A stretch of 64,000 bases of DNA from Dehalococcoidia bacterium. GTDB taxonomy: Bacteria; Chloroflexota; Dehalococcoidia; Lucifugimonadales; Australimonadaceae. Location: positions 2,020,339 through 2,084,338 of the forward strand of contig OZ220477.1 in NCBI GenBank assembly GCA_965116015.1. The letters are read 5' to 3'. Positions 1 through 64,000 of the stretch are shown here, one piece after another. The notes under the pieces are model-generated. The model ran no database searches. It saw only the letters and a list, made by a program, of their open reading frames with translations, and had not been told where the DNA came from. A program made the translations under genes and the position numbers. Numbering within the stretch: the first letter of the stretch is position 1; each line of letters opens with the position of its first letter.

Positions 1-7
1 AACAATG

Positions 8-901
8 CTACTCTCCCTGCTGGATGCGCCGGTTTGCGATCTCAGCCATCTGCTCGTCAATCTCGAACCCGACGAACTCCCTGCCTTCTGCGAGGGCGGC
101 AACGCCAGATGTGCCGCAGCCAGCGAATGGGTCGAGCGTCAAGCTGCCTGAAACGCTGAATATGCGAATAAGGTGACGGCACAAATCCACGGGCTTCGTC
201 GTCATATGCTGGTGCCGCTCCCTCGGTTTCGGGACAGGCATCAGTGTGCCGGGGAACATATCAGGTTGAACGACAGGATTCGATACATCAATCAGACCTG
301 TCTCGTGCTCTAGCCAGTTCTCGATGAATGTTCCCGCCTTCGGAGCCTGCGCCAGCACGATAATCTCCATCTGCGGGCGTAGCTGGGGAGTCTTGCGACC
401 ACCTAGCTTACGGATGATCTCGGACTTCTCATCTTCAGACAGCGCCATCTTCCGTACGAAGTGCTCTTGGGAGAAAGCCTTCGCTTGCCCGCTGTACTGC
501 CAAGCAAGCATGTCCCGGATTTCGAACCCCGCCGACTCAATCGCCATAGCCGTCCGATGCGACAGCCTGGGCTGCGCGAAGCAGAGGAAGAATCCGCCCG
601 GCTTGAGCACACGCATCAGTTCCTCAGAGATGGGGGTCAGGAACTCCTGTAGCCGTACGCCCTGCTTGGGATCGAACTTCATCCCAACGGGGAGGCTGCC
701 TATCACCCCTGCGTTCTTCACCCTGCCCCAAAGCCGCTCGTGGTTCCACTCGTCGCCCATCCCGTCAATGAAGTACGGGGGATCGGTGATAACCAGAGAC
801 ACCGAGTTCTCAGGTAGCGAAAGCAGCCCCAACCGGCAATCCATCGCCTGTATGCGCTGACTCTGCTCAATCAGCGCGTCACGCCCCATCATCGTCGTCA
901 T
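8..901 (-). CDS. DNA methyltransferase, beta-class N4-C/N6-A type
   Basis: 297-aa ORF. Motif IV 'VITDPPYF' lies near the N-terminus and the AdoMet motif 'DPFAGCGTSGVAA' near the C-terminus. Confidence 0.8.
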   Translation of the reverse strand: MTTMMGRDALIEQSQRIQAMDCRLGLLSLPENSVSLVITDPPYFIDGMGDEWNHERLWGRVKNAGVIGSLPVGMKFDPKQGVRLQEFLTPISEELMRVLKPGGFFLCFAQPRLSHRTAMAIESAGFEIRDMLAWQYSGQAKAFSQEHFVRKMALSEDEKSEIIRKLGGRKTPQLRPQMEIIVLAQAPKAGTFIENWLEHETGLIDVSNPVVQPDMFPGTLMPVPKPRERHQHMTTKPVDLCRHLIRIFSVSGSLTLDPFAGCGTSGVAALAEGREFVGFEIDEQMAEIANRRIQQGE

Positions 902-1101
902 GACTTTCTCCTACGTTTCTTCTTGCCCCGAAGCAGTCGGTCAACGTCCTCCTTTGGTATCCGCACTACTCGCACTGGCAATGCCGCACGAGTTAGTTCG
1001 CCTCGCTTGAGCAGCCGTCGCACCGTAGGTTGCGACACCCTGAGAATCGCAGCCGCCTCTGCAACTGTCAACACCTTATTCGACTCTTCTGGTTCTCTCA
1101 T
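898..1101 (-). CDS. Excisionase/MerR-type helix-turn-helix DNA-binding protein
   Basis: 67 aa with 'LTVAEAAAILRVSQPTVRRLLKRGEL', a typical excisionase-family HTH. Overlaps the methylase start by 4 nt. Confidence 0.7.
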   Translation of the reverse strand: MREPEESNKVLTVAEAAAILRVSQPTVRRLLKRGELTRAALPVRVVRIPKEDVDRLLRGKKKRRRKS

Positions 1102-1245
1102 ATCCTCTACTATGCTCTGATGGTTCTTTGTAGTCTCTAGTATTCATAAATGCTCTAAAAGAGTCAATAGGTATCACATATGTCCTTGACTATTCTGCTG
1201 AGTCATGGTAGAGTGGGACGAAATGACCCAGCCCTAGAGGTGAAC

Positions 1246-2190
1246 ATGGCGCAATGCGGTCCAGGTCGGTATGAGCGAAAGGGAATCAGCCTGAAAGAAG
1301 CAGTGAAGCTTGCGGCAGACAACGCCGCAGCTGAGCAGTGGTTCGAGAGCGTTCGCTGGCCTGACGGCGTACGATGCCCACGCTGCGATGGAAGCAACAT
1401 CCTCGAACGCAAGAACCGCAAGCCGATGCCCTACAAATGCCGATCCTGCAACCGCAACTTCTCGGTCAAGGTGGGAACAGTGATGCAGGCGAGCAAGATC
1501 CGCTACGGCGACTGGTGGCTCGCCTGCTACCTGCACTCCACGAACCTCAAGGGCGTGTCCAGCATGAAGCTGTCGCGCGACCTCGGACTCACCCAGAAGC
1601 ACGCGTGGCACCTGCTCCACCGCATCCGCAAGGCTTGGGACGATGGCAGCACCCCGCGCTTCGACGGAGAGGTCGAAGCCGATGAGACCTACATCGGGGG
1701 CAAGGAGCGGAACAAGCACGAGTCGAAGAAGCTGCGCGAGGGGCGAGGCGCAGTCGGCAAGGTCGCAGTCGTCGGCGTGAAAGACCGCGATACCGGCATG
1801 GTCAAGGCAAAGGTCGTTCCGTCAACCGACGCCCGCACGCTACAAGGATTCGTCGAAGAAGCCACTGAGCCTGAAGCCACCGTCTACACCGACGAGGCGC
1901 GTGCGTATCAGGGGATCAACCGCCAACACGAGGCGGTCGCCCATAGCGCGAAGGAGTTCGTGTACGGGCATGCCCACACGAACGGGATCGAGAGCATGTG
2001 GTCGATGATGAAGCGCGGCTATATGGGCGTGTACCACCACTGGAGCGCCAAGCACTGCCAGCGGTATGTTGACGAGTACGCCGGACGGCATAACGCCCGC
2101 CCGCTCGACACCATCAAGATACTGGCGCGAATCGTAGTCGGGATGAATGGCAAACGCCTGACTTACCCCCAGCTCATCGGCACGGTATAA
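1246..2190 (+). CDS. IS1595-family DDE transposase
   Basis: N-terminal zinc ribbon 'CPRCDGSN...CRSCNRNF'. 'EADETYIGGKERNKH', 'VYTDEARAY' and 'NGIESMW' match the DDE_Tnp_IS1595 pattern. ATG at 1246 is preceded by AGAGGTG; the track ORF starts at 1180. Confidence 0.85.
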   Translation: MAQCGPGRYERKGISLKEAVKLAADNAAAEQWFESVRWPDGVRCPRCDGSNILERKNRKPMPYKCRSCNRNFSVKVGTVMQASKIRYGDWWLACYLHSTNLKGVSSMKLSRDLGLTQKHAWHLLHRIRKAWDDGSTPRFDGEVEADETYIGGKERNKHESKKLREGRGAVGKVAVVGVKDRDTGMVKAKVVPSTDARTLQGFVEEATEPEATVYTDEARAYQGINRQHEAVAHSAKEFVYGHAHTNGIESMWSMMKRGYMGVYHHWSAKHCQRYVDEYAGRHNARPLDTIKILARIVVGMNGKRLTYPQLIGTV

Positions 2191-2215
2191 TGGGGGCAGT
2201 ACGCAGAGTGAAGGA

Positions 2216-2419
2216 GTGATGAGAGTGAATTTCCTAGCGATATCGTGGGGCGTGATTCTCGTGGGCATATTCTTAGTGCTGGCATATGGGGTGTTCACTT
2301 TTCATAGTGTCGGAGTGCCTGCGGTTTTGACGCAACTGCTTGGTGCTTACCTCATGGTTCCTTTCCCGCCCGCTGCGGCTGTAGTCGCAGTAGAGACTCC
2401 TCGCAGGATTCGGATGTAA
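2216..2419 (+). CDS. Small hypothetical membrane protein (two hydrophobic helices)
   Basis: 67-aa ORF with two hydrophobic stretches. No recognisable motif. Confidence 0.3.
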   Translation: MMRVNFLAISWGVILVGIFLVLAYGVFTFHSVGVPAVLTQLLGAYLMVPFPPAAAVVAVETPRRIRM

Positions 2420-2431
2420 GGGAGAGCACTG

Positions 2432-3073
2432 ATGGCTAATCGATTTGCTGCGACATCCCCGGATTACCCGCTCAGCATAAGCAGACTCGAAACTCGCATC
2501 GGGTCAGATCCAGCCAAGAAGGGATGGTATGAGGTCTCCTCCAAGCACCAGCGAAGAGCTAATCAGTTCCTGAAAGCTACACGAGAGCTTGCGCAGAAGA
2601 GGATACTAACGGCTGGCGAGCGCATGCGCGTATCCAACAACGCGTGGGGAGCTCTGTCCCAAACCGTCAAGGCTATCGCGGCATTGCACGGATGGACTGT
2701 AGTGGGGCCTGAGTCAACAAAGAACTTTGTGAGAGAACTTGGGCGCCGAGCGAAAGACCCAAACATCAGTTCAATGATAGGCGGTATCTATGCGCTGCAC
2801 GAGAATTACTATGCGGATCACTCGCTTGAAGCGGAGGTGCGAGAGGCTCCCCACAATACCGCCGCATTGATAGACCGCCTTTGGGATGCTGCGCCAAGTC
2901 TCGAAAGCGGGAAGAAACCTGATGGCGCACGAGACATGCAGCAACGGCGGATTTTCAAGGAGAATCACACGCCTCACCAGAGAGCGAGGGTTCGCAATGA
3001 CCTGCGAGCGAAGAGTAAGCAAGAGACAAGGCGAGCCATACCGAGTGTGTTCCGCTCCCCACGAGTGCGGTAA
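2432..3073 (+). CDS. Hypothetical protein, possibly PaREP1/HEPN-like; distant paralog of 11796-12434
   Basis: 'AWGALSQTVKAIAALHGW ... LHENYYAD' parallels 'VWGVAAHAVKKIAAERGW ... AHSNYYDD' in the other copy. Both are ~212 aa with basic tails. Confidence 0.5.
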   Translation: MANRFAATSPDYPLSISRLETRIGSDPAKKGWYEVSSKHQRRANQFLKATRELAQKRILTAGERMRVSNNAWGALSQTVKAIAALHGWTVVGPESTKNFVRELGRRAKDPNISSMIGGIYALHENYYADHSLEAEVREAPHNTAALIDRLWDAAPSLESGKKPDGARDMQQRRIFKENHTPHQRARVRNDLRAKSKQETRRAIPSVFRSPRVR

Positions 3074-3104
3074 TTGCCAGAGAGCGAAAGGACAAGTGAT
3101 GTAA

Positions 3105-3434
3105 ATGGCAACACTAGAAGAAAATCTGACGACAGCAGCTGATGCCGCAAAGAACTTGGGAGATTGGCTCGACGATAGAGAGGTATATATAACGAAGGAT
3201 GTTCATCGAGCTATAGCAATGCTGCATTCTAGCCTGGTAGATGCAATGAATAAAGTACAATCAGGAGAGATGGAACAGGCACTAGATATTATGCGACCCA
3301 CGGAAGTTCTAGCTGGTGTAATCGAGTACGTTGTAATGTACTCCCCCGACGAAAGAATGGGTGAAGAAGTAAAAGACTTCGCTACCAGAGCATTCCTAAC
3401 TGCAAGTACAGCCAGACATCAACTGGGGTGGTAG
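3105..3434 (+). CDS. Hypothetical protein
   Basis: 109-aa ORF in a visibly AT-richer stretch. No motif recognised. Confidence 0.4.
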   Translation: MATLEENLTTAADAAKNLGDWLDDREVYITKDVHRAIAMLHSSLVDAMNKVQSGEMEQALDIMRPTEVLAGVIEYVVMYSPDERMGEEVKDFATRAFLTASTARHQLGW

Positions 3435-3455
3435 TTTCGACATCTGCCGCTCAAC

Positions 3456-3480
3456 GCGTGTCATTTGGGATATAATCCCC
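3456..3480. repeat. Transposon terminal inverted repeat, copy A (right-end orientation)
   Basis: GCGTGTCATTTGGGATATAATCCCC is identical to 12510-12534 and is the reverse complement of 5062-5086. Confidence 0.9.
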
Positions 3481-3534
3481 AAATAAAGATACCAAATGAA
3501 TTGCAGGGCTGGGAAGATCTTTCCATAGAAGAAC

Positions 3535-4491
3535 GTGCCCCAGCTCTATCAGAGTGCCTCGCGGAATATGGGATTCCTGACACTGAGTGGAGGGGAGATA
3601 CTAGTCCCGATTGATGGACAGCATCGTGCAAAAGCGCTTGGTTTCGCCATGACCGGCACTAATAGCGACGGGAAATCCATCCCAGGCATAAAGGGCAACA
3701 CCGCGCTTGCCGAAGACTACGCGCCTGTTATACTGATGCGATTCAATGGCCCAGGGGTGCGTCGAATATTCAACAAGATCAATCGATACGCCAGAGCCAC
3801 ATCAAAAGGACAGAACATCATCACGGACGACGATGACTCTCTCGCTGTCCTCACACGAGAATTGCTTGGCGAAGATGGCCTTATCCCTGCCAGACTAGTG
3901 CGGATTGACGCAAACACGCTCACCGCAAAAGCTCCTGAATTCACGACGCTCGCCACGTTTTACGAAGCCAATATAGCTATAGTACTTGGACTTGGACTAG
4001 AGGGTCCAGGCAAACCGCAAGGCATGAATGACGGGAAGAGAGAAGTTGCCACAGAAGCCGCACGACGTATATGGGAAACTCTTCTCCAGCGCGTTGACCT
4101 CTTCTCCGCGGCTTTGGCGGACACCACGGAGCGGGGAGACGGCGCGCGCATCAGAATTCGCGAAGAAACACTGCTCGGCAAACCCATTGGGCAACTAGCT
4201 CTGGTCCGCGCCTTTATGGAGATGCGCGAACGCTGTGCTGGGATTCACGAGACAACCCTTTGCGACCGCCTTAACCGCATCGACTGGAGCATCGACGCCG
4301 ATCTCTGGAGGGGCGTACTCGTGGCCCCGAATGGTCGCGTCCTCGCTGGCAAGACCACCGTAAACAGGGCAGCTATATTCATTGCCCACCTCGGCGGCGT
4401 CCAGCTAACAGCTGGAGAGCGCGAGACGCTCCTCGAAGCAATCCACGGCGAAGACTGGCGTAGCCACCAGCTTCCCAATCCCGTGGCGTAA
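3535..4491 (+). CDS. DGQHR-domain (DndB-like) protein, probably 5'-truncated or degenerate
   Basis: 'ILVPIDGQHRAKALGF' occurs only ~27 residues from the ORF start. In-frame stops lie at 3484 and 3526. The transposon end is 55 nt upstream. Confidence 0.6.
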   Translation: MPQLYQSASRNMGFLTLSGGEILVPIDGQHRAKALGFAMTGTNSDGKSIPGIKGNTALAEDYAPVILMRFNGPGVRRIFNKINRYARATSKGQNIITDDDDSLAVLTRELLGEDGLIPARLVRIDANTLTAKAPEFTTLATFYEANIAIVLGLGLEGPGKPQGMNDGKREVATEAARRIWETLLQRVDLFSAALADTTERGDGARIRIREETLLGKPIGQLALVRAFMEMRERCAGIHETTLCDRLNRIDWSIDADLWRGVLVAPNGRVLAGKTTVNRAAIFIAHLGGVQLTAGERETLLEAIHGEDWRSHQLPNPVA

Positions 4492-4549
4492 TCCCCGCCC
4501 GTGCTATCATTCTCCTAACCCGCTAACCCTTCCCTGAGAAACCCGCCGC

Positions 4550-5062
4550 ATGGTCCTCCCTCCTCCAAGTGGCTCTCCCTCCGCCGCGGCTTACTTATAC
4601 CGCTGCATTGCGTTAACCAGCCTTGCACTCGTCGCGCTTGCTCTAACGCTCGCTGCCTGCGCGCAGCTGACTCCCACGCCAACCCCCGCTCCTACCTCTA
4701 CCCTCACGCCCACGCTGCCCCCGACTCCTACGCTCTGGTGGAATTCGCTCCAAATTTCCACGCCCGAGTCGACTCCCGCGCCAACACCAACTCACACCAC
4801 CGCGCCGACTCCCACGCTTGCGGCAACCCCCACACCCGCGCCAACCGCTACGCCTACGCCGGTGCCGGACTTACCCCCTTCGCAAGCAGCCTTCACCTTT
4901 GACTTGAAAGAACTGGTGACTGCTTACGAACAAAACAAAGTGCTTGCCAATACGCGTTTGCGTTTCCTTGAAAATGGCTTGCAGCCTGTCACTACTAGTG
5001 GTTTCGTCGCGGACATCGAACAATTTTACTTCGAGCTTCATCCTGAAGAAGGCATGTTTTAG
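4550..5062 (+). pseudogene. 5' fragment of a lipoprotein/trypsin-like serine protease gene split by transposon insertion
   Basis: Signal peptide with lipobox 'LTLAAC', a Thr/Pro-rich linker, then the first half of an OB-fold-like domain. The ORF ends in a TAG created at the transposon junction. Confidence 0.8.
5054..5061. repeat. 8-bp target-site duplication ATGTTTTA (left)
   Basis: Identical direct copy at 12535-12542, immediately outside the opposite terminal repeat. Confidence 0.85.
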
Positions 5063-5088
5063 GGGATTATATCCCAAATGACACGCAG
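5062..5088. repeat. Left terminal inverted repeat
   Basis: GGGGATTATATCCCAAATGACACGCAG is the exact reverse complement of 12508-12534. Confidence 0.9.
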
Positions 5089-5119
5089 CCTGAGCGATGC
5101 GCACGCTCCTGCGTCCGGG

Positions 5120-5797
5120 CTAGGGGTTGCTGGCTACAGCGTATTGGTTGTAGCCGAGGCCGCGAACGTGCGGCTCCCGGTGGAGCAGATTGCGCAGGCG
5201 CCCTAGCTCCGCTGCGTCCCAGCCCATCGCTTCCGCGACCGCCTCGTCCCACAGACGCCGCACCTCGCATTCCCCGTCGCGGAACTGCGGGACGATCGTC
5301 TCCCGCGTACGCTCCCAGCAGTCCGCAAGAACTTGGCGGATGCGGTCATCCTTGATGTCAGGAACCCTCAGATTGCCCGCCTCCGTCGTGCTGTAGATGG
5401 GGAAATTGATTTTCCTTCCAGGGTGTCGCATCAGCTGAAGGCGGCCTGCTGTTGAGTTGATGAATACGGCGAGCGCTTTCGCTTCGGTGGGCGATAACCC
5501 GCTTACCGGCATCCATCCGTTGCCGACATAGCACTCGTCGCTCGCGACTGCGGTCAGGCGTGCGGTTCCCGTGTCTTGCCCAGCCGTCATTAGCAGGTAT
5601 CCGGCCTTTAGCAGGATATTATCGACTTCGGGGTAGGAGCCGCCGCTGGCTCGCCGGATGGTCTCGTTGCGGTTCTTGGGGATCCAGTGCTGGTCGGGTT
5701 GGCTCTGTATCCTCGTTTGTCCATCAGCGCTTTTGGACTTCAAAATCGGGAAACTGCTGGAATCGTGGGCGGTTGCCCGTTTAAAAGAACCGCGCAA
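5120..5797 (-). CDS. Target-recognition-domain-like module, in frame with the upstream Type ISP ORF
   Basis: 225 aa with 'AKALAVFINSTAGRLQLM', the xLNS-type motif seen in methylase specificity domains. Same reading frame as 5816-10075, separated by TAG plus 6 codons. Confidence 0.55.
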   Translation of the reverse strand: MRGSFKRATAHDSSSFPILKSKSADGQTRIQSQPDQHWIPKNRNETIRRASGGSYPEVDNILLKAGYLLMTAGQDTGTARLTAVASDECYVGNGWMPVSGLSPTEAKALAVFINSTAGRLQLMRHPGRKINFPIYSTTEAGNLRVPDIKDDRIRQVLADCWERTRETIVPQFRDGECEVRRLWDEAVAEAMGWDAAELGRLRNLLHREPHVRGLGYNQYAVASNP

Positions 5798-5839
5798 AAG
5801 GCGGCCTGTCTCATCCTAATGAGACAGGCCGCCTTTTGC
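5794..5839 (-). other. Perfect 20-bp-stem hairpin with the Type ISP stop codon in its 6-nt loop
   Basis: Arm 5794-5813 pairs perfectly with 5820-5839. The TAG (5816-5818) lies in the loop. On the minus strand the hairpin is followed by CGCGGTTCTTTTAAA. Confidence 0.85.
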
Positions 5840-8800
5840 CATAGGCTGCAAACCTGCATCGTTGGCGAATCCAAAAGCGGCTTCAGCTAGCTCAGGAGAG
5901 CGCCAGACTGCTGGAGTCCAATCACCATCCTCGATGCGCTCCGCTGGCCACTCAGAGACCTCGCCCCAGCCATGCTCTAGGAGACCGCCTTCGCAGCGTG
6001 TAAGGCAATCGTGCAAGTCCGCTGCTTCATTATTGTCGGATGGCCACCTGTCGAGTTGAATGAATCGAGTGGGGGCCTGATGCTCGCCGCGCCTCTTGGC
6101 AACGATGATGCTCTCGTTAATCTTGACGTGCTGGCTGAGATTGATCTGTCCGGGCAAGTGGCAAGTGAGAACGTCGCTAATGTGGTAGCGCTGGGCTAGC
6201 GTACGCCGTGTAACCGATGCAGACGTTGCTGTCATGGCAATGGTTGGGTGGACCATCGCGAGAACGCTGTGCGATGAGTCCAAGCACTTATCCGCCAGAG
6301 CCACGAACAAGGGCGCTATCGAGTTTTTATCAGCGAAATCTCCCATATCCCTGTCGTTACGGACGAGAGTTTCCTCCATGGTGTCGGCTCGCGACCGCAA
6401 TGCCTGCTGCATTTCTCTAGGGAACTTTTCGCCCATCTTGGCGCGATTAGTGAACGGCGGATTCATAATGACAATGCGGGCGTCTTTGGCGGCGTCCACG
6501 GCGTCTTCCAGTTCGACATCGTCGCGGGGGTCCCACACCTGCTTCGACTTGATGGCCTCGTCCGGCAAGTCCAATTCGCCGACTCTGGGGAGAAGCTCCC
6601 TTTGGCCTAGCAGCTCCAGCGTGCCGGTGAACACCCTTGCGGAGTCATGCGGGGACGGCCCGTAGGGCATCAGGCGCAGCCCCATCCGCCGGTAGCGAAT
6701 CTCGTGGTTGCCCGCCGTCAGCTGCGACGCCGCCAATTGCAGCGACACAGGGTTGATGTCGAGTCCCTTGATAGTGTCCTCGACGGCGAGCTTCTGCAAC
6801 GCGGCTAGCTTCTCCTCGCTGGCGCCCTGCGCTCTGGCGCGGCGCTTCATCTCGGCGAGCATAGCCGCCAGCAGCGTTCCGCTGCCGCAAGCCAGGTCGA
6901 CAATCTTGTGCGCCTTCCAGACTTCAGGGTCGCTCCAGTCCACGTCGCCGCAGGCGTCGAGGGTAAGGCTTGCGGCGATGAACGCCGCCGTTGGCCGCGT
7001 GAAGAACGCCCCGTCGCTCGCCTGATTCCCCATCACGCGGTTGAAGAGCGGCCCTGCGTGGTCAGCGCCCATATCAGCGTAGGTTTCGGCGATGCGCTCC
7101 GCCTCCGCCGCGATGTGCCACAGCGCCCGCTCCAGCCCCGCCAGCTTTCCCGTGTCCTCGGCAGCCTGAATGGCCTTGATCGCAGGATCTAGCACTGCCT
7201 TGAAGTCGCGGCTCATAATCTCGTTCCATTCCCGAAGGAGCCGCCGGACGACGTTGACATCGTTCTTGACGCTCTCCAGGGGGCTTACGCCGGAGATCCA
7301 GCGTCCGCTGGCGATGCGCTGGTGGAGCATTGCGGCGTTCATCATCAGCAGCGCGGCGATAGTGCAGCCGTCGGCCTGCTTGTTGCGGCTCTCCGTCTTC
7401 AGGTTGTCGAGTTGGAAGTGGGCGTCCAGTGCGTTCGACAGGCGGTCTTCGCGCAGATGCCGCGCCGCCTCCCCGACGCCCGCTTCGAGGATGTTCAGAT
7501 CGCGCATCACCCGATTCGTGCGCAACCCCGACTTGGAGAGCAAGTTCACGATGATGGCGTCAGTGAGGTTTGGTGAGGGTGCGGGAACTGATGAGCAGTG
7601 TTGCTTCTCCGCTCCGGCGAGTAAATCGAGTAAGCGCTGAGCGTTGCTCTCTGCGACATCCTCGGTAGTACGCTTGACGCGAGGCGGCAAGCGTATGCCG
7701 GCGTCTTCGTTGATCATTTTCTTGGCTTTGTCGATAGTCTTCTCGATGTTCAACTGTCCCGGTGCGCCGTCCGGTCCGGGATTGTCGCGACCGACGCTGT
7801 CAATGCGCGTCTCGACTTCTCCGCCGTCGTTCACCTTCGCGGTGATGATGGCCGTCGGAATCAGCGGCGTGTCTTCGGAGCCGTAGTCGGTTTCTGGATC
7901 TTCGGTTTCCCGCGCATAATCGTCAAGAGGCGTGAGAGTGCCGGGATAAGTCTGCTGCCCCTTCGCGATGGCCTCGGCGGTTTCTTGCGCTTCCCCTGGC
8001 TTGCCAGCGTGCACCCAAGTCTGGATTTTCGTTTCCGGAGTCGCAGTAGCGACGACGGTGGCTTCCTCTTCCGGTTCGGGAGGCAGGTACACCTTCATCA
8101 AGTGCCTTATCTCGTCTTCAATGCGGCTGTCGTGAGCGCGCAGCGCCCGCAGGATCTGCCCTAGCTCCTGCCATCCGTCTTGCGGCCCGCTGGCGGCCAA
8201 CCACTGCTCGGCTTCCGCATTTGGGGGAAAGACGATAGGGCAGATGATGTACCCCATCTCCTTGCCTTGCGCGCTGCGCATAACGCGCCCCACGGCCTGT
8301 ATGACGTCGATGGGACTCTTGCGCGGCTCCAGGAACGCCACCGCGCTGAGGGACGGCGCGTCCGTGCCCTCCCCAAAGATGCCAACGTTGACGATGCCGT
8401 GCGGGTTCTCCCTGTCAGCGTTCGCCAGCCTACTCTTGGCGTTCTCCCGAGCGGCGACGTTGCTGGTCGCGTCCAAGTGCTCCAGCGTGTACTGCGCTGC
8501 GGCGGGCGCTCGCGGAGTTGCCTCTAGCCGTCCCCTCAGCCACTCCCTTACCTTGTCGGTCTGGAGGTGCCTCGCCATATTCTTCGATTTCTCGACGGTG
8601 TTCATAAAGGCGATGCAAGACTTGATGGACACGCTGTCGACCTCGTTGCTCTGCGTGGCTCCGCCCATTGCCAGCGTGAAAGCCAGCCCGCGGAGAAAGT
8701 GCGTGGTCGTGAGCGACTGCCGCCCCTCGTTCGTGGCGTCCGAAGCCAGCGCGTTTGCCGCTTCGTACGCTTCGAGGTCGTTTACTCCGAGGGCGATGAT

Positions 8801-10075
8801 GCGGTAGTCGGAGAGCCACCCGTTGCTGACCGCCTCCTTATAGCTTCTACGGTACAGCTCAACTCCGAAGACGGTTGCGTCGTCCATACTCCGCACGACC
8901 CAATCCTCTTGCTTGTGGCGCTGCTGCTCTTTGGCGTCGTACACGCGCGGCGTAGCGGTCTGATAGACGCGGTATGTGGCGGGGAATCTGCCGTTGTCGT
9001 GGCAGATGGTGAAGTCGCGCAGCTGCTTCTCCAACTTCGGCATGCGGCGCAGACCCGCCGTGCGGTGCGCTTCGTCGGCGATGAGGACAGCGGCGACGGC
9101 TCCGGACGCGACCAGCGCTTCGCCTATCTTGTGGCTGCTCTGATAGGTCCCGAAGATGACGTTGACTCGTTCGCTGCTCTGCCCTGCGCGTATCCAGTCG
9201 GCAATCTCCCCTGAGTCGGTGGTTACCTTGCCTTTCACCTCAGACGCGCTGACGTAGCTTGCGTCCAGCGTGGGGTCGGCGGCGCGGTCCAGCGAACTCT
9301 CCTTAGGGGCGACGGTTGGATCGGAGCACACGGCGAGCGCACAGATGGACTTGCGAGCGTTCTGCAAGTACTCGCGCCGTATCTGGGCGACAAGCGCTAT
9401 GGAAGGGCATAGCACGACAGCCAGCTCTCCCTGCTGGGTCAGCTCCTCGATGATGCGCAGGGAGATGCGGGTCTTGCCCGTGCCGCAAGGAAGGACGATC
9501 TTCCCGCGAGCCTGTCCTGCCGGCAGCCCGCCGCTATCCGACTGTACGTGCTCCTTGAGGGCGTTGACGCTCTCCTCCACGGCCTCGTTCTGCATGCACT
9601 GCAGAGTTTGGCGGGGCGGGTTGCCGTCGTCGTCGCGCGCGGCGTCCGGGTCGCAGTGAGGGCAGTACTCAGCCTGCTCGACGAGCGGCTGGGCGAGAAG
9701 GTCGGCGTGGATGTTGACGAGCTTGAGTTGCTGCGCGGCTACAGACAAGCCCTGCTTGGCTTCGCTGCTCAGCTGATTGGCGCCGTTGGTGACAAGCCAG
9801 CGCTCCGCCCAAATCGGCGCGCTGGCGGCTGCGGTGAACTTGTCCAGCTCGCCTTTGTGGATATCGTCGCCCTTGCCAGAGGCATCAAGCTTCCGCGCCT
9901 TGCACTGGATGGCTATGTACTGATCGCCGCGTTTGGCGACGGCATCGATGCCGACATCCGTTCTGGTGGATTCTGGGAAACGCCCTGTCCGTTCGGGCCA
10001 GTCGCCCCAGAGCCAGCACTCCTCGATGTCCCAGTCCTTGATGTGCGGCCCTGCCTCGACGACGAGGTTCTCCAA
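5816..10075 (-). CDS. Type ISP-like restriction-modification enzyme (Mrr-like nuclease + SF2 helicase + gamma-class N6-A methyltransferase)
   Basis: PD-(D/E)xK-like 'DVGIDAV...IAIQCK'. Helicase motifs 'CGTGKT', 'IADEAHR', 'QTATP', 'QAVGRVMR'. Methylase motifs 'DLACGSGTLL' and 'IMNPPFT'. TTG start. Confidence 0.8.
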   Translation of the reverse strand: MENLVVEAGPHIKDWDIEECWLWGDWPERTGRFPESTRTDVGIDAVAKRGDQYIAIQCKARKLDASGKGDDIHKGELDKFTAAASAPIWAERWLVTNGANQLSSEAKQGLSVAAQQLKLVNIHADLLAQPLVEQAEYCPHCDPDAARDDDGNPPRQTLQCMQNEAVEESVNALKEHVQSDSGGLPAGQARGKIVLPCGTGKTRISLRIIEELTQQGELAVVLCPSIALVAQIRREYLQNARKSICALAVCSDPTVAPKESSLDRAADPTLDASYVSASEVKGKVTTDSGEIADWIRAGQSSERVNVIFGTYQSSHKIGEALVASGAVAAVLIADEAHRTAGLRRMPKLEKQLRDFTICHDNGRFPATYRVYQTATPRVYDAKEQQRHKQEDWVVRSMDDATVFGVELYRRSYKEAVSNGWLSDYRIIALGVNDLEAYEAANALASDATNEGRQSLTTTHFLRGLAFTLAMGGATQSNEVDSVSIKSCIAFMNTVEKSKNMARHLQTDKVREWLRGRLEATPRAPAAAQYTLEHLDATSNVAARENAKSRLANADRENPHGIVNVGIFGEGTDAPSLSAVAFLEPRKSPIDVIQAVGRVMRSAQGKEMGYIICPIVFPPNAEAEQWLAASGPQDGWQELGQILRALRAHDSRIEDEIRHLMKVYLPPEPEEEATVVATATPETKIQTWVHAGKPGEAQETAEAIAKGQQTYPGTLTPLDDYARETEDPETDYGSEDTPLIPTAIITAKVNDGGEVETRIDSVGRDNPGPDGAPGQLNIEKTIDKAKKMINEDAGIRLPPRVKRTTEDVAESNAQRLLDLLAGAEKQHCSSVPAPSPNLTDAIIVNLLSKSGLRTNRVMRDLNILEAGVGEAARHLREDRLSNALDAHFQLDNLKTESRNKQADGCTIAALLMMNAAMLHQRIASGRWISGVSPLESVKNDVNVVRRLLREWNEIMSRDFKAVLDPAIKAIQAAEDTGKLAGLERALWHIAAEAERIAETYADMGADHAGPLFNRVMGNQASDGAFFTRPTAAFIAASLTLDACGDVDWSDPEVWKAHKIVDLACGSGTLLAAMLAEMKRRARAQGASEEKLAALQKLAVEDTIKGLDINPVSLQLAASQLTAGNHEIRYRRMGLRLMPYGPSPHDSARVFTGTLELLGQRELLPRVGELDLPDEAIKSKQVWDPRDDVELEDAVDAAKDARIVIMNPPFTNRAKMGEKFPREMQQALRSRADTMEETLVRNDRDMGDFADKNSIAPLFVALADKCLDSSHSVLAMVHPTIAMTATSASVTRRTLAQRYHISDVLTCHLPGQINLSQHVKINESIIVAKRRGEHQAPTRFIQLDRWPSDNNEAADLHDCLTRCEGGLLEHGWGEVSEWPAERIEDGDWTPAVWRSPELAEAAFGFANDAGLQPMAKGGLSH

Positions 10076-10475
10076 CCACCTGCCGTCGGTGCTATGAGGG
10101 TTCTTCTCGTCCAGAATGCTGAGCGCCCACTCGATAACGCTCTTCCGCTAGCGCACCTACTCCGCTACGCCCCCCCCCAGTCCCTCCTAAATCCCAAATT
10201 TGGAGCGCACGACAGGCGGCAGAATTGCCCGCTGCCACTATTGTGCCTTCCTTTCGGTATCAGAGGACTTGGGCGGAGTGGAGAGCAGCGCCGCTGCAAT
10301 GTCCCTGACTGGTCGGTTTATTGGCTCTGGGAGCGGATCAGTCGGGTGTTCGCGCTTCTTACTTGCAGGCTTACGCTTCTCCATGATGCACCTCTTTCTT
10401 GCTGCTCGGTATGCGACCTGGAGGGCTTTGCGCATTCCCGCAGTAGGTGCCCCTGTCGCCCCATCATCGTCGTCA

Positions 10476-10670
10476 TTACTTTCTCCTACGCTTCTCGCCT
10501 AGGAGTAGTCGGTCAACGTCCTCCTTTGGTATCCGCACTACTCGCACTGGCAATGCCGCACGAGTTAGTTCACCTCGCTTGAGCAGCCGTCGCACCGTAG
10601 GTTGCGACACCCTGAGAATCGCAGCCGCCTCTGCAACTGTCAACACCTTATTCGACTCTGGTTCTCTCAT
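10476..10670 (-). CDS. Excisionase/MerR-type HTH protein (copy 2)
   Basis: 64 aa, near-identical to 898-1101 apart from a one-codon indel and a divergent C-terminus. Confidence 0.7.
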   Translation of the reverse strand: MREPESNKVLTVAEAAAILRVSQPTVRRLLKRGELTRAALPVRVVRIPKEDVDRLLLGEKRRRK

Positions 10671-10806
10671 ATCCTCTACTATGCTCTGATATTTTCTATA
10701 GTATGCATAAATGCTCTAAAAGAGTCAATAGGCATCACATATACCCTTGACTATTCTGCTGAGTCATGGTAGAGTGGGGCGAAATGACCCAGCCCTAGAG
10801 GTGGAC

Positions 10807-11751
10807 ATGGCGAAATGCGGTCCAGGTCGGTATGAGCGAAAGGGAATCAGCCTGAAAGAAGCGGTGGAGCTTGCGGCGGACAATGCCGCAGCTGAGCAGT
10901 GGTTCGAGAGCGTCCGATGGCCTGACGGCGTACGATGCCCACGCTGCGATGGAAGCAACATCCTCGAACGCAAGAACCGCAAGCCGATGCCCTACAAATG
11001 CCGATCCTGCAACCGCAACTTCTCGGTCAAGGTGGGAACAGTGATGCAGGCGAGCAAGATCCGCTACGGCGACTGGTGGCTCGCCTGCTACCTGCACTCC
11101 ACGAACCTCAAGGGCGTGTCCAGCATGAAGCTGTCGCGCGACCTCGGACTCACCCAGAAGCACGCGTGGCACCTGCTCCACCGCATCCGCAAGGCTTGGG
11201 ACGATAGCAGCACCCCGCGCTTCGACGGAAAGGTCGAAGCCGATGAGACCTACATCGGGGGCAAGGAGCGGAACAAGCACGAGTCGAAGAAGCTGCGCGA
11301 AGGGCGGGGCGCAGTCGGCAAGGTCGCAGTCGTCGGCGTGAAAGACCGCGATACCGGCATGGTCAAGGCAAAGGTCGTTCCGTCCACAGACGCCCGCACG
11401 CTACAAGGATTCGTCGAGGAGGCCACTGAGCCTGAAGCCACCGTCTACACCGACGAGGCGCGTGCGTATCAAGGGATCAACCGCCAGCACGAGGCGGTCG
11501 CCCATAGCGCAAAGGAGTTCGTGTACGGGCATGCTCACACGAACGGGATCGAGAGCATGTGGTCGATGATGAAGCGTGGCTATATGGGCGTGTACCACCA
11601 CTGGAGCGCCAAGCACTGCCAGCGGTATGTTGACGAGTACGCCGGACGGCATAACGCCCGCCCGCTCGACACCATCAAGATACTGGCGCGAATCGTAGTC
11701 GGGATGAATGGCAAACGCCTGACTTACCCCCAGCTCATCGGCACGGTGTAG
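10807..11751 (+). CDS. IS1595-family DDE transposase (copy 2)
   Basis: 314 aa with only 4 substitutions relative to 1246-2190. Confidence 0.85.
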   Translation: MAKCGPGRYERKGISLKEAVELAADNAAAEQWFESVRWPDGVRCPRCDGSNILERKNRKPMPYKCRSCNRNFSVKVGTVMQASKIRYGDWWLACYLHSTNLKGVSSMKLSRDLGLTQKHAWHLLHRIRKAWDDSSTPRFDGKVEADETYIGGKERNKHESKKLREGRGAVGKVAVVGVKDRDTGMVKAKVVPSTDARTLQGFVEEATEPEATVYTDEARAYQGINRQHEAVAHSAKEFVYGHAHTNGIESMWSMMKRGYMGVYHHWSAKHCQRYVDEYAGRHNARPLDTIKILARIVVGMNGKRLTYPQLIGTV

Positions 11752-11795
11752 TGGGGCGGTACGCAGAGTGAAGGAGTTGATTGAGTTAACCCAAG

Positions 11796-12434
11796 CTATC
11801 GCGGGTTCCCTTTGCGCGTTTTTGGATAGCGAGCGCGGGCAGGTCGCTGCTTGCTCCGAGATTCTCCTGTGTAGTTGCTGACAGCATCCCTAATGTTTAT
11901 CTTTAGAAGGTTGCGGTAGTCCTTGAATGCCGGGATCTCCAAATCACTAGGCACACCTCTATGCATCTTGCCTAGAGCGGAAACGAAATCACGGGCGATA
12001 GACGCATTGGCCTCTAGCATCGACGGTGTCATCACATCGTCATAGTAGTTGGAATGCGCCGCCTGCGCTGTATTCCAACCAGCGGAGACGACCTTTACAG
12101 TTTCAGCCGCATCAGGCGCGCCAGTCTCACTATATTCAGACGCCAACCACTCCACGACTGCGGAGAGACTTTGATGCGATTTAGTCGGCCATCCCCTCTC
12201 TGCCGCAATCTTTTTGACAGCATGCGCCGCAACTCCCCACACCATCTCGGACGCAGCGATGCGCTCCTTGCGCGTCCGCAACTCCTTGCCGAGAATCTGT
12301 AGGTTCTCAACGTGATACTCGTGCGGAGATTGAGGTTCGCCGATGATGTATGCAGCGACTTCCTTGTCGAGATAGTCTAAATCCTCAGGACGCTTATCCG
12401 CAGCCGCTTTGAGCTTCGATTCTAACGTCGTCAT
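11796..12434 (-). CDS. Hypothetical protein, possibly PaREP1/HEPN-like; paralog of 2432-3073
   Basis: Shares motifs with 2432-3073. Lies between the transposase and the right terminal repeat, as in the other element, but on the opposite strand. Confidence 0.5.
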   Translation of the reverse strand: MTTLESKLKAAADKRPEDLDYLDKEVAAYIIGEPQSPHEYHVENLQILGKELRTRKERIAASEMVWGVAAHAVKKIAAERGWPTKSHQSLSAVVEWLASEYSETGAPDAAETVKVVSAGWNTAQAAHSNYYDDVMTPSMLEANASIARDFVSALGKMHRGVPSDLEIPAFKDYRNLLKINIRDAVSNYTGESRSKQRPARARYPKTRKGNPR

Positions 12435-12507
12435 CGCCCAGTACCCTCATAGTCGGATATTCAGCCTACTCTACAACTATCACACGCTAGGCTATTTGTC
12501 AAGCGCA

Positions 12508-12534
12508 CTGCGTGTCATTTGGGATATAATCCCC
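12508..12534. repeat. Right terminal inverted repeat
   Basis: CTGCGTGTCATTTGGGATATAATCCCC. Confidence 0.9.
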
Positions 12535-13264
12535 ATGTTTTATGGTAGCGGTGTGGATTGCTACTACGAAGACACGAGGACAGCCCTCGCTATTACTAGA
12601 AATCAGCTAATTACGGTGAGTGGCCGCATCAGCGGGTTCGAGTATGGCGATATCGTCATGTTCATGTGCGGTATTTGGGGGGTGGACTTAGAAAGGAACC
12701 AGGCACTGACAGCAACTCAGACAAGAAGCAGTGTTGTCAGAGTGCACTGTGAACCTGGCAACGACCTACTCAAATCTCTGCTGCCTGTTTCCTATGGAAC
12801 AGGAATAATTATAGACAAAATGCGAGGACTAGTGCTAACAGCGCATCATGTTGTTGAAGACTGCGGGCGCATCGCAGTAGAGCCACTGCCGGGCGGTGCG
12901 AGGATGGCGGCCACGCTCGTGAAGCGCTGCGCCTCTGTCGATCAAGCCTATGTACAGGTAGAGCGAGATGGGCTATCGCGCCTTGATGCTCCTCAGCTCT
13001 ACGCTGCAAGCGCACCGGCTCAGCGCGACCAAGCGGTCTACTTCTGGGCCTGGGGTTCAGAAGGATTCCGGTGGCAGAGCGGGATTAGTGAATAACGCGC
13101 CAACTCTCTTCCAGAGAGACTACCGAGGTGTAGACGCCTACGCTGTTCCGGGAGATTCCGGATCTCCTGTGTTCAACGAGTTTGGGCACTTGCTTGGGAG
13201 CCTCACTAGAAGCAACCGCTCAGACGAAGTCACCTACAATGCTTGGGATTGCAAGCCACCCTAA
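12535..13264 (+). pseudogene. 3' fragment of the split lipoprotein/trypsin-like serine protease gene, with an additional frameshift
   Basis: Starts with the TSD copy. His ('LTAHHVV') and Asp regions are in the frame of ORF 12409-13095. The Ser motif 'GDSGSPV' is in the frame of ORF 12968-13264, with the shift near 13080. Confidence 0.75.
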
Positions 13265-13300
13265 CGCTAACTGCTGCTTCAACCATGGGCTAAGCGCACA

Positions 13301-14374
13301 ATGGGCAGCAACCACACTTCCCGACCCACAATCCTCCGGAGCCCCCCATCCCGCATGACCCTCCTCCCAGAACCCCCGCACTTCACTCGCGAGTGGCTCA
13401 TCGACGCCCTCCGCTACGTGCGCCGCGATTTCGAAGCCGCCGCGTCCGGCGACGCCGAAGACGGACGCGCCCGCTCGCGTATGGAGATGGCCCGCCAGAT
13501 GGGACTCGACGCCATCGCCAGCGAGATGCTGGACACCCTCGATCGCGGCGCCGCCGACGCGGCGCGCCTCGAGTGGCCCGGCGGCCTCGAAGTCCGCTAC
13601 CTCGCCCTCCTCGGAGCCCTCAGGACGCTCGCCAGCGTCAGCAGCGCGCTCAACGAACACACGAACGACCGCCCGCATCTCGCATACCTCGCCGAGGCAA
13701 TGGCGAAAGCCGAACTCGCCGCCGGATCAATCCGCCGGCGCCGGGAGGCCGAACGCTTCCGCGGCCTCTACGTGATCGTCGACCCCGCCCTCACTAACAA
13801 CCGCGACCCGCGATGGGTCGCCGAAGAGGCCATTCGAGGCGGCGCGACTGCTATCCAACTGCGCGTGAAAAACGCCGACAAGGGCGAGTGGCTGCAAACC
13901 GCCGCCGACATCTGCAGCATCTGCCGCAGCGCCGGAGCCGCGTTCATCGTCAACGACCACCCGGATGTTGCCGTCGCTGTCGGAGCGACGGGAGCGCACC
14001 TCGGACAGCGCGACCTCCCGCTTCCCAAAGCCCGCGAAACGCTCCGACCCTGGCAGATTGCGGGAACATCGAACGCGCTGCTCGCAGAGGCGATAGCCTC
14101 CCACAAGGCTGGAGCGGACTACATCGCCGTGGGGCGTATATTCCCCACAGACTCGAAGAGCAACACTCGCCCGGCAGGCCCTGAGACGCTAAGGGCAGTG
14201 CGAGAGGCTATCCCCTCCAACGGAGGCCCTCCCCTTCTCGCCATCGGAGGCATCACGCCGGAGAACTCCGCGGACATTGTCGCCGCAGGCGCCGACTGCC
14301 TCTGCGTCATCGCCGCAGTTACCCAGTCCGCGCAGCCTCGCGAGGCCGCCGCGCGCCTCCTCGCAGCATTCTAG
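13301..14374 (+). CDS. thiE: Thiamine-phosphate synthase with an ~150-aa N-terminal extension
   Basis: C-terminal ~210 aa carry 'YVIVDP', 'AIQLRVK', 'FIVNDHPDVA' and 'LAIGGITPEN'. The true start is uncertain. Confidence 0.75.
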   Translation: MGSNHTSRPTILRSPPSRMTLLPEPPHFTREWLIDALRYVRRDFEAAASGDAEDGRARSRMEMARQMGLDAIASEMLDTLDRGAADAARLEWPGGLEVRYLALLGALRTLASVSSALNEHTNDRPHLAYLAEAMAKAELAAGSIRRRREAERFRGLYVIVDPALTNNRDPRWVAEEAIRGGATAIQLRVKNADKGEWLQTAADICSICRSAGAAFIVNDHPDVAVAVGATGAHLGQRDLPLPKARETLRPWQIAGTSNALLAEAIASHKAGADYIAVGRIFPTDSKSNTRPAGPETLRAVREAIPSNGGPPLLAIGGITPENSADIVAAGADCLCVIAAVTQSAQPREAAARLLAAF

Positions 14375-14378
14375 CCCC

Positions 14379-15875
14379 CTACAACAGCAGACCCCGCGCC
14401 GCCGTCTGCGCGATGTCGAACAGCCCTCCCGGCCACAGTCCGAGCACGAGAATGGCGAGTGCGGCGACGCCCAGCCCGACACGGATCCCGCCGGGCGTGG
14501 CGATTGCTGAGGGATCGCCCGGCTCGCGCAAGTACATCGTCCGAATGATGCCCACATAGTAGTACGCCGAAACCACTGAGTTGACGACGCCAACAAGGGC
14601 AAGCCACATAAGGTCGGCGTTCACCGCGGCGTTGAACAGGAAGAGCTTCCCCATGAACCCCACTGTCGGCGGGATGCCGGTGAGACCGAGCAACGCGAAC
14701 GCAAACGCGGCGGCGGCGAACGGCGAACGCTTGCCGGCGCCGGCAAGCGACTCGATGCGCTCGTCGTCCGCGTCGGCGAGCGCCATTACCGCGAAGAATG
14801 CGGCAAGCGTCATCGCCGCGTAGCCGCAAAGATAAAAGAGCACGCTCGCAATCCCAAGCGAAGCGTCCCCAGCCTCCTGACTACGCCCCGCGATTGCCGC
14901 GACGCCAATGAGCATGTAGCCGGCATGGGCAATCGCGCTGTAACCGAGCAGCCGCTTGATATTCGACTGCGCAATCGCCACGAGGTTGCCCACAGTCATC
15001 GTGATTGCCGCGAGAACCGCGAACATCGCCGACCAGTCCGGCGCAACGTCCCCCAGCGCGGTGTAGAACAGCCGCAGCACAATAGCGAACGCCGCGGCCT
15101 TGCTCGCCGTCGCCAGGAACGCCCCCACGGGCGTAGGCGCCCCCTCATACACGTCGGGCGTCCACATCTGGAACGGAACCATCGAAAGCTTGAACCCGAA
15201 CCCCGCCGTCGCGAGCACAGCCCCAACCATAACGGCGGTCCCTCCGAACGCGAGAGACGAGTCCCCCACCGCGACAACCTGACCGATAGTCGGCTCCCCG
15301 ACCAGCCGCATAGTGCCCGTCGCGCCGTACAGAAACGCGAACCCATAGATGAGTATCGCCGACGATATCGCAGACAGCACAAGATACTTAACCGCCGCCT
15401 CCACCGATTTCATCTGCAGCTTGGTGAACGCCGCCAGCGCGACGACCGGCAGCGTCGCCAGCTCCAGCGCGAGGTACACAGTGATGAGATCCCCTGCCGC
15501 CGCGAGCAGCATCAGCCCGCTCGCGGAGAAGAGCACGAGCCCAACGAACTCCGCCTGATACGGGTGGAACCGCTTCACGTAATCGAGGCTTGCGACCAGC
15601 GCAAGCGCAATGATCCCCACGATGAGGAATTTGAAGAACAGCGCGTACTTGTCAACAAGCAGCGACCCGCCGAACGCCGTCTGCGGGCCGTTCGCGTGGA
15701 TATCGCCCCACAGCAGCAGACCAAGGATGAGCGGCGCCGCAAGCCCCCCTAGCGCCAGCGCGAGAGCGCCGCGCCGTCCGCGGAACAGCAGATCCGCAAG
15801 GATGACAGCAGTCGCGAGCGTGGCCGTCGCCAGCTCGGGCGCTACGAGATAAAGATCCCGTCCCGTAATGCCCAC
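14379..15875 (-). CDS. nuoN: NADH-quinone oxidoreductase subunit N
   Basis: Polytopic antiporter-like protein, last gene of the nuo cluster. GTG at 15875 lies 1 nt after the nuoM stop; the track ORF extends to 15959. Confidence 0.85.
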   Translation of the reverse strand: MGITGRDLYLVAPELATATLATAVILADLLFRGRRGALALALGGLAAPLILGLLLWGDIHANGPQTAFGGSLLVDKYALFFKFLIVGIIALALVASLDYVKRFHPYQAEFVGLVLFSASGLMLLAAAGDLITVYLALELATLPVVALAAFTKLQMKSVEAAVKYLVLSAISSAILIYGFAFLYGATGTMRLVGEPTIGQVVAVGDSSLAFGGTAVMVGAVLATAGFGFKLSMVPFQMWTPDVYEGAPTPVGAFLATASKAAAFAIVLRLFYTALGDVAPDWSAMFAVLAAITMTVGNLVAIAQSNIKRLLGYSAIAHAGYMLIGVAAIAGRSQEAGDASLGIASVLFYLCGYAAMTLAAFFAVMALADADDERIESLAGAGKRSPFAAAAFAFALLGLTGIPPTVGFMGKLFLFNAAVNADLMWLALVGVVNSVVSAYYYVGIIRTMYLREPGDPSAIATPGGIRVGLGVAALAILVLGLWPGGLFDIAQTAARGLLL

Positions 15876-15876
15876 G

Positions 15877-17358
15877 CTAGCCTCCGAGCCTGGCCATAAT
15901 CGGCGCGAGGCCGGCGTCAAAGATGTCCGTAACGATGGCGGGGTAGACCCCAACGACAAAGATGGGAATCACGAGCACGGCCATCGCTCCAATATCCACC
16001 GGCGTAGCGTCCGTAAGCGCGTCCCACCGCTCGACGCGTGGGCCGAACATCGTGCGCTGGGCAGTCCAGAGAATGTAGCCGGCGGCGAGGACAACCCCGA
16101 ACGCGGCCAGCGCCGTGGCGAGCCCGTACACAGGGAACGTCCCAAGAAACACCATAATCTCCGCCACAAACCCGCTCGTCGTCGGCAGCCCCAGCGAGGC
16201 GAGCCCGGCAATCATGAACCCGATGGCGATGAGCGGCATCTGCTTCGCCATCCCCCCCATATCAGGAATGTGCCGCGTATGCGCCCGGTCGTACACAAGC
16301 CCGACAACCACGAACAGCAGCCCCGTAATCGTCCCGTGCGTGAAGAGCTGGAGCGCGGCCCCGTTCAACCCCGCCGCGCTGAGCTGTCCCGACGCCGCTC
16401 CCGCAGACGCAAGGCCCAGCACGACAAACCCCATATGGCTCACGCTGCTATAGGCGACGAGTCGCTTCAGGTCGGTCTGGCGCATCACAATGAATGCCCC
16501 GTACAGCACATTAACGACCGCTAGGAACGCCAGCAGCGGCGCCGTCGCCGCAAGCTCCTCCGGGAACATCCCCGCGTTGATGCGCAGCAAACCGTAGCCG
16601 CCCATCTTCAGCAGCACGCCGGCGAGCATCACGCTCACCGCCGTCGGCGCGTCCGTGTGCGCGTCTGGCAGCCAGGTGTGGAGCGGAAACACCGGCAGCT
16701 TAACCGCGAATGCGATGAGAAATCCGGCGAACACCAGCGACGACGGCACGATGAGGTTAGTCAGATCCTTGTGGATGAGCGCCGTCATATCGAACGTGCG
16801 CTCCGGCCCTGGCAAGGAAAAGTAGATCGCAAGGATCGCCGCGAACATAAAAGCCGACCCAAGAAACGTGAAGATCAGAAACTTCATGGCCGAGTACTCG
16901 CGGCGCCCCGTTCCCCATATCGATATGAGAAAGAACATCGGCACGAGCTCGAGCTCCCAGAATACGAAGAAGAGAATGAGATCGAGCGAGACAAACACGC
17001 CCATCACAGCGCCCTGCAGCACGAGCAGCCACATAAAGTACTGCCTGGCTCGATCAGCAACGTTCCAGGACACCAGCACTGCCGCAACCCCGAGAATGCC
17101 GTTGAGCAGCACGAGCGGCGCGCTCAAACCATCAACTCCCACGAGAAACTGCACGTCGAACGCCGGCGCCCAGTCTGCCCGCTGCACGAACCGGACTCCG
17201 CCGTCCGACGCGCTGTACAGACCGTACATCGCCGCGGTCAGCGCGAGCTCAGCGAGCACGGCCGCGAGCGCCATCCGCCGCGCCGCGCGAGCATCCGCCC
17301 GCGTCGCCATAATCAGAACCCCTGCGACGATGGGCAGAAATGTGATCGCCGTCAGCAT
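15877..17358 (-). CDS. nuoM: NADH-quinone oxidoreductase subunit M
   Basis: 493-aa antiporter-like subunit in operon position. Confidence 0.85.
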   Translation of the reverse strand: MLTAITFLPIVAGVLIMATRADARAARRMALAAVLAELALTAAMYGLYSASDGGVRFVQRADWAPAFDVQFLVGVDGLSAPLVLLNGILGVAAVLVSWNVADRARQYFMWLLVLQGAVMGVFVSLDLILFFVFWELELVPMFFLISIWGTGRREYSAMKFLIFTFLGSAFMFAAILAIYFSLPGPERTFDMTALIHKDLTNLIVPSSLVFAGFLIAFAVKLPVFPLHTWLPDAHTDAPTAVSVMLAGVLLKMGGYGLLRINAGMFPEELAATAPLLAFLAVVNVLYGAFIVMRQTDLKRLVAYSSVSHMGFVVLGLASAGAASGQLSAAGLNGAALQLFTHGTITGLLFVVVGLVYDRAHTRHIPDMGGMAKQMPLIAIGFMIAGLASLGLPTTSGFVAEIMVFLGTFPVYGLATALAAFGVVLAAGYILWTAQRTMFGPRVERWDALTDATPVDIGAMAVLVIPIFVVGVYPAIVTDIFDAGLAPIMARLGG

Positions 17359-17361
17359 CCG

Positions 17362-19365
17362 TTACCGTTGCAGCAGATAGAACATCAGAATGACGACCAC
17401 CCCCATCGATACGCCGACGCCGTACGCCTGCGCTTGCCCTGTTTGCAGCTGCGCCACCGCGCGGCCGCTATGGCGTCCCAGCCAGCCAACCAGGTCAACG
17501 AACCCGTCAACGATGTGCCGGTCAATCCAGTCGGACGCAAGGAAAACGCCGCTGTAGAGCGCGCGCCGAACGATGATGTCCTCATACAGGCGATCCATAT
17601 AGAAACGCTCCGCCAGCGCGCGTTGCCCGAACCGCCCGATGCGCCCCAGATTGTCGAAAGACACGCCTCCCCTGCCGTAAATCAGCGCCGCAAGCGCAAT
17701 GCCTGCGGCCGCGACCACTGTCGACACGGCGGCGATGCCAACGTTGAAATCGGCCGCTTTTTCATGCAGGAAATGCGAGAACCAGTGCGCCGGAACCGGC
17801 CCGAGATCGAAAAGCGAATTGGCCACGAACCCGGAGCCCACAGCGAACACGGCGAGCACAATCATCGGCCCCGTCATCGTCAACGACGACTCGCTCTTGT
17901 GAACGTGATGATGCGCCTCGTCGGGGATGCGCTCGCTATGCGGAACAGCGTCGATTCCCCCGCGGAACTCGCCGTGAAACGCGAGAAAAACCAGACGGAA
18001 CACATAGAATGCCGTCATGAAACCCGCGGCGAGCGCAAGCCAGAACACAACCTGCGCCACCGCCTCGCTCGCTGCATAGTCGGCTGAGAACGCTGCTCCC
18101 AGCGCCTCGTCCTTCGACCAGAAACCAGCCAGCGGGAACACGCCTGCTAAACTGAGCCCCCCTATGAGCGTCGTCGCGTAAGTAATGGGCATCCACTTCC
18201 GCATTCCCCCCATCAACCGGAGGTCGAACGTGTGCGCCGAGTGGTGCGCCGACCCAGCTCCGAGGAAGAGCAGGCACTTGAAAAACGCATGATTGAAAAG
18301 ATGGAACATCGCTACGCCCGGCGCCCCAACTCCCAACGCGAGGAACATATAGCCCAGCTGGCTCACCGTCGAGAAAGCCAGCACGCGCTTGATGTCGGTG
18401 GCCGCCAGCCCCATCGCCGCCGCAAATATCGCTGTGAACCCGCCAATTAACGCTGTCGTGTTCATCGCCACAGCGCTCTCTGCGAACAAATCGAACATCC
18501 GCGCCGTAAGAAACACTCCAGCGGCGACCATCGTAGCGGCGTGGATTAGCGAACTCACCGGCGTCGGCCCCTCCATCGCGTCGGGCAACCACGTATGCAG
18601 CGGGAATTGCGCCGACTTCCCCACCGCGCCTGCGAACAACCCCAGAGAAACCCATGTCGCCACTCCCGCCGGAAGGGCCGGCGCAGCCTCGAGAATGGCC
18701 GGAATCTCGAACGGGTTCAGCCCGAGCTCAACGAATGCGGCCCTGTTGAAATACAAGTACATAATGCCGAGGAGAAACCCGAAGTCCCCTATCCGCGTAA
18801 CGATGAACGCCTTCTTCGCCGCCGCCGCCGCCGCAGGACGATGGCTCCAGAACCCGATGAGCAGGTACGAGAACAACCCCACAAGCTCCCAGAACACGAA
18901 CATCTGCACGAGGTTGTATGCAAGCGTCAGCCCCAGCATCGACGCCGTGAACAGCGACATATATGCAAAATAGCGCGGATAGTCGACCCACTCGCCGCCC
19001 TCTGCCTCCGCCTCTTTGCGCATATACCCGAGCGAGTAGAGCTGCACAAGCATGCTCACGCCCGACACCACCGCGGCCATGATCGCCGAGAGCGGATCGA
19101 GCAGCACACCCACCGTCATCTCGAACGCTGCCGTCCCCGGCTCGCCCACCACGAACCACACATGCGGCGCGAAGCCAACCTCCCCATCCATAGCCGCCCA
19201 GACAGCCAGCAAGCTCAGCGCGAACGCCCCCCCGACTCCGGCAATGCCGACTACCCCTGCGGCGGGCCACAGCGATCGCGCCCACGGACGGATGACTCCA
19301 ACGTTGACCAACCCCGCAAGCAAGGGCAGGCCGACGATGAGCCATGCTGCCGCTTCGGGCATCAT
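17362..19365 (-). CDS. nuoL: NADH-quinone oxidoreductase subunit L
   Basis: 667-aa antiporter-like subunit with a long C-terminal extension. Confidence 0.85.
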   Translation of the reverse strand: MMPEAAAWLIVGLPLLAGLVNVGVIRPWARSLWPAAGVVGIAGVGGAFALSLLAVWAAMDGEVGFAPHVWFVVGEPGTAAFEMTVGVLLDPLSAIMAAVVSGVSMLVQLYSLGYMRKEAEAEGGEWVDYPRYFAYMSLFTASMLGLTLAYNLVQMFVFWELVGLFSYLLIGFWSHRPAAAAAAKKAFIVTRIGDFGFLLGIMYLYFNRAAFVELGLNPFEIPAILEAAPALPAGVATWVSLGLFAGAVGKSAQFPLHTWLPDAMEGPTPVSSLIHAATMVAAGVFLTARMFDLFAESAVAMNTTALIGGFTAIFAAAMGLAATDIKRVLAFSTVSQLGYMFLALGVGAPGVAMFHLFNHAFFKCLLFLGAGSAHHSAHTFDLRLMGGMRKWMPITYATTLIGGLSLAGVFPLAGFWSKDEALGAAFSADYAASEAVAQVVFWLALAAGFMTAFYVFRLVFLAFHGEFRGGIDAVPHSERIPDEAHHHVHKSESSLTMTGPMIVLAVFAVGSGFVANSLFDLGPVPAHWFSHFLHEKAADFNVGIAAVSTVVAAAGIALAALIYGRGGVSFDNLGRIGRFGQRALAERFYMDRLYEDIIVRRALYSGVFLASDWIDRHIVDGFVDLVGWLGRHSGRAVAQLQTGQAQAYGVGVSMGVVVILMFYLLQR

Positions 19366-19368
19366 CGC

Positions 19369-19563
19369 CTACAGCTTCCTCATAATTTCGTCCGCCACAT
19401 GCTCCCGTCCTCGGGGCACCATCACACGGAAGGACACAGTCTCGCCGTAGTCAAGAATGTCGCCCTCGGGCAGCAGCCTCACGGGAAGCCCCTCGCCTTC
19501 GAGGATCTCCTTCCACATCTCGGCCAGCATCAGGTTCGGCGCTTTCTTGTAATCGACCCACAT
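19369..19563 (-). CDS. Small soluble protein (DUF2007-like pattern) inserted between nuoK and nuoL
   Basis: 64 aa, tightly spaced (3-6 nt) from both neighbours. 'LMLAEMWKEILEGEGLPVRL' resembles small PII-fold proteins. Confidence 0.45.
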   Translation of the reverse strand: MWVDYKKAPNLMLAEMWKEILEGEGLPVRLLPEGDILDYGETVSFRVMVPRGREHVADEIMRKL

Positions 19564-19569
19564 CTCCAG

Positions 19570-19914
19570 TTACCGCCGCATCTGACTCAGATCTGAGATA
19601 GCGACGGTGTCGCGCCTGCGCGCCAGCGCAATGATGAGCGCAAGCCCCAGCGCCACCTCTGCCGCCGCCACGACGATTACGAACAACGCAAGCGTATGAC
19701 CAGCGAGCAGAAACCGCTCCGCATCTTCCGGAGCGTTCGCAAACCGGAAAACTGCGGGGGCGGTATAGCGCGAGAACGCCACCAGCGCCACGTTCACCGC
19801 ATTGAACATAATCTCAACCGACATCAGCACGGCAATGATGTGCCGCCGCGACAGCGCCCCATAGAGCCCGATGCAGAACAGAATCGCCGAAACAATGAGC
19901 AGCCGCTCCAACAT
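19570..19914 (-). CDS. nuoK: NADH-quinone oxidoreductase subunit K
   Basis: 114-aa three-helix membrane protein in operon position. Confidence 0.8.
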   Translation of the reverse strand: MLERLLIVSAILFCIGLYGALSRRHIIAVLMSVEIMFNAVNVALVAFSRYTAPAVFRFANAPEDAERFLLAGHTLALFVIVVAAAEVALGLALIIALARRRDTVAISDLSQMRR

Positions 19915-19916
19915 CC

Positions 19917-20435
19917 CTACCGCTCCCGCACGAGAGCCAGCGCCCCCACCACTGCCGCGAGCAGCAGCGCCCCGGCCGCCTCGAACGCCAGCACGAAATC
20001 AGCAAGCAGTAAACGCCCCAGCCGCGCAGGCGAGTCCACGAACACAGCGGCTAGGGGCTCCGGGAGTGTATCCGGCAGCAACCGCCACTCGGCCTGCACG
20101 ATGCTGTAAAGAAGCGCCCCAAGCAGCGCTGCCCCCATCATCAGCGCCACAGGCTGCGCGTGCGTGCTCTGGTTCCCCAGATCGACGTCCCGCGTCATCA
20201 TCACCGCGAATATCACTAGCACAGCAATCCCCCCCCCGTAGATGAGAACCTGAACAACAGCCAGGAACTCGGCGTGCGCCATCGCAAAGAGCCCTGCAAC
20301 TCCCACGAAACTGACAACCAACATCAGCGCGGCGCGAAATATGCTGCGCAGATGCACTACCAGCGCGGCGGCAATCACGCTCGTCCCCGCCAGCAGCCAG
20401 AACACAATCTCCGTGAACAGATTATCCAAAGTCAC
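19917..20435 (-). CDS. nuoJ: NADH-quinone oxidoreductase subunit J
   Basis: Membrane protein. GTG at 20435 lies directly after the nuoI stop; the track ORF extends to 20486. Confidence 0.8.
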   Translation of the reverse strand: MTLDNLFTEIVFWLLAGTSVIAAALVVHLRSIFRAALMLVVSFVGVAGLFAMAHAEFLAVVQVLIYGGGIAVLVIFAVMMTRDVDLGNQSTHAQPVALMMGAALLGALLYSIVQAEWRLLPDTLPEPLAAVFVDSPARLGRLLLADFVLAFEAAGALLLAAVVGALALVRER

Positions 20436-20437
20436 GC

Positions 20438-21031
20438 TTAGCGCTCGCTCTCGTAGTCGCCATCGGCGCTCGCCCGCTGGTCCCACTCCTCAGGCAGCTG
20501 CGCCGGACGAGTGGGATGCCAGAACGCAGGCTCCCGTCCCGCGTCCTCCCACTCACGTGCGGCAGACCCTCGCGGATCGAACGCGTCCCGCTCCAACTGC
20601 GGCCGGAACCACGTGCTTGGGCGCTTCTCGCGCTCCTTCAACGCCTCCACGTTGATCACTAAGTCCTCGCGGCGGTACGCCGCCGCCTCGAACCCCGAAC
20701 CCATATGCAGAGCATCGTACGGGCACGCCTCGACGCACAGCCCGCAGTACATACAGCGCGCCTGATCGATATCGAACACGTCCACCTTGTAGCTGCCGCC
20801 ATCCTGCTCGTTCCCGCCGTTCGGATCGGTCACGATTCGAATGATGCCAAGCGGACAGTACTTCGCGCAGCTTGCGCAGCCGGTGCACCGCTGCTCGTAC
20901 CACGTGAACTCCTGCCCGCGAAAGCGCGGGTGCTGCTTGTTCCTTTGCTCCGGGTACTGCACGGTGAACGGGCGGCGCAACAGATTCCTCAGTGTTACGG
21001 CCATTCCCCGAAGCATCCCTGCCCCGTACAT
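20438..21031 (-). CDS. nuoI: NADH-quinone oxidoreductase subunit I (2x[4Fe-4S])
   Basis: 'CTGCASCAKYCP' and 'CMYCGLCVEACP'. Confidence 0.9.
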   Translation of the reverse strand: MYGAGMLRGMAVTLRNLLRRPFTVQYPEQRNKQHPRFRGQEFTWYEQRCTGCASCAKYCPLGIIRIVTDPNGGNEQDGGSYKVDVFDIDQARCMYCGLCVEACPYDALHMGSGFEAAAYRREDLVINVEALKEREKRPSTWFRPQLERDAFDPRGSAAREWEDAGREPAFWHPTRPAQLPEEWDQRASADGDYESER

Positions 21032-21032
21032 A

Positions 21033-22202
21033 TCAGCTCGCCTCCATAGCGCGAGCAGCGGAGGGCGCCGGCGTTCGCAGCGAAACTACCCGCGACCACA
21101 GCAGCGCGGCGGGCGCCGTTACGCTCCAGTTGATCGCCGCCATTATGGCAAGCTCCAACGCTCCGCGCTCAGGCCAGACGAGCGTCTCAGCGCCCAGCAG
21201 CAGCACATTCAGCAGGCTAAGCGGGAAAAGATACTTCCACGCCGCCGCGAGAATCTGGTCGAGCCGGAAACGCGGAAGCGTCGCGCGCACCCACACCGCC
21301 GCGAACACGAACATCCCCACCTTCGCCAGAAACCAAACGTGCGACGGCAACACAGCCCACTTCCAGCCTTGCAGAAAAAGCACTGCGAAGATAGCTCCCG
21401 CCACCACCGTGTTCGCAAACTCCGCCAGCATGAAAACCCCGTACTTCATCCCGCTGTATTCCGTCATATAGCCAGACACCAGCTCCGACTCCGCCTCAGT
21501 AACGTCGAACGGCGCGCGGTTCAGCTCCGCCGAAATCGCCGCCAGAAAAATGAGCGCTCCCAGCGGCGTAACCAGCAAGAACGGCAGCGCCTGCGCCTCC
21601 ACAATGTCGACCATCGACATCGACTGCGCTAACACAGTAACCCCCAGCAGCGCCATCACGAGCGGAACCTCGTAGCTCACAAGCATAGCCACTGCCCGCA
21701 TACTCCCGAACAAAGCGAAACTGTTCGGCGACGCGTAGCCCGCCATCATCACCGCTATCGTCGCGATCCCGCTCACCGCCGCTATGTACAGAACCCCCAC
21801 ATTGATGTCGGCCAGCCACGAATTCGCCCCGAACGGGATGACCGCGAGCACGAGCAGCGTCGGCGCCAGCATCACAACCGGCGCGAGCGTGAACGCTACG
21901 CGGTCAGCCCCCCTAACAATGACATCCTCTTTCGTTAGCAGCTTCACCGCGTCGGCAAGCGGCTGGAAAAGCCCGAATGGCCCTGCCCTGTTCGGCCCCA
22001 GCCGCCCCTGAAAACGCCCCAGCAACCGCCGCTCAAACCAGGTGTACCCTGTCCCTATGGCAAGCGTCGCATTGACCACGAGCATAATGATCGCGAACCC
22101 CGCAACGCCGTACGCAAGCCACGCCCACTCTTGCCCCAGCGCATCAACCACCACCGTATAAACGTTGCGGTAGAGCGCGTTCTCTGCGAGCGCCTCGCCC
22201 AT
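21033..22202 (-). CDS. nuoH: NADH-quinone oxidoreductase subunit H
   Basis: 389-aa polytopic protein. ATGA overlap with the nuoD stop. Confidence 0.85.
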   Translation of the reverse strand: MGEALAENALYRNVYTVVVDALGQEWAWLAYGVAGFAIIMLVVNATLAIGTGYTWFERRLLGRFQGRLGPNRAGPFGLFQPLADAVKLLTKEDVIVRGADRVAFTLAPVVMLAPTLLVLAVIPFGANSWLADINVGVLYIAAVSGIATIAVMMAGYASPNSFALFGSMRAVAMLVSYEVPLVMALLGVTVLAQSMSMVDIVEAQALPFLLVTPLGALIFLAAISAELNRAPFDVTEAESELVSGYMTEYSGMKYGVFMLAEFANTVVAGAIFAVLFLQGWKWAVLPSHVWFLAKVGMFVFAAVWVRATLPRFRLDQILAAAWKYLFPLSLLNVLLLGAETLVWPERGALELAIMAAINWSVTAPAALLWSRVVSLRTPAPSAARAMEAS

Positions 22203-23323
22203 CAGCGGTCCACCTCTCCCATATTAAAATCGAGGCTGCCAAGCGTAACGATGGCGTCAGCCAGCTTCCAACCCACCAGCATCTCCCTGAAAAGCGTCAG
22301 GCTCATAAAAGACGGTGACCGTATGTGGCAGCGGTACGGCGCGATAGAGCCGTCGCTCACCAAATAAAAGCCAAGCTCGCCCTTCGGAGCCTCTATCGGA
22401 ACATAAGCCTCCCCCGGCGGCGGGCGAAACAACATCGCCGGCGTCGCCCGCACCGGCCCAGGCTCAATCTGCTGATAGCACTGCTCGATGATGCGCAGCG
22501 ACTGACGCACCTCCAGCATCCGAACCCAGAACCTGTCGTAGTTGTCTCCCGTCTGCGCGGTCGGCGCCTCGAACTGCACCCTGTCGTACACGTCGTAAGG
22601 CGCCTGCTTCCTCCAGTCCCACTCGACTCCAGACGCCCGCAAAATAGGCCCAGTGAACGATGCGTCGAGCGCGGCCGCCGCCGAAACGCTCGCGACCCCC
22701 TTCGTGCGCGCGAGCGTCACCTCGCTCTCGAACACCAGCGCCTGCAGCTCGTCTCCGTACGCCGGCATCTCGTCGAGAAAATGCCGCAATGCCGGCCAGA
22801 ACTCGTCCGGCGCATCCTGAAAAACCCCCCCGATGCGCATGTACGACACTGTGATTCGCGCTCCGCACAGCATCTCGAACATATCAAGAATGCGCTCGCG
22901 CTCGCGGAATGCGTACATCAACGCGGTGCCACCGAACACGCCAAGCTCCTGCAAAAAGAAACCAACCCCCACCAGATGGCTCGCGATCCGCTGCAACTCG
23001 GCGGCGATTACCCGCAGATACTTGCCGCGCTCCGGCGCCTCGATCCCCACAAGCCGCTCGCACGAAAGCACATAGGCCTGGTTGTTCGTCATCGACGACA
23101 CATAGTCGAGCCGGTCGGTGAGCGTCACTACCTGCGTGTACTGCCGCTCCTCCGCAAGCTTCTCCGTGCCCCGGTGCAAGTACCCAATCACCGGCTCCGC
23201 GTCGAGAATATTCTCCCCGTCGAACGTGAGCTTCATCCGAAACACGCCGTGTGTGCTGGGATGGTGCGGCCCAACGTTAACCACAACAGGTTCGGTGCGC
23301 AGCGTCATCCCGCTATCCCCCAT
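22202..23323 (-). CDS. nuoD: NADH-quinone oxidoreductase subunit D
   Basis: 'VNVGPHHPSTHGV', 'GYLHRGTEK', and a C-terminal '...DFNMGEVDR'. Confidence 0.9.
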   Translation of the reverse strand: MGDSGMTLRTEPVVVNVGPHHPSTHGVFRMKLTFDGENILDAEPVIGYLHRGTEKLAEERQYTQVVTLTDRLDYVSSMTNNQAYVLSCERLVGIEAPERGKYLRVIAAELQRIASHLVGVGFFLQELGVFGGTALMYAFRERERILDMFEMLCGARITVSYMRIGGVFQDAPDEFWPALRHFLDEMPAYGDELQALVFESEVTLARTKGVASVSAAAALDASFTGPILRASGVEWDWRKQAPYDVYDRVQFEAPTAQTGDNYDRFWVRMLEVRQSLRIIEQCYQQIEPGPVRATPAMLFRPPPGEAYVPIEAPKGELGFYLVSDGSIAPYRCHIRSPSFMSLTLFREMLVGWKLADAIVTLGSLDFNMGEVDR

Positions 23324-23789
23324 GAGGCCAGGAGTAAGGAAGCGGAGGTTCGATGTAATCGCGCCGGAGAGGATGCCCCTGAAACCCCTCCCACGTGAGG
23401 ATGCGCTTCAGATTCGGATGCCCCTCGAACGCCACCCCCAGCAGATCCCACACCTCGCGCTCCTGCAGCGCTGCTCCGCGCCAAACACCGCTCACCGTCG
23501 GCAGCGACGGCTCATCGCGACCGTACACCCGCGCCTTCAGCGCCGCCATCATGTTCCGGCTCAGCGAGGTGAGACGGTAAACAACATCGAAATGCTCGAC
23601 ATAATCCACCGCCGTTATCGAATTCAGCAGCCTGTAGTCGTGCGCCGGATCGTCCCGCAGGAACCGGCAAACCTCGGCAATAGCCTCCGGCGCAACAAAC
23701 GCCGCAATCGCGTCCGCGCCGATTACCGCGTCCGCGAACCGGGAGCGCAGCTCGCCGGCCAGCTCGCTGCCGGAGAGCTCCGTCGTCAT
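23313..23789 (-). CDS. nuoC: NADH-quinone oxidoreductase subunit C
   Basis: 158 aa from 'MTTELSG'. The track ORF (to 24056) over-extends into nuoB. Confidence 0.8.
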
Positions 23790-24454
23790 GGACGCGACAC
23801 TCCCGCCGCGTTCCGAGCGACGCTGTACTTCTTGATCTTCTCGTGCAGCTGCATAATCCCGTACAGCAGCGCATCGGGCCGCGGAGGGCACCCCGGCACA
23901 TACACATCGACCGGCGCTATGTGATTCACCCCAGGAACCACGCTGTAACCCTGGTAGTACGGCCCCCCGCTCGTGGCGCACACACCCATCGCAATCACCC
24001 ACTTCGGCTCCGCCATCTGATCGTAGATGCGGCGCACCGCCGGAGCCATCTTCCACGTCAGCGTCCCCGACACAATCAACAAGTCAGCCTGACGCGGCGT
24101 CGCGCGCATCGCCTCCATCCCGAAACGCGCAAGATCAAACCGCGACATCGCAGACGCGATCATCTCGAACACGCAGCAAGCCAGACCGAACGCCAGCGGC
24201 CACGTCGCCGACCTCCTGCCCCAGTTCAGCAACGCGTCCACCGACGTAACCGCAACATTGTTGCTCAGCCCCTCAGGAACGTGTATCGACGGCTCCGGAA
24301 ACGCCTCTTGCGAACTCCACTTCAACTGCTCGACGGACTCGCCCTCGATGCGGTCGGTGTCCCACCCCACAAGCGGCGTGGGCGTCGCCCGACCATGCGC
24401 CCAACCGGGCTCGGCGGGCAGAGTCTGCTCGGTTGACTCGTTTCCGTTGACCAT
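23786..24454 (-). CDS. nuoB: NADH-quinone oxidoreductase subunit B with an ~60-aa N-terminal extension
   Basis: '[14 protein letters not shown]', '[10 protein letters not shown]', 'VPGCPPRP'. Start chosen at 'MVNGNE'; the track ORF extends to 24769. Confidence 0.8.
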
Positions 24455-24723
24455 GGCCGACTCGGCAACGTTCTCCGGCAGGAGCCCCTCTTGGCGGGCA
24501 GTGATGCCCCGCCCTCCGACAATTCGTGCGAGACAGGGGGAGCTCCCCTCGGCGGACAGTATTATGACGATGGCGAGCATAGCATACGAAGGGCGTAAGT
24601 GAAACGCCGCACAATCTCCTGCGACCAACCCCAGCCTCCAGCGTGCTTGTCCGGAACTCCGCCACGCTGTCCCTCTCTCGACTGTCCTTCCCATCGCTCC
24701 CGTTAAGCGGAATCCCCTCCTAG

Positions 24724-25071
24724 CCTCAACCTCTCGGGTCCACGAGAACGGACGCGCGACCCCTCCCAAGCGACATCGGCGTCGAGACCGCCGCCTATCT
24801 CAACGGCCTCGCCGAAGGCGCCAGCGAACTCCGCCGCTACATCCTCGACTCCCTCCGACGCGACGACGACTCACGCTCCGAAGAACTGATGCGCTATATG
24901 GACGATGCCTACAACGCCCTCATCGTAATGGACTTCCCCGACGCCTTGACCTCCGGCCTTCGCCGCACGACCGACCAGCTGCGCGGCGTACTAGAGCGCA
25001 CCCGCGGCGACCTCACCCTCGCCCTTCGCCAGTGCCCTTCGCAGTGCCTCCTCGCCGCCGCCGAGAGCTAG
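24724..25071 (+). pseudogene. Possible 3' fragment of a translin-family gene
   Basis: The open frame from 24724 reads '...[22 protein letters not shown]...MDDAYNALIVMDFPDALTSGLRRTTDQLRGVLERT', which resembles translin C-termini. There is no room for the N-terminal half. Confidence 0.35.
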
Positions 25072-25074
25072 AAA

Positions 25075-25102
25075 GAGCTGTTTCGGCACGCCGAAACAGC
25101 TC
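25075..25102. terminator. 12-bp perfect hairpin between convergent or unrelated units
   Basis: GAGCTGTTTCGG-CACG-CCGAAACAGCTC. No clear U-tract on the plus strand; TTTCT follows on the minus strand. Confidence 0.3.
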
Positions 25103-25176
25103 ATCGGCTAGAGGGTCAAGCACGCTGCAAACCTCCGCGTACAGATCCTCGTCAGAGTCAATGTACCGGCTGCTTC

Positions 25177-25266
25177 GCCGAACCCGGACCGCGCGCAGGG
25201 AAACGGCCATTGACATCGCTAGAGGGGCGGGTGGCGGGCCGAACCCGGACCGCGCGCAGGGAAACG
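25177..25266. repeat. Two identical 29-nt direct repeats separated by 32 nt
   Basis: GCCGAACCCGGACCGCGCGCAGGGAAACG at 25177-25205 and 25238-25266. The intervening 32 nt are unrelated to the flanks. Confidence 0.8.
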
Positions 25267-25486
25267 CCTGACGAGGGCCTTTGCGAGTAACTCAATTCTC
25301 CTGCCACGTGAGCACAAGGCGGGCGCCAAGCGCCTCCTCGCTGCTTCTTCCTATAGCTCTTACCCTCGAATGTCCCCCGCCCCCTCCCCCGCTCCCTCAC
25401 ACGAACCCCTCTCTGCCTGTAGAATGGACGCCGACATTCGTCCCGGAGCGCCTCAACCCTCGCGCTCCCTACAGGAGGCACCACTG

Positions 25487-27555
<2,069 letters not shown>

Positions 27556-27556
<1 letters not shown>

Positions 27557-27599
27557 GGGAGCTTATGCTCCCCTGTTCCCTCAAAGTCGCGAGGGAACA
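27556..27599 (+). terminator. Two tandem hairpins downstream of hppA
   Basis: GGGGAGC-TTAT-GCTCCCC followed by TGTTCCCTC-N8-GAGGGAACA. Weak U-tract. Confidence 0.3.
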
Positions 27600-27697
27600 G
27601 AACAGATCAGAAAGCAGGGGAAATCTCCCGCCCTTCCCCTGCCATCCTCCCGGCCCCTCTGGCGACAGAGGACGCCCGCAAACTTAAGGAGTCTTGC

Positions 27698-28498
27698 ATG
27701 GACTTGGGAATCGACGGTAAGAGAGCGCTCGTAACCGGAGGCTCCCGCGGCATCGGCTACGCCGTCGCGCTGGAGCTCGCCCGCGAGGGCGTCGACATCG
27801 CGCTCTGCGCCCGCGACGCCGACGCCGCTGCCGGCGCGGCAGCCCGGATTGCGAGCGCAACCGGCGCGCGTGCCTTCGGATTCCGCGCCGACACCGGCGT
27901 TGCAACCGACATCGAACAGCTCGTCGCCGGCGCCGCCTCCGTCCTTGGCGGAATAGACATCCTCGTCAACAACGCCGCGCGAGTCGGAGGCACAGGCGGC
28001 CCCGACTCCCTCGCGCAGCTCAACGAGCCTATGCTGCAAGCCGACTTCAACGTGAAGATTATGGGCTACCTGCGCTGCGCCCGCGAAGCCGTTCCCTTTA
28101 TGGAGCAGGCCGGGTGGGGCCGCATCATCAATATGGATGGCATGGCCGCGCGCAACGCCGCAGGCGTCAGCGGCGGCCTGCGCAACGCCGCCGTTATGAA
28201 CTTCACCAAGGTGATGTCCGAAGAGCTTGGCCCCAAAGGAATCACCGTCAACGCCGTCCACCCTGCCGTCACCAAGACCGAGGCGCTGATCGAGCGTCTT
28301 CAAACGAATGCCGAACGCGACAGCATAACAATCGAAGAAGCGGAACGGCGCATCGCCAGCGCAAACGCCATCAAACGCCTGGTGACCGCAGACGAAATCG
28401 CATCGGTCGTCGCATTCCTCTGCTCGCAGCAAGCGGGCTGCATCACCGGCGAAGCCGTTGCCCCAGCCGGCGGCAACTCCCGCTCAGTCTTCTACTAA
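27698..28498 (+). CDS. Short-chain dehydrogenase/reductase (FabG-like)
   Basis: 'VTGGSRGIGYAVA' Rossmann motif, 'NNAA', 266 aa. AAGGAG precedes the ATG. Confidence 0.8.
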   Translation: MDLGIDGKRALVTGGSRGIGYAVALELAREGVDIALCARDADAAAGAAARIASATGARAFGFRADTGVATDIEQLVAGAASVLGGIDILVNNAARVGGTGGPDSLAQLNEPMLQADFNVKIMGYLRCAREAVPFMEQAGWGRIINMDGMAARNAAGVSGGLRNAAVMNFTKVMSEELGPKGITVNAVHPAVTKTEALIERLQTNAERDSITIEEAERRIASANAIKRLVTADEIASVVAFLCSQQAGCITGEAVAPAGGNSRSVFY

Positions 28499-28588
28499 AG
28501 GCTCCGGAATATCAGAAGCTGCCGGCCCAAGCAGCGAACAGAGCACGCCGAGGGCGCTTCGATCGACCTGCTAGAGAACCCCATAGCA

Positions 28589-28975
28589 ATGCCCCGATCC
28601 AACATCAGCGGCAATAGCCCTTACGAAAGCGCCATCGGCTACTCGCGCGCAGTCCGCGTGGGAAGCGCAGTCTACGTCTCAGGGACCGTCGCAACCACAG
28701 ACGATGGCTCGCCGGCGCCCGCAGGCGATGCCTACGCCCAGGCGAGGCAGGCGCTCGCTAACATCCAAACCGCCCTCGCCGAGGCGGGAGCCGCCCTCGC
28801 CGATGTCGTCCGCACCCGGATGTACCTCGTTAACGCCAACGACTGGGAAGCAGTCGCCCGCGCTCACCGCGAATTCTTCGGCGAAACGCGCCCAGCCGCA
28901 ACAATGATCGAGGTCAGCCGCCTCCTCGACCCCGAAATGCTCGTGGAGATAGAAGCGGATGCCGTCATCGAGTGA
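28589..28975 (+). CDS. RidA/YjgF-family protein
   Basis: 128 aa with a '...RTRMYL...ATMIEVSRLLDPEMLVEIEADAV' C-terminal pattern. Confidence 0.7.
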   Translation: MPRSNISGNSPYESAIGYSRAVRVGSAVYVSGTVATTDDGSPAPAGDAYAQARQALANIQTALAEAGAALADVVRTRMYLVNANDWEAVARAHREFFGETRPAATMIEVSRLLDPEMLVEIEADAVIE

Positions 28976-29057
28976 TTCCGCCCACTGTCGGCCAAGGTAT
29001 CGCCGCAATGCCCCCGTTGCCTGTCGCAAGCTCGTCCACTCCCCCTTGCAGCCGCTC

Positions 29058-30165
29058 CTAAACCTGCGACCCGTCGACGCTCCACAACAGATACGCGCGC
29101 ATCAGCTCGTTCAGCTCCCCGTCGAGCACAAGCTCCGGATTGGTCGACTCGAACCCCGTCCGATGATCCTTCACAAGCTTGTACGGATGCAGCACGTAGC
29201 TCCGTATCTGGTTCCCCCAGCCGGCAGCGACGTGCTCCCCCTTCAACGCAGCGCGCTCCTCCGCGTGCTTTCGCTCCTCGATATCGATTAGCCGCGCGCG
29301 CAGAATCTTCATCGCCGCCTCGCGGTTCTGTAGCTGCGACCTCTCATTCTGGCAAGAGACCACCAGCCCCGACGGAAGATGCCGAATGCGCACCGCCGTC
29401 GAATTCTTCTGCACGTGCTGCCCACCCGCCCCGCTCGCCTTGAACACCTCCATCTCGATGTCGTCAGGATCGATCCGCACCTCAATATCCCCTTCAGCCT
29501 CCGGAAGCGCCTCCACAAGCGCGAACGACGTGTGCCGGGCGTGCGCAGCGTCGAACCGCGAAAGACGAACCAGCCGGTGCACGCCCCGCTCGGCTTTCGC
29601 GTACCCATACGCGTTCGGCCCCGAAATCTCCAGCGTAACGCTCTTCACCCCAGCCTCTTCCCCAACCGACAGATCAAGCGCCGCCGACCGGTATCCCGAA
29701 AGCTCCGCCCACCGCGTATACATCCGCATCAGCATCTCAGTCCAGTCCTGCGCGTCAGTCCCCCCGGCCCCCGCGTGGATTGCGATGATCGCTCCGCGGT
29801 CGTCGTGCTCCCCCGAGAGAATGAGATCAATCTCCCGCCGCTCCGATTCCGCCGCCAGCTGCTCGAACTCAGCGCCCAGCTCCGCGGCAATCTCTGCATC
29901 TTGCGCCTCGATCGCCAGCTCCGTCAGCTCCGCCGCGGAGGCGATTCGCCCTTCAAGCCCCCGCCACCCGTCGATGCTCGACCGCAGACGCGCCAGACGC
30001 TTCATCGTCGCTTGCGCGCTCACAGGGTCGCTCCAGAAATCAGACTCCGCCGCCGCCGCTTCCAGACGGTCGGCCTCTACCGCGCGGCCAGCAACGTCAA
30101 AGACGCGCCATGACATCGGCGACGTGCTCGCCTAAGTCGGCGAGGCGCTGGCGCAGCTCATCCAT
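29058..30165 (-). CDS. prfB: Peptide chain release factor 2 (programmed +1 frameshift)
   Basis: Frame 0 (30165-30100) reads 'MDELRQRLADLGEHVADVMARL' and ends at CTT TGA C. The +1 frame (30098-29058) carries 'SGAGGQHVQK' (GGQ) and the RF2 domains. Confidence 0.9.
30096..30102 (-). promoter_or_regulatory. RF2 autoregulatory +1 frameshift site CTT TGA C
   Basis: Exact canonical heptamer on the minus strand. The downstream frame continues the RF2 protein. Confidence 0.85.
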
Positions 30166-30246
30166 GGCGCATGCTCCTTCGAGCGAATCGAATAGCCAGC
30201 CCGCTTCCCTCCGGACTGCGTCTTGCCAGTATAACCACAACCCCGA

Positions 30247-30340
30247 CTCGCGACCCCGTGCGCGCAATGCCAGCGCCTCTGACTGTCGCTGTAGCGCATC
30301 GTCGACGCTCGCGACCCCGTGCGCGCAATGCCAGCGCCTC
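30247..30340. repeat. Two identical 33-nt direct repeats separated by 28 nt in the prfB / tRNA-Pro divergent intergenic region
   Basis: CTCGCGACCCCGTGCGCGCAATGCCAGCGCCTC at 30247-30279 and 30308-30340. Confidence 0.8.
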
Positions 30341-30373
30341 CGCTCAGGAAGCCGCTACCCGCCACGTGAGGCA

Positions 30374-30403
30374 TTGAACGCCCAGCCCCGGCTGTGCTAC
30401 GCT
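30374..30403 (+). promoter_or_regulatory. Possible promoter for tRNA-Pro
   Basis: TTGAAC (30374-30379), an 18-nt spacer, then TACGCT (30398-30403). The tRNA starts 16 nt downstream. Confidence 0.3.
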
Positions 30404-30418
30404 CATCTCCCCTGCGGT

Positions 30419-30495
30419 CGGGGTGTGGCGCAGCCCGGTAGCGCACCTGCATGGGGTGCAGGGGGTCGTTGGTTCAAATCCAATCACCCCGACCA
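30419..30495 (+). tRNA. tRNA-Pro (anticodon GGG)
   Basis: Cloverleaf read by hand: acceptor CGGGGTG/CACCCCG, anticodon arm CCTGC-ATGGGGT-GCAGG, T-loop TTCAAAT, encoded CCA. Confidence 0.85.
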
Positions 30496-30562
30496 ACTCT
30501 CCCGAACTCGCATCGCGGCGCAGGCGAGCAGACCTCCCTTGCAGCCGCGCGGAGGCCCACCG

Positions 30563-30988
30563 ATGACGACATCCGGCGGCAAACCAGAGTGGGTGCTCGA
30601 CCATCTCCAGCGCTATCGCGACTCCGACGGCGAAGACGGCCATATGTGGCGCGGCTACCCCACGCTCCTCCTCACGACCACCGGCCGCAAGTCCGGAACT
30701 GACATCACAACCCCGCTGATCTACGGAGAACACGAAGGCCGCTACCTCGTCGTCGCCTCGCGCGGCGGCGCCCCCGAGCACCCCCAGTGGTACAAGAACC
30801 TGTCCGTAAACCCCACCGTCGGAGTCCAGATCAAGGCCGACAAATTCCGCGCTGTCGCCCGCGCCGCAGATTACAAAGAGAAGCCGCCCCTGTGGCGCCT
30901 TATGGCTGGCGTCTACCCCCCGTACGATGAGTACCAGAGCCGCACCGAACGCGAAATCCCCGTCGTTATCCTCGAACGCGTCGGCTGA
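30563..30988 (+). CDS. Deazaflavin (F420)-dependent nitroreductase-family oxidoreductase (DUF385/FDOR-A-like)
   Basis: 141 aa with 'LLLTTTGRKSG...PLIY...YLVVASRGGAPEHPQWYKNL'. The track ORF from 30110 runs through the tRNA and is not credible upstream of 30563. Confidence 0.7.
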   Translation: MTTSGGKPEWVLDHLQRYRDSDGEDGHMWRGYPTLLLTTTGRKSGTDITTPLIYGEHEGRYLVVASRGGAPEHPQWYKNLSVNPTVGVQIKADKFRAVARAADYKEKPPLWRLMAGVYPPYDEYQSRTEREIPVVILERVG

Positions 30989-31053
30989 TCCCGATGCGCC
31001 CTGCCCCCGCAGCCCTCTACCCTGCGCGGCCCCCGACCTCAGGAAGACAGGTA

Positions 31054-31851
31054 ATGAGGCCTCGCTTCGTATACGTGATGAGCACACTCCTCCTGGCGGC
31101 AGCCGGTCTGCTGCTGACCGCCTGCGGGAGCGACCCAACGCCAACCCCGACGCCCACGCCTACGCCAACTCCAACTCCAACTCCAACGCCTCCAACAGTT
31201 CTGGCGATTACCAGCGATTACCACCCCTTCAACTTCATCAACGACGCAGGCGAGGTCGATGGCCTCGACCGAGAAGTAGGCGAGGGGTTGTGCCGCCGCG
31301 CCAACATCGAATGCGTGTGGGAGGTCCACGAGTGGGATACGCTCATCCCCAACCTCATAGCAGGGGAATTCGACGCCGTCATCGCCGGTATGAGCATCAC
31401 CTCCAAGCGCGAGGAACTCATCGACTTCACAGAGGCCTACTACCCGCCAGTCCCCTCCGTCTACATCGCCAGAGCTGGTGAAGGCGCCGCCGCCCTCAAC
31501 GGCAGAATCGGAGCCTCAGTCAACACCATCTTCTCCGACTATTTCACCGAAATAGGAGAACCGTTCGTGCCGCTCGACGGCTCTGTGAACGTCATCATTG
31601 CCCTCCTCAACAACGACGTGGATGCCGTCATCGTCGATCACGGCTACGCCGTAGACCAGCTCTCGCACTACGAAGGACAACTGGAGATCGTGGGCGACCC
31701 CGTGCAGATAGACCGCGGCCTCGGCGTCGGCGTGCGCAAGGGCAGTCCACTGGAGGCCAAGCTCGACGAAGCCCTCGCCTCGATGAAAGCCGACGGCTCC
31801 TTGAACGCCCTCCTCCTCAAGTGGATAGGCGCAGACGCAGCCACATTCTGA
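31054..31851 (+). CDS. ABC transporter substrate-binding lipoprotein (amino-acid-binding family 3 type)
   Basis: Lipobox 'LLLTACGS', a TP-rich linker, then 'FDAVIAGMSITSKREE', typical of polar amino-acid binding proteins. Confidence 0.7.
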   Translation: MRPRFVYVMSTLLLAAAGLLLTACGSDPTPTPTPTPTPTPTPTPTPPTVLAITSDYHPFNFINDAGEVDGLDREVGEGLCRRANIECVWEVHEWDTLIPNLIAGEFDAVIAGMSITSKREELIDFTEAYYPPVPSVYIARAGEGAAALNGRIGASVNTIFSDYFTEIGEPFVPLDGSVNVIIALLNNDVDAVIVDHGYAVDQLSHYEGQLEIVGDPVQIDRGLGVGVRKGSPLEAKLDEALASMKADGSLNALLLKWIGADAATF

Positions 31852-31938
31852 TTCCCAGGCCCCTGCTTCTCCCCGTCGTTCCCGCTCCCCTCGGTCCCCC
31901 GCTCAAGCGACTGCCTCCCACAGGAGAGCTCTCCTTGA

Positions 31939-34900
31939 CTAGCCCTCTAGCCCGTCAGAACAGACAGTGCGGACCACCTGCGGCTCGCGCGCCTGTGGAC
32001 GATCGGAATCCTCGGGCGGAGCGAGACGGAAACGCGCGCGCAGCGCCTCCAGCCGTGTGCGGAGCTCTGAACCAGCCAATCCCTGCTCCCGAATCTTGCT
32101 CAACTCCTGCTCCGCCTGCTGCGGCAGATCCCCCGTAAAGATGCGCCGGAGCGCGTCGATGCGCCCCGCATCGACCGCCTCCCCCGCCTCTCGCAGCGCG
32201 GCATTGAGCCGCCCCGACACGTAGCGCCGCGCTCGCGAGTCATGGGATCTCCTCGCCCTCCCCAAGCGACGTTGAAACTCCCGCTTGAACGCCTCGAACG
32301 CAGCCGTCACCCGCTCGTTCGTATCTTCCGGCAGCGGCTCCGCCGGAGCGTCCGGCTCGCACCTCGCCGCCTCCACGAACTGCGCCGGAGTGATAGCCCG
32401 CGGCTGAAGATCAGACCCAACTGCGTAGCAACCGTTCACCCCTCGCGATCCTCCCGCGCCCAGCAGAACGATAGTCTCCGAAGGCTTGGGAGCCTCGAAC
32501 GGCGACGGCGCCATCGTCGCCGGCGACATCAGCGGCGCCTGCTCCCCGTCGACCGTCGCCCCGTTCCGCGCGTAGTTGTCGTCGCCGAACTCCGACCGCT
32601 CCGGACGCGCCCTGAGCGCCGACCGTATCCCGTCGGGAAGCTCCGTGATCGTTCGCCAAAGCTCAGGATCGCCCTCCTTGATTCGCTGCAACTCCGCCGT
32701 CGCATGCTGATGCGCTGTCACCTCGCCCAGCCCATCCTCCGCATCCGGCATCTCCTTCCTGTCGTAGATGCAATAGAGCGCATCGTCGTTAAGATGCTCC
32801 CCCTCAGACAGCAGCTGGTTATCCAGCCCTATGGCGTCGTGAAACGACTGAATGCGGCGCCCTACCCGCTCCGTCAAGGATAGACCCGCATCCACCTCCA
32901 CATCCGGCCACATATTGTGCAACCGGATGACAGAATGCCGCGTTCCGATGCGGTCCACCCGCCCGAAACGCTGGATGAGACGCACCGGATTCCAGTGCAG
33001 ATCGTAATTCAGCGCCCGGGCGCAGTCCTGCAAGTTCTGACCCTCCGAAACAATGTCCGTGGCCAGCAGAATTCTGATCTCCGGCCCCGGACGCTTCTCA
33101 TTTCGCGACAGGTTCGACCCCGGAGAGAACCGCTTGACCACGCTCTCCGCCTGATGTCGCACGCTCCCCGTCAGCATCGCGATTCCCGGATCGCCCTCCC
33201 CTGGATTCAGCTCCCGATACAGATACGAAATCGTCGTCTCCGCCTCCGAGAAGATCAGAATCTTCTCGCCCTTCACCTCCTCCCGCTCCAGGAAATCCCG
33301 CAGCGCCCGCAGCTTGTCGTCGTCCTCCGCCGTGATGCCGCTCACCCGCGACAGAACGCCGCTCAGAACCCCGTGATCCGCATCGAGGTCGTCCATCCAC
33401 CTGACAACATCGAAGTCGGCGACATCATGAACCAGCTTGGCGCTCGCATTCCCCTGCCCTCGCCGCCGCTCCTCTTCCTGCGACAGCATCTCCAGGAGAT
33501 CCCCCGCCTCGAAAGCCTGACCCGCCAGCATCCGCGCCGCCGTATCGCCGATAGGAACGTACCCGCCCCCCAGCGCCGACCGGAAGTTCCGATTGCTCTG
33601 ACTCAACGCCCTCAGCGTGGAGCGGAACGCCTCGATGCTCGACTCCAACCGCTTGAGTAACAGCACGTTCATCAGCGCGGCGATGCGGTGCGCCGCCCTG
33701 AACAAATCCCGGTACTCGTCCTTGCCCCTCGCTTCCGCCCTCACGTAATCAGTAGCCCGGTACCGCGCCCCCTTGTGCTGGCGCAGTCCTCCCACTAGCT
33801 CCTCCAGAGAGCCCGCCTTCGCGTAGACCCTATCGAGACGATACGCAACATTGTCCAGAACCGGCTCCGGAAAAACGACCGGCTCCCCCGCCACCATTGC
33901 CGTATCACCGTACAGCCGCTCGATATCCTTGCGCCTCCGCCGTATGAACACAGGAGCCAGCGCCTGCGCGATATCCGCCTTCGGAACCGATGGCGCGGCC
34001 GGCGGCAGCGGAGGCGCCGTCGCCGCCTTGCTCGCTTCCCACGCCCTGAACTCCCGCTCGTACTCCTCGAACTCAGCCCGATGTTGCTGCCACCTCTGAG
34101 CGTTGTTGAAATACGCGCTCAGGCTCGCCGGCTCGATATTCAGCCCGTGCTCCATGTCGTCGAGAAAGAGCGTCAGCTGCCGGTAAATGTCCATCGGCCC
34201 CAGATTCTGCGGCGTCGCGCTGAGCAAGATTACCTTGTGGTCGCCAGACTCTAGGTAGCTGCGCAACCCGATGGACCGCCGATTCACGTTGCGGAAGTTA
34301 TGAGCCTCGTCCACCAGCACCGCCCCCCTGTTGGGATACGCCTGCCCCAGAACGATTCCCTGCCCCGCCCTCTCAGACTCCACATACCGCCCCAACTCCT
34401 CGTCGAACTCAGCGTCCGGAGGCGGCGCGACGACGCTGTGCGAAACAACCGCCGCTCCCAGCGCGAACCGCTCGTTGAACGACTCCCACATCGACTTCAG
34501 CCCCGCCGGACACAGAATCAGCGGCGGCCCGTCGTTCGGATAGCTCGCCCGCAGCTGCCGCAGCAGCTCCGCCCCCACATACGTCTTCCCCAGCCCAACC
34601 ACATCGCCGATATAAGCTCCCCCGTGCTCCTCAATCATCCGCAGCCCCTGACGCACCGCATCCATCTGAAAATTCGCCAGCTCCTCCGTGCGCTGAGGCC
34701 GAAGCTCGACATCCGGAACATCTGCGTAGTACAGCTCGTACAGCCCCTTCAGATAAACGTGATACGGAGGCGTAGCCGCCAGCGGCCACGACCGCGCCAG
34801 CGCCGCCTCGAGCGCCTCGCTGATGTCCTGCGAATCCTTCCACAGCGTCTCGAACCACTCGCGCAGAGCCTCCATCTCCGCATCCCCAGTCACGCGAACA

Positions 34901-35439
34901 TTCAGCTCCGTATTCCCCGAGAACCCCGCAAGCGTCATATTCGACGACCCCACCACCGCCGCTCCCGGCTCCGCATGATTCTCGTACCAGCACAGGTACG
35001 CCTTCGCGTGCAGCGGACTCCGAAGATACGCCCTAACCTCCGCCTTCCCCGACGCAATCATATCGCGCAGCGAGCGCACCGCCCGCTCCGAATCAGCATC
35101 CTGTGGAAGAGACGCCACCCCGGCCGCGACGTGCTCCACCGACTCCCGAGCCGCGCTCTCCCGCTCCCGACGCTGCACGATGCTGTCCGCCTCCAGTTGC
35201 GCCCGCAGCGCCTCGGCCTGCTGCGCCCCGAGCGCCGCCTCCTCCAGCGTCGGACGATCCGACCGCCCCACAAGAATGCGAACCTTCTCCAGCCGCTCGA
35301 AACTACCCGCCACCTTTTGGAACCCCGACATAAACAGATAGCCCACCGCGATATCCGCCCGCGCCGAACTCCCAAGCATCTCCTGCAGCCGCGTCAGCAG
35401 ATTAGGCTCAGTCGTCGCATGCAGAATGTTCATAGCCAT
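31939..35439 (-). CDS. PLD-family nuclease domain fused to an SNF2-family helicase, with a long uncharacterised C-terminal region
   Basis: Single HKD-type motif 'LHAKAYL...VGSSNMT' at the N-terminus. SNF2 motifs 'GLGKT', 'VLVDEAHNFRN', 'LLSATPQN', 'SEGQNLQD...WNPVRLIQRFGRVDRIG'. Confidence 0.8.
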   Translation of the reverse strand: MAMNILHATTEPNLLTRLQEMLGSSARADIAVGYLFMSGFQKVAGSFERLEKVRILVGRSDRPTLEEAALGAQQAEALRAQLEADSIVQRRERESAARESVEHVAAGVASLPQDADSERAVRSLRDMIASGKAEVRAYLRSPLHAKAYLCWYENHAEPGAAVVGSSNMTLAGFSGNTELNVRVTGDAEMEALREWFETLWKDSQDISEALEAALARSWPLAATPPYHVYLKGLYELYYADVPDVELRPQRTEELANFQMDAVRQGLRMIEEHGGAYIGDVVGLGKTYVGAELLRQLRASYPNDGPPLILCPAGLKSMWESFNERFALGAAVVSHSVVAPPPDAEFDEELGRYVESERAGQGIVLGQAYPNRGAVLVDEAHNFRNVNRRSIGLRSYLESGDHKVILLSATPQNLGPMDIYRQLTLFLDDMEHGLNIEPASLSAYFNNAQRWQQHRAEFEEYEREFRAWEASKAATAPPLPPAAPSVPKADIAQALAPVFIRRRRKDIERLYGDTAMVAGEPVVFPEPVLDNVAYRLDRVYAKAGSLEELVGGLRQHKGARYRATDYVRAEARGKDEYRDLFRAAHRIAALMNVLLLKRLESSIEAFRSTLRALSQSNRNFRSALGGGYVPIGDTAARMLAGQAFEAGDLLEMLSQEEERRRGQGNASAKLVHDVADFDVVRWMDDLDADHGVLSGVLSRVSGITAEDDDKLRALRDFLEREEVKGEKILIFSEAETTISYLYRELNPGEGDPGIAMLTGSVRHQAESVVKRFSPGSNLSRNEKRPGPEIRILLATDIVSEGQNLQDCARALNYDLHWNPVRLIQRFGRVDRIGTRHSVIRLHNMWPDVEVDAGLSLTERVGRRIQSFHDAIGLDNQLLSEGEHLNDDALYCIYDRKEMPDAEDGLGEVTAHQHATAELQRIKEGDPELWRTITELPDGIRSALRARPERSEFGDDNYARNGATVDGEQAPLMSPATMAPSPFEAPKPSETIVLLGAGGSRGVNGCYAVGSDLQPRAITPAQFVEAARCEPDAPAEPLPEDTNERVTAAFEAFKREFQRRLGRARRSHDSRARRYVSGRLNAALREAGEAVDAGRIDALRRIFTGDLPQQAEQELSKIREQGLAGSELRTRLEALRARFRLAPPEDSDRPQAREPQVVRTVCSDGLEG

Positions 35440-35451
35440 TCTCCAGTGCCA

Positions 35452-36276
35452 TCACACACTCCGCGCCCGGCGCAGACGATCCCCCACCAGCTTCGCGACC
35501 CCCTCGTACACCGCATCGCGCTCCCCCGACGTCAACCCCAGCGCGTCGAACACCGCGTCGTCCACCTCACGCCGCGCAGCCGACGGCGCAAGCACATCCC
35601 ACTCCGTGCTCTCGAACACTCCCGCGTCTACCTCCGGCAATAGCTCAGGGTTGACTATGGAAAGATTCCTTGTCTCGTAAGTTTGAATCTCTAGCACTCC
35701 TTCTCCGAAATTCGATCTGCTTTCGATATTCACCATCAGTTGGAACAGTGTTGAGTTGATGGCTTGGCATAGCTGTATTGAAGAAACACTGTCGGTTGCA
35801 GACATCACCTGGAAATTGTCAGTGAACAGAGCCCCCGATACTGCCAAGAAAGCCCGCGCGACCGTATTCACGAATTTGTTCATTCCCAGATGAACATTGT
35901 CCCGTTTTCCCAAATCGTACCATCGATGTCGAGACATGATTCCCTTCGTGAGATTAAATCCTTTCCGTTCGCCCCATTCGATGTATTTCAGCGCACCGGA
36001 GCCCCTCAGATTGCCTTTTGCCATATGGCACATGAACAGACGCTTCGGCAACGCCGCCGGATTCACGACAATGTTGCGCGATTCCCGAGGCGTGCTCATA
36101 ACAGGACGGCAGTACTCCGGCTCGATGCCGAACTCAGCAATGCGCTCCGATGTCAAACAGAAGAAAGCATTAGCCCCGGTCAAGACACCGAGCCGCACAG
36201 TCGCCACATCGCCTAGCCTCGCGAGCCTGTCACCGTACTTCGCCCGGATATGATGATAGATATCCGGCGCGCGCAA
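35452..36276 (-). CDS. C-terminal specificity (TaqI_C/TRD-like) part of the methyltransferase, in frame with 36421-38613
   Basis: 'LGDVATVRLGVLTGANAFF' and 'LCQAINSTLFQLM'. The frame is open and continuous up to the TAA at 36421-36423. TTG at 36276 is preceded by GGGGAGGA. Confidence 0.65.
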   Translation of the reverse strand: MRAPDIYHHIRAKYGDRLARLGDVATVRLGVLTGANAFFCLTSERIAEFGIEPEYCRPVMSTPRESRNIVVNPAALPKRLFMCHMAKGNLRGSGALKYIEWGERKGFNLTKGIMSRHRWYDLGKRDNVHLGMNKFVNTVARAFLAVSGALFTDNFQVMSATDSVSSIQLCQAINSTLFQLMVNIESRSNFGEGVLEIQTYETRNLSIVNPELLPEVDAGVFESTEWDVLAPSAARREVDDAVFDALGLTSGERDAVYEGVAKLVGDRLRRARSV

Positions 36277-36393
36277 GTACTTTCCTCCCCACTTATCGCC
36301 GACATACTTGCCGTCGCTCGTTCCCGCGGCAATCAGCTCATCGCGGCTCTTGCGTATCTCGCGCCGTTGAGTTGGGTCAGAAACCGCAATCGC

Positions 36394-36445
36394 GAATTGG
36401 GCGCGTAGCGACGAGTCTCTTTACTCGTCGCTACGCGCCCAATTC
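36394..36445 (-). other. Perfect 23-bp-stem hairpin spanning the methyltransferase stop codon
   Basis: Arm 36394-36416 pairs perfectly with 36423-36445. The loop is 36417-36422. The TAA (36421-36423) sits at the loop/stem junction. Confidence 0.85.
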
Positions 36446-38613
36446 CTGCTGACAACACTGATTATCGTATTGATATCCGCGGTAGCGAACTGCCGCTCCA
36501 CCGCGCTCTCGTAGATTGCTTGCACATGCGCGTTCGTCAGCAAATACTCCTGCAATTTCGCTCCGTAACTCACATCCAGCCAGCTGTTGGAGCACACGAA
36601 TACGTGCATACCGCCCTTGCGCAGCAGCTGCAATCCCCGCGCATAGAAATAGCAGTACAGGTCGGAGCGCGCGACAACAGCATCCCCGTACTGCTTGACT
36701 AGCGCTGCCTTATCAAGCTTGGCCAGACCGGCCTTCTCCGAGCCGATAAGCTCCTGCCGAACATACGGCGGATTAGCGATTGCCACGTCGAACCCCCCGC
36801 GTCCAGCGAACACCTCGGCGAACTCCACCCTCCAGTCCACCACCCCGCACTTACGCTCCAACGCTCCCATAGCCGCGCGCAACTCGCCCTTCAGCGACTC
36901 AATCTCACCGCGCAGCCACTGCTTGCGTCCGCCATCGGATTCGCGCAAGTACTCCCCCTTCAGCTCCCCCAGCCGCCGGACGCGCTCCACATCCTGCCCC
37001 AGCGTGCCCTGAACCTCCACTCCCGCGCTCGGATCCGGCCCGCCCAAGCTGTCCCCCTGCACAATCTTGAGATCAAGGTTGGGCAACGGCTCCGGCGCAT
37101 CCCCGTCATGCTCAATCGCCAGCGACAACCACAACCGCAGCATAGCAATGTTGACCGCAAACTCGTCGATATCCACGCCGTAGAGATTGCGCTGGATAAT
37201 TTCCAGCTTCAGTTCGTACAGGCTCTTGGCGTCCACGCCGGCGTTGTAGAGCGCCGACTGCAACTCGATAAGCTCCTGCATCATCCCCAGCAGATACGCG
37301 CCGGAGCCGCATGCCGGATCCGCCACAGTTACTTGCGCCAGCGCGTCCGCAATCCTCCGCGCCTGCGCCATCCCCAGCCCATCAGTGTCGTGAGCGTTCA
37401 CGAACCGCTCAACCGCGTCGTCGTCGAGCTCAGGAACCTGTCCCTTCAGGTAGCCCTTGAGCGCCTCCCCGCACATAAACGACACCACCTGCCGCGGCGT
37501 GTAGTACGCCCCCGACGAATGTCGCCCCGTAACCAGCTCCTCGAACACCTTCCCCAGCATCTCCGGGTCAACCGCAACCTCAATATCGAATGGCGTAGAC
37601 TCCATAACCGTGAAGTTGAAGCGATCGAAGAGCTCGCTCAGAACGCGCTCGATAATCGCGTCCGGCACAACGACGCCGTCGACCTTGTCCGGATCAGTCC
37701 TCTCGAACAGTCCGCCATTGAGAAAAGGAACATGCCCAATGAGGGGATCCAATCCCCTAGTCAAGTTCCTCGAATCCGGATTGTTAAGTCCATTGAAGAA
37801 CAGCGGCTGAAGCCTCGACTTGTAGAAATTGCTATCCCCCGACGCTTGGTGTGCATTCCACAGAGCGTTGAGATAGTCGTAGTCCCTCCGCCTCTCCTTG
37901 CCCTCGCCCTCCTCAAGGTGGAGCCAGCCCTTGCGCTGCAAGAAATACACGAACATCAAACGGTTGAAGAGAGTGAGAACGAACATCCGCCGGTCGTTGT
38001 CGTCGTTTGGGAACCCTGAAATACTAGCCTCCGCCGCAGCGAATATCCTCTTGTACGCCTCGAAGAATTCCCGCGTAACCGGCTCCACATCGAAAGCCTG
38101 CCGCAAAGCAATGCGGATGTTCCCGCTATCACTGTAACGCCAGTAGATTTTGGACACCTGCTGAACAGCAGTGCGTCGCGCCAGATCGCGTTCCACAGTC
38201 ATCCGCCTCAGCGTGGGCCTCGCGCCCTCGAAGCTCGGCAACACAAGCTGCAAACGCTCCCCCCGCTCATCCACGACCGCCAGCAGCAAGTCGTCCCCTA
38301 AATCCTTGGCGAGCGCCCGCGCGGCGGCGACTACCGCATCCTTGCGAACGCGCCCCGATTTCGACGCCGGCAAGCGGACAAGCGCAACCTGAACGCCGTC
38401 CAGCTCCGCTATGCGCTCTGCCGCGTCGGGGAGCCGCATCCCGGCGGCGGCTCCTGCCAGGCTCACCTCCCCGTTAGCGGCGTGGAAGTCCAGCGCCTCC
38501 ACGAACAACCTGCGCACAGCAGTGCCAAGACTCTCCCGCGACGCCGAAGAGGCGGCGGCAAAGATCTCCTCGATATGCCTCTCCACATCTCGCGCGTCAT
38601 CCAGTCTTTGCAT
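36421..38613 (-). CDS. N6-adenine DNA methyltransferase, MmeI/PglX (Eco57I)-like, truncated by an in-frame stop
   Basis: 'FVYFLQRKGW', 'VPFLNGGLFE', motif I 'ADPACGSGAYLL', motif IV 'IANPPYV'. Confidence 0.8.
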   Translation of the reverse strand: MQRLDDARDVERHIEEIFAAASSASRESLGTAVRRLFVEALDFHAANGEVSLAGAAAGMRLPDAAERIAELDGVQVALVRLPASKSGRVRKDAVVAAARALAKDLGDDLLLAVVDERGERLQLVLPSFEGARPTLRRMTVERDLARRTAVQQVSKIYWRYSDSGNIRIALRQAFDVEPVTREFFEAYKRIFAAAEASISGFPNDDNDRRMFVLTLFNRLMFVYFLQRKGWLHLEEGEGKERRRDYDYLNALWNAHQASGDSNFYKSRLQPLFFNGLNNPDSRNLTRGLDPLIGHVPFLNGGLFERTDPDKVDGVVVPDAIIERVLSELFDRFNFTVMESTPFDIEVAVDPEMLGKVFEELVTGRHSSGAYYTPRQVVSFMCGEALKGYLKGQVPELDDDAVERFVNAHDTDGLGMAQARRIADALAQVTVADPACGSGAYLLGMMQELIELQSALYNAGVDAKSLYELKLEIIQRNLYGVDIDEFAVNIAMLRLWLSLAIEHDGDAPEPLPNLDLKIVQGDSLGGPDPSAGVEVQGTLGQDVERVRRLGELKGEYLRESDGGRKQWLRGEIESLKGELRAAMGALERKCGVVDWRVEFAEVFAGRGGFDVAIANPPYVRQELIGSEKAGLAKLDKAALVKQYGDAVVARSDLYCYFYARGLQLLRKGGMHVFVCSNSWLDVSYGAKLQEYLLTNAHVQAIYESAVERQFATADINTIISVVSRNWARSDE

Positions 38614-38838
38614 AGCTAGTCCTGTCCTCTTTCGGCGTGACTAGCGCCATTCTAGATGCGAGGGGAATTACGCGCCAGCAGCGAGCGCTATAGCCGCCGG
38701 CGAATCCCCGTCGTTCCCGCGAACCTCAACGCCGCATCCCCCGTTGCCCGCCTGTCGCTCCCGCGAAGAGTGAACTCCCGGGCATCTGCGTGGCGCGCAG
38801 GCGGCGGCGGGCAACAGCGTAAAACCGAAAAGACGAAA

Positions 38839-38915
38839 TGGTGGGCGGTAGAGGACTCGAACCTCTGACCTCCGCGATGTCAACGCGACGCTCTAACCAA
38901 CTGAGCTAACCGCCC
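38839..38915 (-). tRNA. tRNA-Val (anticodon GAC)
   Basis: Reverse complement reads GGGCGGT..TCGCG-TTGACAT-CGCGG..GGTTCGAGTCC..ACCGCCCACCA. Confidence 0.85.
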
Positions 38916-39125
38916 ACAAAGGAGCGACAAGTATAGAGCCGCCTCGCTCAGCCCGTCTACCAAACCAGCGCTTCCGTGCCAAGCGCCCCGCGCATCGCCC
39001 GCCAGCTGTCGACTCCTCAGTAGCCCGATACGCCTCCGCCCGAGCCTCCCGCGCCCGCTATTTCGCGCCAACCTGCCGCCAAAGCCCTACCAGCAACCCG
39101 CCCCGGCGCCCGATAATAGAAGACT

Positions 39126-40031
39126 ATGGCGCGCGCAACCGCTCCCCGCCGCTCTCGCAGAGCATTCCAAACCGGGATCGCCCTGCTCGCCGCAGGAGTG
39201 CTCCTCCTGGCCGCGGCGGCCTTCTACTACGGATACGGCGTCGTCGCCTCCCGCAACCTCGACAACATCGTCGTCCAGAACCCCGACGCGGTGGAGCTGC
39301 TCCCCCAAACTACCCCTCCCTCAGGCGCCTCCTCGCAGCCAACCGCCCCCTACCAGCAAGAAGTCCTTCCTCAGCCCACCCTTGCCGCCCCCGACTCCGG
39401 CGCTCCCGAGCCCCCCCGCCCCGATCCAGAGCTCGCCCAGCTCTACCCCGGCTCCCTCCTGCCGGCTCGCCAATGGGCCGACCCCCGGGGAACGATCGCC
39501 CTCCCTCAACCCGACATCAGCGGATTCACACCCCTCAGCAGCGCCGGACAACCCGTCATCAACGGCGTCCTCGGCAGAGCCGATCGCATCGTCATCCCGC
39601 AGCTGCACATCGACGCCCCCGTCGAAGAGCTCGGAATCGCAGACCCCGCATCCAGCATCGCCTACGAAACCCCGAAATTCATCGTCGGACACATCCCCGC
39701 AACCCCAAACCCCGGCTCCCACGGCAACGGGTGGTACTTTGGCCACCTCGAAAGCCCCGTCGAAGGAGAAGGCAACGTCTTCGCTTCCCTCCCCCGCATC
39801 GCCAACCTCATCCGCGACGGCGAAGATGTCCACGCCATCCTCCGCGCCGGCAACCGCGAGTACCTCTACGCCGTCAGCCGCGTCGACCTGCTCCACCGCG
39901 ACGAAATGAAAATCTACGGCTCCGACGACGCCCGCGTTACGCTAGTAACCTGCTACCCCAGACTGCGCTACGACCACCGCCTGCTAGTAACCGCCCAACT
40001 GATAGGGTTCAAGAATGCTCAACCCGCATAG
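39126..40031 (+). CDS. Sortase-family transpeptidase
   Basis: N-terminal TM helix, 'FIVGHI' His region, catalytic 'TLVTCYP', and a conserved Arg in 'HRLLVTAQL'. Confidence 0.75.
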   Translation: MARATAPRRSRRAFQTGIALLAAGVLLLAAAAFYYGYGVVASRNLDNIVVQNPDAVELLPQTTPPSGASSQPTAPYQQEVLPQPTLAAPDSGAPEPPRPDPELAQLYPGSLLPARQWADPRGTIALPQPDISGFTPLSSAGQPVINGVLGRADRIVIPQLHIDAPVEELGIADPASSIAYETPKFIVGHIPATPNPGSHGNGWYFGHLESPVEGEGNVFASLPRIANLIRDGEDVHAILRAGNREYLYAVSRVDLLHRDEMKIYGSDDARVTLVTCYPRLRYDHRLLVTAQLIGFKNAQPA

Positions 40032-40309
40032 GCAAACCAAATCCGGCTCACGCCGCCAACTGCTAGGGTTCAGAGAATGCTGAAGCCGCATAGCAAAGAC
40101 TGCATCCTGCCCGCTGCTGCCACCTACGGAATCGGCCTCCCCGCAAGAGACGCCCGCCGCCTTTCTCCACCCGACAGCGTGCGCCAACCCCGTGGAGTCG
40201 TGCTGTGTTCCGGCTCCCGGGTCGAGGCTCAGCTGCGCGGACCAACTCGCCATCAAATGGCGTCGTCGGCGGAGCCGAGCGCATCGGCCATCCCGCAGCT
40301 ACAGCGCGC

Positions 40310-40388
40310 TACCCCCCGATTGCGATACAATCAACGCCTGCCCGTGACCGCCCAGCCAGCAGGGTTCAGGAATGCTGAAACCCCGTAG
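40310..40388 (+). pseudogene. Degenerate duplicate of the sortase 3' end
   Basis: 'PRLRYNQRLPVTAQPAGFRNAETP*' compares with the sortase end 'PRLRYDHRLLVTAQLIGFKNAQPA*'. A third partial copy lies at about 40043-40091. Confidence 0.5.
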
Positions 40389-40434
40389 AGAACGCGCCGC
40401 TCGCTCCCTCCTGCGCACGACGCAACGTTACACA

Positions 40435-41538
40435 ATGTTACGAAATGTTACGGCAGTCGCAGTAATTGCCGCCGCGCTCGCCGCCTGCTCCCCCGCCGAC
40501 CCAACCGCCACGCCTGCCCCGCCTCCCTCTGAGCCGGCAACCACTTCTGCGCCAACCCTATCTCCAACAGCCCTAGATGATCTCACGGCGCAACATACCG
40601 CAACACCAGCTCCCCCCACCGCGACACCAGCGCCCTTTGCCGCGACGCCCAACTCCCCTGAGGCCATGCCAAGCCCCGCCGCGACCCCCACGCCCGCCAA
40701 TGGCGACGGCGAGCACGTATCCTTCCCTCCTACCCTGCCTCCCTCCGACCGCGCGCCCGCGTCAACTCCTACCCTGCCTCCCTCCGACCGCGCGCCCGCG
40801 TCAACTCCTACCCCGCCTCCCTCCGACCGCGCGCCCGCGCCAACTCCCACCCCGCCTCCCTCCAACCGCGTCTCCGCTCCAACTCCCACCCTGCCTCCCT
40901 CCAACCGCGTCTCCGCTCCAACTCCCACCCTGCCTCCCTCCAACCGCGTCTCCGCTCCAACTCCCACCCTGCCTCCCTCCAACCGCGCGCCCGCCCCAAC
41001 TCCCACCCTGCCTCCCTCCAACCGCGTCCCCGCGCCAGCCCCTACTCCTACCTCTATTCCCACGCTAGCTCCCACCCCAGTCCTAGCCGCCGCCTGGCGT
41101 GTCGACATCCCCGTTGGAGCCGAAATCGGCGACCGCGCGTCCGACGCAACCCTCACACTTCCCAACGGAACCACAGCGTCGCTCCAGGAGCTGGCCGCCG
41201 GCAAGCCGCTCCTCCTCTACTTCTTCGCCACGTGGTGACCAACCTGCCGCGCCGAGTTCCGGACGCTGGGAGAACTCTACGACGACTACCGCGACGACAT
41301 CGTCATCGTCGCGGCAGGCTGGAACGAAACCGCCGCAACGCTCGGCCGGTACGCGTCCGACAATGGACTCGATTGGGTATTCGCTCAGGGCGAGCTCGAC
41401 CTTGTCTCTAGCTATCAAGTGCGGTCGCAGTCGTCCAAGGTGGCTATCGACGCCGACGGCGTAATCGCTATGCGCTCCGGCTATCGCCGCGGCGGCGGCG
41501 ACTACTGGCGCGCTCTCCTCGGCAGCCTCAGAGAGTAA
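40435..41538 (+). CDS. Lipoprotein with a Pro-rich repeat linker and a TlpA/ResA-like thioredoxin-fold domain; in-frame TGA at the first Cys of WCxxC (candidate selenoprotein, or pseudogene)
   Basis: Lipobox 'AALAACS'. '...GKPLLLYFFATW-TGA-PTCRAEFRTLGELYDDY...' reads through in frame to the TAA at 41536-41538. Confidence 0.55.
40730..41041 (+). repeat. Eight tandem 39-bp (13-aa) repeats, PTLPPS(D/N)R(A/V)(P/S)A(S/P)T
   Basis: Units read directly. Several adjacent units are identical. Confidence 0.9.
41254..41277 (+). other. Small hairpin 16 nt downstream of the in-frame TGA (possible SECIS-like element)
   Basis: GAGTTC(C)...(G)aGAACTC: a 6-7 bp stem with a bulged A and an ~8-nt loop. Confidence 0.25.
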
Positions 41539-41745
41539 AACGCCAACCCAGACCGCCCCTGCGCAGGAGAGATTCGGAAGCTAACAGGGAGCAGCCCCAA
41601 CGCCCGCAAGGCGACAGGCGCCCGCTACCTCACCGAACTTCAAACAGGGAATGCCAGCGCAAAGCGCCCGCAAAGACAAGCCTCATGAACCGGTGCACAG
41701 TAGCCTACAAACACGTACAGGACGACAGGCCAACTACCCGCTCAG

Positions 41746-42099
41746 TTAGCGCTTGGCGGCGATCGGACGCTCCTTGATGCGAGCAGCCTTGCCGGAGAGC
41801 CCCCGCAGATAGTACAGCTTGGCGCGGCGCACAACGCCCCGGCGCGCCACCTCGACGCTATCCACATTCGGCGAGTGGGTGAAGAACGAGCGCTCGACGC
41901 CAACCCCGGAGGCCACCCGCCGAACAGTGAACGAGCTTGCAGGCCCCCCTCGCCTCATCCGAATGACGACGCCCTGGAAGCTCTGCTGCCGCTGGCGGTC
42001 GCCCTCGCGGATCCACACATTCACCTTGACAGTGTCGCCAGGTTTGAACTCGGCGACCTTCTCGTTGGGTTCGAGCGCTACTGCTTCGCGCGCTTCCAT
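41746..42099 (-). CDS. rplS: 50S ribosomal protein L19
   Basis: 117 aa from 'MEAREAV...' with '[29 protein letters not shown]'. The track ORF over-extends to 42270. Confidence 0.9.
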
Positions 42100-42199
42100 A
42101 GCTATATGCTCCCCTCGCCGTTGACGGCGTTGCGCTGCGCCCGCCCAGCGGCGGGCAACTAAGCTAGTGTACGGGCAAACGCACTCGGCGGCAAGGAAC

Positions 42200-43165
42200 C
42201 TAAGAGGACGCAATCGTCTGAACCCGGTCGAGCATCGCATCCCACGGGTCTGCGCGTGGAGGCAGCGCATCTCCCGGAAGCGCTATGCACCCGTTGTTCC
42301 TCCAGCACACAAGCCTGCCCGATTGCCCGTCGAGCAACGCATCGACGGCGGCTACTCCCATCCGCGTTCCCAGGATGCGGTCGAACCGCGAAGGCGACCC
42401 CCCTCGCTGAATGTAGCCGAGCACGGTGTAGCGTGCGGAGTACGGCTCCGTCGAGCGGTTGATCAAGTCGGCGAGCTCGGCGGCGTTCCAGCGCGCGCCC
42501 TCCGCCAGCACGATGATGAAATGACGCTTCCCTCGCCCCCACACCCCTCGAATCTCACTGAACACATCCTCGAGCTCGACAGGCCGCTCCGGAGTAAGCA
42601 CCATCTCCGCCCCTGTGGCCAGGCCAGCCTGCACCGCGATGTAACCGCAGCGCCTTCCCATCACCTCCACAATCATCGCCCGCTGGTGCGCGCTTGCCGT
42701 GTCGCGGAGCCGGTCAATCGCTTCCATCGCCGTGTTGATGGCAGTGTCAGCGCCAAGTGTCGCCTCAGTTCCAGGCATGTCGTTGTCGATAGTGCCCGGA
42801 ACCGTGATTGTGGGGAAGCCAAGCTTGTGAAGCTCCCACGCCCCAGCCAGCGAACCCTCCCCCCCGATGACGATGAGCCCCTCGAATCCCGCAGACCGCA
42901 GGTAGTCCACAGCCTCCCGCCGAACCCCGTCGTCGAAGAACGAATCGCATCGCCCAGCCCCGATAATGCTGCCTCCGCGCTGGAGGGAGCCCGAGACCGA
43001 CCGAGTGTTCAGCTGCTCGCAGCGGCGATTGAGTAGGCCGTTGTACCCGTCCCAGAATCCCCACACTTCGACGTCGCGATAGAGTGCGGCTCTGGTGGCC
43101 GCGCGAATGGCGGAGTTCATCCCCGGCGCATCTCCTCCGCTCGCCAGCAATCCAATCTTCTTCAT
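42200..43165 (-). CDS. pfkA: ATP-dependent 6-phosphofructokinase
   Basis: '[21 protein letters not shown]', 'GGEGS', 'TIDND', 'MGR'. Start at 43165; the track ORF extends to 43267. Confidence 0.9.
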
Positions 43166-43332
43166 AACCCCCTGTACGTCTGCTCCCTCTGGGAACATAG
43201 CAGCTTCCTCAGCGCGTTCCACGCCTGGAGACTGGAAATTCGCAAGCAAGCGCCCCGGCCACAGCAACTAGTAGGTTTTGAGCAGGAATCGAGTATAGGC
43301 CAGGGAGAGCGCCTAAAGAGCGGGAAGAAGTC

Positions 43333-43362
43333 TTGACGACCTCCCTCCTTTTCCCTTACCAT
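43333..43362 (+). promoter_or_regulatory. Probable promoter of the 5S rRNA gene
   Basis: TTGACG (43333-43338), an 18-nt spacer, then TACCAT (43357-43362), 7 nt before the predicted 5S 5' end. Confidence 0.4.
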
Positions 43363-43368
43363 ACTCCC

Positions 43369-43486
43369 GCTTGGTGGTTAGAGCGGAGTGGAACCACCCG
43401 TACCCATCCCGAACACGGAAGTGAAACGCTCCAGCGCTGACGATACTGGTAGGGCGACTTGCTGGGAAAATAGGTCACTGCCAGGC
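43369..43486 (+). rRNA. rrf: 5S ribosomal RNA, stand-alone
   Basis: Conserved 'CCACCCGTACCCATCCCGAACACGGAAGTGAAAC'. The terminal helix 43369-43377 / 43478-43486 pairs. No 23S rRNA upstream. Confidence 0.85.
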
Positions 43487-43496
43487 TTTCAAAAGA

Positions 43497-43529
43497 GCCC
43501 GGGCTAGTATGCCCGGGCCTTTATGTTTT
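43497..43529 (+). terminator. Rho-independent terminator after the 5S rRNA
   Basis: GCCCGGGC-TAGTAT-GCCCGGGC followed by CTTTATGTTTT. Confidence 0.7.
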
Positions 43530-43730
43530 GACTTGACTTGACGACGCGCCATTTAAACGCGAGGGCGCGCAAGGATCGATGCTCTGACCTGGGGACGCGC
43601 CTGTCGTCAGCGCTCCCAACCCTCAAGTCGCGCCGATGCGTGCTCGCTTTCGGTTTACACCCTCGCGTCGGCAAGCGTAGAATAGGGATACTCCAAGAGG
43701 TGGCGCAGCCGCTGGGGGACTAAAGTACCC

Positions 43731-44903
43731 GTGATTGATCAGCCGATTGAGGGCCGCCCCGGCGAACCCACGATGGCCGAACTCCTCGAACAAGAGGAGA
43801 CGCAACCGCAAGAGCTTCAGCGCGGGGACATCGTCGAAGGGCAAGTGATGGGCATCGACGCCGACGGCATCCTCGTGTCCGTCGGGCACAAATCCGAAGG
43901 CATGGTTCCGCCGCGCGAATTCCGCTCTATCGGGCCCGATCCCTCCGCTCGCTACCAGATAGGCGACGCCATCGACGTGTACGTTCTCGATACACTCGGA
44001 CGCGAAGGCCAAGCCCTGTTGTCGCTTGATCGCGCCCGCGCGGCCTCCGCATGGGTCGAACTCGAAGCGGCCGAACAGAGCGGCGGGACAGTGCGCGGCA
44101 TCATCACGGGACACAACAGGGGCGGCGTCGTCGTCGACATTAGTGGCCTGCAAGGCTTCGTTCCTCTCTCCCAACTCGCTCTGCCTCCCGGCGCCGATCA
44201 TGCGTCCGCGCTGGCGGCTCGCGTCGGAGAAGAGGTGACGCTCAAGGCGCTTGAGGTGAACCGCAAGCGCAATCGCGCGGTTCTCTCCGAGCGAGGAGCT
44301 CTTCGCGAACTGCGCGAGGGGTTGAAAAACCAATTGCTCAACGAACTGCAAGAAGGCGATCGCCGCCATGGCCGCGTAACCGGCATATCGAGCTTCGGGG
44401 CATTCGTGGATATCGGAGGAGCCGATGGCCTCGTCCACATCTCCGAACTTTCCTGGGCGCCTGTCTCCAATGTAGAGGACTGCGTGCGGATTGGCCAGGA
44501 AATCGACGTGCAAGTTATGCGTGTCGACCGAGAGAACCGCCGCATCGCGCTTAGCCTGCGTCGTTTGGAGCCAACGCCTTGGGAGACCGCGTCGGAGCGG
44601 CTTGCAGTCGGTCAGCTCGTCGAAGGAACGATCACCAAGCTCTCCGATTTCGGGGCGTTCGCGCGAGTCGACGGCGCACTTGAAGGGCTGATCCACATCT
44701 CGGAATTGACCGAAAGGCACATCCGCCATCCAAGGGAAGTCGTGGAGATTGGCGATACAATGGCGCTTCGGGTTGTGAGCCTGGACCTCGAGCGTCGACG
44801 CCTCGGTCTGAGCCTGCGTCAAGTAGAGGAAGATAACACGACAACCGATTACCATGACCCGGTGGACTACTACGACCCCTACGGCTACGACGACAACCAC
44901 TAA
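43731..44903 (+). CDS. rpsA: 30S ribosomal protein S1 (four S1 domains)
   Basis: Repeated 'G.(I/V)V.G.V...' S1 motifs. GTG start at 43731, or ATG at 43773. Confidence 0.85.
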   Translation: MIDQPIEGRPGEPTMAELLEQEETQPQELQRGDIVEGQVMGIDADGILVSVGHKSEGMVPPREFRSIGPDPSARYQIGDAIDVYVLDTLGREGQALLSLDRARAASAWVELEAAEQSGGTVRGIITGHNRGGVVVDISGLQGFVPLSQLALPPGADHASALAARVGEEVTLKALEVNRKRNRAVLSERGALRELREGLKNQLLNELQEGDRRHGRVTGISSFGAFVDIGGADGLVHISELSWAPVSNVEDCVRIGQEIDVQVMRVDRENRRIALSLRRLEPTPWETASERLAVGQLVEGTITKLSDFGAFARVDGALEGLIHISELTERHIRHPREVVEIGDTMALRVVSLDLERRRLGLSLRQVEEDNTTTDYHDPVDYYDPYGYDDNH

Positions 44904-44945
44904 GGCCGCCAAACGGGTTGTGGATAGATAGGGAGCGTACTTGTT

Positions 44946-47495
44946 ATGGCCAGTAGATTCGAGAAATTCTCCGAACGCGCCCGCAGAGTGCTGTCGCTTG
45001 CCCAGGAAGAGGCCCAGCGCTTCAACCACAACTACATCGGAACCGAGCACATCCTGCTCGGCCTCGTCCGCGAGACAGACGGCGTCGCCGCGCGTGTGCT
45101 CAGCAGCCTTGGCGTCGAGCTCTCCAAAATCCGCTCGGCAGTCGAATTCATCATCGGCAGAGGCGAACGTCCCTCCCCGGGCGACATTGGCCTTACGCCT
45201 CGCGCCAAGAAAGTCATCGAACTGGCCGTCGACGAGGCGCGTCGCCTGAGCCATCACTACATCGGCACCGAACATCTGCTCATCGGCATTATGCGCGAGG
45301 GCGAGGGCGTCGCTGCAGGCGTGCTCGAGAGCCTCGGCGTCTCGCTTGACAAGGTGCGCTCAGAGACAACCCGCATCCTCAACCAGAGCGTCTCCCAAGG
45401 CCAGGGCCAGCCCCGTATGAGCGCACGCACCCCTACGCTTGACCAACTCGGCATCGACCTAACCGCTGCCGCGCGTGCCGGTAAGCTTGATCCCATCATC
45501 GGCCGCAGCAAAGAGATCGCCCGCGTCGTGCAAATCCTGAGCCGCCGCACCAAAAACAACCCCGTGCTTATCGGTCCTCCCGGCGTCGGCAAAACCGCTA
45601 TCGTCGAGGCGCTCGCCCACCAGGTAACCTCAGGAGACGTCCCGGAGAACCTGACCAATCGCCGTGTGGTGACGCTCGATATGGGAGCGCTCGTCGCAGG
45701 CACCAAATACCGCGGCGAATTCGAGGAACGCCTCAAGAAAGTGGTCGAAGAGATCAAATCCGCAGGAAACTGCATCCTGTTCATCGACGAGATGCACACG
45801 ATGGTCGGCGCCGGCGCCGCCGAAGGTGCAGTCGACGCGGCCAACATCCTCAAACCTTCGCTTGCCCGTGGCGAGCTCCAGTGCATCGGCGCCACGACGC
45901 TCGACGATTACCGGAAGTACGTTGAACGCGACCCCGCTCTCGAGCGCCGCTTCCAGCCTGTCACCGTCGAGGAACCGTCAACTGAGGAGACAGTCGATAT
46001 CCTCCGCGGCATCAAAATCAAGTTCGAGGAGCACCACAGCGTCACCATCGAGGACGAGGCTCTCCAAGCCGCTGCGTCGCTCGCGTCTCGCTTCATCGCC
46101 GATCGCTACCTTCCGGATAAAGCCATCGACCTTATGGACGAGGCAGGTTCGCGTGTGCGCATCCGCACTAGCGGCGCTCCCCTCTCCGTCAAGGAATCGC
46201 AGAAGGTGCTCGAGACCGTCCGCCGCGAGAAAGACGAGGCAATCTCGGGTCAGCAATATGAGTACGCCGCCGAGCTGCGCGATCGCGAGATGAAGCTCGC
46301 CGAAAAACTGAACCAACTCCAAACTGAGTGGCAGGTGACAGCTTCCGAAGACCAGCCAGTGGTTACCGGCGAGGAAATTGCCGAAGTCGTCAGTATGTGG
46401 ACCGGCATCCCCGTTACGCGCATGGCAGTTGAGGAGACCGAACGGCTCCTGCATATGGAGGAGCACATCCACCGCCGTATCGTAGGCCAGGAAGAAGCTA
46501 TCGTTGCGATTGCCAAAGCAGTGCGCCGCGCCCGCGCCGGCCTGAAAGACCCTCGCCGCCCTATTGGCAGTTTCCTCTTCCTCGGCCCCACCGGCGTGGG
46601 CAAGACCGAGCTCGTGCGCGCCCTCGCTGAATTTATGTTTGGTTCCGACGAAGCCATGGTGAGGCTCGATATGTCGGAATTTATGGAGCGTCACACCGTA
46701 GCGCGGCTCGTGGGCGCCCCTCCCGGCTACGTCGGCTACGAAGAAGGCGGCCAGCTTACCGACGCCGTCCGGCGTCGCAGCTACACGTGCATCCTGCTCG
46801 ACGAGATCGAGAAGGCCCATCCCGAGGTCTTCAACATCCTGCTGCAGATCTTCGACGACGGCCATCTGACCGACGCCAAGGGCCGCAGAGTCGACTTCCG
46901 CAACACCATCATCGTTATGACATCCAACATTGGCTCCGACCTGATCAAGAGAGACACGTCGCTCGGCTTCTCAATGGTGGATCAGGCGAAAATGACAGAG
47001 AACGCCTACGAGAAGATGAAGACCAAGGTCGAGGAAGAGGTCAAACGCTTCTTCCGTCCCGAGTTCCTCAACCGCGTCGACGGCCAGATTGTCTTCCATG
47101 CCCTAACGATGGATCACATCGTCAGCATTGTTGACCTGATGCTGAACGACGTTCGCAAACCTATGCTTGAAAAGGGGCTCAGCCTCGAAGTAACTCAGGA
47201 AGCGAAGCAATGGCTCGCAGCCAAAGGGTTCGACCCTACATTCGGCGCTCGCCCGCTTCGCCGCACCATCGAGCAGAAGATTGAAGATCCCCTCTCCGAT
47301 GAGGTGCTCAGCGGTGTCTACGAGCCTGGGCAAACCGTAGTCGTCGACATCAACTCGGAAGATGACGAGCTGGTTATCCGCGCACAGATCGGTCCTCTTG
47401 GCGCCCTCGGCGCCCCTGACACCCCCGAGGAAACGCCTGCTCCGAGAGTGCTCGAGGAGCCGGTTTCGTCCGGCGAGGGCGCATCTGACAACTGA
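44946..47495 (+). CDS. clpC: ATP-dependent Clp protease ATP-binding subunit ClpC
   Basis: Double Clp_N repeat, two AAA+ modules ('GPPGVGKT', 'GPTGVGKT'), and a UVR-like linker. Confidence 0.9.
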
Positions 47496-47837
47496 GGGAA
47501 AGCGGGAACGCTGTCCCTGCGCGATGCAGCTACGGCACGCGCCGCGATAGAGACGCAACCTCTGCTTCTGCTGGGACTCCTACGCCGGTTGGCGAAGGAA
47601 GTAGCTCTGTAGCGCGTCGTTTGGTTGCCACCCCGGCTTCATGATGAGCTCGCCGCTTCCCGGAGTCACGCCAATGGGCTCGTCATTCCAGCGAGTTCCA
47701 GTTGACCGCTGAGAGGAGAGCTTCCCCACTCGGGGGGACAGGGAGTCAGCCTCGTCGAGGGCTAATCCGGCTGCCCCGAGAGAGCCGCCCTGTTTGGGAC
47801 AAGCATCCCTTGCGCGGTAGGCGCGCTGTTCCGCACG

Positions 47838-49244
47838 ATGCGGGACGTGGTCCGCGATACGACTAAAACAACCTTCCTCTGCCAGGACTGCGGTCACACA
47901 TCGCCCAAATGGAACGGGCGCTGCCCCTCCTGCGGCGCATGGGGCACGACTAGAGGTTTCACCGAAACGAAGAACAATCCTCTAGCCTCTCGCTCCCTTC
48001 TGATGCCGAAAGGCGGCGGCGCTTGCCCTCTGGTCGAACAACCCTCCTCCGATGGCGCCCGCGTTCCAACCGGCCTCAGCGAACTCGACCGCCTGCTCGG
48101 AGGAGGCATCGTCGGTGGTTCCGTTCTCCTTCTGGCGGGCGACCCCGGCGTGGGGAAATCGACGCTACTCTTGCAAGTCGCGGGACTCGTGGCAATCGAC
48201 GGGCGGCGCGTTCTCTACGTGTCGGGCGAGGAGTCAGGCGCTCAGGTGCGGCTGCGAGGCCAGCGTCTCGGCGTCGACGACCCGCGCGTCCTGTTCGCCG
48301 CCGAGACCGACGCAGGGGAAGTGAGTGCGCTTCTCGAAAGCGTTCGGCCCGACCTGCTCGTTATCGACTCAGTGCAGACCCTTGCGTCGGCGGATGTCGC
48401 CTCTACGGCGGGCAGTGTGGCGCAGGTGCGCGAGTGCGCGCATTTGCTGCTCGAATGGGCCAAATCGTCGGGCGCGCCCGTCTTTATGACTGGCCACGTG
48501 ACGAAAGACGGCAACATCGCCGGCCCACGGGTGCTGGAGCATATGGTCGACGTGGTGTTAGCGATGGAAGGCGAAGCAATCGGCAACTTGCGCTTACTCC
48601 GATGCGTGAAGAACAGGTTCGGCTCCACCAACGACGTTGCGCTCTTTGAGATGAGCGGCGAAGGACTCGCAGAAGTCGCCGACCCGTCATCGTTGCTTGT
48701 GGGCGAGCGCGACGCCACAGCTCCGGGATCGGCCGTAGCCGTAACGATGGAGGGCAGCAGGCCGCTCCTGTGCGAGGTGCAAGCCCTTACGAACGTCTCG
48801 GCGTTCTCGCCGCCGCGCCGCTCGGCGACCGGCATCGATTTCAACCGCATGGCAATGCTTGCCGCAGTACTCTCCCGCCGCGCGCGTCTCAACCTCGGCA
48901 ATCAGGACGTTATGGTGAACGTCCCCGGCGGCCTGCGCATCATAGAGCCGGCGCTCGACCTCGCCATCGCTGCGGCTATCTCGTCAAGCTACCTCGACTG
49001 CCCCATCGATCCAGCAACAGCTCTGATAGGCGAAGTGGGGCTGAATGGCGAAGTCCGGAGCGTAGGCCGCCTGGATCGCCGCCTCAGCGAAGCGGCTCGC
49101 CATGGATTCAGGCGCGCGCTCGTGCCCCAAGCCTCGCTCCGCAACCTTCCTGCTACACCCGGTATCGAACCGGTTGCAGTCGGCAGCATCCTCGACGCGC
49201 TCACTGCATGCGCGGCAAGGGCAGGACAGGCGGCGCCGTCCTGA
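47838..49244 (+). CDS. radA: DNA repair protein RadA/Sms
   Basis: Zinc finger 'CQDCGH...CPSCGAWGT', Walker A 'GDPGVGKST', 'KNRFG', and a Lon-like C-terminal domain. Confidence 0.9.
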   Translation: MRDVVRDTTKTTFLCQDCGHTSPKWNGRCPSCGAWGTTRGFTETKNNPLASRSLLMPKGGGACPLVEQPSSDGARVPTGLSELDRLLGGGIVGGSVLLLAGDPGVGKSTLLLQVAGLVAIDGRRVLYVSGEESGAQVRLRGQRLGVDDPRVLFAAETDAGEVSALLESVRPDLLVIDSVQTLASADVASTAGSVAQVRECAHLLLEWAKSSGAPVFMTGHVTKDGNIAGPRVLEHMVDVVLAMEGEAIGNLRLLRCVKNRFGSTNDVALFEMSGEGLAEVADPSSLLVGERDATAPGSAVAVTMEGSRPLLCEVQALTNVSAFSPPRRSATGIDFNRMAMLAAVLSRRARLNLGNQDVMVNVPGGLRIIEPALDLAIAAAISSSYLDCPIDPATALIGEVGLNGEVRSVGRLDRRLSEAARHGFRRALVPQASLRNLPATPGIEPVAVGSILDALTACAARAGQAAPS

Positions 49245-49423
49245 TTCTCACTTTTCGCGCTGGTATACTGGCCCTCGCTCGCACGCTCCGGTAAGCGCCG
49301 TCGCAACGGGGTGCCCTGCTGGCTCTCCCTGAGCGATTCGAGACTCAGTCAACGCGATGGGATTACAGGTGGGCAGGCGGCCTGACCTGCGCGCCGGTTC
49401 ATTCGTTGCCGTAGGAGGTCCAG

Positions 49424-50977
49424 TTGCCTCGCATTACACCCCCCTGCCTCGCGATCATCGCTCTCGCTCTCATCGGGGGAGGATGCGCGGCGCAATCTCC
49501 CGAACCCACACCCGACGTCGCCGCGACCGTCGCCGCCAGCGTTGCAGCGACTATCGCCGCACAGCCGACCCCCACGCTCGCTCCGATATCGACGCCCACG
49601 CTTGCGCCTACTGCGACCCCTACGCCAGTGCCGACCCCTACTCCTACTCCCACCTTCACGCCGATGCCAACGCCCACGCTTGCGCCTACTGCGACCCCTA
49701 CGCCAGTGCCGACCCCAACCCCTACTCCCACCTTCACGCCGACGCCAACGCCCACGCTTGCGCCTACTGCGACCCCTACGCCAGTGCCGACCCCAACCCC
49801 TACTCCCACCTTCACGCCGACGCCAACGTTTACCCCCACTCCCACCGGCACTCCAACTCCAACACCCATTTCAAGTGTCGAAGACGTTATCGCTGAGGTT
49901 GCGGCGAGCGTCGTGCACATCGTTGCCGACAACTTGCATGGCTCCGGCGTTGTCGTGCGCGAGGACGGCATAGTCTTAACTGCCTATCACGTAGTGCGGG
50001 GAGCTAGCAGCATCATCGTCGAGTTCCCAGATGGATCGAGGGAAGAAGGCGTTCTGCGAGGTCGCGACATAGGCCGCGACCTCGCAGTCATCAGCGCCAA
50101 ACGCACGGGGCTCAACGCCATTCCCTTCGCCGACCCAGGAGAACTCCGAGTCGGCCAATCGCTCATCAAGCTGGGTTACGGAGCAGGCGTCGAAGGCACA
50201 GCTGCTGTTACATTCGGAGTCGTATCGACCCTGCTCGAACCGACGCGCGTCACGCCTGCGCGAGTACAAACCGACAACGCCATCAGCAGCGGAGACTCAG
50301 GGGCTCCGCTTATTACGCGCGACGGACGCATGGTCGCAGTAGTAACCACCAAACTCATTGGCATTCACATTGAGGGCATCAGCTACGGTAGTCTTCTGGA
50401 AAATGGCGACTCCCTCGTGGACAGAATGGCCGAGGGCGAAGTCATCTGCCAGCCGGCGCCTCCGCTCACCCCCGCGGCCGCCGATGCAAGTTCCACATAT
50501 CGCAACAGCGACTGGGGCTGGTTCATTCAACTCCCGACCCACTACTCCTATCTCGACTTTGAGCGAGGCGCCCTCTTTCACCGTTCGGATGAGCCCGTGT
50601 ATCCCGTCGACGCGAGATCCCAGTGGCCCGCGCTGGTCTATGTCTACCCCCCTTGGCTAAAAACTGCTTACCCCAGCGCGGAAGCCTTGATAAGCGCCGC
50701 CCTCAGAGTGTTCGAGGACCAGGGTCTCGGAATCCACCCTCGCAACAGCGTACGAGAAGTCTGCCGTGGCAGCGATCTGTCCTGGGAGCAAGACTTCAGG
50801 CTCGTCAACCAGGTGCGTGGCTACGTGGAGGAGAACCGCTTTCTGGTGGTCGACGATGGCTCGCTCTGGTATCTGCTCCACGTAGTTACCTGGCCGAACC
50901 AGCTCGATCGATACAGCGAAGAGACGGACACGATCCTCTATTCATTCCGCTCGAACAGAACGCCGCTCGAGCCATGA
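49424..50977 (+). CDS. Lipoprotein with a Thr/Pro-rich linker, a trypsin-like serine protease domain and an extra C-terminal domain
   Basis: Lipobox 'LIGGGCA', 'LTAYHVV' (His), 'SGDSGAPL' (Ser). Same architecture as the transposon-split gene. Confidence 0.8.
49592..49825 (+). repeat. Three tandem 78-bp (26-aa) Thr/Pro-rich repeats
   Basis: ACGCCCACGCTTGCGCCTACTGCGACCCC... recurs at 49592, 49670 and 49748. Confidence 0.85.
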
Positions 50978-51189
50978 CGTCTCAACCCTGCACTGACCAC
51001 TCCCCGCATTGCGGGGTGCGTCGCGCCGGCGCGTAGCTCCGCCGAGGAGGACATGCACGGAGCAAGGGGACGATGAAGCGCGACCGCGCGAAACGCTCTA
51101 TCCCTCCGGAGAGGCGCTAGTGGAAGATTCGGGGGGCGCTCGCGCATCCGGCGTTCGATGGCGCACTCGCGGCACTCGCCTTCGCCATC

Positions 51190-51323
51190 GGCGCGCAGCT
51201 GCTACGGATGAGCGCATCGACTACATTTGGGTGTCGCCCGACCTGCTGGCGAGTGGGTGCTCCGCGCGCGTGACACAGGCGTCCGATCACCTTCCTGTCG
51301 CCGCAGCAATATCGCTGCGGTAA
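51190..51323 (+). pseudogene. Possible 3' remnant of an endonuclease/exonuclease/phosphatase-family gene
   Basis: Only the terminal 'RIDYIWVSPDL...SDHLPVAAAISL' resembles EEP C-termini. Upstream sequence in this frame is not EEP-like. Confidence 0.3.
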
Positions 51324-51452
51324 ACCTTGCCACGCGCAGATACATCGCTTGACACGAGGTTCGCGAGGGTGGTAGCCTCTGTTTTCGCGCAATTCGGTCC
51401 GGCCGGGTCTCGAACCGCAAGCCGGCACTTTCCTGAAAGGGGGGCTGCTTGA

Positions 51453-51830
51453 TTGGAAGCGCTCGGTCGTCACATCCTACTCGAACTTCGGTTCTGTAAC
51501 TCCTCATCCCTCGATGATGCCTCCTTCATCGAGGAGACAATGGTGCATGCCGCCGAAGAAACCGGCGCCACCATCATTGGCAAGATCTTCCACCAGTTCA
51601 GCCCGCAGGGCGTCACTGGCGTTGTCGCGATTGCAGAGTCCCACCTTTGCATCCATACGTGGCCTGAGCACAGCTACGCCGCTGTCGACATCTTCACGTG
51701 CGGCGAGAACTTCGATCCCGCCGAGGCGGCTCGCCTGATTATCCGCTCGGTTGAATCGCGAGACCCTCAGCTAACAGAGATTGAGCGCGGGCGTATCGGC
51801 CATCCGGCTATGCCTGTCGCGGTCGTCTAG
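51453..51830 (+). CDS. speH: S-adenosylmethionine decarboxylase proenzyme (class 1, pyruvoyl)
   Basis: 'LGRHILLEL', self-cleavage/active region 'AESHLCIHTWPE', 125 aa. TTG start with a G-rich SD. Confidence 0.85.
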   Translation: MEALGRHILLELRFCNSSSLDDASFIEETMVHAAEETGATIIGKIFHQFSPQGVTGVVAIAESHLCIHTWPEHSYAAVDIFTCGENFDPAEAARLIIRSVESRDPQLTEIERGRIGHPAMPVAVV

Positions 51831-51834
51831 CGTC

Positions 51835-52764
51835 GTGCAAGGACTCCCTGCTCGCACAATCTGGTATGTAGAGCAGATCACCCCCGACCTCGTTCAGGCT
51901 TCTGGCGTGCGAGGCATCATTTACGAGGGTGATACGCGCTGGCAGCACGTGCAGCTCCTCGAAACGGCGCCCTTCGGACGGATGCTGGCGCTCGATGGCA
52001 AGACCCAGTCGTCCGAGGCTGACGAGTGGGCTTACCACGAGGCGCTCGTCCATCCGGTTATGACTGCTCACTCCAACCCAGAGCGCGTGATGGTCGCAGG
52101 CGGCGGCGAGGGAGCCACCATCCGCGAGGTCCTCCGTCACAAGCAGGTCAAAGAAATTGTTATGGTCGACCTCGACCGCGAAGTGGTGGAACTCTGCAAG
52201 ACTCACCTTCCCAACCACCACCAGGGAGCGTTCGATGACTCCCGTGTCTCCCTCCTTTACGAAGACGCGTTAGCCTACCTGGAGCAACGTGCGACTCCCT
52301 TCGACGTCATCATCATCGACGTCCCCGATCCTCTTGAGGGAGGCCCCGCCTACTTGCTGTACACGGTCGAATTCTACCAACTCGTTCGCTCCCGCCTCGG
52401 TCCTGGCGGACTGATGGTCGCCCAGTCCGGCCCGACGTCGCCCACGAACGTTCACGAGGTGTTCACTGCCGTGGCCCACACGATGCGGGAGGCGTTCGAC
52501 CACGTCTCCGGCTGCCAAGTGAATGTGCCAAGCTTCGGCACGATGTGGGGGTTCATCGCCTGCGGCGGTGCTGATGCTCCTGTTGTCGCCGACCTGCCTC
52601 CCGCTGAAGTCGACGCGCGTCTTGCAGCTCGTATCGAGTCGCCGCTCCGCTTCTACGATGGTGTGGCTCATCGCGGCATCTTCTCGCTCCCGAAGTACAT
52701 CCGGGATAGTGCCGCCGCCGATACCCGCACTATCACAAGAGACAACCCTCTTTACGCCACGTAG
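51835..52764 (+). CDS. speE: Spermidine synthase (polyamine aminopropyltransferase)
   Basis: 'YHEALVHP', 'GGGEGATIREVL', 'VDLD', 'DVPDP'. GTG at 51835 lies just after the speH stop; the track ORF starts at 51781. Confidence 0.85.
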   Translation: MQGLPARTIWYVEQITPDLVQASGVRGIIYEGDTRWQHVQLLETAPFGRMLALDGKTQSSEADEWAYHEALVHPVMTAHSNPERVMVAGGGEGATIREVLRHKQVKEIVMVDLDREVVELCKTHLPNHHQGAFDDSRVSLLYEDALAYLEQRATPFDVIIIDVPDPLEGGPAYLLYTVEFYQLVRSRLGPGGLMVAQSGPTSPTNVHEVFTAVAHTMREAFDHVSGCQVNVPSFGTMWGFIACGGADAPVVADLPPAEVDARLAARIESPLRFYDGVAHRGIFSLPKYIRDSAAADTRTITRDNPLYAT

Positions 52765-52809
52765 CGCGCTCCGCCATAGTGCAAGGATGCCATTCTCGCG
52801 AGGCATTGC

Positions 52810-53352
52810 ATGAACTGGATGGACTTCACGGCGCTGGCGATGATGCTAAGCGGCGCCGCTCTTGGTTGGTTCAAAGGCCTCCTACGCGGAGGGTTCATAC
52901 TAGCAGGATCTGTCGTAGCTCCTGTCATCGCGGGACAGTTCTACGCTGAAGTCAGTTCTCCGATCGAGGGAATCATCAGCAACGACGCTCTTCGTCAAAT
53001 CGTTGCATTCAGCGCTGTTTTCATCTGCGTCATTCTCATTGCCGTGCTCCTCGCGGGCATGTTGAAGAAAGCCCTCACGATCGTCTTGTTAGGCTGGGTC
53101 GACAACGCGTCCGGCATGGCCTTTGGATTCTTCTCGGGATTCCTAATCGCAGCAGCTTTTATCTGGGCGTTCGGCATCGTTCCTTCCGAATTCACTCGTG
53201 AGACCGTGCGCGAGTCAATTCTCGCCGGCCCTATCATTGGGGCAACGTCGTTCTTGCTTGCCTTCCTTCCGCCGGAGTTTGAGTCGTTTAGGCAAGCGCT
53301 CGACCGAAGCGCCGCTCTGTACGACCTCACAACAGGACAAAAATCTGGATAG
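52810..53352 (+). CDS. CvpA-family membrane protein
   Basis: 180 aa, four hydrophobic helices, N-terminus 'MNWMDFTALAMMLSGAALGWFKGLLR', typical of CvpA. Confidence 0.6.
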   Translation: MNWMDFTALAMMLSGAALGWFKGLLRGGFILAGSVVAPVIAGQFYAEVSSPIEGIISNDALRQIVAFSAVFICVILIAVLLAGMLKKALTIVLLGWVDNASGMAFGFFSGFLIAAAFIWAFGIVPSEFTRETVRESILAGPIIGATSFLLAFLPPEFESFRQALDRSAALYDLTTGQKSG

Positions 53353-53416
53353 CTTGCCGTTCTGCGCGAGGCCCCCGTATGATACTTGCGTATAAGGGGG
53401 TTGCCCCGGAGGCGCG

Positions 53417-53956
53417 ATGCCCATGAGCGGAGCCGTCCTCATCCTGAACCAGAACTATGAGCCGTTGAATGTCTGCGGCGTTCGTCGTGCGCTCGTGCTC
53501 ATCTTAGGCCGCAAAGCCCAACCGCTTGAGATTGGCGAAGGCGAGTGTCGCGCCATCTCCGAAACTTTCGCTATACCATCGGTCATTCGGCTGTTGTACC
53601 TCGTGAAGCGTCCGATCTTCACAAGGCGCTTGTCCCGCCGTGAGATCTTCTGGCGTGACCGATTCACCTGTCAGTACTGTGGGAGGCAAACGAAAGAGCT
53701 GACGCTCGACCACGTGACTCCTCGCGTGATGAACGGCCCGCATACGTGGGAGAACGTTGTTGCCGCATGTGTTCCATGCAACCATCGCAAAGCGGGACGA
53801 ACACCCGCGCAGGCGAATATGCGTCTCTTGAGTGAGCCAGTGGCGCCTAGAGCAAACCCTTACTATCACCTCATGCACCGCAGCCTCCCCAACGAATGGG
53901 AGATATATCTCCCCTGGATGCGGCAGATCCGCGACGAAGAGCTCGTTCCTGCCTAG
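53417..53956 (+). CDS. HNH endonuclease-family protein
   Basis: 'CQYCG...LTLDHVTPR...WENVVAACVPCNHRK'. Confidence 0.8.
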   Translation: MPMSGAVLILNQNYEPLNVCGVRRALVLILGRKAQPLEIGEGECRAISETFAIPSVIRLLYLVKRPIFTRRLSRREIFWRDRFTCQYCGRQTKELTLDHVTPRVMNGPHTWENVVAACVPCNHRKAGRTPAQANMRLLSEPVAPRANPYYHLMHRSLPNEWEIYLPWMRQIRDEELVPA

Positions 53957-54073
53957 ATAGCCGTCCCCTCCCCGCGCTTGGTGCGCGACAGGGGTTTACC
54001 TGACGACAGCGCGCCCCGCTCTGTGGTAGACTTGCGAACAGTATCCCGTAACCGCGCGGGACGTCTCCTGCGT

Positions 54074-54150
54074 CGGGGAGTGGCACAGTTCGGTAGCGCG
54101 CTACGTTCGGGACGTAGAGGCCCCGGGTTCAAATCCCGGCTCCCCGACCA
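54074..54150 (+). tRNA. tRNA-Pro (anticodon CGG)
   Basis: Acceptor CGGGGAG/CTCCCCG, anticodon arm CTACG-TTCGGGA-CGTAG, T-loop TTCAAAT, encoded CCA. Confidence 0.85.
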
Positions 54151-54220
54151 CCCGGCTCCTCTGTTTGTCGGGCTCTCGGTATCGTCAGTCTGCGGTGCTA
54201 ATTTTCGGTGCGGCGTCCAA

Positions 54221-55390
54221 CTATGCCGCCCCTGGCGGCGGTTGCGCTGCAACTGGAGCCGCAGCGGCGGTATCGTCGTCTGCTTGCACGAATGCCTCTT
54301 CCGCCGGCAGCATCTTGCAAGCTCCTGGCTGAACTGAGAGGTAGATGCGTTCGCCCCGCTGGAACCCTTCGTCTGGGCGCACCGAAGCTTTGAGCGGGTA
54401 GCCGGCGACATCCACGCGGCAATCCAGCGCATCTCCTAGGAACACGAGCGTTTCGATGGTTCCTTCCAGGCAGTTGCCATCGTCAACGCGCTCGCGCGAG
54501 ATCGCGATGGCTGCCGGTCGAACTGCAATCGACACTTCCTCGCCGACGCCCGCTGGAGATGTGCCCTCACAGCGCAGCTGGCCCTGCGGCGTGTCCACGA
54601 CGGTCAGGCTTGCGTCGCTGCTTGCCACCGTTCCGTGCAGCAGGTTCGTGGTGCCAATGAACTCGGCAGTGAACCGCGAATTCGGGTCCGAGTAGATCTC
54701 TTCTGGCGAGCCAAGTTGGATGATTTCGCCGTCGCGCATTACGGCGATCTGATCCGACAGCGTCAGCGCTTCAAGCTGGTCATGCGTCACGAACAGCGTT
54801 GTGATGTGCAACCGCTCCGTGAGCGACTTTAATTCTACGCGCATCTCGTCCCGCAATTTCGCATCCAAGTTCGACAGCGGCTCATCGAGCAAGAGCGCTT
54901 TCGGCTGACGAACGAGCGCCCGCGCGAGCGCAAGGCGCTGCTGCTGCCCGCCCGAAAGTTGCGGCGCCGGACGCTTCTCCAGGCCGTCTAGCCGCACAAG
55001 GCTCAGTGCTTCCCGCACACGCTCGCGCACCTCCGCCTTCGGCAGCTTCCCTTTTCCCTGCGAGATGGGGAACGCAACATTGTCGAACACGTCCATATGG
55101 GGCCAGATGGCGTACGACTGGAACACCATGCCGATAGGCCGCTGGTGCGCCGGCACATGCCCTCGCGCGGACACGACCACCATATCCTCGATAGCGATTT
55201 CGCCCCCGTCGGCTTTCTCGAGCCCTGCGATGCACCGCAGGGTCGTCGATTTCCCGCACCCTGAAGGTCCTAGCAGCGTGAAGAACTCGCCAGACTCGAC
55301 ATCGAACGACACGCCTTTCACAGCGTTCACTGCTCCCTCGTCAGTGTCGTATCTTTTCACCAGGCTCTCGACGCGAACAGCGACTACCAT
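54221..55390 (-). CDS. ABC transporter ATP-binding protein (PotA/FbpC-type with a TOBE-like C-terminus)
   Basis: Walker A 'GPSGCGKST', signature 'LSGGQQQR', Walker B 'LLLDEP'. Confidence 0.85.
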   Translation of the reverse strand: MVVAVRVESLVKRYDTDEGAVNAVKGVSFDVESGEFFTLLGPSGCGKSTTLRCIAGLEKADGGEIAIEDMVVVSARGHVPAHQRPIGMVFQSYAIWPHMDVFDNVAFPISQGKGKLPKAEVRERVREALSLVRLDGLEKRPAPQLSGGQQQRLALARALVRQPKALLLDEPLSNLDAKLRDEMRVELKSLTERLHITTLFVTHDQLEALTLSDQIAVMRDGEIIQLGSPEEIYSDPNSRFTAEFIGTTNLLHGTVASSDASLTVVDTPQGQLRCEGTSPAGVGEEVSIAVRPAAIAISRERVDDGNCLEGTIETLVFLGDALDCRVDVAGYPLKASVRPDEGFQRGERIYLSVQPGACKMLPAEEAFVQADDDTAAAAPVAAQPPPGAA

Positions 55391-55399
55391 GCGGGCCTC

Positions 55400-57145
55400 C
55401 TATCCGTGTTCTCTCGTGAGACGCAGCGTCACAACTCGCGCCACGACGACGATGGTTGTCATCAGCGCCATCAGAATCACCCCGAGCGCGGTCGCCTCGT
55501 CGATTCGTCCGTTCTCCCAAGCGGACCACGCAACAATCGACAGTATCTGACTGTCGCGCGTCGTGAGCAGCAACGCCATTGAAAGCTCTCGCCCGCTGTG
55601 AATCGCAACCCATATCCAGCCAGCCACGAGCGAGGGCACTAGCAAACGGAGCGTGATTTGCCGAAACACGGTAAGCCAGCCGACTCCACTCGTCGCTCCA
55701 GCCTCCTCCAGCTCCTTGTGCAGCTGGAACATAGCTCCGTTCGTCGCGCGCGTCCCGTAGGCGAGGAACCGCGCAACATGAACGAGAACGATGAGCCAGA
55801 TCGTGCCGTACAGCGGTATCCAGTCGACCCACAGCGCCATCAGAAAGAACGCGAGGCCGAAGACGATGCTTGGCGCAGTGAAAGGCACGAATGCTAGCGT
55901 GTCGAGAATGCCTCGCCCTTTTGCCTTTGAGCGTACGACAATCCACGAAATGACTGCCGATAACAGAATCGTCGAAACAGGCACCACTGCTATCAGAAGC
56001 AGGGAGTTCCGCAGTCCTATCCAGAATGCCTCCTGCCCGAACACGATTCGGTACCCCTCGAGCGACGCGTTCTGGAACGCAAAAATGGAGGGTGGACGGA
56101 AGAAGGGCTGTGTGCTCGCGTACAGCAGCACGACTGTTGGCAGCACGACCATGAGGAAGAAGTATCCGAGGATCCCGACGCCCGCCCAGCGGCGGTACTT
56201 CCCCAAGTCAATCCGCCGGGGCCGGTACCCTTTTCCCGTGATCGTAGCGAAGCGCTGTTGGATGCGCGTTACTCGGTGGTAATAGAAGATGCCCACGATG
56301 CCTACGGCCGCAGCGACTGTTCCCAGGCTGGTAGCCAACCCGTAATCCCGCGGCACTTGGCTCGTTGCCAGGTAAATCCGTGTCGCGAACACGTGGATGC
56401 CTTCCGGCATACCGAGGATTGCCGGGATTTCGAAGATGCCAATCGTGGCCGTCCCGACGAATATCGTGACTCCCAGCAGTCCCGGCAGCATAACCGGGAA
56501 CGTAACCTTGCGCATCGTCGTTAGTGTCCCAGCCCCTGAGGTGGAAGCCGCTTCTTCTAGCGAAGGGTCCATGCTGCGGAACAGTCCTACCACCATGAGG
56601 AAAATCGTCGGCGTCAGCCGAAACGCCTCGACTACAACCAGCGTGCCGAGTGTATGCGGGTCGAAGATGCCCTCACGCCAGCCAAGCCACTGCGTAAACG
56701 GGATGTTGAACACGCCAGTGCGTGGGTTCAGGAGGAATACCCATGTCATCGCGTACAGGATAGGGGGGATGCCCGCAGTGATAATTGCGACGACGAAAGC
56801 GAAGTTGCGCAGCGGCGCGTTCGTTCGCTCCACCACCCATGCAAGCGTCACTCCGAAGACAAGCCCCAGCGCGACTGAGCCGACGCCAAACACTGCGGTG
56901 TTGAAGAGCAGCTCGTACGTTGTGGAATTGAGGAACGTCTTCCTGTAATTCTCGAGCGTGAAGTGGCCTCCGGAATCTGCGGGTCCGACGCTCCACAGGC
57001 TGTAAAAGAGGAGAATGGCCAGCGGCGCAAGCACCAGCAGCGCAAGAATGAGCCCCAGCCCGCCAACGAAAATGACGTACTGAGGCTCGGCGTTGGCTAA
57101 GCGACTAGGCAGCGCTCTTCTGGCAACGCGGCTTGCGATGGCCAC
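55400..57145 (-). CDS. ABC transporter permease, fused double-domain (iron(III)/thiamine/polyamine-type)
   Basis: 581 aa with ~12 hydrophobic helices, between the ATPase and binding-protein genes. Confidence 0.75.
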   Translation of the reverse strand: MAIASRVARRALPSRLANAEPQYVIFVGGLGLILALLVLAPLAILLFYSLWSVGPADSGGHFTLENYRKTFLNSTTYELLFNTAVFGVGSVALGLVFGVTLAWVVERTNAPLRNFAFVVAIITAGIPPILYAMTWVFLLNPRTGVFNIPFTQWLGWREGIFDPHTLGTLVVVEAFRLTPTIFLMVVGLFRSMDPSLEEAASTSGAGTLTTMRKVTFPVMLPGLLGVTIFVGTATIGIFEIPAILGMPEGIHVFATRIYLATSQVPRDYGLATSLGTVAAAVGIVGIFYYHRVTRIQQRFATITGKGYRPRRIDLGKYRRWAGVGILGYFFLMVVLPTVVLLYASTQPFFRPPSIFAFQNASLEGYRIVFGQEAFWIGLRNSLLLIAVVPVSTILLSAVISWIVVRSKAKGRGILDTLAFVPFTAPSIVFGLAFFLMALWVDWIPLYGTIWLIVLVHVARFLAYGTRATNGAMFQLHKELEEAGATSGVGWLTVFRQITLRLLVPSLVAGWIWVAIHSGRELSMALLLTTRDSQILSIVAWSAWENGRIDEATALGVILMALMTTIVVVARVVTLRLTREHG

Positions 57146-57227
57146 CCTTCTACCTCCCGACGTAGTTTCATGGAAGGCGCGGGGGCTTCGCTGCGCAAGC
57201 GAACTAGCCCCCGCGCATATGCTGCGT

Positions 57228-58349
57228 CTAGCTGGTCGGGATGCCCAGAATCTCGCGGTACTTGGTCTGTAGCCGAGTAAAGTGATCGGCCATCTCGATG
57301 CCTGTGTACCCGATCTTCAGTTCCAGTCGAGCGGCGCGCTCGCCGATGAGGTCGCCCGAATTCGGATCAAGCGTCGTGCCTGGCTGCACTTCGATGCGAA
57401 CCGGTATGCCCTGATCAGCATTGAGCAGCCAGCGAAGGAAGAGCCTGCCTCCTGCAGGGTTCGGCCCATCTGCGACAGCCCCTACGAGCCACTGCTCTAT
57501 GGCGTTCGGCGTTACCGGCGCGAGCTCCACTGGGTGCCCCTGCATTATCGCGTTCCCTATCGATGAGAAGTTCACATCAGGGCTGATTGCCGATTCGCCG
57601 CTCGCCACATCGTTTGACACCGCGGTGTTGCCGTGCAGGATCTTCGGATCCTGCTCCGCTAGCTTTGCAAGGTAATCGGCGACCTCGGCTTCCGGCCAGA
57701 GATTCTCGTACCGGCCGCCGTACTCTTCCAGGTCTGTCAAGTAGATGAATCCCTTTAATCGGTCTTCGAGCACCAAATCGCCCTTCCACTTGGGATCGAG
57801 CAGGTCATCGTATGTCTGTGGGATGTCGCTGCCCGTTACGCGGTCAGTGTTGTACATCACGCCGTGAGCTAGCGGCACATAGAGCGTCGCCAGTCCGTTC
57901 GCGTAGCGAGCCTCCTCAGGAATTCCCAAGTCGTCGAAGATGTCGGAACTGTTCGAGAAAATGCCTCTGTCGAGCAACCTGCTGTCGCGTCCGGGGTCAG
58001 CAATGTCGGCTGTAACATTCCCGGCTTGGTGCTCGAGCAGCAGCCCTTCCGTAACCTCGCTGGTGCTCTTCTGGGTATGCACGACCGAGAGTCCCGGGTA
58101 GTCCGCCTCGAATGCGGCAATGACCTGCTCGGCTTGCGCCGCGCGAGTGGGGAAGACCCAGTTGATCTCGCCGCTGTGTGTGGCCAGAGCATCTTTGTAC
58201 AGTTGCTCCTCGAGCGACAGCTCCATCATTGGGGTTGGAGTAGCTGCCGCCTGGGGCACAGGGGTGGGTGTCGCGGTCGGATCGGAACCGCACGCTGCAA
58301 GAGCCGGCAGCGCCAGCAGAGCCAGTAGCACAAACAAGAGTTTTCTCAC
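57228..58349 (-). CDS. ABC transporter substrate-binding lipoprotein (solute-binding family 1)
   Basis: Lipobox 'LPALAACGS', 373 aa, first gene of the three-gene transporter operon. Confidence 0.75.
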   Translation of the reverse strand: MRKLLFVLLALLALPALAACGSDPTATPTPVPQAAATPTPMMELSLEEQLYKDALATHSGEINWVFPTRAAQAEQVIAAFEADYPGLSVVHTQKSTSEVTEGLLLEHQAGNVTADIADPGRDSRLLDRGIFSNSSDIFDDLGIPEEARYANGLATLYVPLAHGVMYNTDRVTGSDIPQTYDDLLDPKWKGDLVLEDRLKGFIYLTDLEEYGGRYENLWPEAEVADYLAKLAEQDPKILHGNTAVSNDVASGESAISPDVNFSSIGNAIMQGHPVELAPVTPNAIEQWLVGAVADGPNPAGGRLFLRWLLNADQGIPVRIEVQPGTTLDPNSGDLIGERAARLELKIGYTGIEMADHFTRLQTKYREILGIPTS

Positions 58350-58505
58350 TGGATTCCTCCCATTAGCATCGAACCGGCGTCCTGGCGACGCTCGGCGCTC
58401 CGAAAGTAGCGCGCAACCTATACTGTACGCGCGGTATCGTCAACACAGCCCCTGCTCATCAGGGAGGCAGCAGAGGAGAGTCCGCCTGCTACAATGACTC
58501 CGTAT

Positions 58506-58595
58506 GGAGGGATGGCAGAGAGGACGAATGCGGCGGTCTTGAAAACCGCTGTACGGGCGACTGTACCGTGGGTTCGAATCCCACTCCCTCCGCCA
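58506..58595 (+). tRNA. tRNA-Ser (anticodon TGA)
   Basis: Acceptor GGAGGGA/TCCCTCC, anticodon arm GCGGT-CTTGAAA-ACCGC, long variable arm, encoded CCA. Confidence 0.85.
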
Positions 58596-58704
58596 GCCGA
58601 TTCGACGAGAGAAGCCGCACCATGAGGCGCCCGTCGCCCGTATGGAAGCGGGACCCTCGCCTCAGGACAGGAACGGCGCGCTCAATCCGCGCACAGATCG
58701 GGCG

Positions 58705-59187
58705 CTAGTTCACCTGTTCGTAGCGGCCCTCGTAGAAGACAAGCGCCCTGCCGTCGCCGTGGATGTAGGCCTCTTCAATCTCGGCGATGAACAAGGTGTG
58801 ATCGCCCGCCTCCACCTGCTGTTCGACGCGGCACACCATCACCGACAGGGCGTCGTCGAACAGCGCCATCCCGTGTTCGTGTTGCGCGTGGGCATCAGGC
58901 AGGCGTCGGCGCTCCTCCCAGCGGCCTCTTCCGTAGAAGTCCGCAAGCGCAGATTGATCATCCCTTAGGAAGTTCACCGCGAACCACCGCTCACGGTGCA
59001 GGTTCGCGCAGGTGTTGCCCGCTGTTGCGACGCTCAGCGCCAGCAGCGGAGGATCGAGCGACACCGATAGCACAGCGTTTGCTGTTGTTGCGTATGGGTC
59101 GCCCTCGACGGTGCGAGTAGTTACGACGGTGACCCCCGTCGGGAACCGGCGCCATGCGCGACGCAGCACGTCGGGCGTGACGGTCAT
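58705..59187 (-). CDS. Flavin reductase-like (FMN-binding split-barrel) protein
   Basis: 160 aa from 'MTVTPDV' with 'FPTGVTVVTT...ANAVLSVSLDPPLL'. The track ORF over-extends to 59589. Confidence 0.7.
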   Translation of the reverse strand: MTVTPDVLRRAWRRFPTGVTVVTTRTVEGDPYATTANAVLSVSLDPPLLALSVATAGNTCANLHRERWFAVNFLRDDQSALADFYGRGRWEERRRLPDAHAQHEHGMALFDDALSVMVCRVEQQVEAGDHTLFIAEIEEAYIHGDGRALVFYEGRYEQVN

Positions 59188-59189
59188 TT

Positions 59190-60053
59190 TTACAGCGCTC
59201 CAGCGGGCGCGCGGACTCCCAGCCACTCCGGAACGACCCGGAACAGGTCGTCTTCCTTGTTGTGCCAGCCGTGGTCGCCGCCCTCGAGATGCACCCACGT
59301 AACGTTGGATTTCCCCTCGCAAAGCGCCGCCATGTACTTGCCTGCGTCGCGCATGCGGGGGTGGGACTCCTCCGTGCCGGTCAGCACTAGCAGCGGACAG
59401 TCTATCTCGTTCGTGTGCGCTTTCGTAATGTCGTAATGCTCGGAGCAGTGACGATCGAGGTACACATCGGCAGAAAAGTAGGAGCCCGGATTTGGAAAGT
59501 CGACGAACATAATTTCGTGGCCGCGGCCTGCCTCGGCGAGCGCTTTCGCGGTCGCGTAATTGTGCAGGTGTTCCTCGCCCATCTCGCATGCGGCGTAGTA
59601 TTCATGGGAGAAGCGGAGCGGCGCGAGCGAAATGACTGCGGCCACGCGAGGGTCTTTGTTCTTCGCCTGCGCGAGCACGACCCGAACAGCCCCGAGGCTG
59701 CTTCCCCAGATGCCTATCCGCGAGTAGCCTCGGCTGACCATAAAGTCGACCATCGCCCGTAAGTCGAGGTGCGTCTCCGAGAGCTTTTCGTAGGCGTTCC
59801 CGGTGCGCGTCTTGCCTGCGCGACCTCCCACGACGTCGTGCCCTCTAGTGTTGAACAGCGCCGTTGGTATTCCCATGTCCCGAAGTTTCGCCGCGCGTGG
59901 GTTCGATGGCGACAAGTAGAAATTCCCCGCCGACCCGTGAACCATTACCATGGCGTCCACAAGCAAATCGCTGCGCGGCGCCTCCGGCTCGAGCACAATT
60001 CCGCTCAGCGTTACGTCGTCGATGGACTTCGCGTGTACTAAGTCAACTAGCAT
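59190..60053 (-). CDS. Alpha/beta hydrolase
   Basis: Nucleophile elbow 'GIWGSSLGA', 287 aa. Confidence 0.6.
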   Translation of the reverse strand: MLVDLVHAKSIDDVTLSGIVLEPEAPRSDLLVDAMVMVHGSAGNFYLSPSNPRAAKLRDMGIPTALFNTRGHDVVGGRAGKTRTGNAYEKLSETHLDLRAMVDFMVSRGYSRIGIWGSSLGAVRVVLAQAKNKDPRVAAVISLAPLRFSHEYYAACEMGEEHLHNYATAKALAEAGRGHEIMFVDFPNPGSYFSADVYLDRHCSEHYDITKAHTNEIDCPLLVLTGTEESHPRMRDAGKYMAALCEGKSNVTWVHLEGGDHGWHNKEDDLFRVVPEWLGVRAPAGAL

Positions 60054-60210
60054 TGCTCATCCTTTCTCTAGTTGCCGTTGCGTCTACCTGTTCGTATCGT
60101 CGTCAATTGCGCGGCTGCCTTGCAGGAACCCTAGCCTGCTTGCCCCACTGCGGGCAAGCTCTGGCCGGTGCCTTTAACGGTGGAGCGATGTTGAGCAGAG
60201 AGCCTAGCGG

Positions 60211-61509
60211 TCAAGGATTCAGGAGTTTGCGGAATCGCGCCTCCGACCGGTAAGGTCCGACGACCGACAAGCGGTAGGCTCTTGGCCCGAAGTAACGCCG
60301 TGCAGCAGATTCCAAGTCGTCTGTCTCGAGCTCGCGCAGCTCCGCAACTATCGCATCCGGAGTCCGCACTCGGTCGTGCAACAGCTCTTGAGTCCCCATC
60401 CAGCTCATTACCGCGCGAGTGTCCTCCATCCTCAGCTGAAGCCGCCCTACTGAGTACTCGACGGCGCGCGACAGCTCCTCTTCCGTAATGCGCTCCTGCG
60501 CCTTCTCCAACTCGCTGGTGATTGCTGCAATAGCAGCGTCGGCATTTCCCTTGTCCACCCCGCAGCCTACGACGAACGCTCCGCAGTCACTGAAGTGCAT
60601 TGCCCCACTGTGCACGTCGTAGGCCAAGCCCAGCCGCTCTCGGATCTCCATAAAGAGCCGGCTCGTCATGCCTTCGCCCAGCGTCGCGCTAAGCATATCA
60701 ACCGCGTACCGGTCGTCCGCCAACGCAGGTGCGCTCTCTACCGCAAGGCAGATGTGCGCCTGATCCGTGGAACGCCGCCCCAGCTCAACGCGCACTCCTG
60801 CCCCGTTCGTCTCCACAGGGCGCATAGGGAGCGTTCGCGACGCCCCGCCGCCGTCGAACAGTGCTCCAACTTTGGCGACGACCTCCTCGTGGGTGACATT
60901 GCCCGCTGCCGCCACCACGATGTTGGCAGGGACGTACTGTCTAGCGTGGTAATCGATGAGTTGCTGCCGCGTGATGCCATCTACGCTCTCTCGCGTGCCG
61001 CCAACGTCGCGGCCCATCGGCTGATCAGGCCACAGTGCGCGATCGATTAGCAGATCGGCGAACGCGTCAGGCTGGTCGTAGGTCATTGCAAGCTCTTCAA
61101 TGATGACCCCGCGCTCGCGCTCGACCTCCTCGGCGGCGAACAGCGGGTGGCGGCACATATCTGCCAGGACGTCGAGGGCGACATCGAAGTGATCGCGCGC
61201 CACTTTGGCATAGTAAACAGTCGCCTCGCGGTCGGAGCTCGCGTTGAACACGCCGCCAACCGACTCGATAGCTCCGGAGATCAGTTCCGGGGCAGGCCGT
61301 TTCGTGCTTCCTTTGAAGAGCACATGCTCGAGGAAGTGAGAAGCGCCGGCGATAGCGTCGTCCTCATACCGCGACCCTGTTCCTACAAATACGCCGGTCG
61401 ACACCGACCGAACATGGGGCATCGAGCTCGTCAGCAGACGGAGCCCGTTCGGGAAGATAGTTCGCTCGTACAACCCTAAATTTGTTCCTTTCATTTCAGC
61501 TCTGGACAT
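60211..61509 (-). CDS. M16-family zinc metallopeptidase (insulinase-like)
   Basis: Inverted zinc motif 'HFLEH' in 'GASHFLEHVLFKGS'. Confidence 0.85.
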   Translation of the reverse strand: MSRAEMKGTNLGLYERTIFPNGLRLLTSSMPHVRSVSTGVFVGTGSRYEDDAIAGASHFLEHVLFKGSTKRPAPELISGAIESVGGVFNASSDREATVYYAKVARDHFDVALDVLADMCRHPLFAAEEVERERGVIIEELAMTYDQPDAFADLLIDRALWPDQPMGRDVGGTRESVDGITRQQLIDYHARQYVPANIVVAAAGNVTHEEVVAKVGALFDGGGASRTLPMRPVETNGAGVRVELGRRSTDQAHICLAVESAPALADDRYAVDMLSATLGEGMTSRLFMEIRERLGLAYDVHSGAMHFSDCGAFVVGCGVDKGNADAAIAAITSELEKAQERITEEELSRAVEYSVGRLQLRMEDTRAVMSWMGTQELLHDRVRTPDAIVAELRELETDDLESAARRYFGPRAYRLSVVGPYRSEARFRKLLNP

Positions 61510-61654
61510 TCACCTGGCGCGGCGATGTCTAAACTTCGGCTGCGGCCGACTCCTGATGCGCGCCAATGGACGCCACGGGTGACCTTTGTGCGTTGCTTCG
61601 CTTGCCTTACGCCGATGGTATCCCAGCCCTGACCCGGCCGACAAACGACGCGCG

Positions 61655-62941
61655 CTAGACCGGCGTCAGCCTGCGCTGGCCGCCCATGTATGGAGCCAAC
61701 GGCTCCGGCAGTTCCACGCTGCCGTCGGGCTGCTGATACGTTTCGAGCAAAGCGATGATCACCCGAGGAAGCGCGAGTCCTGATCCGTTCAGCGTGTGCA
61801 CGAATTCCGTCCGCCCTCCGCGATCCTGCCGGAGTCGGATATTCGCGCGGCGCGCCTGGAAATCGGCGCAGTTCGAGCAAGAGCTCACTTCTAGCCATTC
61901 GTCCGACGCCGGAGTGTAAATCTCGATGTCGTAGCTCTTGACGGACTGGAAACCGAGATCGCCGCTGCACAGCTGAAGCGCGCGGAACGGCAGCCCCAGT
62001 CCGCGCACGACGTCCGATGCCTGCTCAACTAGCTCGTCGAGCGCGGCCATCGACGCGGCAGGCGCGACGAACTGGTACATCTCCACTTTCTCGAACTGGT
62101 GGACGCGCTTGAGCCCCCGCACTTGACTGCCCGCGGCTGCCCGCTCGCGACGGAAGCAAGGGCTGTGCGCCATATACCGGATGGGCAGCGCGTCGGCGTC
62201 GAGCAGTTCCCCCGCGTGGAGGCTTGTGAGCGGCGCCTCCGCCGTGGGGATCAGCCACAAATCCTCCTCCGCGTCGTGATACAGCGCGTCGGCGAACTTT
62301 GGCAGGTTGCCGCTGTTCTCCATCGTCTGTCCGAGCACGAGAAAGGGCACGCCCTGCTCGGTGTAGCCGTGCCGCTCGCGGTGCAGGTCGATCATGTACT
62401 GCGCGAGTCCGCGCTGCAGGCGCGCGCCCGTTTCGCCGAGCACATAGAACATCCTGCCGGACACCCGGGAGCCGCGTTCGAAGTCTGTTACTCCAAGCGA
62501 TTCCGACAGCTCCCAGTGCGGTTTGAGCGGGAAGTCGTATGACCGACGCGCGCCTTCTTCCCACGCCACGACGTTCTCCTCCGCATCGTCTCCGTCCGGC
62601 ACATCGTCCGACACCATGTTAGGGATCGTAAGCATCACAGCGCGGAACGACGCAGCAAGCTCGCGCTCCTCGTTCTCGAGCGCACCGAGCCGCCCGCCGA
62701 GCTCGCGGACTTCCTCCCGTTGCGTATTCGCCTCGCGGCCTCCGCCGCGCTTCATCAGCGCGCCTATCTGCTTGCTCGCCTCATTCCGCCGGGAGCGCAA
62801 CTCTTCCACCTGCGCCAGCGCATCCCGCCGACGCGCATCCAGCGCAACAAGATCGTCCACGACCGATGGGTCCTCGCGCCGACGCTCGAGCGACCGACGG
62901 ATGGCGTCGGGATTCCGCCGCAGCAAGTCGGCGCTAAGCAT
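61655..62941 (-). CDS. serS: Seryl-tRNA synthetase
   Basis: N-terminal coiled-coil arm, class II motifs '...FRRE...' and 'HTLNGSGLALPR'. Confidence 0.9.
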   Translation of the reverse strand: MLSADLLRRNPDAIRRSLERRREDPSVVDDLVALDARRRDALAQVEELRSRRNEASKQIGALMKRGGGREANTQREEVRELGGRLGALENEERELAASFRAVMLTIPNMVSDDVPDGDDAEENVVAWEEGARRSYDFPLKPHWELSESLGVTDFERGSRVSGRMFYVLGETGARLQRGLAQYMIDLHRERHGYTEQGVPFLVLGQTMENSGNLPKFADALYHDAEEDLWLIPTAEAPLTSLHAGELLDADALPIRYMAHSPCFRRERAAAGSQVRGLKRVHQFEKVEMYQFVAPAASMAALDELVEQASDVVRGLGLPFRALQLCSGDLGFQSVKSYDIEIYTPASDEWLEVSSCSNCADFQARRANIRLRQDRGGRTEFVHTLNGSGLALPRVIIALLETYQQPDGSVELPEPLAPYMGGQRRLTPV

Positions 62942-64000
62942 CGCGCTCTCCCACAGCTTGCCGTACTTGAGGGAAAAACATCACATCGCGGATAGTCCGC
63001 TGTCCTGCGATGAGCATCACCAGTCGGTCGATGCCAACGCCGAGCCCGCCTGTTGGCGGCATGCCGTGCTCTAGTGCTGTCAAGAAGTCATCGTCGAGCC
63101 GGTCGAGATCCTCACCCTGGTAGAGTTTACGCAGCTCCTCCTGGTCCACTAGTCGCTGTCGCTGCGCGTCGGGGTCGTTCAGCTCCGTGAACGAATTGGC
63201 AATCTCCATTCCTGCCGCGAATGCTTCGAATCGTTCAGCGTAGCGCGGGTCGTTCGGGCTTGCTTTAGCGAGCGGCGACATCTCCACCGGATAGTCGACG
63301 AGGAACGTAGGCTGCACGAGCTTCGGCTCGACGAACATCCCTACGAGCTTGTCGATCAGCCTGCCTCGGCTCTCCGCATACGTTGCGGGGGCGCCGAGCT
63401 CTCGCATCCGCTTGGCAAGCGACTGCGCGTCGGGATAGTCGTCGAGGTCAACTTCGGCGTAGTTGCGCACAGCGTCGTGCAGCGATATGCGCGGCCACCG
63501 GCCCGCAAGTTGGATGACCTCGCCGCCGAACTCGACGTTCGTGGAGGCAACCGCTCCCAACGCGACCTCCGGCACGAGCTGCTCGACCAAATCCATCATG
63601 TCATTGTAGTCGGCGTATGCCTCGTACGACTCCAGCATCGTGAACTCAGGATTATGGTTCGCGTCGATTCCCTCGTTCCTGAACACGCGGCCTATTTCGT
63701 ACACCTTGTCCATGCCGCCTACGATGAGGCGCTTCAGGTACAACTCGAGTGCGATGCGCAGAAACAACTGACGATCGAGCGCGATGTGCTGCGTAGCGAA
63801 CGGCTGTGCCATCGCGCCTGCAGGCACGGGGACCAGCGCCGGAGTATCGACCTCCAGATAGCCACGGCGATCGAAGAACGCCCGCACGGCCGAAATCGTC
63901 CTGCTGCGCGCCCGCATCGTCTCGTGCACATCGCGGTTCGCTATCAAATCCAAGTAGCGCTGACGGTATCGCTGTTCCACATCCCGCAGTCCGTGGAATT
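62934..64000 (-). CDS. lysS: Lysyl-tRNA synthetase, class II (5' end beyond the window)
   Basis: 'RQRYLDLI', 'RVFRNEG', 'PPTGGLGVGIDRLVM'. The N-terminal anticodon-binding domain is missing, so the gene continues past 64000. Confidence 0.85.
   Translation of the reverse strand, partial: FHGLRDVEQRYRQRYLDLIANRDVHETMRARSRTISAVRAFFDRRGYLEVDTPALVPVPAGAMAQPFATQHIALDRQLFLRIALELYLKRLIVGGMDKVYEIGRVFRNEGIDANHNPEFTMLESYEAYADYNDMMDLVEQLVPEVALGAVASTNVEFGGEVIQLAGRWPRISLHDAVRNYAEVDLDDYPDAQSLAKRMRELGAPATYAESRGRLIDKLVGMFVEPKLVQPTFLVDYPVEMSPLAKASPNDPRYAERFEAFAAGMEIANSFTELNDPDAQRQRLVDQEELRKLYQGEDLDRLDDDFLTALEHGMPPTGGLGVGIDRLVMLIAGQRTIRDVMFFPQVRQAVGERDA

Follow-up and report, generated by a model that had tools for sequence, protein, structure and literature searches.

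Can a simple insertion sequence (IS) move a defense gene of several kilobases as a single unit? This question is raised by a locus in a 64,000-nucleotide stretch of a Dehalococcoidia genome (the window), for which a first-pass annotation had proposed an IS1595-family passenger transposon with a restriction-modification (R-M) gene as cargo. The family, the ends, the target duplications, and an empty site all agree with the core of that proposal. We estimate the probability at about 85% that positions 5062 to 12534 (7,473 bp) are an IS1595-family transporter IS (tIS), the best explanation of the whole, which includes a broken cargo gene and an exchange of cargo.

Transposase, core, and termini

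The gene at 10807 to 11751 (plus strand) encodes a 314-aa DDE transposase with a zinc ribbon at its N terminus. It matched NF033547 (180 bits; cutoff, 75), PF12762 (7e-37), and PF12760 (5.8e-8), and its homologs on plasmids are all annotated as "IS1595 family transposase," which bears out the proposed IS1595 type. Eighteen relatives show no variation at C44, C47, C65, and C68 (CxxC...CxxC), D146, D216, E249, and K256. Within IS1595, the zinc ribbon is missing only in the IS1016 group (PMC8101967). The start codon was assigned to ATG 10807 rather than to TTG 10747, which overlaps a -35-like hexamer. Elements of the ISNwi1 subgroup have ends of the form ggnnatTAT in ISfinder and a transposase with a DDEK+ER4 signature. 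The ends GGGGATTAT and GGGAATTAT fit this pattern, and the transposase has E249-x6-K256 and E277-x3-R281; the element is a candidate ISNwi1 member. Divergent from the transposase gene is a gene for an HTH_17 (excisionase/MerR-type) DNA-binding protein (10476 to 10670, minus strand; PF12728, 8.6e-14; PADLOC mad1, 8e-8). It is part of a conserved core, and its copy in a second element of the window (copy A; see below) is 98% identical.

The left terminal inverted repeat (IRL; 5062 to 5088, plus strand; GGGGATTATATCCCAAATGACACGCAG) and the right one (IRR; 12508 to 12534, minus strand) are reverse complements at 27 of 27 positions, exactly as first described, and the same 8 bp, ATGTTTTA, lie directly outside them in direct orientation (5054 to 5061 and 12535 to 12542), also as described. 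Both repeats start with GGGG, in line with the GG with which IS1595 ends begin. When up to 3 mismatches were allowed, the 27-mer was found at 3 sites in the window, compared with 0 in 100 dinucleotide-preserving shuffles; the third site (3454 to 3480; 25/27) is the right end of copy A. The layout reads IRL, left cargo, HTH_17 gene (minus strand) divergent from the transposase gene (plus strand), right cargo, and IRR. As predicted from the sequence, one zinc-ribbon DDE transposase would act on the 27-bp repeats and move everything between them as one unit.

A Type ISP-like R-M gene split by a stop codon

The left cargo is an R-M gene on the minus strand. Its 5' part (5816 to 10075; 1419 codons) encodes, in order, an Mrr-like nuclease, an SF2 ATPase, a linker, a gamma-type N6-adenine methylase, and the start of a target-recognition domain (TRD), with the motifs D..QCK (GIDAV...IQCK), GTGKT, DEAH, QAVGR, DLACGSG, and NPPF. 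Its 3' part (5120 to 5797), in the same frame, encodes the C-terminal 225 aa of the TRD. Pfam matches to the 1419-aa product were Mrr_cat_2 (1.5e-12), ResIII, and Helicase_C. Residues 18 to 682 matched the PADLOC model REase_MTase_IIG (1e-98), and residues 20 to 659 matched LlaBIII (4xqk; 1.6e-54) and LlaGI (5ffj; 1.9e-53). Type ISP enzymes have an N-terminal Mrr-like nuclease, typically of the D-QxK form (PMC3874165).

The methylase half gave a different picture from that of LlaGI and LlaBIII. Motif I (DLACGSG) precedes motif IV (NPPF), and the Pfam and NCBIfam methylase matches were weak, with matches to the gamma-type adenine methylase fold at an E value of 1e-10. No similarity of the C-terminal 721 aa to LlaGI or LlaBIII was detected by profile search. 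An AF2 model of these 721 aa matched enzymes composed of a methylase and a TRD over ~660 to 700 columns, with BpuSI, M.BseCI, CamA, and PglX ranked ahead and LlaBIII in 50th place (E value, 9e-6). Judged by its modeled fold (BseCI/CamA/Type IIG/PglX-like), the methylase/recognition half is of a different lineage from LlaGI and LlaBIII, and homology to characterized Type ISP enzymes is confined to the nuclease-ATPase half. The designation of the gene as Type ISP therefore holds for the nuclease-ATPase half and fails for the methylase-TRD half. The gene resembles those of LlaGI and LlaBIII in its nuclease-ATPase-methylase-TRD order within one frame of ~1,650 codons and in its nuclease-ATPase sequence (E value, ~1e-54). 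It differs from them in its methylase-recognition half, which has no detectable sequence similarity to theirs, and in being split by a stop codon and located on a chromosomal tIS rather than on a lactococcal plasmid. Taking Type ISP to mean ATP-dependent translocation, collision-dependent cleavage between head-to-head sites, and hemimethylation of an asymmetric site, we would expect by analogy that the intact enzyme methylated an asymmetric site and cut unmodified DNA after ATP-driven translocation.

The gene had been described as a complete single-polypeptide enzyme. It is not complete: an in-frame TAG (5816 to 5818, minus strand; codon 1420) removes 225 aa from the end of the recognition domain. 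The supposedly separate TRD-like ORF, rejected here as a gene of its own, is the in-frame continuation beyond this single stop codon; the rest of the earlier gene list (transposase, HTH protein, 1419-aa ORF, and PaREP1/HEPN ORF) stands. Each of the 120 homologs listed (51 to 70% identity) can be aligned both before and after the stop codon, with 118 of them extending to at least full-length residue 1627, and continuity across the stop was checked residue by residue in 10 aligned homologs.

The TAG sits in the 4-nt loop of a perfect, terminator-like palindrome of 46 bp (5794 to 5839; 21-bp arms; RNA fold, -44.8 kcal/mol). Both the palindrome and the TAG are present in independent contigs from sequencing run X1. 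The perfect palindrome was found in none of the homologs L014 and L015 and the ortholog from run X3, which represents a related strain: L015 has just a short quasi-palindrome at the stop site, and the upstream arm reads differently in the X3 ortholog. The palindrome was most likely made by a template-switch (quasi-palindrome correction) mutation, in which the downstream arm would have been copied onto the upstream arm. Quasi-palindrome mutagenesis is known from the genetics of Escherichia coli and phage T4. The present case shares with it the change of an imperfect repeat (that of the relatives) into a perfect one, the replacement of one arm by the complement of the other, a nearly unchanged length, and several clustered base changes in one event; it differs in that the event and its direction are read here from sequence comparison alone. 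Since the truncated product ends 225 residues short of a full recognition domain, restriction and modification have probably both been lost, a loss that is probably harmless to the host.

It would matter if the R-M cargo worked as it stands, because the tIS would then mobilize a working defense system. The 1419-aa and 225-aa products might act as subunits, or the TAG might be read through or bypassed, with the palindrome serving as an attenuator or terminator, a role that its hairpin shape would suit. A possible TTG start codon lies 6 codons past the stop, making a separate, reassociating 225-aa product conceivable. Apart from the TAG, the ~1,650 codons are open, with all catalytic motifs intact, and related genes elsewhere are also split, at homopolymer runs, a hint that on/off switching is common in the family. 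We nevertheless consider a functional cargo unlikely. The stop interrupts a folded recognition domain, with every listed homolog aligning on either side of it, and the upstream arm replaces a stretch that is normal coding sequence in L014, L015, and X3, which is the pattern of a mutation and not of a conserved signal. On the preferred reading of a broken gene, the locus illustrates how one mutation, in this case apparently templated by a palindrome, can safely turn off an R-M enzyme made as a single chain.

Insertion as one unit into a protease gene

The element interrupts a gene whose 5' half (4550 to 5061, plus strand) encodes a PT-rich, secreted/lipoprotein-like N terminus and whose 3' half (12543 to 13095, plus strand) encodes a trypsin-like peptidase domain. 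When 4550 to 5061 was joined to 12543 to 13095, the flanks formed a coherent 354-aa ORF with a Trypsin_2 domain, colinear across the junction with uninterrupted homologs (identity, up to 66%). A search for an empty-site allele found one in the related strain: a run X3 contig (654x) joins 5052 to 12534, skipping 7,481 bp, and contains a single ATGTTTTA (C+ATGTTTTA makes up the 9 ambiguous letters). Because this gap equals 7,473 + 8 bp, what was inserted is the entire unit, and the comparison shows insertion as one unit. The unit would have landed in an AT-rich octamer within a chromosomal gene for a secreted trypsin-like protease, duplicating ATGTTTTA. No excision or circle junction was found among the assembled contigs.

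Besides the R-M gene, two passengers unrelated to transposition lie inside the repeats. One is a basic ORF of 65 aa between the HTH and R-M genes (10238 to 10435, minus strand), with no match in Pfam and no counterpart in copy A. The stretch from 10092 to 10456 is unique to the 7.5-kb element; in the X3 contig that holds the 5' end of the R-M ortholog, homology stops at 10091, and the depth is zero over 10238 to 10800. The other, which forms the right cargo, is a PaREP1/HEPN-superfamily ORF of 212 aa (11796 to 12434, minus strand), whose own PaREP1 match (2.5e-4; PF05942, 21.4 bits; cutoff, 24.4) is below the gathering score. In an alignment of 34 sequences, consisting of this ORF, the one in copy A, and 32 family members, 31 matched PaREP1 (best, 7e-18) and 6 matched HEPN.

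A neighboring sibling and related elements with other cargo

The second element, copy A (1 to 3480, plus strand; left end beyond the window), had been overlooked in the first-pass annotation. Its right end at 3480 lies 1.6 kb upstream of the 7.5-kb element. It contains an N6/N4 DNA methylase gene (8 to 901, minus strand; PF01555), an HTH gene (898 to 1101, minus strand), a transposase gene (1246 to 2190, plus strand), a PaREP1-like ORF (2432 to 3073, plus strand), a 109-aa ORF (3105 to 3434, plus strand), and an IRR (3454 to 3480; 25/27), followed by its right 8-bp target duplication (3481 to 3488; AAATAAAG). An X1 contig contains the other end of copy A, followed by CTTTATTT, the reverse complement of AAATAAAG. 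The methylase of copy A looks like an orphan. Positions 882 to 2223 are 95.9% identical to the core of the 7.5-kb element (10457 to 11785), with 18 synonymous and 4 nonsynonymous differences between the transposases; the HTH-transposase core is under purifying selection. The transposase depth (~1.7x) indicates only two sibling copies in the source genome. Copy A is thus a copy with different cargo of the kind that was sought: it has the same ends and core and other cargo on both sides, which indicates that cargo has been exchanged at the junctions beside the core and the repeats.

The R-M gene also has a relative outside any tIS, 85 to 93% identical, in the sister strain (X3), as judged from patchy alignments of contigs in a single other sample. 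This location suggests a fairly recent acquisition of the gene from the host lineage.

Among other genomes, we delimited 14 related elements (2.2 to 6.6 kb) with GGGRATTATAT ends. The 8-bp duplication, taken at the outset as an IS1595 signature, is perfect in 13 of them and matches at 7 of 8 positions in one, in agreement with ATGTTTTA here; these duplications are 78% A+T. All 14 exceed the length of a bare transposase gene and carry passengers, among them an N6_N4 methylase with HNH (L003 and L004), a C5 methylase with a 297-aa partner (L011), an N6_N4 methylase (L019), and DUF805 (L007). DNA methyltransferases were present in 6 of 12 distinct elements sampled (Chloroflexota, Acidobacteriota, Gemmatimonadota, Latescibacterota, and Alphaproteobacteria). 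One Dehalococcoidia genome holds four identical cargo-bearing copies of 2,245 bp at different sites with different duplications.

These elements bear on the alternative that a short IS was inserted first and that the R-M and PaREP1 genes entered between its ends later by recombination in situ. The duplication and the empty site alone cannot date the arrival of the cargo, sibling copies do swap cargo while keeping ends and core, and the R-M gene has its close relative outside elements in the sister strain. Later entry is still improbable: passengers inside the repeats in all 14 relatives, up to a size of 6.6 kb and with duplications, make cargo-bearing movement the norm of the clade; the four identical 2,245-bp copies each bear their cargo; and no recombination scar or second repeat pair was found within 5062 to 12534. 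An assembly artifact, with repeats collapsed or misjoined between two IS copies, might be suspected from near-identical cores 9 kb apart in an apparently metagenome-derived source genome, but it is very unlikely, given that independent X1 short-read contigs run through both element-flank junctions and the cargo without a single difference, at an even depth of ~230x, equal to that of the flanks, and that the exact X3 empty site differs by precisely the element plus 8 bp.

Comparison with known systems

Transporter ISs are a recognized feature of the IS1595 family (TnCentral preprint, 10.1101/2021.05.26.445724), as described by Siguier, Gagnevin & Chandler 2009 according to papers that cite it (PMC3129680 and PMC11891212). 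The present element shares with them a single transposase with zinc ribbon and DDE domain, GG-starting repeats, an 8-bp duplication, unrelated passengers, and, as reported for ISNha5, an HTH passenger of regulator type. It differs in its cargo, a ~5-kb Type ISP-like R-M gene and a PaREP1/HEPN gene. None of the other fully delimited elements examined (15 in all) reaches its 7.5 kb. With IS1595 members of up to ~7.9 kb in ISfinder, this length probably stays inside the range already known.

R-M units that resemble transposons, with inverted repeats and 8-bp duplications, were described by Furuta, Abe & Kobayashi 2010 (PMC2853133), namely, a Type IIG enzyme with S and a transposase-like gene (COG3677) in Neisseria gonorrhoeae and a Type II system in Xanthomonas oryzae. 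Likenesses to these units include inverted repeats (~26 to 65 bp), the 8-bp duplication, and an empty site in a relative, and the N. gonorrhoeae unit also combines a damaged R-M gene with a transposase-like gene. The element described here differs in having an intact transposase that clearly belongs to IS1595 and is under purifying selection, in its cargo, which is Type ISP-like and neither Type II nor IIG, and in its adjoining sibling with other cargo. The view that such cargo is unusual for IS1595 is weakened by these published units, by the recognition of tISs in the family, and by the methyltransferases in half of the relatives sampled.

As a natural record of how a simple IS moves a defense gene, the locus is unusually complete, with exact ends, a duplication, the empty site of a sister strain, a sibling that shares ends and core but carries other cargo, and a close relative of the cargo gene outside elements. 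A broader reading, which we offer tentatively and consider doubtful at present, is that the IS1595 clade with GGGRATTATAT ends constitutes a modular, cross-phylum vehicle specialized for DNA-modification and defense genes that swaps cassettes at fixed junctions and can capture and move resident chromosomal ones, such as the R-M gene described here. Current concepts are unchanged, and the element is a good specimen for researchers of IS elements or defense gene mobility. Through it, Type ISP-like enzymes join the restriction systems known within IS-like transposons. It also suggests an IS1595 clade that often carries DNA methyltransferases, which bears on how defense and epigenetic genes may reach distant bacteria without plasmids or phages.

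Insertion of the main element as one unit

The terminal 27 bp of the 7,473-bp main element (window positions 5062-12534; hereafter, copy B) were perfect reverse complements of each other (5062-5088 GGGGATTATATCCCAAATGACACGCAG versus 12508-12534), and the octamer ATGTTTTA abutted both ends (5054-5061 and 12535-12542), exact to the base as the first-pass annotation had claimed. The ends would fit the ISNwi1-subgroup consensus. With up to three mismatches allowed, the 27-mer end was detected at three sites in the window and at none in 100 dinucleotide-preserving shuffles. The third site (3454-3480; 25/27), which was unnoticed in the first-pass annotation, is informative and belongs to the sibling element described below.

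The in silico removal of 5062-12542 proposed in that annotation joined 4550-5061 in frame to 12543-13095. The resulting 354-aa protein had a PT-rich N terminus and a Trypsin_2 domain, and uninterrupted homologues (identity, up to 66%) were colinear with it and gap-free over the junction. An empty-site allele, a further check suggested there, was present in public sequencing run X3 (same study, other sample), in which a 654× contig linked window position 5052 to 12534 and skipped 7,481 bp; nine letters (C plus ATGTTTTA) were assignable to either side. This contig shows the precise unoccupied site, in which the octamer occurs once, and is decisive for insertion as a unit. The flanks of the empty-site strain were approximately 99% identical to those of the window. 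Run X1 contains the window sequence, and its independent short-read contigs spanned both junctions with 0 differences at approximately 230×, equal to the flank depth. The X1 contigs, which cannot show rare variants, contained no joint indicative of an empty site or of excision. The PT-rich repeat of the interrupted protease gene differed in length by 18 bp, in frame, between the X1 and X3 strains at window position 4817 (and 4697-4700).

Transposase and accessory genes

The transposase (314 aa; 10807-11751) matched NF033547 (180 bits; cut-off, 75), PF12762, and PF12760, bearing out its assignment to the IS1595 type. TTG 10747 was rejected as an alternative start because it overlaps a -35-like hexamer. 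Across 18 aligned relatives, no variation was seen at the four cysteines of the zinc ribbon or at D146, D216, E249, and K256. There were 397 plasmid homologues, and the best 25 with a gene table were all annotated as "IS1595 family transposase." A scan of JGI metagenomes with the transposase as the query returned only three loci, which were distant. A third IS1595 transposase (protein P0122), encoded outside the window on the same 2.39-Mb source contig, was mosaic, with a C-terminal half that nearly matched the transposases of the window and a diverged N-terminal half, which suggests recombination between elements.

An HTH_17 (excisionase/MerR-type) gene (10476-10670) is divergent from the transposase gene, and the two have promoter-like sites facing each other. 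The product of the ORF at 11796-12434 belongs to a small PaREP1/HEPN family, for which a search of representatives gave 149 clusters; PaREP1 was matched by 31 of 34 aligned sequences (i.e., two window ORFs and 32 members). The idea that the PaREP1-like gene accompanies this IS clade as a conserved partner was rejected, given that BLASTP hits to it were limited to the two window copies. A basic 65-aa ORF (10238-10435) had no match.

Passengers of related elements

We delimited 14 related elements around transposases that were 40 to 70% identical to that of copy B. Their hosts were Terriglobia, Gemmatimonadota, Vicinamibacterales, Latescibacterota, Longimicrobiales, Dehalococcoidia, Paracoccaceae, and other MAGs. 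Each had terminal repeats (20 to 24 of 24 positions matching) starting with GGGRATTATAT. The 8-bp duplication expected of other copies with such ends was perfect in 13 elements and matched at 7 of 8 positions in the remaining one; these duplications were 78% A+T. One Dehalococcoidia chromosome contained four identical copies of a 2,245-bp element at different sites with different duplications. All 14 elements (2.2 to 6.6 kb) were well above the size of a bare IS, and passengers are the rule in this IS1595 clade.

N6/N4 methylase-HNH fusions were found among the passengers (loci L003 and L004), as were a C5 methylase and a 297-aa partner resembling a Type II pair (L011), an N6/N4 methylase (L019), DUF805 membrane proteins (L007), and unknown proteins. 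The Latescibacterota element (L004, 6385-12998; 6,614 bp), with 24/24 matching ends and the duplication AATGATAT, carried the methylase-HNH fusion together with a protein of 488 aa that looks secreted and several small ORFs, located on both sides of the transposase. A DNA methyltransferase was present in 6 of 12 distinct elements (the two window copies included), a hint that methyltransferase cargo is clade-wide.

The restriction-modification cargo and its interruption

The main cargo ORF of copy B (5816-10075, minus strand; 1,419 aa) encodes an Mrr-type nuclease (D...QCK) and an SF2 ATPase (GTGKT, DEAH, QAVGR), followed 3' by methylase motifs in the gamma order (motif I DLACGSG and then motif IV NPPF). 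Residues 20 to 659 were homologous to the Type ISP enzymes LlaBIII (4xqk; 1.6e-54) and LlaGI (5ffj; 1.9e-53). A profile search with the last 721 residues matched neither LlaGI nor LlaBIII. An AlphaFold model of the C-terminal half (pLDDT, 63; higher in the recognition part) matched BpuSI, M.BseCI, CamA, and PglX/BrxX at approximately 1e-10, with LlaBIII at rank 50. On the basis of these results, the cargo has the same architecture as Type ISP enzymes (defined in PMC3874165 and PMC4666363), but its methylase-recognition half comes from a lineage other than that of LlaBIII and LlaGI. The Type ISP identity given in the first-pass annotation needs one correction, in that only the nuclease-ATPase half is related to the characterised Type ISP enzymes. 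MANTIS (bioRxiv 10.64898/2026.09.23.753747) was rejected as the identity of the cargo because it is a four-gene system.

The cargo gene had been read as a complete enzyme with a separate "TRD-like ORF" (5120-5797), and neither description survived. The latter ORF (225 aa) lies in the frame of the 1,419-aa ORF, with one TAG and six codons between them, and is the 3' part of the same gene, which is interrupted by the in-frame TAG. A query spanning the stop retrieved at least 120 homologues (51 to 70% identity). All 120 homologues listed aligned on both sides of the stop (118 of them to at least full-length residue 1627), and all 10 aligned residue by residue were continuous over the stop point. 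The broken product is without about half of the recognition domain, so restriction and modification were probably both lost; that the enzyme is split yet functional appears unlikely.

The TAG, the sole in-frame stop of the R-M coding sequence, lies in the loop of a perfect 46-bp palindrome (5794-5839; 21-bp arms; 4-nt loop; -44.8 kcal/mol as RNA). The downstream arm codes for the conserved ...ETGRLL..., and the upstream arm stands where relatives have a normal, variable coding stretch. At this site, the homologous locus L015 has only CTGTCT...AGACAG and the X3 orthologue has GCAAAAGCTGTCCAGTCGCA. Given that relatives have a short quasi-palindrome here, established mutational mechanisms suggest that template-switch "quasi-palindrome correction" made both the palindrome and the stop. 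An assembly error was rejected, as independent short-read contigs carry the palindrome.

Short R-M homologues of variable length (621 to 1,262 aa) were considered as a two-gene family, and this was rejected for L014 and L015, where gene calls are broken. The breaks fall at C10-C14 and G12 runs within one reading frame (L014, ~9840-9850; L015, ~9460-9475 and ~9990-10002). These runs, which are either phase-variable tracts or long-read homopolymer errors, explain the N-terminally truncated database entries at the two loci, and homopolymer runs may be behind other short entries too.

A sibling element with different cargo

The third 27-mer site is the right end of a sibling element (copy A; 1-3480), the left end of which is outside the window. 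The cores of the two copies (882-2223 versus 10457-11785; HTH gene, intergenic region, and transposase) were 95.9% identical, and the cargo differed on both sides. On the left, copy A carries an N6/N4 DNA methylase gene (8-901), the start of which overlaps the HTH stop; on the right, a 109-aa ORF accompanies a distantly related, oppositely oriented PaREP1-like ORF. Exact-sequence look-ups with this methylase and with proteins P0121 and P0122, aimed at the left end of copy A and the DNA beyond it, matched no database entry. In an X1 contig, the matching other end of copy A was bordered by CTTTATTT, which is AAATAAAG, the octamer after 3480, in reverse complement. An 8-bp duplication (AAATAAAG) thus flanks copy A as well. 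Since 18 of the 22 nucleotide differences between the two transposase genes were synonymous and 4 were not, the coding sequences indicate purifying selection and separate histories, with no recent in-genome copying.

The right end of copy A (3456-3483) and the left end of copy B (5059-5086) form an inverted pair around a 1.58-kb stretch, and the outer ends of the two copies could in principle act as a composite transposon. Within 3481-4491, a DndB/DGQHR-like ORF (3535-4491) lacked approximately 83 N-terminal profile positions. The frame open over the copy A junction is different from that of this ORF, and the apparent truncation or frameshift of the gene therefore seems unrelated to the copy A insertion.

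Origin of the restriction-modification gene

Residence of close R-M homologues in the same type of element was rejected for the four closest or best-placed loci (L014, L015, L022, and L023), where no IS1595 transposase was beside the gene and no such repeats were found. The dominant X3 strain (i.e., the empty-site strain) had an R-M orthologue that was 85 to 93% identical over window positions 5105-10091 only, a left homology boundary just 16 bp inside the left repeat. In the contig alignments, this orthologue was not joined to the repeat, the HTH gene, or the transposase gene, which suggests that an R-M gene resident in the lineage was acquired fairly recently, as far as patchy, contig-level data allow.

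Also in X3, the 5' end of the orthologue (8858-10091) was joined via 166 nt to a 69-nt fragment (3003-3071) resembling the 3' end of the PaREP1-like ORF of copy A; here the same modules are arranged differently. Positions 5105-5146 cover the final 27 bases of the R-M gene, with its stop codon, and the next 15 bp. They had a second match with two mismatches on a 12.3-kb X1 contig of genome-like depth, possibly left over from the donor locus.

Relation to known elements

Elements of this kind are transporter ISs, which according to published descriptions occur only in the IS1595 and IS66 families (TnCentral preprint 10.1101/2021.05.26.445724; PMC3129680; PMC11891212). An R-M unit of N. gonorrhoeae comprises a damaged Type IIG gene and a gene resembling that of a transposase, with repeats of 26 bp and a duplication of 8 bp (Furuta et al., PMC2853133), and the same authors cite the IS1595 paper among reports of IS-flanked R-M systems and apparently solitary methylase genes. 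Because transporter ISs and R-M units of such structure have been published, the kind of element is already known; cargo-bearing IS1595 elements, including those with methylase or R-M genes, are on record, and copy B is less unusual than had been proposed. The central reading of copy B as an IS1595 passenger transposon holds. To this, the present analysis adds an empty site, a sibling with swapped cargo, a palindrome-templated knockout, as suggested by the quasi-palindromes of relatives, and a hint of clade-wide methyltransferase cargo.

What the first reader, a model, noticed from the sequence alone, without database searches (positions are those of the whole stretch)
5794..5839. Type ISP gene interrupted by an in-frame TAG in the loop of a perfect 20-bp hairpin
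- On the minus strand the ORF reads '...MAKGGLSH TAG DETGRLL RGSFKR...'.
- The two arms of a perfect palindrome (5794-5813 / 5820-5839) encode the residues on each side of the stop, and the TAG lies in the 6-nt loop.
- The 225-aa downstream ORF is in the same frame and carries a specificity-domain-like motif (FINST...).
- The total, 1419+6+225 codons, matches the roughly 1570-1580 aa I recall for single-chain Type ISP enzymes such as LlaGI/LlaBIII.
- A mismatch-free 20-bp palindrome inside coding sequence is not expected to persist under coding constraint.
- Possible explanations:
  - a terminator/attenuator splitting an R-M core from its TRD;
  - a readthrough or regulatory switch;
  - a recent template-switch (quasi-palindrome) mutation that inactivated restriction.
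- The same arrangement recurs at 36394-36445 in an unrelated methylase.
Basis: partly seen in the sequence, partly recalled or inferred. Interest (0 to 1): 0.7.

Follow-up and report, generated by a model that had tools for sequence, protein, structure and literature searches.

The report
Flippable hairpin loop stops restriction gene
A perfect DNA hairpin inside a large restriction-modification gene carries a stop codon in its tiny loop; related genes in many sponge-symbiont genomes keep the same hairpin, and turning the loop over removes the stop, so this looks like a very small invertible on/off switch rather than a gene end.

Summary
A perfect palindrome (21-nt arms at 5794-5814 and 5819-5839, 4-nt loop) holds an in-frame TAG (5816-5818). 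It lies in a 1651-codon, minus-strand gene for a Type ISP-like nuclease-helicase-methylase-TRD enzyme. A second case (36394-36445, TAA in the loop) sits in an unrelated Type IIG-like methylase.

The palindrome is not a one-off. Among 74 full-length homologous loci from sponge-symbiont MAGs, 30 carry perfect hairpins of at least 12 bp, clustered at three fixed gene positions. The arms differ between genomes and covary. Synonymous changes in the conserved downstream arm are mirrored by amino-acid changes in the upstream arm.

Loops occur in both orientations among homologues (AGC/GCT, TGC/GCA, GCG/CGC). Two homologues (L021, L013) also have stops in loops. In all five stop cases, inverting the loop gives sense codons, which at site 2 look native. 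The TRD part after the TAG keeps 89 of 90 near-invariant family residues. One metagenome run holds flipped-loop words at site 1.

Best reading: a palindrome kept perfect by template switching, whose loop inversion switched the gene off, probably reversibly. Only 4 of 42 hairpins can make a stop, so an evolved switch is unproven. A terminator split, readthrough and an artefact are poorly supported.

The parts
5819..5839 (-). Upstream arm (in gene direction) of the site-1 palindrome. It encodes A K G G L S H. This is the 'slave' arm lying in a variable linker.
5815..5818 (-). 4-nt loop, TAGG on the coding strand. The in-frame TAG is at 5818-5816. The inverted loop CCTA would read CAT CCT AAT GAG = H P N E.
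   Evidence: Flipped-loop words CTCAT-TAGG-ATGAG joined to the right flank on the + strand are in run X1.
5794..5814 (-). Downstream arm. It encodes (D)E T G R L L, part of the family-conserved TG(Q/R)LLRGSF. This is the 'master' arm.
5816..10075 (-). Upstream ORF of 1419 aa: Mrr-like nuclease, SF2 helicase motor and N6-adenine methylase (NPPF) of a Type ISP-like enzyme.
5120..5815 (-). In-frame continuation of 231 codons: the C-terminal target-recognition part of the same enzyme. It is intact, matching 89 of 90 near-invariant family residues.
36394..36445 (-). Site-2 perfect palindrome: 23-nt arms 36394-36416 and 36423-36445, loop 36417-36422 (AAAGAG on the coding strand), TAA at 36423-36421. 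The inverted loop reads E S L Y S S L R.
   Evidence: A relative in run X3 has four compensatory arm changes and TGA one codon later.
36421..38613 (-). Upstream ORF of 730 aa: Eco57I/MmeI-type (Type IIG / PglX / DrmMI-like) N6-adenine methylase.
35452..36420 (-). In-frame continuation: the C-terminal M_Eco57I_C-type specificity domain of the same methylase.
31939..35439 (-). Partner gene of site 2: PLD (HKD) nuclease plus Snf2-like helicase, 1166 aa.
   Evidence: The same pairing is seen in L001.

Best explanation
The TAG is the OFF state of a very small DNA inversion.

The gene encodes a fused Type ISP-like restriction-modification enzyme. At the methylase-TRD linker its family carries a perfect coding-sequence palindrome.

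Origin and upkeep of the palindrome (inferred): replication template switching copies one arm from the other. The downstream arm encodes conserved residues (TGxLLRGSF) and acts as master. The upstream arm lies in a variable linker and follows it.

The flip (inferred mechanism): because the arms are perfectly complementary, the few loop bases can be inverted in one step. This would be an interstrand template switch needing no recombinase, the same kind of event as hairpin 'minute inversions' in plastid DNA.

Consequence: in one loop orientation the window gene reads ..GLS HPNE TGRLL.. and makes the full 1651-aa enzyme. In the assembled orientation it reads TAG and makes a 1419-aa protein without a TRD. 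That should abolish both restriction and modification, which makes it a safe way to switch the system off.

The second palindrome (36394-36445) does the same to a Type IIG-like methylase.

Shown: the palindromes; their family-wide position conservation and covariation; loops in both orientations among homologues; enrichment of stops in loops; intact coding sequence after the stops; flipped-loop words in one run.

Inferred: the template-switch mechanism, the reversibility and rate of flipping, and the phenotype.
For: 1. Homologues are contiguous through the junction, and both arms align to coding residues.

2. The hairpins are gene-specific and position-specific.
- There are 39 perfect hairpins of at least 12 bp in 74 homologous genes, against 2 in their 3-kb downstream flanks and 0.2 expected in codon-order shuffles.
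- They cluster at three fixed sites.

3. The arms covary: covariation score 0.221 against 0.160 +/- 0.009 in shuffles (0/500 reach it), and 0.05-0.12 when partners are slid. Synonymous right-arm changes are mirrored by Gly>Asp and Leu>Arg in the left arm.

4. The same arms occur with the loop in both orientations: L025/L031 AGC against L014 GCT; L047/L033 TGC against L005 GCA; L004/L015 GCG against L068 CGC. Each pair would otherwise need three adjacent substitutions.

5. Two of the seven in-frame stops flagged in 80 homologues (one of them, L082, is the natural gene end) lie in 3-nt loops of 18-bp hairpins (L021, L013), although loop codons are about 3 of about 1370 per gene.

6. Flipping opens the frame in all five stop cases. 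At site 2 the flipped loop gives native-like residues: X3 T-H-F-V-S-L-R against family T-R-F-V-S-L-R.

7. There is no decay after the stops.
- The window TRD part matches 89/90 near-invariant residues.
- For site 2 against its X3 relative, 8 synonymous and 8 non-synonymous codon changes lie downstream of the stop.
- For L021 against its X3 relative, 14 of 22 differences are at codon position 3.

8. In run X1 the contigs break exactly at the site-1 palindrome, and the right-hand contig starts with the flipped loop. In the same run, contigs pass straight through the site-2 and L021 palindromes. These serve as internal controls against a generic library artefact.

9. Literature: template switching creates and maintains perfect stems and inverts loops (PMC8794818). 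Hairpin loop inversions are recurrent in plastid DNA (PMC6005162, citing Kelchner & Wendel 1996).
Against: - Only 4 of 42 perfect hairpins (window site 1, L013, L021, L010) can produce a stop in either orientation; 38 are open both ways. The family hairpin is therefore not generally an ON/OFF device, and the share carrying stops (about 5-7%) is close to what random loops would give.
- All observed stop-capable loops except L010 are in the OFF state.
- L021 and its 93%-identical X3 relative share the same stop. That fits a stable state as well as frequent toggling.
- Read-level proof is missing. Only Logan contigs were available, and my reading of the X1 contig break depends on how the assembler handles branches.
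- At site 1 it cannot be told which loop orientation is ancestral.
- The site-1 hairpin also fits a simple terminator pattern.
- About 17 of 80 homologues have frameshifts, so plain pseudogenisation is common in this family.
Confidence: 0.55

Rival explanations
1. Plain, effectively irreversible pseudogenisation. The loop of a mutation-prone palindrome acquired a stop, by inversion or by point changes. The gene is simply dead and will decay. No switching of biological relevance takes place.
For: - Frameshifts in about 17 of 80 homologues and ordinary nonsense mutations in 4-5 show rapid turnover of this family.
- The share of loops with stops is near random expectation.
- Both sites, the X3 relatives and L021 are all OFF.
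- L021 and its 93%-identical relative share the stop.
Against: - The coding sequence after the stops is intact and appears to be under purifying selection.
- The two site-2 lineages carry different stops at different codons (TAA and TGA), not one inherited lesion.
- Flipped-loop words are present in X1.
Confidence: 0.25
2. The hairpin has a selected function of its own in the family, and the stop is incidental. Candidate functions are an mRNA or DNA structure that regulates expression, a replication or recombination hotspot that promotes exchange of specificity domains, or recoding of the linker by loop flipping.
For: - Three fixed hairpin sites, all near the methylase-TRD boundary, are present in many phyla.
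- The hairpin region is more conserved than its flanks between L021 and its relative: 0 differences in 56 nt against 27 differences in the 398 nt compared (about 7%).
- 38 of 41 loops only recode when flipped.
Against: - No sequence conservation of the arms that a binding protein would need.
- Strict Watson-Crick perfection, bought with amino-acid changes, is not what RNA-structure selection requires.
- 35 of 62 homologues lack the site-A hairpin (perfect stem of 1-8 bp) although many keep similar residues.
- Sponge relatives of the site-2 family have no hairpin.
Confidence: 0.1
3. Functional gene split. The hairpin is an intrinsic terminator or attenuator ending a core R-M gene, and the TRD is made separately from the downstream ORF.
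For: - The site-1 hairpin plus GCGCGGTTCTTTT fits the terminator scan.
- The inner GC-rich 15-bp stem is followed directly by TTTT.
- Stand-alone C-terminal-domain proteins exist in the site-2 family (P0219, P0228 and others).
Against: - Homologues are contiguous and lack the T-tract.
- Site 2 has no T-tract.
- Site 1: the first in-frame start is a TTG inside the arm with no Shine-Dalgarno sequence.
- Site 2: the first in-frame start is 48 codons downstream, which would cut off residues conserved with the X3 relative.
Confidence: 0.07
4. Translational recoding: stop-codon readthrough, or ribosome bypass of the stop promoted by the hairpin. The full-length protein would be made despite the stop.
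For: Intact, selected coding sequence in the same frame after the stop in four lineages.
Against: - Three different stop codons are used (TAG, TAA, TGA).
- There are no matching take-off and landing codons that would spare conserved residues.
- No known bacterial mechanism places the stop in the apical loop.
- No Rfam family matches.
Confidence: 0.03

Closest known systems
Hairpin-loop 'minute inversions' in plastid DNA (Kelchner & Wendel 1996, as cited in PMC6005162)
   Same: A short loop between perfect inverted-repeat arms is turned over in one event. This recurs in related lineages, keeps the length unchanged and needs no recombinase.
   Different: The plastid cases lie in non-coding spacers and introns and have no phenotype. 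Here the hairpins are inside protein-coding sequence of bacterial defence genes, and the flip changes codons, in some cases to a stop.
Template-switch mutations that create and maintain hairpins (PMC8794818); quasipalindrome correction in E. coli (Ripley/Lovett, from my own knowledge)
   Same: One-step creation of perfect stems, multi-base compensatory changes and loop inversions; arms evolve in concert.
   Different: Those were described for RNA genes, miRNAs and mutational hotspots. Here stems of 12-23 bp persist at fixed codon positions of an enzyme family across phyla, with one arm dictating the amino acids of the other.
Intragenic invertons (PMC10028968)
   Same: A DNA inversion wholly inside a gene either recodes it or introduces a premature stop, giving two products from one gene.
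   Different: The inversions that paper describes are tens of bp (for example a 57-bp one) and are predicted to be invertase-mediated. Here the inverted segment is 3-11 nt (4 and 6 nt in the window), too short for synapsis. No recombinase domain was found among the neighbouring ORFs scanned.
Phase-variable restriction-modification systems (simple-sequence repeats; hsdS inversion systems, e.g. PMC6265443)
   Same: Defence and methylation genes are toggled by a local, high-rate, potentially reversible mutation. Truncation before the TRD switches restriction and modification off together.
   Different: There is no repeat tract, no alternative hsdS cassettes and no dedicated recombinase. Heterogeneity within a population is only suggested here.
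Type ISP enzymes LlaGI / LlaBIII (PDB 5ffj, 4xqk)
   Same: Single chain with an Mrr-like nuclease, an SF2 motor, an N6-adenine methylase and a C-terminal TRD; about 1580 aa against 1651 here. Residues 20-659 match at E 1e-54.
   Different: The methylase-TRD half shows no detectable sequence match to the solved enzymes. The family is known here only from sponge-symbiont MAGs. Nothing about coding palindromes has been described for LlaGI or LlaBIII as far as I know.

Membership tests
Type ISP restriction-modification enzyme | N-terminal Mrr-like PD-(D/E)xK nuclease | tested here: met
   Pfam Mrr_cat_2, E 1.5e-12, residues 17-132.
Type ISP restriction-modification enzyme | SF2 helicase-like ATPase motor homologous to LlaGI/LlaBIII | tested here: met
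   ResIII, DEAD and Helicase_C domains. phmmer gives 4xqk and 5ffj at E about 1e-54 over residues 20-659.
Type ISP restriction-modification enzyme | N6-adenine methyltransferase domain in the same chain | tested here: met
   NPPF motif and SAM-binding DLACGSG. Pfam methyltransferase hits are below cut-off. PADLOC REase_MTase_IIG, E 1e-98.
Type ISP restriction-modification enzyme | C-terminal TRD in the same polypeptide | tested here: inconclusive
   The TRD-like part is encoded in frame and is contiguous in homologues. In the assembled sequence it is cut off by the TAG.
Type ISP restriction-modification enzyme | ATP-dependent translocation and cleavage between head-to-head sites | not testable with these tools
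   Needs biochemistry.
Intrinsic (Rho-independent) terminator | GC-rich stem followed at once by a U-tract | tested here: inconclusive
   The site-1 pattern matches. Site 2 has no U-tract. Homologous hairpins are followed by CTGCGCGGCTC.. with no U-tract.
Intrinsic (Rho-independent) terminator | Lies at a real gene end | tested here: not met
   Homologues read through the same position as one ORF.
Invertase-mediated intragenic inverton | Site-specific recombinase acting on the inverted repeats | tested here: not met
   No recombinase domain among the neighbouring ORFs scanned. A spacer of 4-6 nt is too short for synapsis (inference).
Invertase-mediated intragenic inverton | Both orientations present in one population | tested here: inconclusive
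   Flipped-loop words occur at site 1 in X1 contigs. None occur at site 2 or L021. Raw reads were not available.
Hairpin-loop inversion / template-switch palindrome | Perfect arms and unchanged length | tested here: met
   (no gaps against the X3 relative).
Hairpin-loop inversion / template-switch palindrome | Same arms with reverse-complemented loop in relatives | tested here: met
   AGC/GCT, TGC/GCA and GCG/CGC pairs.
Hairpin-loop inversion / template-switch palindrome | Multi-base compensatory changes of the arms | tested here: met
   Four paired changes between the window and the X3 relative. Family covariation is significant.
Programmed ribosomal bypass (T4 gene 60 type) | Matching take-off and landing codons around a stop in a hairpin | tested here: not met
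   The codon before the stop is CAT. The nearest in-frame His codon is 19 codons on, and landing there would delete the conserved TGRLLRGSF.

The most novel reading that the evidence does not exclude
Perfect coding-sequence palindromes kept perfect by template switching form a new, recombinase-free class of contingency locus ('micro-invertons'). Their 3-11-nt loops flip at high frequency, so bacteria can switch fused restriction-modification enzymes off and on, or recode the methylase-TRD linker. Selection would maintain arm perfection for this switchability in defence genes of sponge symbionts.
Probability: 0.3. Interest if true: 0.85.

Novelty: new variant of a known kind. Interest (0 to 1): 0.72.

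Why it matters
Phase variation of restriction-modification systems is known to work through repeat tracts or recombinase-driven inversions. A switch built from nothing but a perfect hairpin and a few loop bases would be a third route. Short-read callers and inverton finders would miss it, because the inverted part is only 3-11 nt.

Independently of switching, two observations are unusual for protein genes:
- Perfect palindromes of 12-23 bp persist at fixed codon positions across phyla.
- Silent changes in one arm force amino-acid changes in the other.

This gives a natural system for measuring template switching against protein constraint.

It also matters for annotation. Such genes are called as two ORFs or as pseudogenes although one small inversion restores them.

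Tried and rejected
- **Insertion of a mobile palindromic element (REP, MITE, attC).** Rejected. There is no net insertion relative to homologues, the two palindromes are unrelated in sequence, and no Rfam family matches.
- **Split homologues of site 2 (P0203, P0236) as evidence for a conserved split.** Rejected. Both loci are degraded: a frameshift plus an IS insertion in L001 and an internal deletion in L002. Neither has a hairpin.
- **A family-wide hairpin in the site-2 family.** None found, either in 80 distant metagenome loci or in three 62-64%-identical relatives, two of which come from ENA samples that also hold family-1 homologues. The site-2 hairpin is therefore lineage-specific.
- **RNA evidence.** No RNA runs hold the locus.
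- **Raw reads.** Only Logan contigs exist for X1-X3, so orientation ratios could not be counted.
- **Assembly or sequencing artefact.** Rejected, because the hairpins are present in independent contigs and in MAGs from different assemblers.
- **Simple-repeat phase variation.** No repeat tract is visible in the sequence read at either site.
- **Recombinase nearby.** None among the ORFs scanned.
- **Literature.** Five searches found no description of stop codons in flippable hairpin loops of bacterial R-M genes. Absence from the held library is not proof of novelty.

Full report
**1. Observation**

The minus strand at 5839-5794 reads GCAAAAGGCGGCCTGTCTCAT-TAGG-ATGAGACAGGCCGCCTTTTGC. That is a perfect palindrome with 21-nt arms and a 4-nt loop. 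The 1419-aa ORF 5816..10075 ends at the TAG in the loop. The same frame then stays open for 231 more codons, to 5120.

A second perfect palindrome lies at 36394-36445, with 23-nt arms and a 6-nt loop. It holds the TAA that ends the 730-aa ORF 36421..38613, and again the frame continues, to 35452.

These are the only perfect hairpins of at least 14 bp in the 64 kb. Shuffled versions of the window never exceeded 12 bp. Independent Logan contigs of runs X1 and X2 contain the same sequences.

**2. The genes**

- Site 1: the upstream ORF has an Mrr-like nuclease, a ResIII/DEAD/Helicase_C motor and an NPPF methylase.
  - Residues 20-659 match the solved Type ISP enzymes LlaBIII and LlaGI at E about 1e-54.
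  - PADLOC calls it a fused REase-MTase.
- Site 2 lies in an Eco57I/MmeI-type methylase. This is followed by a PLD(HKD)+Snf2 helicase-nuclease gene.
- The site-1 gene sits in a small island holding a DndB-like gene and an N6/N4 methylase gene, lying around and between two 95-96%-identical IS1595 copies. Sample X2 lacks this island but has site 2.

**3. Homologues are contiguous**

A query spanning the site-1 junction found hundreds of proteins at 56-69% identity that cover both sides as one chain. They read ..A GLS xxx TG(Q/R)LLRGSF.. where the window reads ..G GLS H*DE TGRLLRGSF...

So both arms encode residues that align with homologues, and the window has at most one extra codon. The site-2 family behaves the same way..GDATRFVSLRAEF.. 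against the window's ..RSDE*RDSSLRAQF...

In both cases the downstream arm encodes family-conserved residues. The upstream arm lies in a variable linker.

**4. The hairpin is a property of the family**

Eighty genome loci encoding site-1 homologues were fetched. All come from MAGs of many phyla, most of them recognisably sponge-associated: Dehalococcoidia, Caldilineaceae, Rhodothermales, Gammaproteobacteria, Poribacteria and others.

Most are single-frame, full-length fused enzymes. A scan found perfect hairpins at the same gene position in many of them, with different arm sequences. Two examples:
- L003: AGCAGCTGGCCTGTCG-GCACAAG-CGACAGGCCAGCTGCT
- L029: CAGAATCTGGCCTGTCGCC-TTG-GGCGACAGGCCAGATTCTG

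Two further recurrent hairpin sites lie about 500 nt upstream and about 35 nt downstream of this one.

Counts in the 74 full-length loci:

| Region | Perfect hairpins of at least 12 bp |
|---|---|
| Genes | 39 (0.128 per kb), in 30 genes, at three positions |
| 3-kb downstream flanks | 2 (0.009 per kb) |
| Codon-order shuffles of all genes | 0.2 expected |

Perfect-stem length at the shared centre is bimodal over 62 loci: 1-8 bp in 35 loci and 9-19 bp in 27.

Covariation is significant: score 0.221 against 0.160 +/- 0.009 in shuffles, reached by 0 of 500. With partners slid it falls to 0.05-0.12. Single pairs show up to four Watson-Crick types.

The most telling detail is that silent changes in the conserved right arm are mirrored by amino-acid changes in the left arm. 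GGC>GGT (Gly) goes with Gly>Asp in L034 and L005. ACA>ACC (Thr) goes with Leu>Arg in L013, L068 and L005. Watson-Crick perfection therefore overrides protein conservation. This points to DNA-level copying of one arm from the other rather than selection on an RNA fold. Template switching is known to create perfect stems, to make multi-base compensatory changes, and to invert loops (PMC8794818).

**5. Loops flip**

The same arms occur with reverse-complemented loops in different genomes:

| Loop pair | Loci | Peptides |
|---|---|---|
| AGC / GCT | L025, L031 / L014 (L018 has the same GCT loop on an 8-bp stem) | SPAAT / SPLAT |
| TGC / GCA | L047, L033 / L005 | SPAAT / SPQAT |
| GCG / CGC (upstream site) | L004, L015 / L068 | TVRP / TVAP |

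Each pair would need three adjacent substitutions by point mutation. By loop inversion it is one event, as with hairpin 'minute inversions' in plastid DNA (PMC6005162).

**6. Stops sit in loops**

tblastn flagged seven in-frame stops among the 80 homologues; one of them (L082) is the natural gene end. Two lie in the 3-nt loops of 18-bp perfect hairpins:
- L021: G L L P TAG A T G; the flipped loop gives P M A.
- L013: S R N T V TAA P C F V; the flipped loop gives T V T P.

Loop codons are only about 3 of about 1370 per gene.

Adding window site 1, window site 2 and the site-2 relative in run X3 gives five stop-in-loop cases. Inverting the loop opens the frame in all five.

The X3 relative is about 88% identical and has no gaps. 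Its palindrome differs from the window's by four pairwise compensatory arm changes plus two loop changes. It is again perfect, and it carries TGA one codon later than the window's TAA.

The flipped loops at site 2 encode native-like residues. X3 gives T-H-F-V-S-L-R and the window gives S-L-Y-S-S-L-R, against the family's T-R-F-V-S-L-R. The open orientation is therefore the ancestral coding one.

**7. No decay after the stops**

- The window's TRD part matches 89 of 90 near-invariant family residues; the median homologue matches 96%.
- Between the window and the X3 relative, codon changes downstream of the site-2 stop are 8 synonymous to 8 non-synonymous. That is roughly omega 0.3, on small numbers.
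- L021's MAG is present in the same run X1. Its 93%-identical relative in X3 shares the identical hairpin and the same TAG.
  - 14 of the 22 listed differences are at codon position 3.
  - Downstream of the stop the figure is 7 of 11.

Selection has therefore acted on both sides of these stops.

**8. Heterogeneity**

In X1 the contigs break exactly at the site-1 palindrome. The left contig ends after ..CAT-CCTA-ATGAG. The right contig begins CTCAT-TAGG-ATGAG and runs on into the right flank, which is the loop in the opposite orientation to the window.

Such words cannot come from the window sequence alone. In the same run, contigs pass unbroken through the longer site-2 palindrome and through L021's palindrome. 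A generic fold-back artefact is therefore unlikely.

This suggests that both orientations coexist at site 1. Without raw reads it remains an inference.

**9. Limits**

- Of 41 perfect hairpins in homologues, 38 are open in both orientations. One would become a stop if flipped (L010), and two are stops now.
- The family hairpin is therefore not generally an ON/OFF device. Stop-capable loops are about as frequent as random loops would give.
- About a fifth of homologues have frameshifts.
- Whether the switch is adaptive, or merely a fast and potentially reversible route to inactivation, is open.
- Why the hairpins concentrate in these genes is unexplained. The window also holds a 13-bp coding hairpin in an HtrA-like protease gene.

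**10. Alternatives**

- A terminator split fits the site-1 pattern scan. It does not fit homologues, site 2, or the lack of start signals.
- Readthrough or bypass has no support.
- A mobile palindromic insertion is excluded by the unchanged length.
- Two apparent 'split' homologues of site 2 are degraded pseudogenes without hairpins.
- Close relatives of the site-2 family (62-64% identity) have no hairpin, so that palindrome arose within the window's lineage.

**11. Comparison and verdict**

The closest known things are:
- plastid hairpin-loop inversions and template-switch mutations, for mechanism;
- intragenic invertons (PMC10028968), for consequence, though those are invertase-driven and the examples described are much larger;
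- phase-variable R-M systems, for biology.

I found no report that combines them.

The finding is a real and unusual feature.

Noticed in passing
window 919-2250 and 10491-11800 (approximate ends): Two direct copies of an IS1595-family element, 95-96% identical, with transposase ORFs at 1180-2190 and 10747-11751. They bracket the site-1 island, which also holds unknown ORFs and a DndB-like gene at 3535-4491. Sample X2 lacks this island, so it may move as a composite unit.
   Followed up: partly
window 50054-50087: A 13-bp perfect hairpin with an 8-nt loop lies inside an HtrA/trypsin-like protease gene (49424-50977). It reads [12 protein letters not shown], and the frame is open in both loop orientations. 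Coding palindromes are therefore not limited to defence genes in this genome.
   Followed up: partly
window 25075-25102: A 12-bp perfect hairpin (GAGCTGTTTCGG-CACG-CCGAAACAGCTC) lies between a NADH-dehydrogenase-subunit-like gene and the H+-pyrophosphatase gene. It is probably an ordinary terminator.
   Followed up: no
L021 3429-3467; L013 2931-2969; L010 3433-3475: L021 and L013 are further homologues with a stop in a hairpin loop. L010 has an open loop that would become a stop if flipped (PGL*REPTGQ).
   Followed up: yes
L009, L016, L018, L019, L026, L076 at about 3458-3504: An alternative perfect 15-bp hairpin (arms encode RVLRG / RAEHG). Its left arm overlaps the outer right arm of the main hairpin. 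These loci have only a 9-bp or shorter stem at the main site, so the two hairpins look mutually exclusive.
   Followed up: partly
run X3, contig laid on window 36246-36316 and 36458-36513: A third, more distant site-2 relative. In it the 141 nt around the junction are replaced by 153 unalignable letters, so the junction region is a hotspot of divergence.
   Followed up: no
proteins P0219, P0228, P0230, P0233: Stand-alone proteins of 329-339 aa on long contigs. They start near ..YLRAPDIYH.. of the site-2 family's C-terminal domain and carry an extra conserved tail (..APGVNDxNLKDVIxxLEDxEFLEKLG). They may be free specificity subunits.
   Followed up: no
L003-L082: About 17 of 80 homologous genes change frame once or twice, and 4-5 have ordinary nonsense mutations. 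Either pseudogenes are frequent or the MAGs contain assembly errors. One Rhodothermales MAG (OZ241874.1) holds three paralogues.
   Followed up: partly
protein P0001 (1000 aa): It contains two tandem copies of the methylase-C-terminal/TRD module of the site-1 family.
   Followed up: no
L001 1158-2993: An IS (DDE_Tnp_1) is inserted into a site-2-family methylase that also has a frameshift at the junction. Downstream lies the same PLD+helicase partner gene of 1166 aa.
   Followed up: partly
runs X1 and X3: The window's genome and the Caldilineaceae MAG of L021 are both present in the same metagenome run X1. Diverged relatives of both loci (88% and 93% identical) are in X3 from the same study. 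So at least three OFF-state hairpin genes coexist in one metagenome sample (X1).
   Followed up: partly

Follow-up and report, generated by a model that had tools for sequence, protein, structure and literature searches.

The Genes and Features of the Locus

The locus comprises a methylase gene and, downstream of it on the same strand, a gene for a helicase–nuclease, together with a tRNA gene, a hairpin within the methylase frame, and a pair of short direct repeats. The following features were recorded within the window, i.e., the whole 64-kb stretch of DNA that was analysed:

31870–31885 (+): 16-nt direct repeat TCCCCGTCGTTCCCGC, copy 1, beyond the helicase stop
31939–35439 (−): PLD(HKD)–SNF2 helicase–nuclease gene, intact
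31942–32802 (−): helicase C-terminal region, approximately residues 880–1166, without a family match
32944–34680 (−): SNF2-type ATPase core (N-lobe with GLGKT and DEAH, long insertion, C-lobe with QRFGR)
34831–35256 (−): single PLD/HKD nuclease domain, residues 62–203, the sole stretch matching Pfam PLDc_2/RE_NgoFVII
38613–35452 (−): whole methylase frame, with VPFLNGGLFE, DPACGSG and NPPY; Pfam Eco57I and MmeI_Mtase
35452–36420 (−): target-recognition domain (TRD) of the M_Eco57I_C type, 322 codons plus TGA, in the frame of the N-terminal part
36274–36288 (−): first canonical start after the stop, TTG (36274–36276), with GGAGG (36284–36288) 7 nt before it
36394–36445 (strand not assigned): perfect inverted repeat, 23 bp with a 6-nt loop, holding the in-frame TAA
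36421–38613 (−): methylase N-terminal ORF, a catalytic part of 730 amino acids, ending in TAA
38705–38720 (+): 16-nt direct repeat TCCCCGTCGTTCCCGC, copy 2, between the methylase start and tRNA-Val
38839–38915 (−): tRNA-Val(GAC), found by ARAGORN (Rfam tRNA, 70.8 bits)

The helicase–nuclease has 1166 amino acids from its first ATG (ORF list), or 1164 from the start called by the database itself (35433). It matches Pfam PLDc_2, RE_NgoFVII, SNF2-rel_dom, ResIII, and Helicase_C (the last at residues 709–832), has a single HxK…GSxN motif (HAKAYL…GSSN, residues 144–167), and its SNF2 motifs are intact (GLGKT at 282, DEAH at 377, SATP at 407, QRFGR at 823). Pfam and the motifs thus confirm the original prediction of a PLD–SNF2 fusion with one HKD motif and a complete SNF2 ATPase. 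Proteins with a single HKD motif, such as Nuc and BfiI, form their active site by dimerisation. The SNF2 core has been likened to those of RapA, ALC1, SWR1, and Snf2, and Foldseek groups a low-confidence model of the protein (pLDDT 58) with the Snf2 remodellers. The PADLOC model C3a139 (“HKD+Snf2”), which comes from a survey of type III CRISPR accessory genes (PMC6546367), matches residues 14–878 (2e-50). The C-terminal region, foreseen as about 300 unassigned amino acids, measures about 290 residues and gave no match in family searches with Pfam, PADLOC, and curated models; within the Chloroflexota clade it is conserved up to the last residues, and alignments with most of the distant homologues end near residue 940.

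The methylase motifs are located at residues 295–304 (VPFLNGGLFE), 432–438 (DPACGSG), and 614–617 (NPPY). Its N-terminal part consists of an N-terminal α/β domain, a helical spacer, and a gamma-class N6-adenine methyltransferase domain (Pfam Eco57I, 1e-34, and MmeI_Mtase); the model of this part (pLDDT 76, pTM 0.71) has its best Foldseek matches in BrxX/PglX, MmeI, DrdV, and CamA. Neither MmeI_N (Pfam) nor a conserved D…ExK in residues 1–145 was detected, in keeping with the earlier view that this N-terminus has no convincing nuclease motif. The TRD matches the C-terminal halves of the PADLOC MTase_II models and shares 60–68% identity with intact methylases, in which the frame continues across the junction. 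The assignment to the PglX/MmeI type, made from VPFLNGGLFE and NPPY, therefore stands, but the methylase is not the single ORF it was taken for: the frame is interrupted by exactly one in-frame TAA (36421–36423), which had been missed, in a perfect hairpin.

From the methylase to the helicase there are 12 nt to the first ATG, as predicted, and 18 nt to the second. The tRNA-Val gene lies 225 nt upstream of the methylase in the same orientation, and related modules are located downstream of other tRNA genes. It had been claimed that the 3′ end of the tRNA faces the module, that there is no integrase, and that there is no att repeat; the first two claims hold, and the third does not, as an exact, “att-like” 16-nt repeat (TCCCCGTCGTTCCCGC) flanks precisely the two genes, its two copies being the only exact ones in the window. 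In a diverged relative, positions 38710–38753 are deleted. A separate Type ISP-like ORF is present at 5816–10075 of the same window.

A Widespread Family

The original prediction proposed co-occurrence of the two genes across genomes as a test. In 16 of the 18 informative Chloroflexota loci the helicase is preceded on its own strand by the methylase, which is likewise upstream in loci L021, L022, L024, and L025. Seven distant plasmid homologues were examined (from Thermococcus, Anabaena, Rhodococcus, Thermus, Pelobacter, Haloferax, and Synechocystis, i.e., bacteria and archaea), with helicases 26.9–31.4% identical over PLD and SNF2 (tblastn); all seven have an adjacent large DNA methyltransferase, and the three of these methylases that were scanned are all of Eco57I or MmeI type. 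The PLD–SNF2 family comprises 1402 clusters (50% identity) at E ≤ 1e-30. Thus, the pairing of methylase and PLD–SNF2 protein is beyond chance.

It was originally suggested that the module may be of a poorly described kind, but the family is already on record: Aravind and colleagues (PMC3417536) remarked on R-M systems with HKD-SWI2/SNF2 fusions, the exact pairing “Type II RM CDS plus adjacent PLD+SNF CDS” appears in Milman et al. (2023; PMC9881135), and PADLOC includes C3a139. The window module is therefore a member of a widespread, biochemically uncharacterised family that has been noticed through comparative genomics. In Synechocystis, the pSYSX methylase is slr6050 (M.Ssp6803IV), its motif is tentatively GA(m6A)GGC, and no segregated mutant could be obtained (PMC6105098), which is compatible with an active partner nuclease.

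The Hairpin and the Stop Codon

The in-frame TAA is formed by the last base of an arm and two bases of the loop of the inverted repeat, which is the longest hairpin of the window (DNA fold −32.5 kcal/mol, z −9.5) and coincides with the variable linker joining the catalytic domain to the TRD. Independent short-read contigs from two runs carry it with zero differences. In the diverged relative (synonymous divergence about 0.30) the hairpin is still perfect, owing to four compensatory pair changes: each arm retains its outer 18 bp unaltered, and four of the five inner pairs have changed on both sides. The relative's loop likewise holds a stop, a TGA created by two loop changes, one codon apart from the TAA of the window. 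Intact homologues read …TRFVSLRxEF… at this position, so the right arm corresponds to the ancestral coding sequence; on sequence grounds, the left arm is the reverse complement of the right arm, laid over the variable linker without net insertion.

It is documented that template switching at inverted repeats makes the two arms alike and turns the spacer round (PMC8604942, PMC8794818). With the 6-nt loop flipped, the window reads …SDESLYSSLRAQF… and the relative …SDTTHFVSLRAQF…, both free of a stop; neither flipped form regains the invariant Arg of the TRF motif. The stop state was found in three of three sampled populations, and no flipped (ON) copy occurs among the contigs of three runs, from which an assembler drops rare variants.

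On both sides of the stop the methylase frame is under purifying selection, judging from codon changes between the window and the relative. The C-terminus of the TRD has 22 synonymous and 12 non-synonymous codon changes (pS 0.30, pN 0.06), giving a pN/pS of about 0.2 at a synonymous divergence of 0.30. The 39 codons from the stop to the first canonical start differ at 12 positions against a neutral expectation of 35 (P 4e-7), with a pN/pS of 0.32 and zero indels. The reconstructed stretches of the relative (36206–36529, 35452–35787, and 36655–36960) are open except for the loop stop, and of the indels elsewhere, those listed (all but 10) preserve the frame.

Proposed Function and Alternative Explanations

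The two genes are an R-M-like module, predicted to be ATP-dependent, and on balance were probably sequenced with a reversible loop-inversion switch in its OFF state. The methylase–TRD would read a short asymmetric site and put m6A on host DNA, and unmarked DNA would engage the SNF2 motor and start translocation. Because two PLD domains are needed per active site, cutting would follow their dimerisation or collision, in functional likeness to the Type ISP/III enzymes and NgoAVII/CglI. With the TAA in the hairpin loop, a full-length methylase–TRD is impossible by ordinary translation in the sequenced populations. As the relative has kept a perfect hairpin, with purifying selection on both sides, we infer reversibility of the stop: if the loop were inverted, either by template switching or by arm–arm recombination in the palindrome, the stop would be lost, and the hairpin would let the module be turned ON and OFF (phase variation). 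The loop changes that created the TGA of the relative may point to selection for the stop itself, which would count against the proposal. The proposal also makes the nuclease dependent on the methylase; were the nuclease independent, as the unsegregatable mutant of Synechocystis may hint, a methylase in the OFF state beside an intact nuclease should be lethal. It counts against the proposal, too, that the sampled populations are all in the stop state, that the flipped forms lack the invariant Arg, that the helicase model is of low confidence, and that the family is biochemically uncharacterised.

Less probably, the split is permanent and functional, the 730-residue catalytic part and a separately translated TRD being two subunits (compare the Type I M and S, or the BcgI A and B subunits), with the hairpin as a gene boundary or regulatory structure. 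This would fit the presence of a loop stop in both diverged lineages, the relative's from two loop changes, as well as the strong purifying selection on the TRD and the GGAGG placed 7 nt before the TTG at 36276; two homologues have neither GGAGG nor TTG at the site (GGCGGC/GGCGGA and CTG instead). However, the TTG falls within the conserved GDKWGGKY-L motif, so this first canonical start comes after the nearly invariant GDKWGGKY, and the 39 post-stop codons evolve like coding sequence, yet would be untranslated unless there were non-canonical initiation just past the hairpin. TRD-only ORFs do occur in related loci, but these are explained by IS/cargo insertions and frameshifts, and the perfect 23-bp palindrome would be left without a reason.

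It is rather more doubtful that the methylase is dead, a decaying remnant without a switch, its stop made by a template-switch mutation in a quasi-palindrome. Such mutations make multinucleotide changes in a single step (PMC8604942), only the stop state has been seen, and many related loci are visibly decayed (IS630-like and IS66 insertions, frameshifts, truncated helicases). Against this, both methylase halves and the 1166-residue helicase are open in the window; the reconstructed stretches of the relative are open apart from its loop stop, with the listed indels in frame; the pN/pS of the TRD is unexpected for a pseudogene inherited from the common ancestor; and two independent recent stop hits within the same 6 nt would be needed.

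Passage of the stop at the RNA level, by readthrough or by ribosomal bypass of the hairpin, would yield full-length protein from the existing sequence, and seems very improbable. The constrained frame on both sides and the GCG codons that flank the stop 45 nt apart in both lineages would suit it, and a stop within a stable stem-loop recalls the bypassing of T4 gene 60; but the identity and position of the stop differ between lineages, no match to a known recoding signal or Rfam family was found, and the gene family offers no precedent.

Finally, there is scant chance that the pair belongs, as a fragment or subtype, to a catalogued multi-gene system (class 1 DISARM, BREX, Hma/BR type 2), or that the PLD-helicase works alone as a modification-dependent Type IV enzyme (SauUSI-like), with no relation to the methylase: despite partial matches to the DrmD, DrmMI, PglX, HmaA, and PLD_Helicase models, and an HKD-Swi2/Snf2 effector in BR type 2 (PMC12839542), this alternative is largely refuted by curated-model scores that are all far below the cut-offs (DrmD 147 against 610, BREX-1 PglX 61 against 500, phospholipD_antiphage 125 against 1100), by BR methylases being of the DUF1156 type, which that of the window is not, and by the fact that across phyla an Eco57I/MmeI-type methylase is strictly paired with the PLD–SNF2 protein, which argues against an independent Type IV enzyme. 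As originally predicted, partners of DISARM, BREX, and Type I/III systems are lacking: DrmA/DrmB, PglZ/BrxC, and DUF499 are absent from the flanking genes and the large window ORFs, and DUF3780 was not found nearby. Assignment to DISARM, BREX, or Hma/BR was accordingly rejected.

Comparison with Known Systems

The HKD-SWI2/SNF2 and Eco57I/MmeI-type methylase pairs form an unnamed family, and have the two-protein architecture and one-strand adjacency of the window module (PMC3417536, PMC9881135), often with TA or Abi cargo between the two genes; their methylases are of the same Pfam types. One example, on Synechocystis pSYSX, consists of a helicase-related protein and slr6050/M.Ssp6803IV (PMC6105098). 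The Chloroflexota clade differs from the other pairs in an extra conserved helicase C-terminal region of approximately 220 amino acids, and the window copy differs in its hairpin stop. Programmed variation has been reported for such methylases beside a PLD+SNF gene, as recombinase-type inversions of TRD segments (PMC9881135), whereas in the window a 6-nt loop would be inverted.

The likeness to parts of class 1 DISARM (DrmA, DrmB, DrmC, DrmD, DrmMI), suggested originally, holds for the kinds of domains (SNF2, PLD, adenine methylase) and not beyond them, as DrmA/DrmB (DUF1998) are absent, PLD and SNF2 are fused, and the DrmD model stays below its cut-off in bits. The closest solved methylase folds are BREX PglX/BrxX and the Type IIL enzymes MmeI and DrdV (Foldseek E 6e-11 to 4e-8; MmeI TM 0.42), which have the VPFLNGGLFE-type helical spacer in common with the window methylase; BREX, however, has PglZ and BrxC, and the NCBIfam PglX models score 42–61 bits against cut-offs of 400–900. 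Hma/Type-2 BREX-related (BR) systems also combine an HKD-Swi2/Snf2 effector with an N6 methylase, and have been proposed to be R-M-like (PMC12839542), but they require the DUF499 ATPase, DUF3780, and a DUF1156-type methylase with an internal TRD, and the HmaA model matches at residues 562–843 only.

In NgoAVII/CglI and SauUSI a PLD nuclease is coupled to SF2 ATP hydrolysis, as predicted here, and Pfam RE_NgoFVII matches the window PLD domain. In NgoAVII/CglI the R and N proteins are separate and the methylase is a C5 enzyme; SauUSI depends on modification and lacks a cognate methylase. Type III enzymes (EcoP15I, Mod2Res1) resemble the module in having two genes, a methylase for recognition and an ATP-dependent SF2 Res with a nuclease (PMC4490356), but Mod is beta-class with an inserted TRD and Res has a C-terminal PD-(D/E)xK nuclease, only the SF2 core being related. 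Type ISP enzymes (LlaGI, LlaBIII) combine a nuclease, an SF2 translocase, a gamma-class adenine methylase, and a TRD, and recognise an asymmetric site, with cutting expected upon collision. They do so in a single polypeptide, whose nuclease is of the Mrr/PD-(D/E)xK kind and whose helicase is RecA-type, rather than with two genes, a PLD domain, and an SNF2 motor; by analogy of function, Type ISP is the best counterpart of the window module.

Organization of the module

The module consists of an N6-adenine methylase frame followed on the same strand by a PLD-SNF2 helicase-nuclease gene, in the following order:

38839-38915, minus strand: tRNA-Val(GAC), the 5'-most feature of the module region, then a 225-nt spacer to the methylase
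38613 to 35452, minus strand: methylase reading frame
35439-31939, minus strand: helicase-nuclease ORF, 1166 aa

The gap between methylase and helicase is 12 nt to the first ATG and 18 nt to the second ATG, which is the start in the public gene call. The helicase-nuclease has one PLD domain (residues 62-203; Pfam PLDc_2 and RE_NgoFVII), with a single HAK...GSSN motif at residues 144-167, and a complete SNF2-type ATPase (GLGKT 282, DEAH 377, SATP 407, Helicase_C 709-832, QRFGR 823), whereas its C-terminal ~290 residues match no family. Among proteins of solved structure, RapA, ALC1/CHD1L, SWR1 and Snf2 are nearest in sequence. The best PADLOC model is C3a139 'HKD+Snf2' (2e-50), the source of which is a survey of genes adjoining type III CRISPR loci (PMC6546367). 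The structure model of the helicase was unusable (pLDDT 58, alignment too shallow).

The methylase carries VPFLNGGLFE (295-304), motif I DPACGSG (432-438) and NPPY (614-617), and matches Eco57I (1e-34) and MmeI_Mtase in Pfam. A model of residues 1-730 (pLDDT 76, pTM 0.71) is closest to BrxX/PglX, MmeI, DrdV and CamA, and residues 1-145 are modelled as an alpha/beta domain. Type IIG/IIL enzymes (MmeI, Eco57I) bear a PD-(D/E)xK nuclease at the N-terminus of the same polypeptide; here the N-terminus has no MmeI_N match in Pfam, residues 1-160 lie outside the PADLOC IIG profile matches, and no D...ExK is conserved in this region across a 32-sequence alignment. The domain make-up, motifs, spacing and tRNA-Val neighbour are as described in the original prediction, and the gene pair is real; the methylase, however, is not one open frame as had been assumed: it has an in-frame TAA that was overlooked.

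Conservation of the gene pair

Full-length relatives of the helicase (61-75% identity) are found in Dehalococcoidia and other Chloroflexota. A methylase core lies upstream of the helicase, on the same strand, in 16 of 18 informative Chloroflexota loci and in 4 further loci fetched through other proteins; in most of these loci a single ORF of 1000-1085 aa encodes the methylase. Distant helicase homologues (26.9-31.4% identity by tblastn among those examined, covered from PLD through SNF2) reside on plasmids of Thermococcus, Anabaena, Rhodococcus, Thermus, Pelobacter, Haloferax and Synechocystis. Each of the seven plasmid homologues examined, from six phyla, adjoins a large same-strand DNA methyltransferase, with a toxin-antitoxin or AbiE pair between the two genes in two of them. 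The three plasmid methylases scanned are all Eco57I- or MmeI-type, and that of Rhodococcus has every MmeI domain but the nuclease domain. An exhaustive search places 1402 50%-identity clusters in the PLD-SNF2 family at E<=1e-30, mostly of 1040-1150 aa. The co-occurrence of the two genes across genomes, which the original prediction had proposed to measure, is borne out by these counts, and the PLD-SNF2 + methylase pair is a conserved system.

The distance between methylase and helicase varies from 0.4 to 7.6 kb among the Chloroflexota relatives. A conserved third gene was ruled out by all-against-all comparison of the intervening ORFs, the families of which are small and patchy: VapBC, ParE, AAA ATPase, integrases and IS. 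Among the homologous loci in other genomes (L001-L026, L027 and L033), the cargo of this slot comprises VapBC/PIN, ParE, AbiEii, AAA_15/21 ATPase, DUF3800, tyrosine recombinases and IS, and the slot recurs alike in Chloroflexota, Thermococcus and Synechocystis. Such a recurrent toxin-antitoxin or abortive-infection slot bears on how defence islands are constructed. In three loci (L011 3715-8003, L018 2542-3334, L019 10000-11124), inserts of 0.7-1.9 kb are flanked by direct copies of the helicase 5' end (87-187 nt; 62-89% identity to the reference copy of each locus), as though cassettes came in through recombination inside the beginning of this gene. Orphan TRD cassettes starting ...RAPDIYH... 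lie downstream of the methylase core in four loci (L023 6001-7020, L024 6001-6990, L025 9207-10346, L026 9247-10386); IS630-like and IS66 elements are inserted 15-20 codons past the position of the window hairpin described below.

Genomic setting

The module is flanked by housekeeping genes: on one side a release factor, tRNA-Pro and a solute-binding protein, on the other tRNA-Val, sortase, L19 and PFK. An exact 16-nt direct repeat, TCCCCGTCGTTCCCGC, at 31870-31885 and 38705-38720 brackets exactly the two genes and has no other exact copies in the window; the copy on the tRNA side has lost part of its sequence in the relative, i.e., the diverged counterpart of the module in the contigs of the third sequencing run. 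The repeat may be a remnant att site or a target duplication. The window holds no integrase, and no joint of 31870 to 38720, which an empty site or excised island would show, was found in the contigs of the three runs. In other loci, as in the window, a tRNA gene precedes the methylase by 0.2-1 kb and points the same way (L005 4244-4320, Arg; L016 4927-5002, Met; L022 901-975, Met; L026 6731-6808, Lys), a pattern that suggests tRNA-targeting islands.

The window has a second defence islet. Its ORF at 5816-10075 (minus strand, 1419 aa; Mrr-type nuclease, ResIII/DEAD, Helicase_C) matches the PADLOC REase_MTase_IIG model (1e-98) and is Type ISP-like. The islet also holds a DndB-like ORF, 3535-4491 (plus strand) is listed for it, and GC dips to 0.52-0.55 nearby (2000-5000). 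A perfect 21-bp hairpin with a 4-nt loop (5794-5839; arms starting GCAAAAGG and finishing CCTTTTGC) is located at the junction of two minus-strand ORFs, ~20 nt inside each as listed, and may be a bidirectional terminator.

An in-frame stop codon in the loop of a perfect hairpin

The methylase frame has exactly one in-frame stop, TAA 36421-36423, which divides it into a 730-aa catalytic part and 322 further codons. The latter are the TRD, which shares 60-68% identity with the C-terminal portions of intact methylases. The stop is positioned in the loop of a perfect 23-bp inverted repeat, which reads GAATTGGGCGCGTAGCGACGAGT-CTCTTT-ACTCGTCGCTACGCGCCCAATTC on the plus strand (36394-36445), is the longest hairpin in the window and folds as single-stranded DNA with -32.5 kcal/mol (z = -9.5). 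At this position, intact homologues have ...VIRKxxxADDDxTRFVSLRxEF... and the window has ...VVSRNWARSDE*RDSSLRAQF.... Since there is no net insertion relative to the homologues, the right arm of the hairpin is the ancestral coding sequence for (V)SLRAQF. The left arm is the reverse complement of the right arm and overwrites a linker that varies freely among homologues. Such an arm pattern is the hallmark of template switching at inverted repeats, a documented process in which arms are homogenised and the spacer is inverted (PMC8604942, PMC8794818).

More ordinary sources of the hairpin were ruled out. It is not an assembly artefact, as the short-read contigs of two independent runs (~220x and ~85x) have zero differences from the window. 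It is not a repeated element (REP/MITE), as the arm is unique within the window and the protein alignment has no net insertion. It is not an intrinsic terminator (no T-tail, and unflagged by the terminator scan), nor a known RNA family (Rfam yields just a sub-threshold miRNA match). No comparable hairpin turned up in 1.1 Mb of related loci, nor in the methylase gene of any of 16 such loci, and a scan for the exact pattern in a metagenome collection gave zero matches. Truncated methylases of ~739 aa were set aside as evidence for a hot spot: both cases examined are IS insertions 15-20 codons downstream, and such finds are biased by the query, which was the 730-aa part. One homologue (L075, 34% identical) has a REP-like perfect palindrome, TGTAGGGGCAATT-CATG-AATTGCCCCTACA, in frame (NVGAIHELPLQ) at 763-792 in the same methylase/TRD linker; elements of this type are intergenic in other loci.

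Conservation of the hairpin and selection on the reading frame

The relative has the gene order of the window: solute-binding protein, helicase, methylase, tRNA-Val and sortase. In its hairpin the outer 18 bp are unchanged in both arms, and four of the five inner pairs are altered on both sides with pairing still perfect (CGAGT/ACTCG to TACGA/TCGTA). Two loop positions differ, and there is again an in-frame stop: TGA, one codon later (...RNWARSDTK*VVSLRAQF...). Stretches of the relative were rebuilt from the listed differences and then compared with the window.

Changes in the methylase frame, window versus relative
Last 111 TRD codons: open, stop identical; 22 synonymous and 12 non-synonymous codon changes
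39 codons from the hairpin to the first canonical start (TTG 36276): 12 differences, 35 expected at the synonymous rate
Catalytic stretch around NPPY: 9 synonymous and 10 non-synonymous changes; one in-frame 3-nt deletion; NPPY retained

For the last 111 TRD codons, pS is 0.30 and pN 0.06 (P ~5e-6 versus neutrality); for the 39 codons before TTG 36276, pN/pS is 0.32 (P 4e-7) and there are no indels. These figures imply that the frame on both sides of the stop was translated for most of the time since the lineages split, and they are at odds with a pseudogene already present in the common ancestor. Despite the selection on the frame, the loop stop is present in both window and relative. The module is unusual in this conserved hairpin, whose loop puts a stop codon into a frame that is under purifying selection.

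The GC content of the helicase (0.647) equals that of the flanks, whereas the methylase core has 0.606 and the TRD 0.562, values that fit exchange of the TRD. The relative has unrelated sequence of equal length in place of 180 nt of the TRD (window 35788-35969), and the adjoining stretch (35969-36205) has diverged much further than other parts of the module: the aligned 561 nt (35969-36529) hold 97 differences, versus 5.7% in the helicase.

A possible switch by loop inversion

Because the arms are perfect, reverse-complementing the loop alone is equivalent to reverse-complementing the whole palindrome. In either lineage the derived inversion removes the stop, giving ...SDESLYSSLRAQF... in the window and ...SDTTHFVSLRAQF... 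in the relative. Compared with the consensus TRFVSLR, the flipped relative agrees at T, F and V, and the flipped window has conservative S for T and Y for F; the invariant R is restored in neither. The loss of the stop in both lineages favours an ON/OFF switch by loop inversion as our reading of the hairpin, and arm homogenisation as a by-product of the inversion would account for perfect arms in both. In such a mechanism, the 6-nt loop would invert via template switching or arm-arm exchange, with no need of a recombinase; the inversion would toggle the in-frame stop and thereby the whole R-M module; and the same process would maintain arm complementarity over species-level divergence. The complete proposal, that the 52-nt palindrome is a recombinase-free phase switch of the R-M module kept complementary by this very process, is tentative and on balance doubtful. 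A flipped (ON) copy was absent from the contigs of the three runs, in which assemblers drop rare variants.

Three rival readings are live. The first is a permanently split enzyme with a separately translated TRD. In its favour, GGAGG lies 7 nt before TTG 36276, and both features are absent there in two homologues; against it, a start at this TTG lies beyond the nearly invariant GDKWGGKY motif, and the codons preceding the TTG are constrained. The others are two recent, independent inactivations, and translational recoding across the stop.

To our knowledge, control of a coding sequence by 'minute hairpin inversion' has not been described for any bacterial defence gene. If the loop-inversion switch is true, it would be a minimal mechanism of phase variation without a recombinase, and one missed by standard annotation, which would call two ORFs or a pseudogene.

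Comparison with known systems

Aravind and colleagues described fusions of HKD domains to SWI2/SNF2 ATPases in R-M systems (PMC3417536), and a 'Type II RM CDS with an adjacent PLD + SNF CDS' is a context of programmed inversion in Milman et al. (PMC9881135). Thus, earlier genome comparisons had already made this kind known, though unnamed, and to judge from sequence the window pair belongs to it, i.e., to PLD-SNF2 with an Eco57I/MmeI-type methylase. The family spans bacteria and archaea, including a plasmid of a model cyanobacterium, and the defence catalogues searched have no entry for the pair as a system.

In that cyanobacterium, Synechocystis, the methylase of the pair is slr6050 (1100 aa), M.Ssp6803IV, with the tentative motif GA(m6A)GGC; its mutant could not be segregated, so that the gene was called essential, and the adjoining helicase-related gene was undiscussed (PMC6105098). 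An active R-M pair would be expected to have just such a methylase, one whose mutant cannot be segregated, next to its nuclease-motor gene. This mutant, together with the motif, is the one lead in the family towards restriction of unmethylated DNA and protection by the methylase. Were the nuclease in Synechocystis to act without the methylase protein, the window, with an OFF methylase next to an intact nuclease, would fit poorly: either targeting by the nuclease would depend on the methylase-TRD, as it does in Type III and ISP enzymes, or the window enzyme would not be truly off.

The restriction-modification-like reading of the pair is supported. Its framing by DISARM holds as a resemblance of domains and fails as membership: class 1 DISARM was ruled out, as neither the DrmA helicase nor DrmB (DUF1998) is found in the flanks or the large ORFs of the window, and the DrmD model NF038317 gives the helicase 147.5 bits against a cut-off of 610. 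BREX (types 1-6) was ruled out likewise, there being no PglZ or BrxC/PglY in the flanks or the large ORFs; NCBIfam PglX models give the window methylase 26-61 bits, with cut-offs of 400-900. Hma / Type-2 BR has an HKD-Swi2/Snf2 effector and requires three partners, namely a DUF499 ATPase, DUF3780 and a methylase of the DUF1156 type (PMC12839542); it was ruled out, as all three are absent and the window methylase is of the Eco57I/MmeI_Mtase type. Type ISP enzymes are single polypeptides with an Mrr-type nuclease, helicase, methylase and TRD, whereas the window has two genes and a PLD nuclease. A working description of the pair would extend the known architectures of ATP-dependent restriction enzymes by one more.

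Follow-up and report, generated by a model that had tools for sequence, protein, structure and literature searches.

The window, by which we mean the whole 64-kb stretch of DNA analysed here, comes from a bacterium that is probably a sponge symbiont, and is rich in R-M genes. We focused on a 3.1-kb gene on its minus strand, gene 2, whose reading frame is broken by a stop codon at a perfect short-loop hairpin (hairpin 2). The 64 kb contain a single further perfect short-loop hairpin of the kind, hairpin 1, which lies in a second R-M gene, gene 1. The relevant features are listed below.

36421..38613, minus strand: ORF of 730 codons with the N-terminal region and a gamma-class N6-adenine MTase core (DPACGSG, NPPY; Pfam Eco57I, MmeI_Mtase, N6_Mtase), ending at the loop stop
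36423..36445, minus strand: upstream arm of hairpin 2 (in gene orientation), encoding (R)NWARSDE; variable linker 3' of the catalytic domain; an inverted copy of the downstream arm
36417..36422, minus strand: 6-nt loop of hairpin 2, AAAGAG on the coding strand, giving TAA together with the last arm base
36394..36416, minus strand: downstream arm of hairpin 2, encoding (D)SSLRAQF, the native conserved (F)VSLRAxF motif of the family
35452..36420, minus strand: in-frame continuation of 322 codons plus stop, covering the linker and then the C-terminal/TRD part; undamaged, with homology to full-length relatives
31939..35439, minus strand: downstream partner gene, a fusion of PLD (HKD) nuclease and SNF2-type helicase (PADLOC C3a139 'HKD+Snf2', DrmD-like)
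5120..10075, minus strand: Type ISP-like single-chain R-M gene (gene 1) of 1652 codons with Mrr nuclease, ResIII/helicase, MTase and TRD; the hairpin-1 stop is its sole break
5794..5839, minus strand: hairpin 1, with perfect 21-bp arms (5794-5814/5819-5839) and a 4-nt loop, TAGG on the coding strand; TAG at 5816-5818

The translation of gene 2 carries the catalytic motifs DPACGSGAYL (motif I) and IANPPYV (motif IV), scores 120 bits against Pfam Eco57I (cut-off 25.3), 46.5 against MmeI_Mtase and 32.9 against N6_Mtase, and matches REase_MTase_IIG in PADLOC (E = 1.7e-76). By these motifs and domains, gene 2 is a predicted Eco57I/MmeI-type gamma-class N6-adenine DNA methyltransferase. The continuation beyond the stop has PADLOC matches to the C-terminal regions of MTase_II (Type II/IIG methyltransferases); its own Pfam score is sub-threshold, and it aligns over its full length to homologs that bear PF22837 on the same chain. 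The nuclease-helicase fusion at 31939..35439 is presumed to be the restriction component of the gene-2 operon.

Positions 38613-35452 form a single frame of 1054 codons with one stop, the hairpin-2 TAA at 36421-36423, its T supplied by the final base of the upstream arm and its AA by the first two bases of the loop, so that the minus strand reads ...VSRNWARSDE TAA RDSSLRAQF... The arms (36394-36416 and 36423-36445) are each 23 nt long, 100% complementary and separated by a 6-nt loop; zero chance matches to them are expected in shuffles, and folded as ssDNA the hairpin has an energy of -32.3 kcal/mol (z = -10.7 against shuffles). Flipping the loop to CTCTTT removes the stop and gives ..E SLY SSLRAQF. 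The flipped peptide (..ESLYSSLRAQF) has an aromatic residue where the family has a conserved F, and the predicted ON peptide (..SLYSSLRAQF) deviates from the consensus F-V. There are no other lesions in the whole 3.1 kb of gene 2, nor any homopolymer of at least 7 bases within it. An intrinsic terminator at hairpin 2 was considered and rejected, as the hairpin has no T-tail and a terminator scan made no call.

Hairpin 1 likewise interrupts a single frame, with a TAG in its loop and the frame unchanged downstream of it. With the loop flipped to CCTA the gene reads GLSHPNETGRLL and is open. As ssDNA this hairpin folds at -28.6 kcal/mol, about 10 sd better than shuffles; it is terminator-like in look, with A/T tracts within the stem, yet lies inside conserved coding sequence. 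Aligned to homologs, GLSH*DETGRLLRGSF (the asterisk denoting the stop) faces GLS-PAATGQLLRGSF, with both arms over conserved residues and no change of length. Hairpins 1 and 2 have no sequence kinship, none of their arms has a second copy within the 64-kb window, and a search of metagenome_contigs and genome_contigs with the lower-stem pattern of hairpin 2 found 0 matches. A preliminary description of this DNA had anticipated much of this anatomy, and our analysis agrees with it on the perfect 23-bp hairpin, on a single gene with an in-frame TAA as its sole break, on the placement between methylase core and TRD (here, between the Eco57I domain and the C-terminal M_Eco57I_C/TRD part), on the same type of lesion in another R-M gene, and on the view that the two hairpins are not copies of a shared mobile palindrome.

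To place the stop in its family context we compared gene 2 with its homologs, of which 5201 were detected. The best full-length homologs are single ORFs of ~1040-1145 aa that cover 100% of the read-through product, at identities of at most 64-65%. Their alignment is gap-free at the stop, SRNWARSDE*RDSSLRAQF matching GKTSAPDNFDTRFVSLRADF column for column; the downstream arm corresponds to a nearly invariant FVSLRxxF motif and the upstream arm to a variable linker. The gap-free alignment identifies the downstream arm as native sequence. We found no pre-existing quasi-palindrome at the hairpin-2 site in the homologs, where 10-13 of 23 positions match, equal to shuffles; since the homologs are no more self-complementary than shuffles, the palindrome arose de novo in this lineage. 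Gap-free alignments at both hairpins rule out an insertion of extra sequence. The earlier proposal that one arm plus the loop might be additional sequence is not upheld by the full-length homologs, which show no gap and point to an overwrite of the same length. One arm is ancestral and the other its copy, with no net insertion, which is the configuration expected of a template switch. Two possibilities named at that stage as refutations, that homologs are naturally two ORFs here or that the stop is an artefact, also fail: the homologs are single ORFs and the stop recurs in independent contigs (see below). No ON allele of hairpin 2 was found in the protein database. Several truncated-looking database entries (P0117, P0078, P0095 and others) proved to be contig-edge fragments, not hairpin truncations.

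Evidence from sequencing runs was taken from Logan contigs (de Bruijn, k = 31). Hairpin 2 and its TAA are unchanged in independently built contigs from run X1 (2025, depth 85) and run X2 (2023, depth 221), ruling out an artefact of a single assembly; X1 differs from the window at 1 base in 901 of the hairpin-2 gene. A third run, X3, holds a relative at ~88% identity that aligns without gaps and again has a perfect 23-bp stem. All stem changes between X3 and the window are mirrored, as four pairs (36412/36427, 36413/36426, 36414/36425 and 36416/36423). The X3 loop differs and places a TGA one codon later (..NWARSDTK*VVSLRAQF); reverse-complementing this loop alone gives ..NWARSDTTHFVSLRAQF (THFVSLRAQF), compared with a family consensus of TRFVSLRAxF. 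Whereas the flanks have diverged by 8-10% between the window and X3, the lower 18 bp of the two arms are unchanged (0 differences; P 0.02-0.04). Over the 66 codons past the stop, dN/dS is ~0.29 (9 synonymous to 8 nonsynonymous changes, binomial P = 0.011), so the downstream part has been under purifying selection, though both lineages now show a stop. In all three runs (samples of 2023-2025) hairpin 2 is crossed by a single contig, in the stop orientation only. Separately, the ~88% identity of the X3 relative ends at 36193, with more divergent homologous sequence beyond (FGIKTGANEF..), and this break suggests that the TRD has been swapped between strains.

Run X2, which is the window's own sample, is the only run with hairpin 1. 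There the left contig ends in the loop CCTA and the right contig begins CTCAT-TAGG-ATGAG, the opposite loop orientation; both orientations of hairpin 1 probably coexist in X2. The same site carries a palindrome in another gene-1 homolog (P0122; L084:1923-1955), a perfect 15-bp hairpin with loop TGC exactly at the hairpin-1 position (AGLSPAATGQL), resembling a precursor. This hairpin has a stop in neither orientation, from which it follows that such hairpins can arise without a switch function. Codons for GLS are by their nature complementary to those for TGxL (GGCCTGTC/GACAGGCC), and this complementarity may seed palindromes at the hairpin-1 site.

We then surveyed 80 homologous reference-genome (GTDB) loci, 524 kb in total and mostly from long-read MAGs of Dehalococcoidia, Caldilineaceae and Poribacteria. 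These loci contain only seven perfect hairpins whose stem reaches 14 bp; just one of them has a stem of 20 bp or longer, and it lies within the homologous gene of a Dehalococcoidia MAG (L011). This hairpin has 23-bp arms and the loop TCC, lies in a variable linker ~35 codons downstream of the window's hairpin-2 site, and leaves the ORF intact; a flip of TCC to GGA would yield GCG-TAG. In three sponge-metagenome samples (X10, X11 and X12) an L011-type hairpin carries the loop GGA, the exact reverse complement, and reads ..DLAA*DTPP.., with three to four mirrored stem pairs relative to L011 (3451/3493, 3455/3489, 3456/3488). Both alleles, TCC with an intact ORF and GGA with a truncated one, exist in nature, and we take them to be two interconvertible states. 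The loop is TCC (ON) wherever that type occurs (L011, X4, X5 and X9), and the X10-type allele is OFF in 3 of 3, so flipping may be rare on ecological time scales. The three hairpin families (hairpin 2, hairpin 1 and L011) have no common sequence. Eighty more distant JGI metagenome loci contained no hairpins and no tracts.

As a separate observation, the L011 hairpin sits inside a 69-nt (23-codon) in-frame segment (L011:3435-3503) flanked by a 5-nt direct repeat, TTCGG. Exactly this segment is missing from the strain in run X6, and most homologs are without it too; it is either an insertion with target duplication or a segment lost elsewhere by microhomology deletion.

The third variant comes from sample S12, where the arms are 21 bp long and enclose a 4-nt loop; as TGAT this loop gives TGA-TAG, and as ATCA it is open. 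All four flank-loop junctions are present among four S12 runs: left-TGAT occurs with ATCA-right in X13 and X14, left-ATCA with TGAT-right in X17, and in X16 a contig traverses the hairpin in the open orientation. Since one orientation could not produce these k-mers, both orientations appear to coexist in S12, as read from k = 31 contig ends, which cannot span the palindrome and could in principle be fold-back chimeras. Mirrored arm changes were seen between the window and X3, mirrored arm changes together with a spacer that is the exact reverse complement between L011 and X10-X12, and reverse-complement spacers in the TGAT/ATCA pair of S12. We take such changes, judged from the sequences compared, to be the mark that template switching leaves.

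All five hairpin variants have a stop with the loop one way round and sense with it the other way. The null expectation comes from random in-frame hairpins matched in size and composition and having at least one open orientation; ~10% of these carry a stop in one orientation but not in the other. Given the real stems, the probability of stop-on-flip is 0.29 for hairpin 2, 0.04 for X3, 0.06 for hairpin 1, 0.5 for L011 and 0.36 for the S12 variant. Because two of the five variants were ascertained through their stop, and the families number only three that are independent, the statistical support is moderate, not overwhelming.

In a homolog, the linker in which hairpin 2 lies carries a hypermutable sequence of another kind. 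In a second Dehalococcoidia MAG (OZ244064.1; L023:3359-3387), a C29 homopolymer with a change of frame occupies this linker, immediately before TRFVSLRDEF; L028 has a C11 tract, accompanied by a frameshift, further along the gene (~3712-3722) and away from the hairpin-2 linker. These two are the only poly-C tracts among the 80 GTDB loci. Homopolymer tracts are a classical phase-variation device of R-M methyltransferases (PMC8355987, PMC4209511), and those in L023 and L028 probably represent classical SSR phase variation or, in part, errors of homopolymer length in the assembly. Taken together, the hairpins and these tracts mark the gene family as a contingency locus in this clade.

We propose, with a probability of roughly 0.6, that hairpin 2 is a recombinase-free ON/OFF (contingency) switch in an R-M methyltransferase/specificity gene, one that we have seen only in its OFF state. 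In this model a replication template switch would have copied the native FVSLRAQF stretch, in inverted form, over the adjacent variable linker, creating the perfect 23-bp inverted repeat while leaving the length of the gene unchanged. Further template switching between the arms would keep them identical and would occasionally invert the 6-nt spacer, as indicated by the relatives and S12 and by extension expected at hairpin 2. Template switching is known to homogenise arms and reversibly invert short spacers in coding DNA (PMC8604942, with arms >9 bp and spacers of 2-5 bp; PMC5941160), and no invertase or recombinase gene lies within ~10 kb of gene 2. With CTCTTT on the coding strand, the gene would be open and would encode a full MTase-TRD protein of 1053 residues. 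With AAAGAG, the state in the window, the TAA would, from the positions of the domains, halt translation past the catalytic core and ahead of the target-recognition part. Truncated at this point, the system could presumably neither recognise nor modify sites, and since loss of the TRD should abolish target-dependent restriction along with modification, OFF would be a safe state. In the second R-M gene, hairpin 1 would be an independent switch built on the same plan. The expected consequence is a reversible, heritable silencing of R-M in the symbiont population, a role that would equal that of the homopolymer tracts at the same linker in a related genome.

The main rival is that the same observations reflect simple loss of function. 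A one-off template switch and an accidental spacer inversion may have killed the gene, the same hot-spot process may have hit both R-M genes, and OFF would then be a neutral or favoured loss on the way to pseudogene decay. Such a plain null allele would account for the OFF state of hairpin 2 in every sample holding it, for L011-clade alleles that look fixed per strain (7 runs), for the formation of the L084 hairpin at such a site without a stop function, for homologs that are merely frameshifted (L013, L051), and for the window's off-consensus ON peptide. It is harder to reconcile with exactly one lesion per gene in 3.1 kb and 5 kb, or with a hairpin and stop that predate ~12% divergence and are yet followed by sequence with a dN/dS of 0.29. 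In X3, moreover, the loop and the top of the stem were rebuilt, again with a stop in one orientation only (4% by chance), and both orientations appear to coexist in S12 and probably also at hairpin 1 in X2. We consider simple loss unlikely, while giving it real weight.

We judge it very improbable that a recombinase encoded elsewhere flips the segment between the 23-bp repeats. The anatomy would suit an invertase-mediated intragenic inverton, with an invertible segment between inverted repeats inside a gene and a premature stop in one orientation, as in the premature-stop class (PMC10028968); repeats with both orientations were also seen in relatives, and would be expected at hairpin 2. From the known geometry of recombinases, however, a segment of 3-6 bp should be too short for synapsis of duplex arms, the three hairpin families have no common recognisable sequence, no recombinase gene is near gene 2, and the mirrored arm changes point to template switching.

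The preliminary description had also suggested that the TRD part could be translated independently, from the TTG at 36276 behind a GGAGG-like SD, which would make a two-piece enzyme with an MTase core ending at the TAA. An ORF with a TTG and a purine-rich stretch is indeed present, and some R-M families have separate S subunits. Both the TTG and the 'SD', however, lie within the invariant motif GDKWGGKYLRAP, in which GGGGAGGA encodes an invariant W-G-G, and they therefore do not speak for a separate start. The 48 codons that separate the stop from this TTG code in frame, are conserved and show purifying selection, and the homologs are single chains. We accordingly set the independent start aside and hold a two-piece enzyme to be highly unlikely.

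Translational recoding, in which the loop stop is read through or bypassed to give a constant low level of full-length protein, would fit a downstream frame that is preserved and under selection, and the pairing of a stop with a stable hairpin resembles the T4 gene 60 take-off site. The identity and position of the stop nevertheless differ between the window (TAA) and X3 (TGA, one codon later), and on inspection no matched pair of take-off and landing codons is conserved between the two. Recoding would also leave the DNA-level loop inversion between relatives and within a sample unexplained, and we give it very little credence. Least credible of all is a sequencing or assembly artefact or an inserted mobile palindromic element (REP/MITE-like), for although palindromes trouble assemblers and the L011 hairpin sits in a 69-nt in-frame indel with 5-nt repeat flanks, the same sequence occurs in independent k-mer contigs across several runs, years and studies, hairpins 1 and 2 leave the length as it is in homologs, no arm recurs elsewhere in the window, and searches of the genome and metagenome collections with the hairpin-2 stem pattern gave 0 matches.

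The systems closest to the proposed hairpin-2 switch are premature-stop intragenic invertons and homopolymer phase variation of R-M genes, and its mechanism matches template-switch spacer inversion. Intragenic invertons, including a premature-stop class and with a 57-bp inversion as an example, were described by Chanin et al. ('Intragenic DNA inversions expand bacterial coding capacity', PMC10028968). They resemble hairpin 2 in having inverted repeats within an ORF, an inversion that adds or removes a premature stop, and two heritable states of the gene. Those inversions are described as longer and mediated by an invertase, whereas here only the 3-6 nt between the arms of a perfect 21-23-bp hairpin would invert, the hairpins have no recognition sequence in common, no invertase lies nearby, and the arm changes are mirrored and of the template-switch type. 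Homopolymer/SSR phase variation of R-M MTases (Type III mod and Type IIG, in Campylobacter, Helicobacter and Neisseria; PMC8355987, PMC4209511) similarly produces a contingency locus with reversible ON/OFF control by a local hypermutable sequence and no dedicated enzyme, and the homolog L023 has its C29 tract at the very linker used by hairpin 2. It differs in working by slipped-strand frameshifting, while in our proposal the frame is constant and inversion of the loop toggles a stop.

In mechanism, template-switch homogenisation and spacer inversion (the Ripley model; yeast coding IRs, PMC8604942; proteobacterial IRs, PMC5941160) share with the present hairpins a perfect IR in coding DNA with a 2-6-nt spacer, exact reverse-complement spacers between close relatives, mirrored arm changes and reversibility. 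In those cases the process was described for arms of 9-16 bp and as generating multinucleotide substitutions; an ON/OFF device, a stop in one orientation or a concentration in defence genes is not described there. Plastid flip-flop micro-inversions (PMC9653739, PMC6824564) also involve recurrent, homoplastic loop inversion of a stable stem-loop without a recombinase, but are mostly non-coding and organellar, with no ascribed switch function. The hsdS/TRD shufflons of Type I and BREX/PglX systems (PMC7641763) likewise phase-vary the specificity part of R-M by DNA inversion; unlike hairpin 2, they swap TRD cassettes over hundreds of bp by means of a tyrosine or serine recombinase, and they change specificity, not ON/OFF state. 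Phase-variable R-M loci are already known; a loop-flip stop switch in R-M genes was not described in the literature that we searched, and template-switch spacer inversion as an ON/OFF switch is new as far as that search extends.

R-M phase variation shapes phage defence, gene flow and epigenetic regulation. The switches known for it act by repeat-tract slippage or recombinase-driven inversion, and a template-switch hairpin would be a third route. If true, such a switch would need no enzyme, no repeat tract and no change of frame, and any tolerant linker could evolve one. Current tools would also overlook it, since SSR finders do not detect it, inverton finders look for longer invertible segments and k-mer assemblies fragment at the palindrome. 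More tentatively, and at somewhat less than even odds, perfect coding hairpins with a 3-6-nt loop and a stop in one orientation may form a general, self-maintaining and recombinase-free contingency class that is both made and run by template switching, by which sponge-symbiont Chloroflexota toggle R-M/defence genes and which MAG annotations currently take for pseudogenes or split genes. The hairpin-2 type of switch would itself change how 'split' or 'pseudogenised' defence genes of long-read MAGs are interpreted, and it would provide a model, open to direct testing, of how fast palindromes undergo template switching in vivo.

The surroundings of gene 1 yielded several further observations. Two IS1595-family transposase copies, at 919-1433 and 10491-10994 (ORFs 1180-2190 and 10747-11751), are direct repeats that are 95-96% identical and bracket an island of ~9.5 kb containing a DndB-like gene (3535-4491) and the Type ISP-like gene with hairpin 1. 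No X1 contig matches 5555-5926, though X1 has the hairpin-2 gene at near identity; the island therefore seems variable between samples. In the gene-1 homologs L081-L084, the nuclease-helicase and MTase-TRD parts are called as two genes, with splits of 795/852, 1023/709 and 936/776 aa, a pattern suggestive of frameshifts in poorly covered contigs or of additional breaks in one long gene. At the edge of the window, beside an IS1595 copy, the minus strand encodes a third DNA methyltransferase, of the N6_N4_Mtase family (8-901). Finally, a C9 tract (G9 on the gene strand) at 10170-10178, which precedes the TTG start codon of the Type ISP-like gene by ~95 nt, may be a second contingency tract acting at the promoter/UTR level, and in the homolog L082 a C9 tract also occurs, within the upstream part of the gene.
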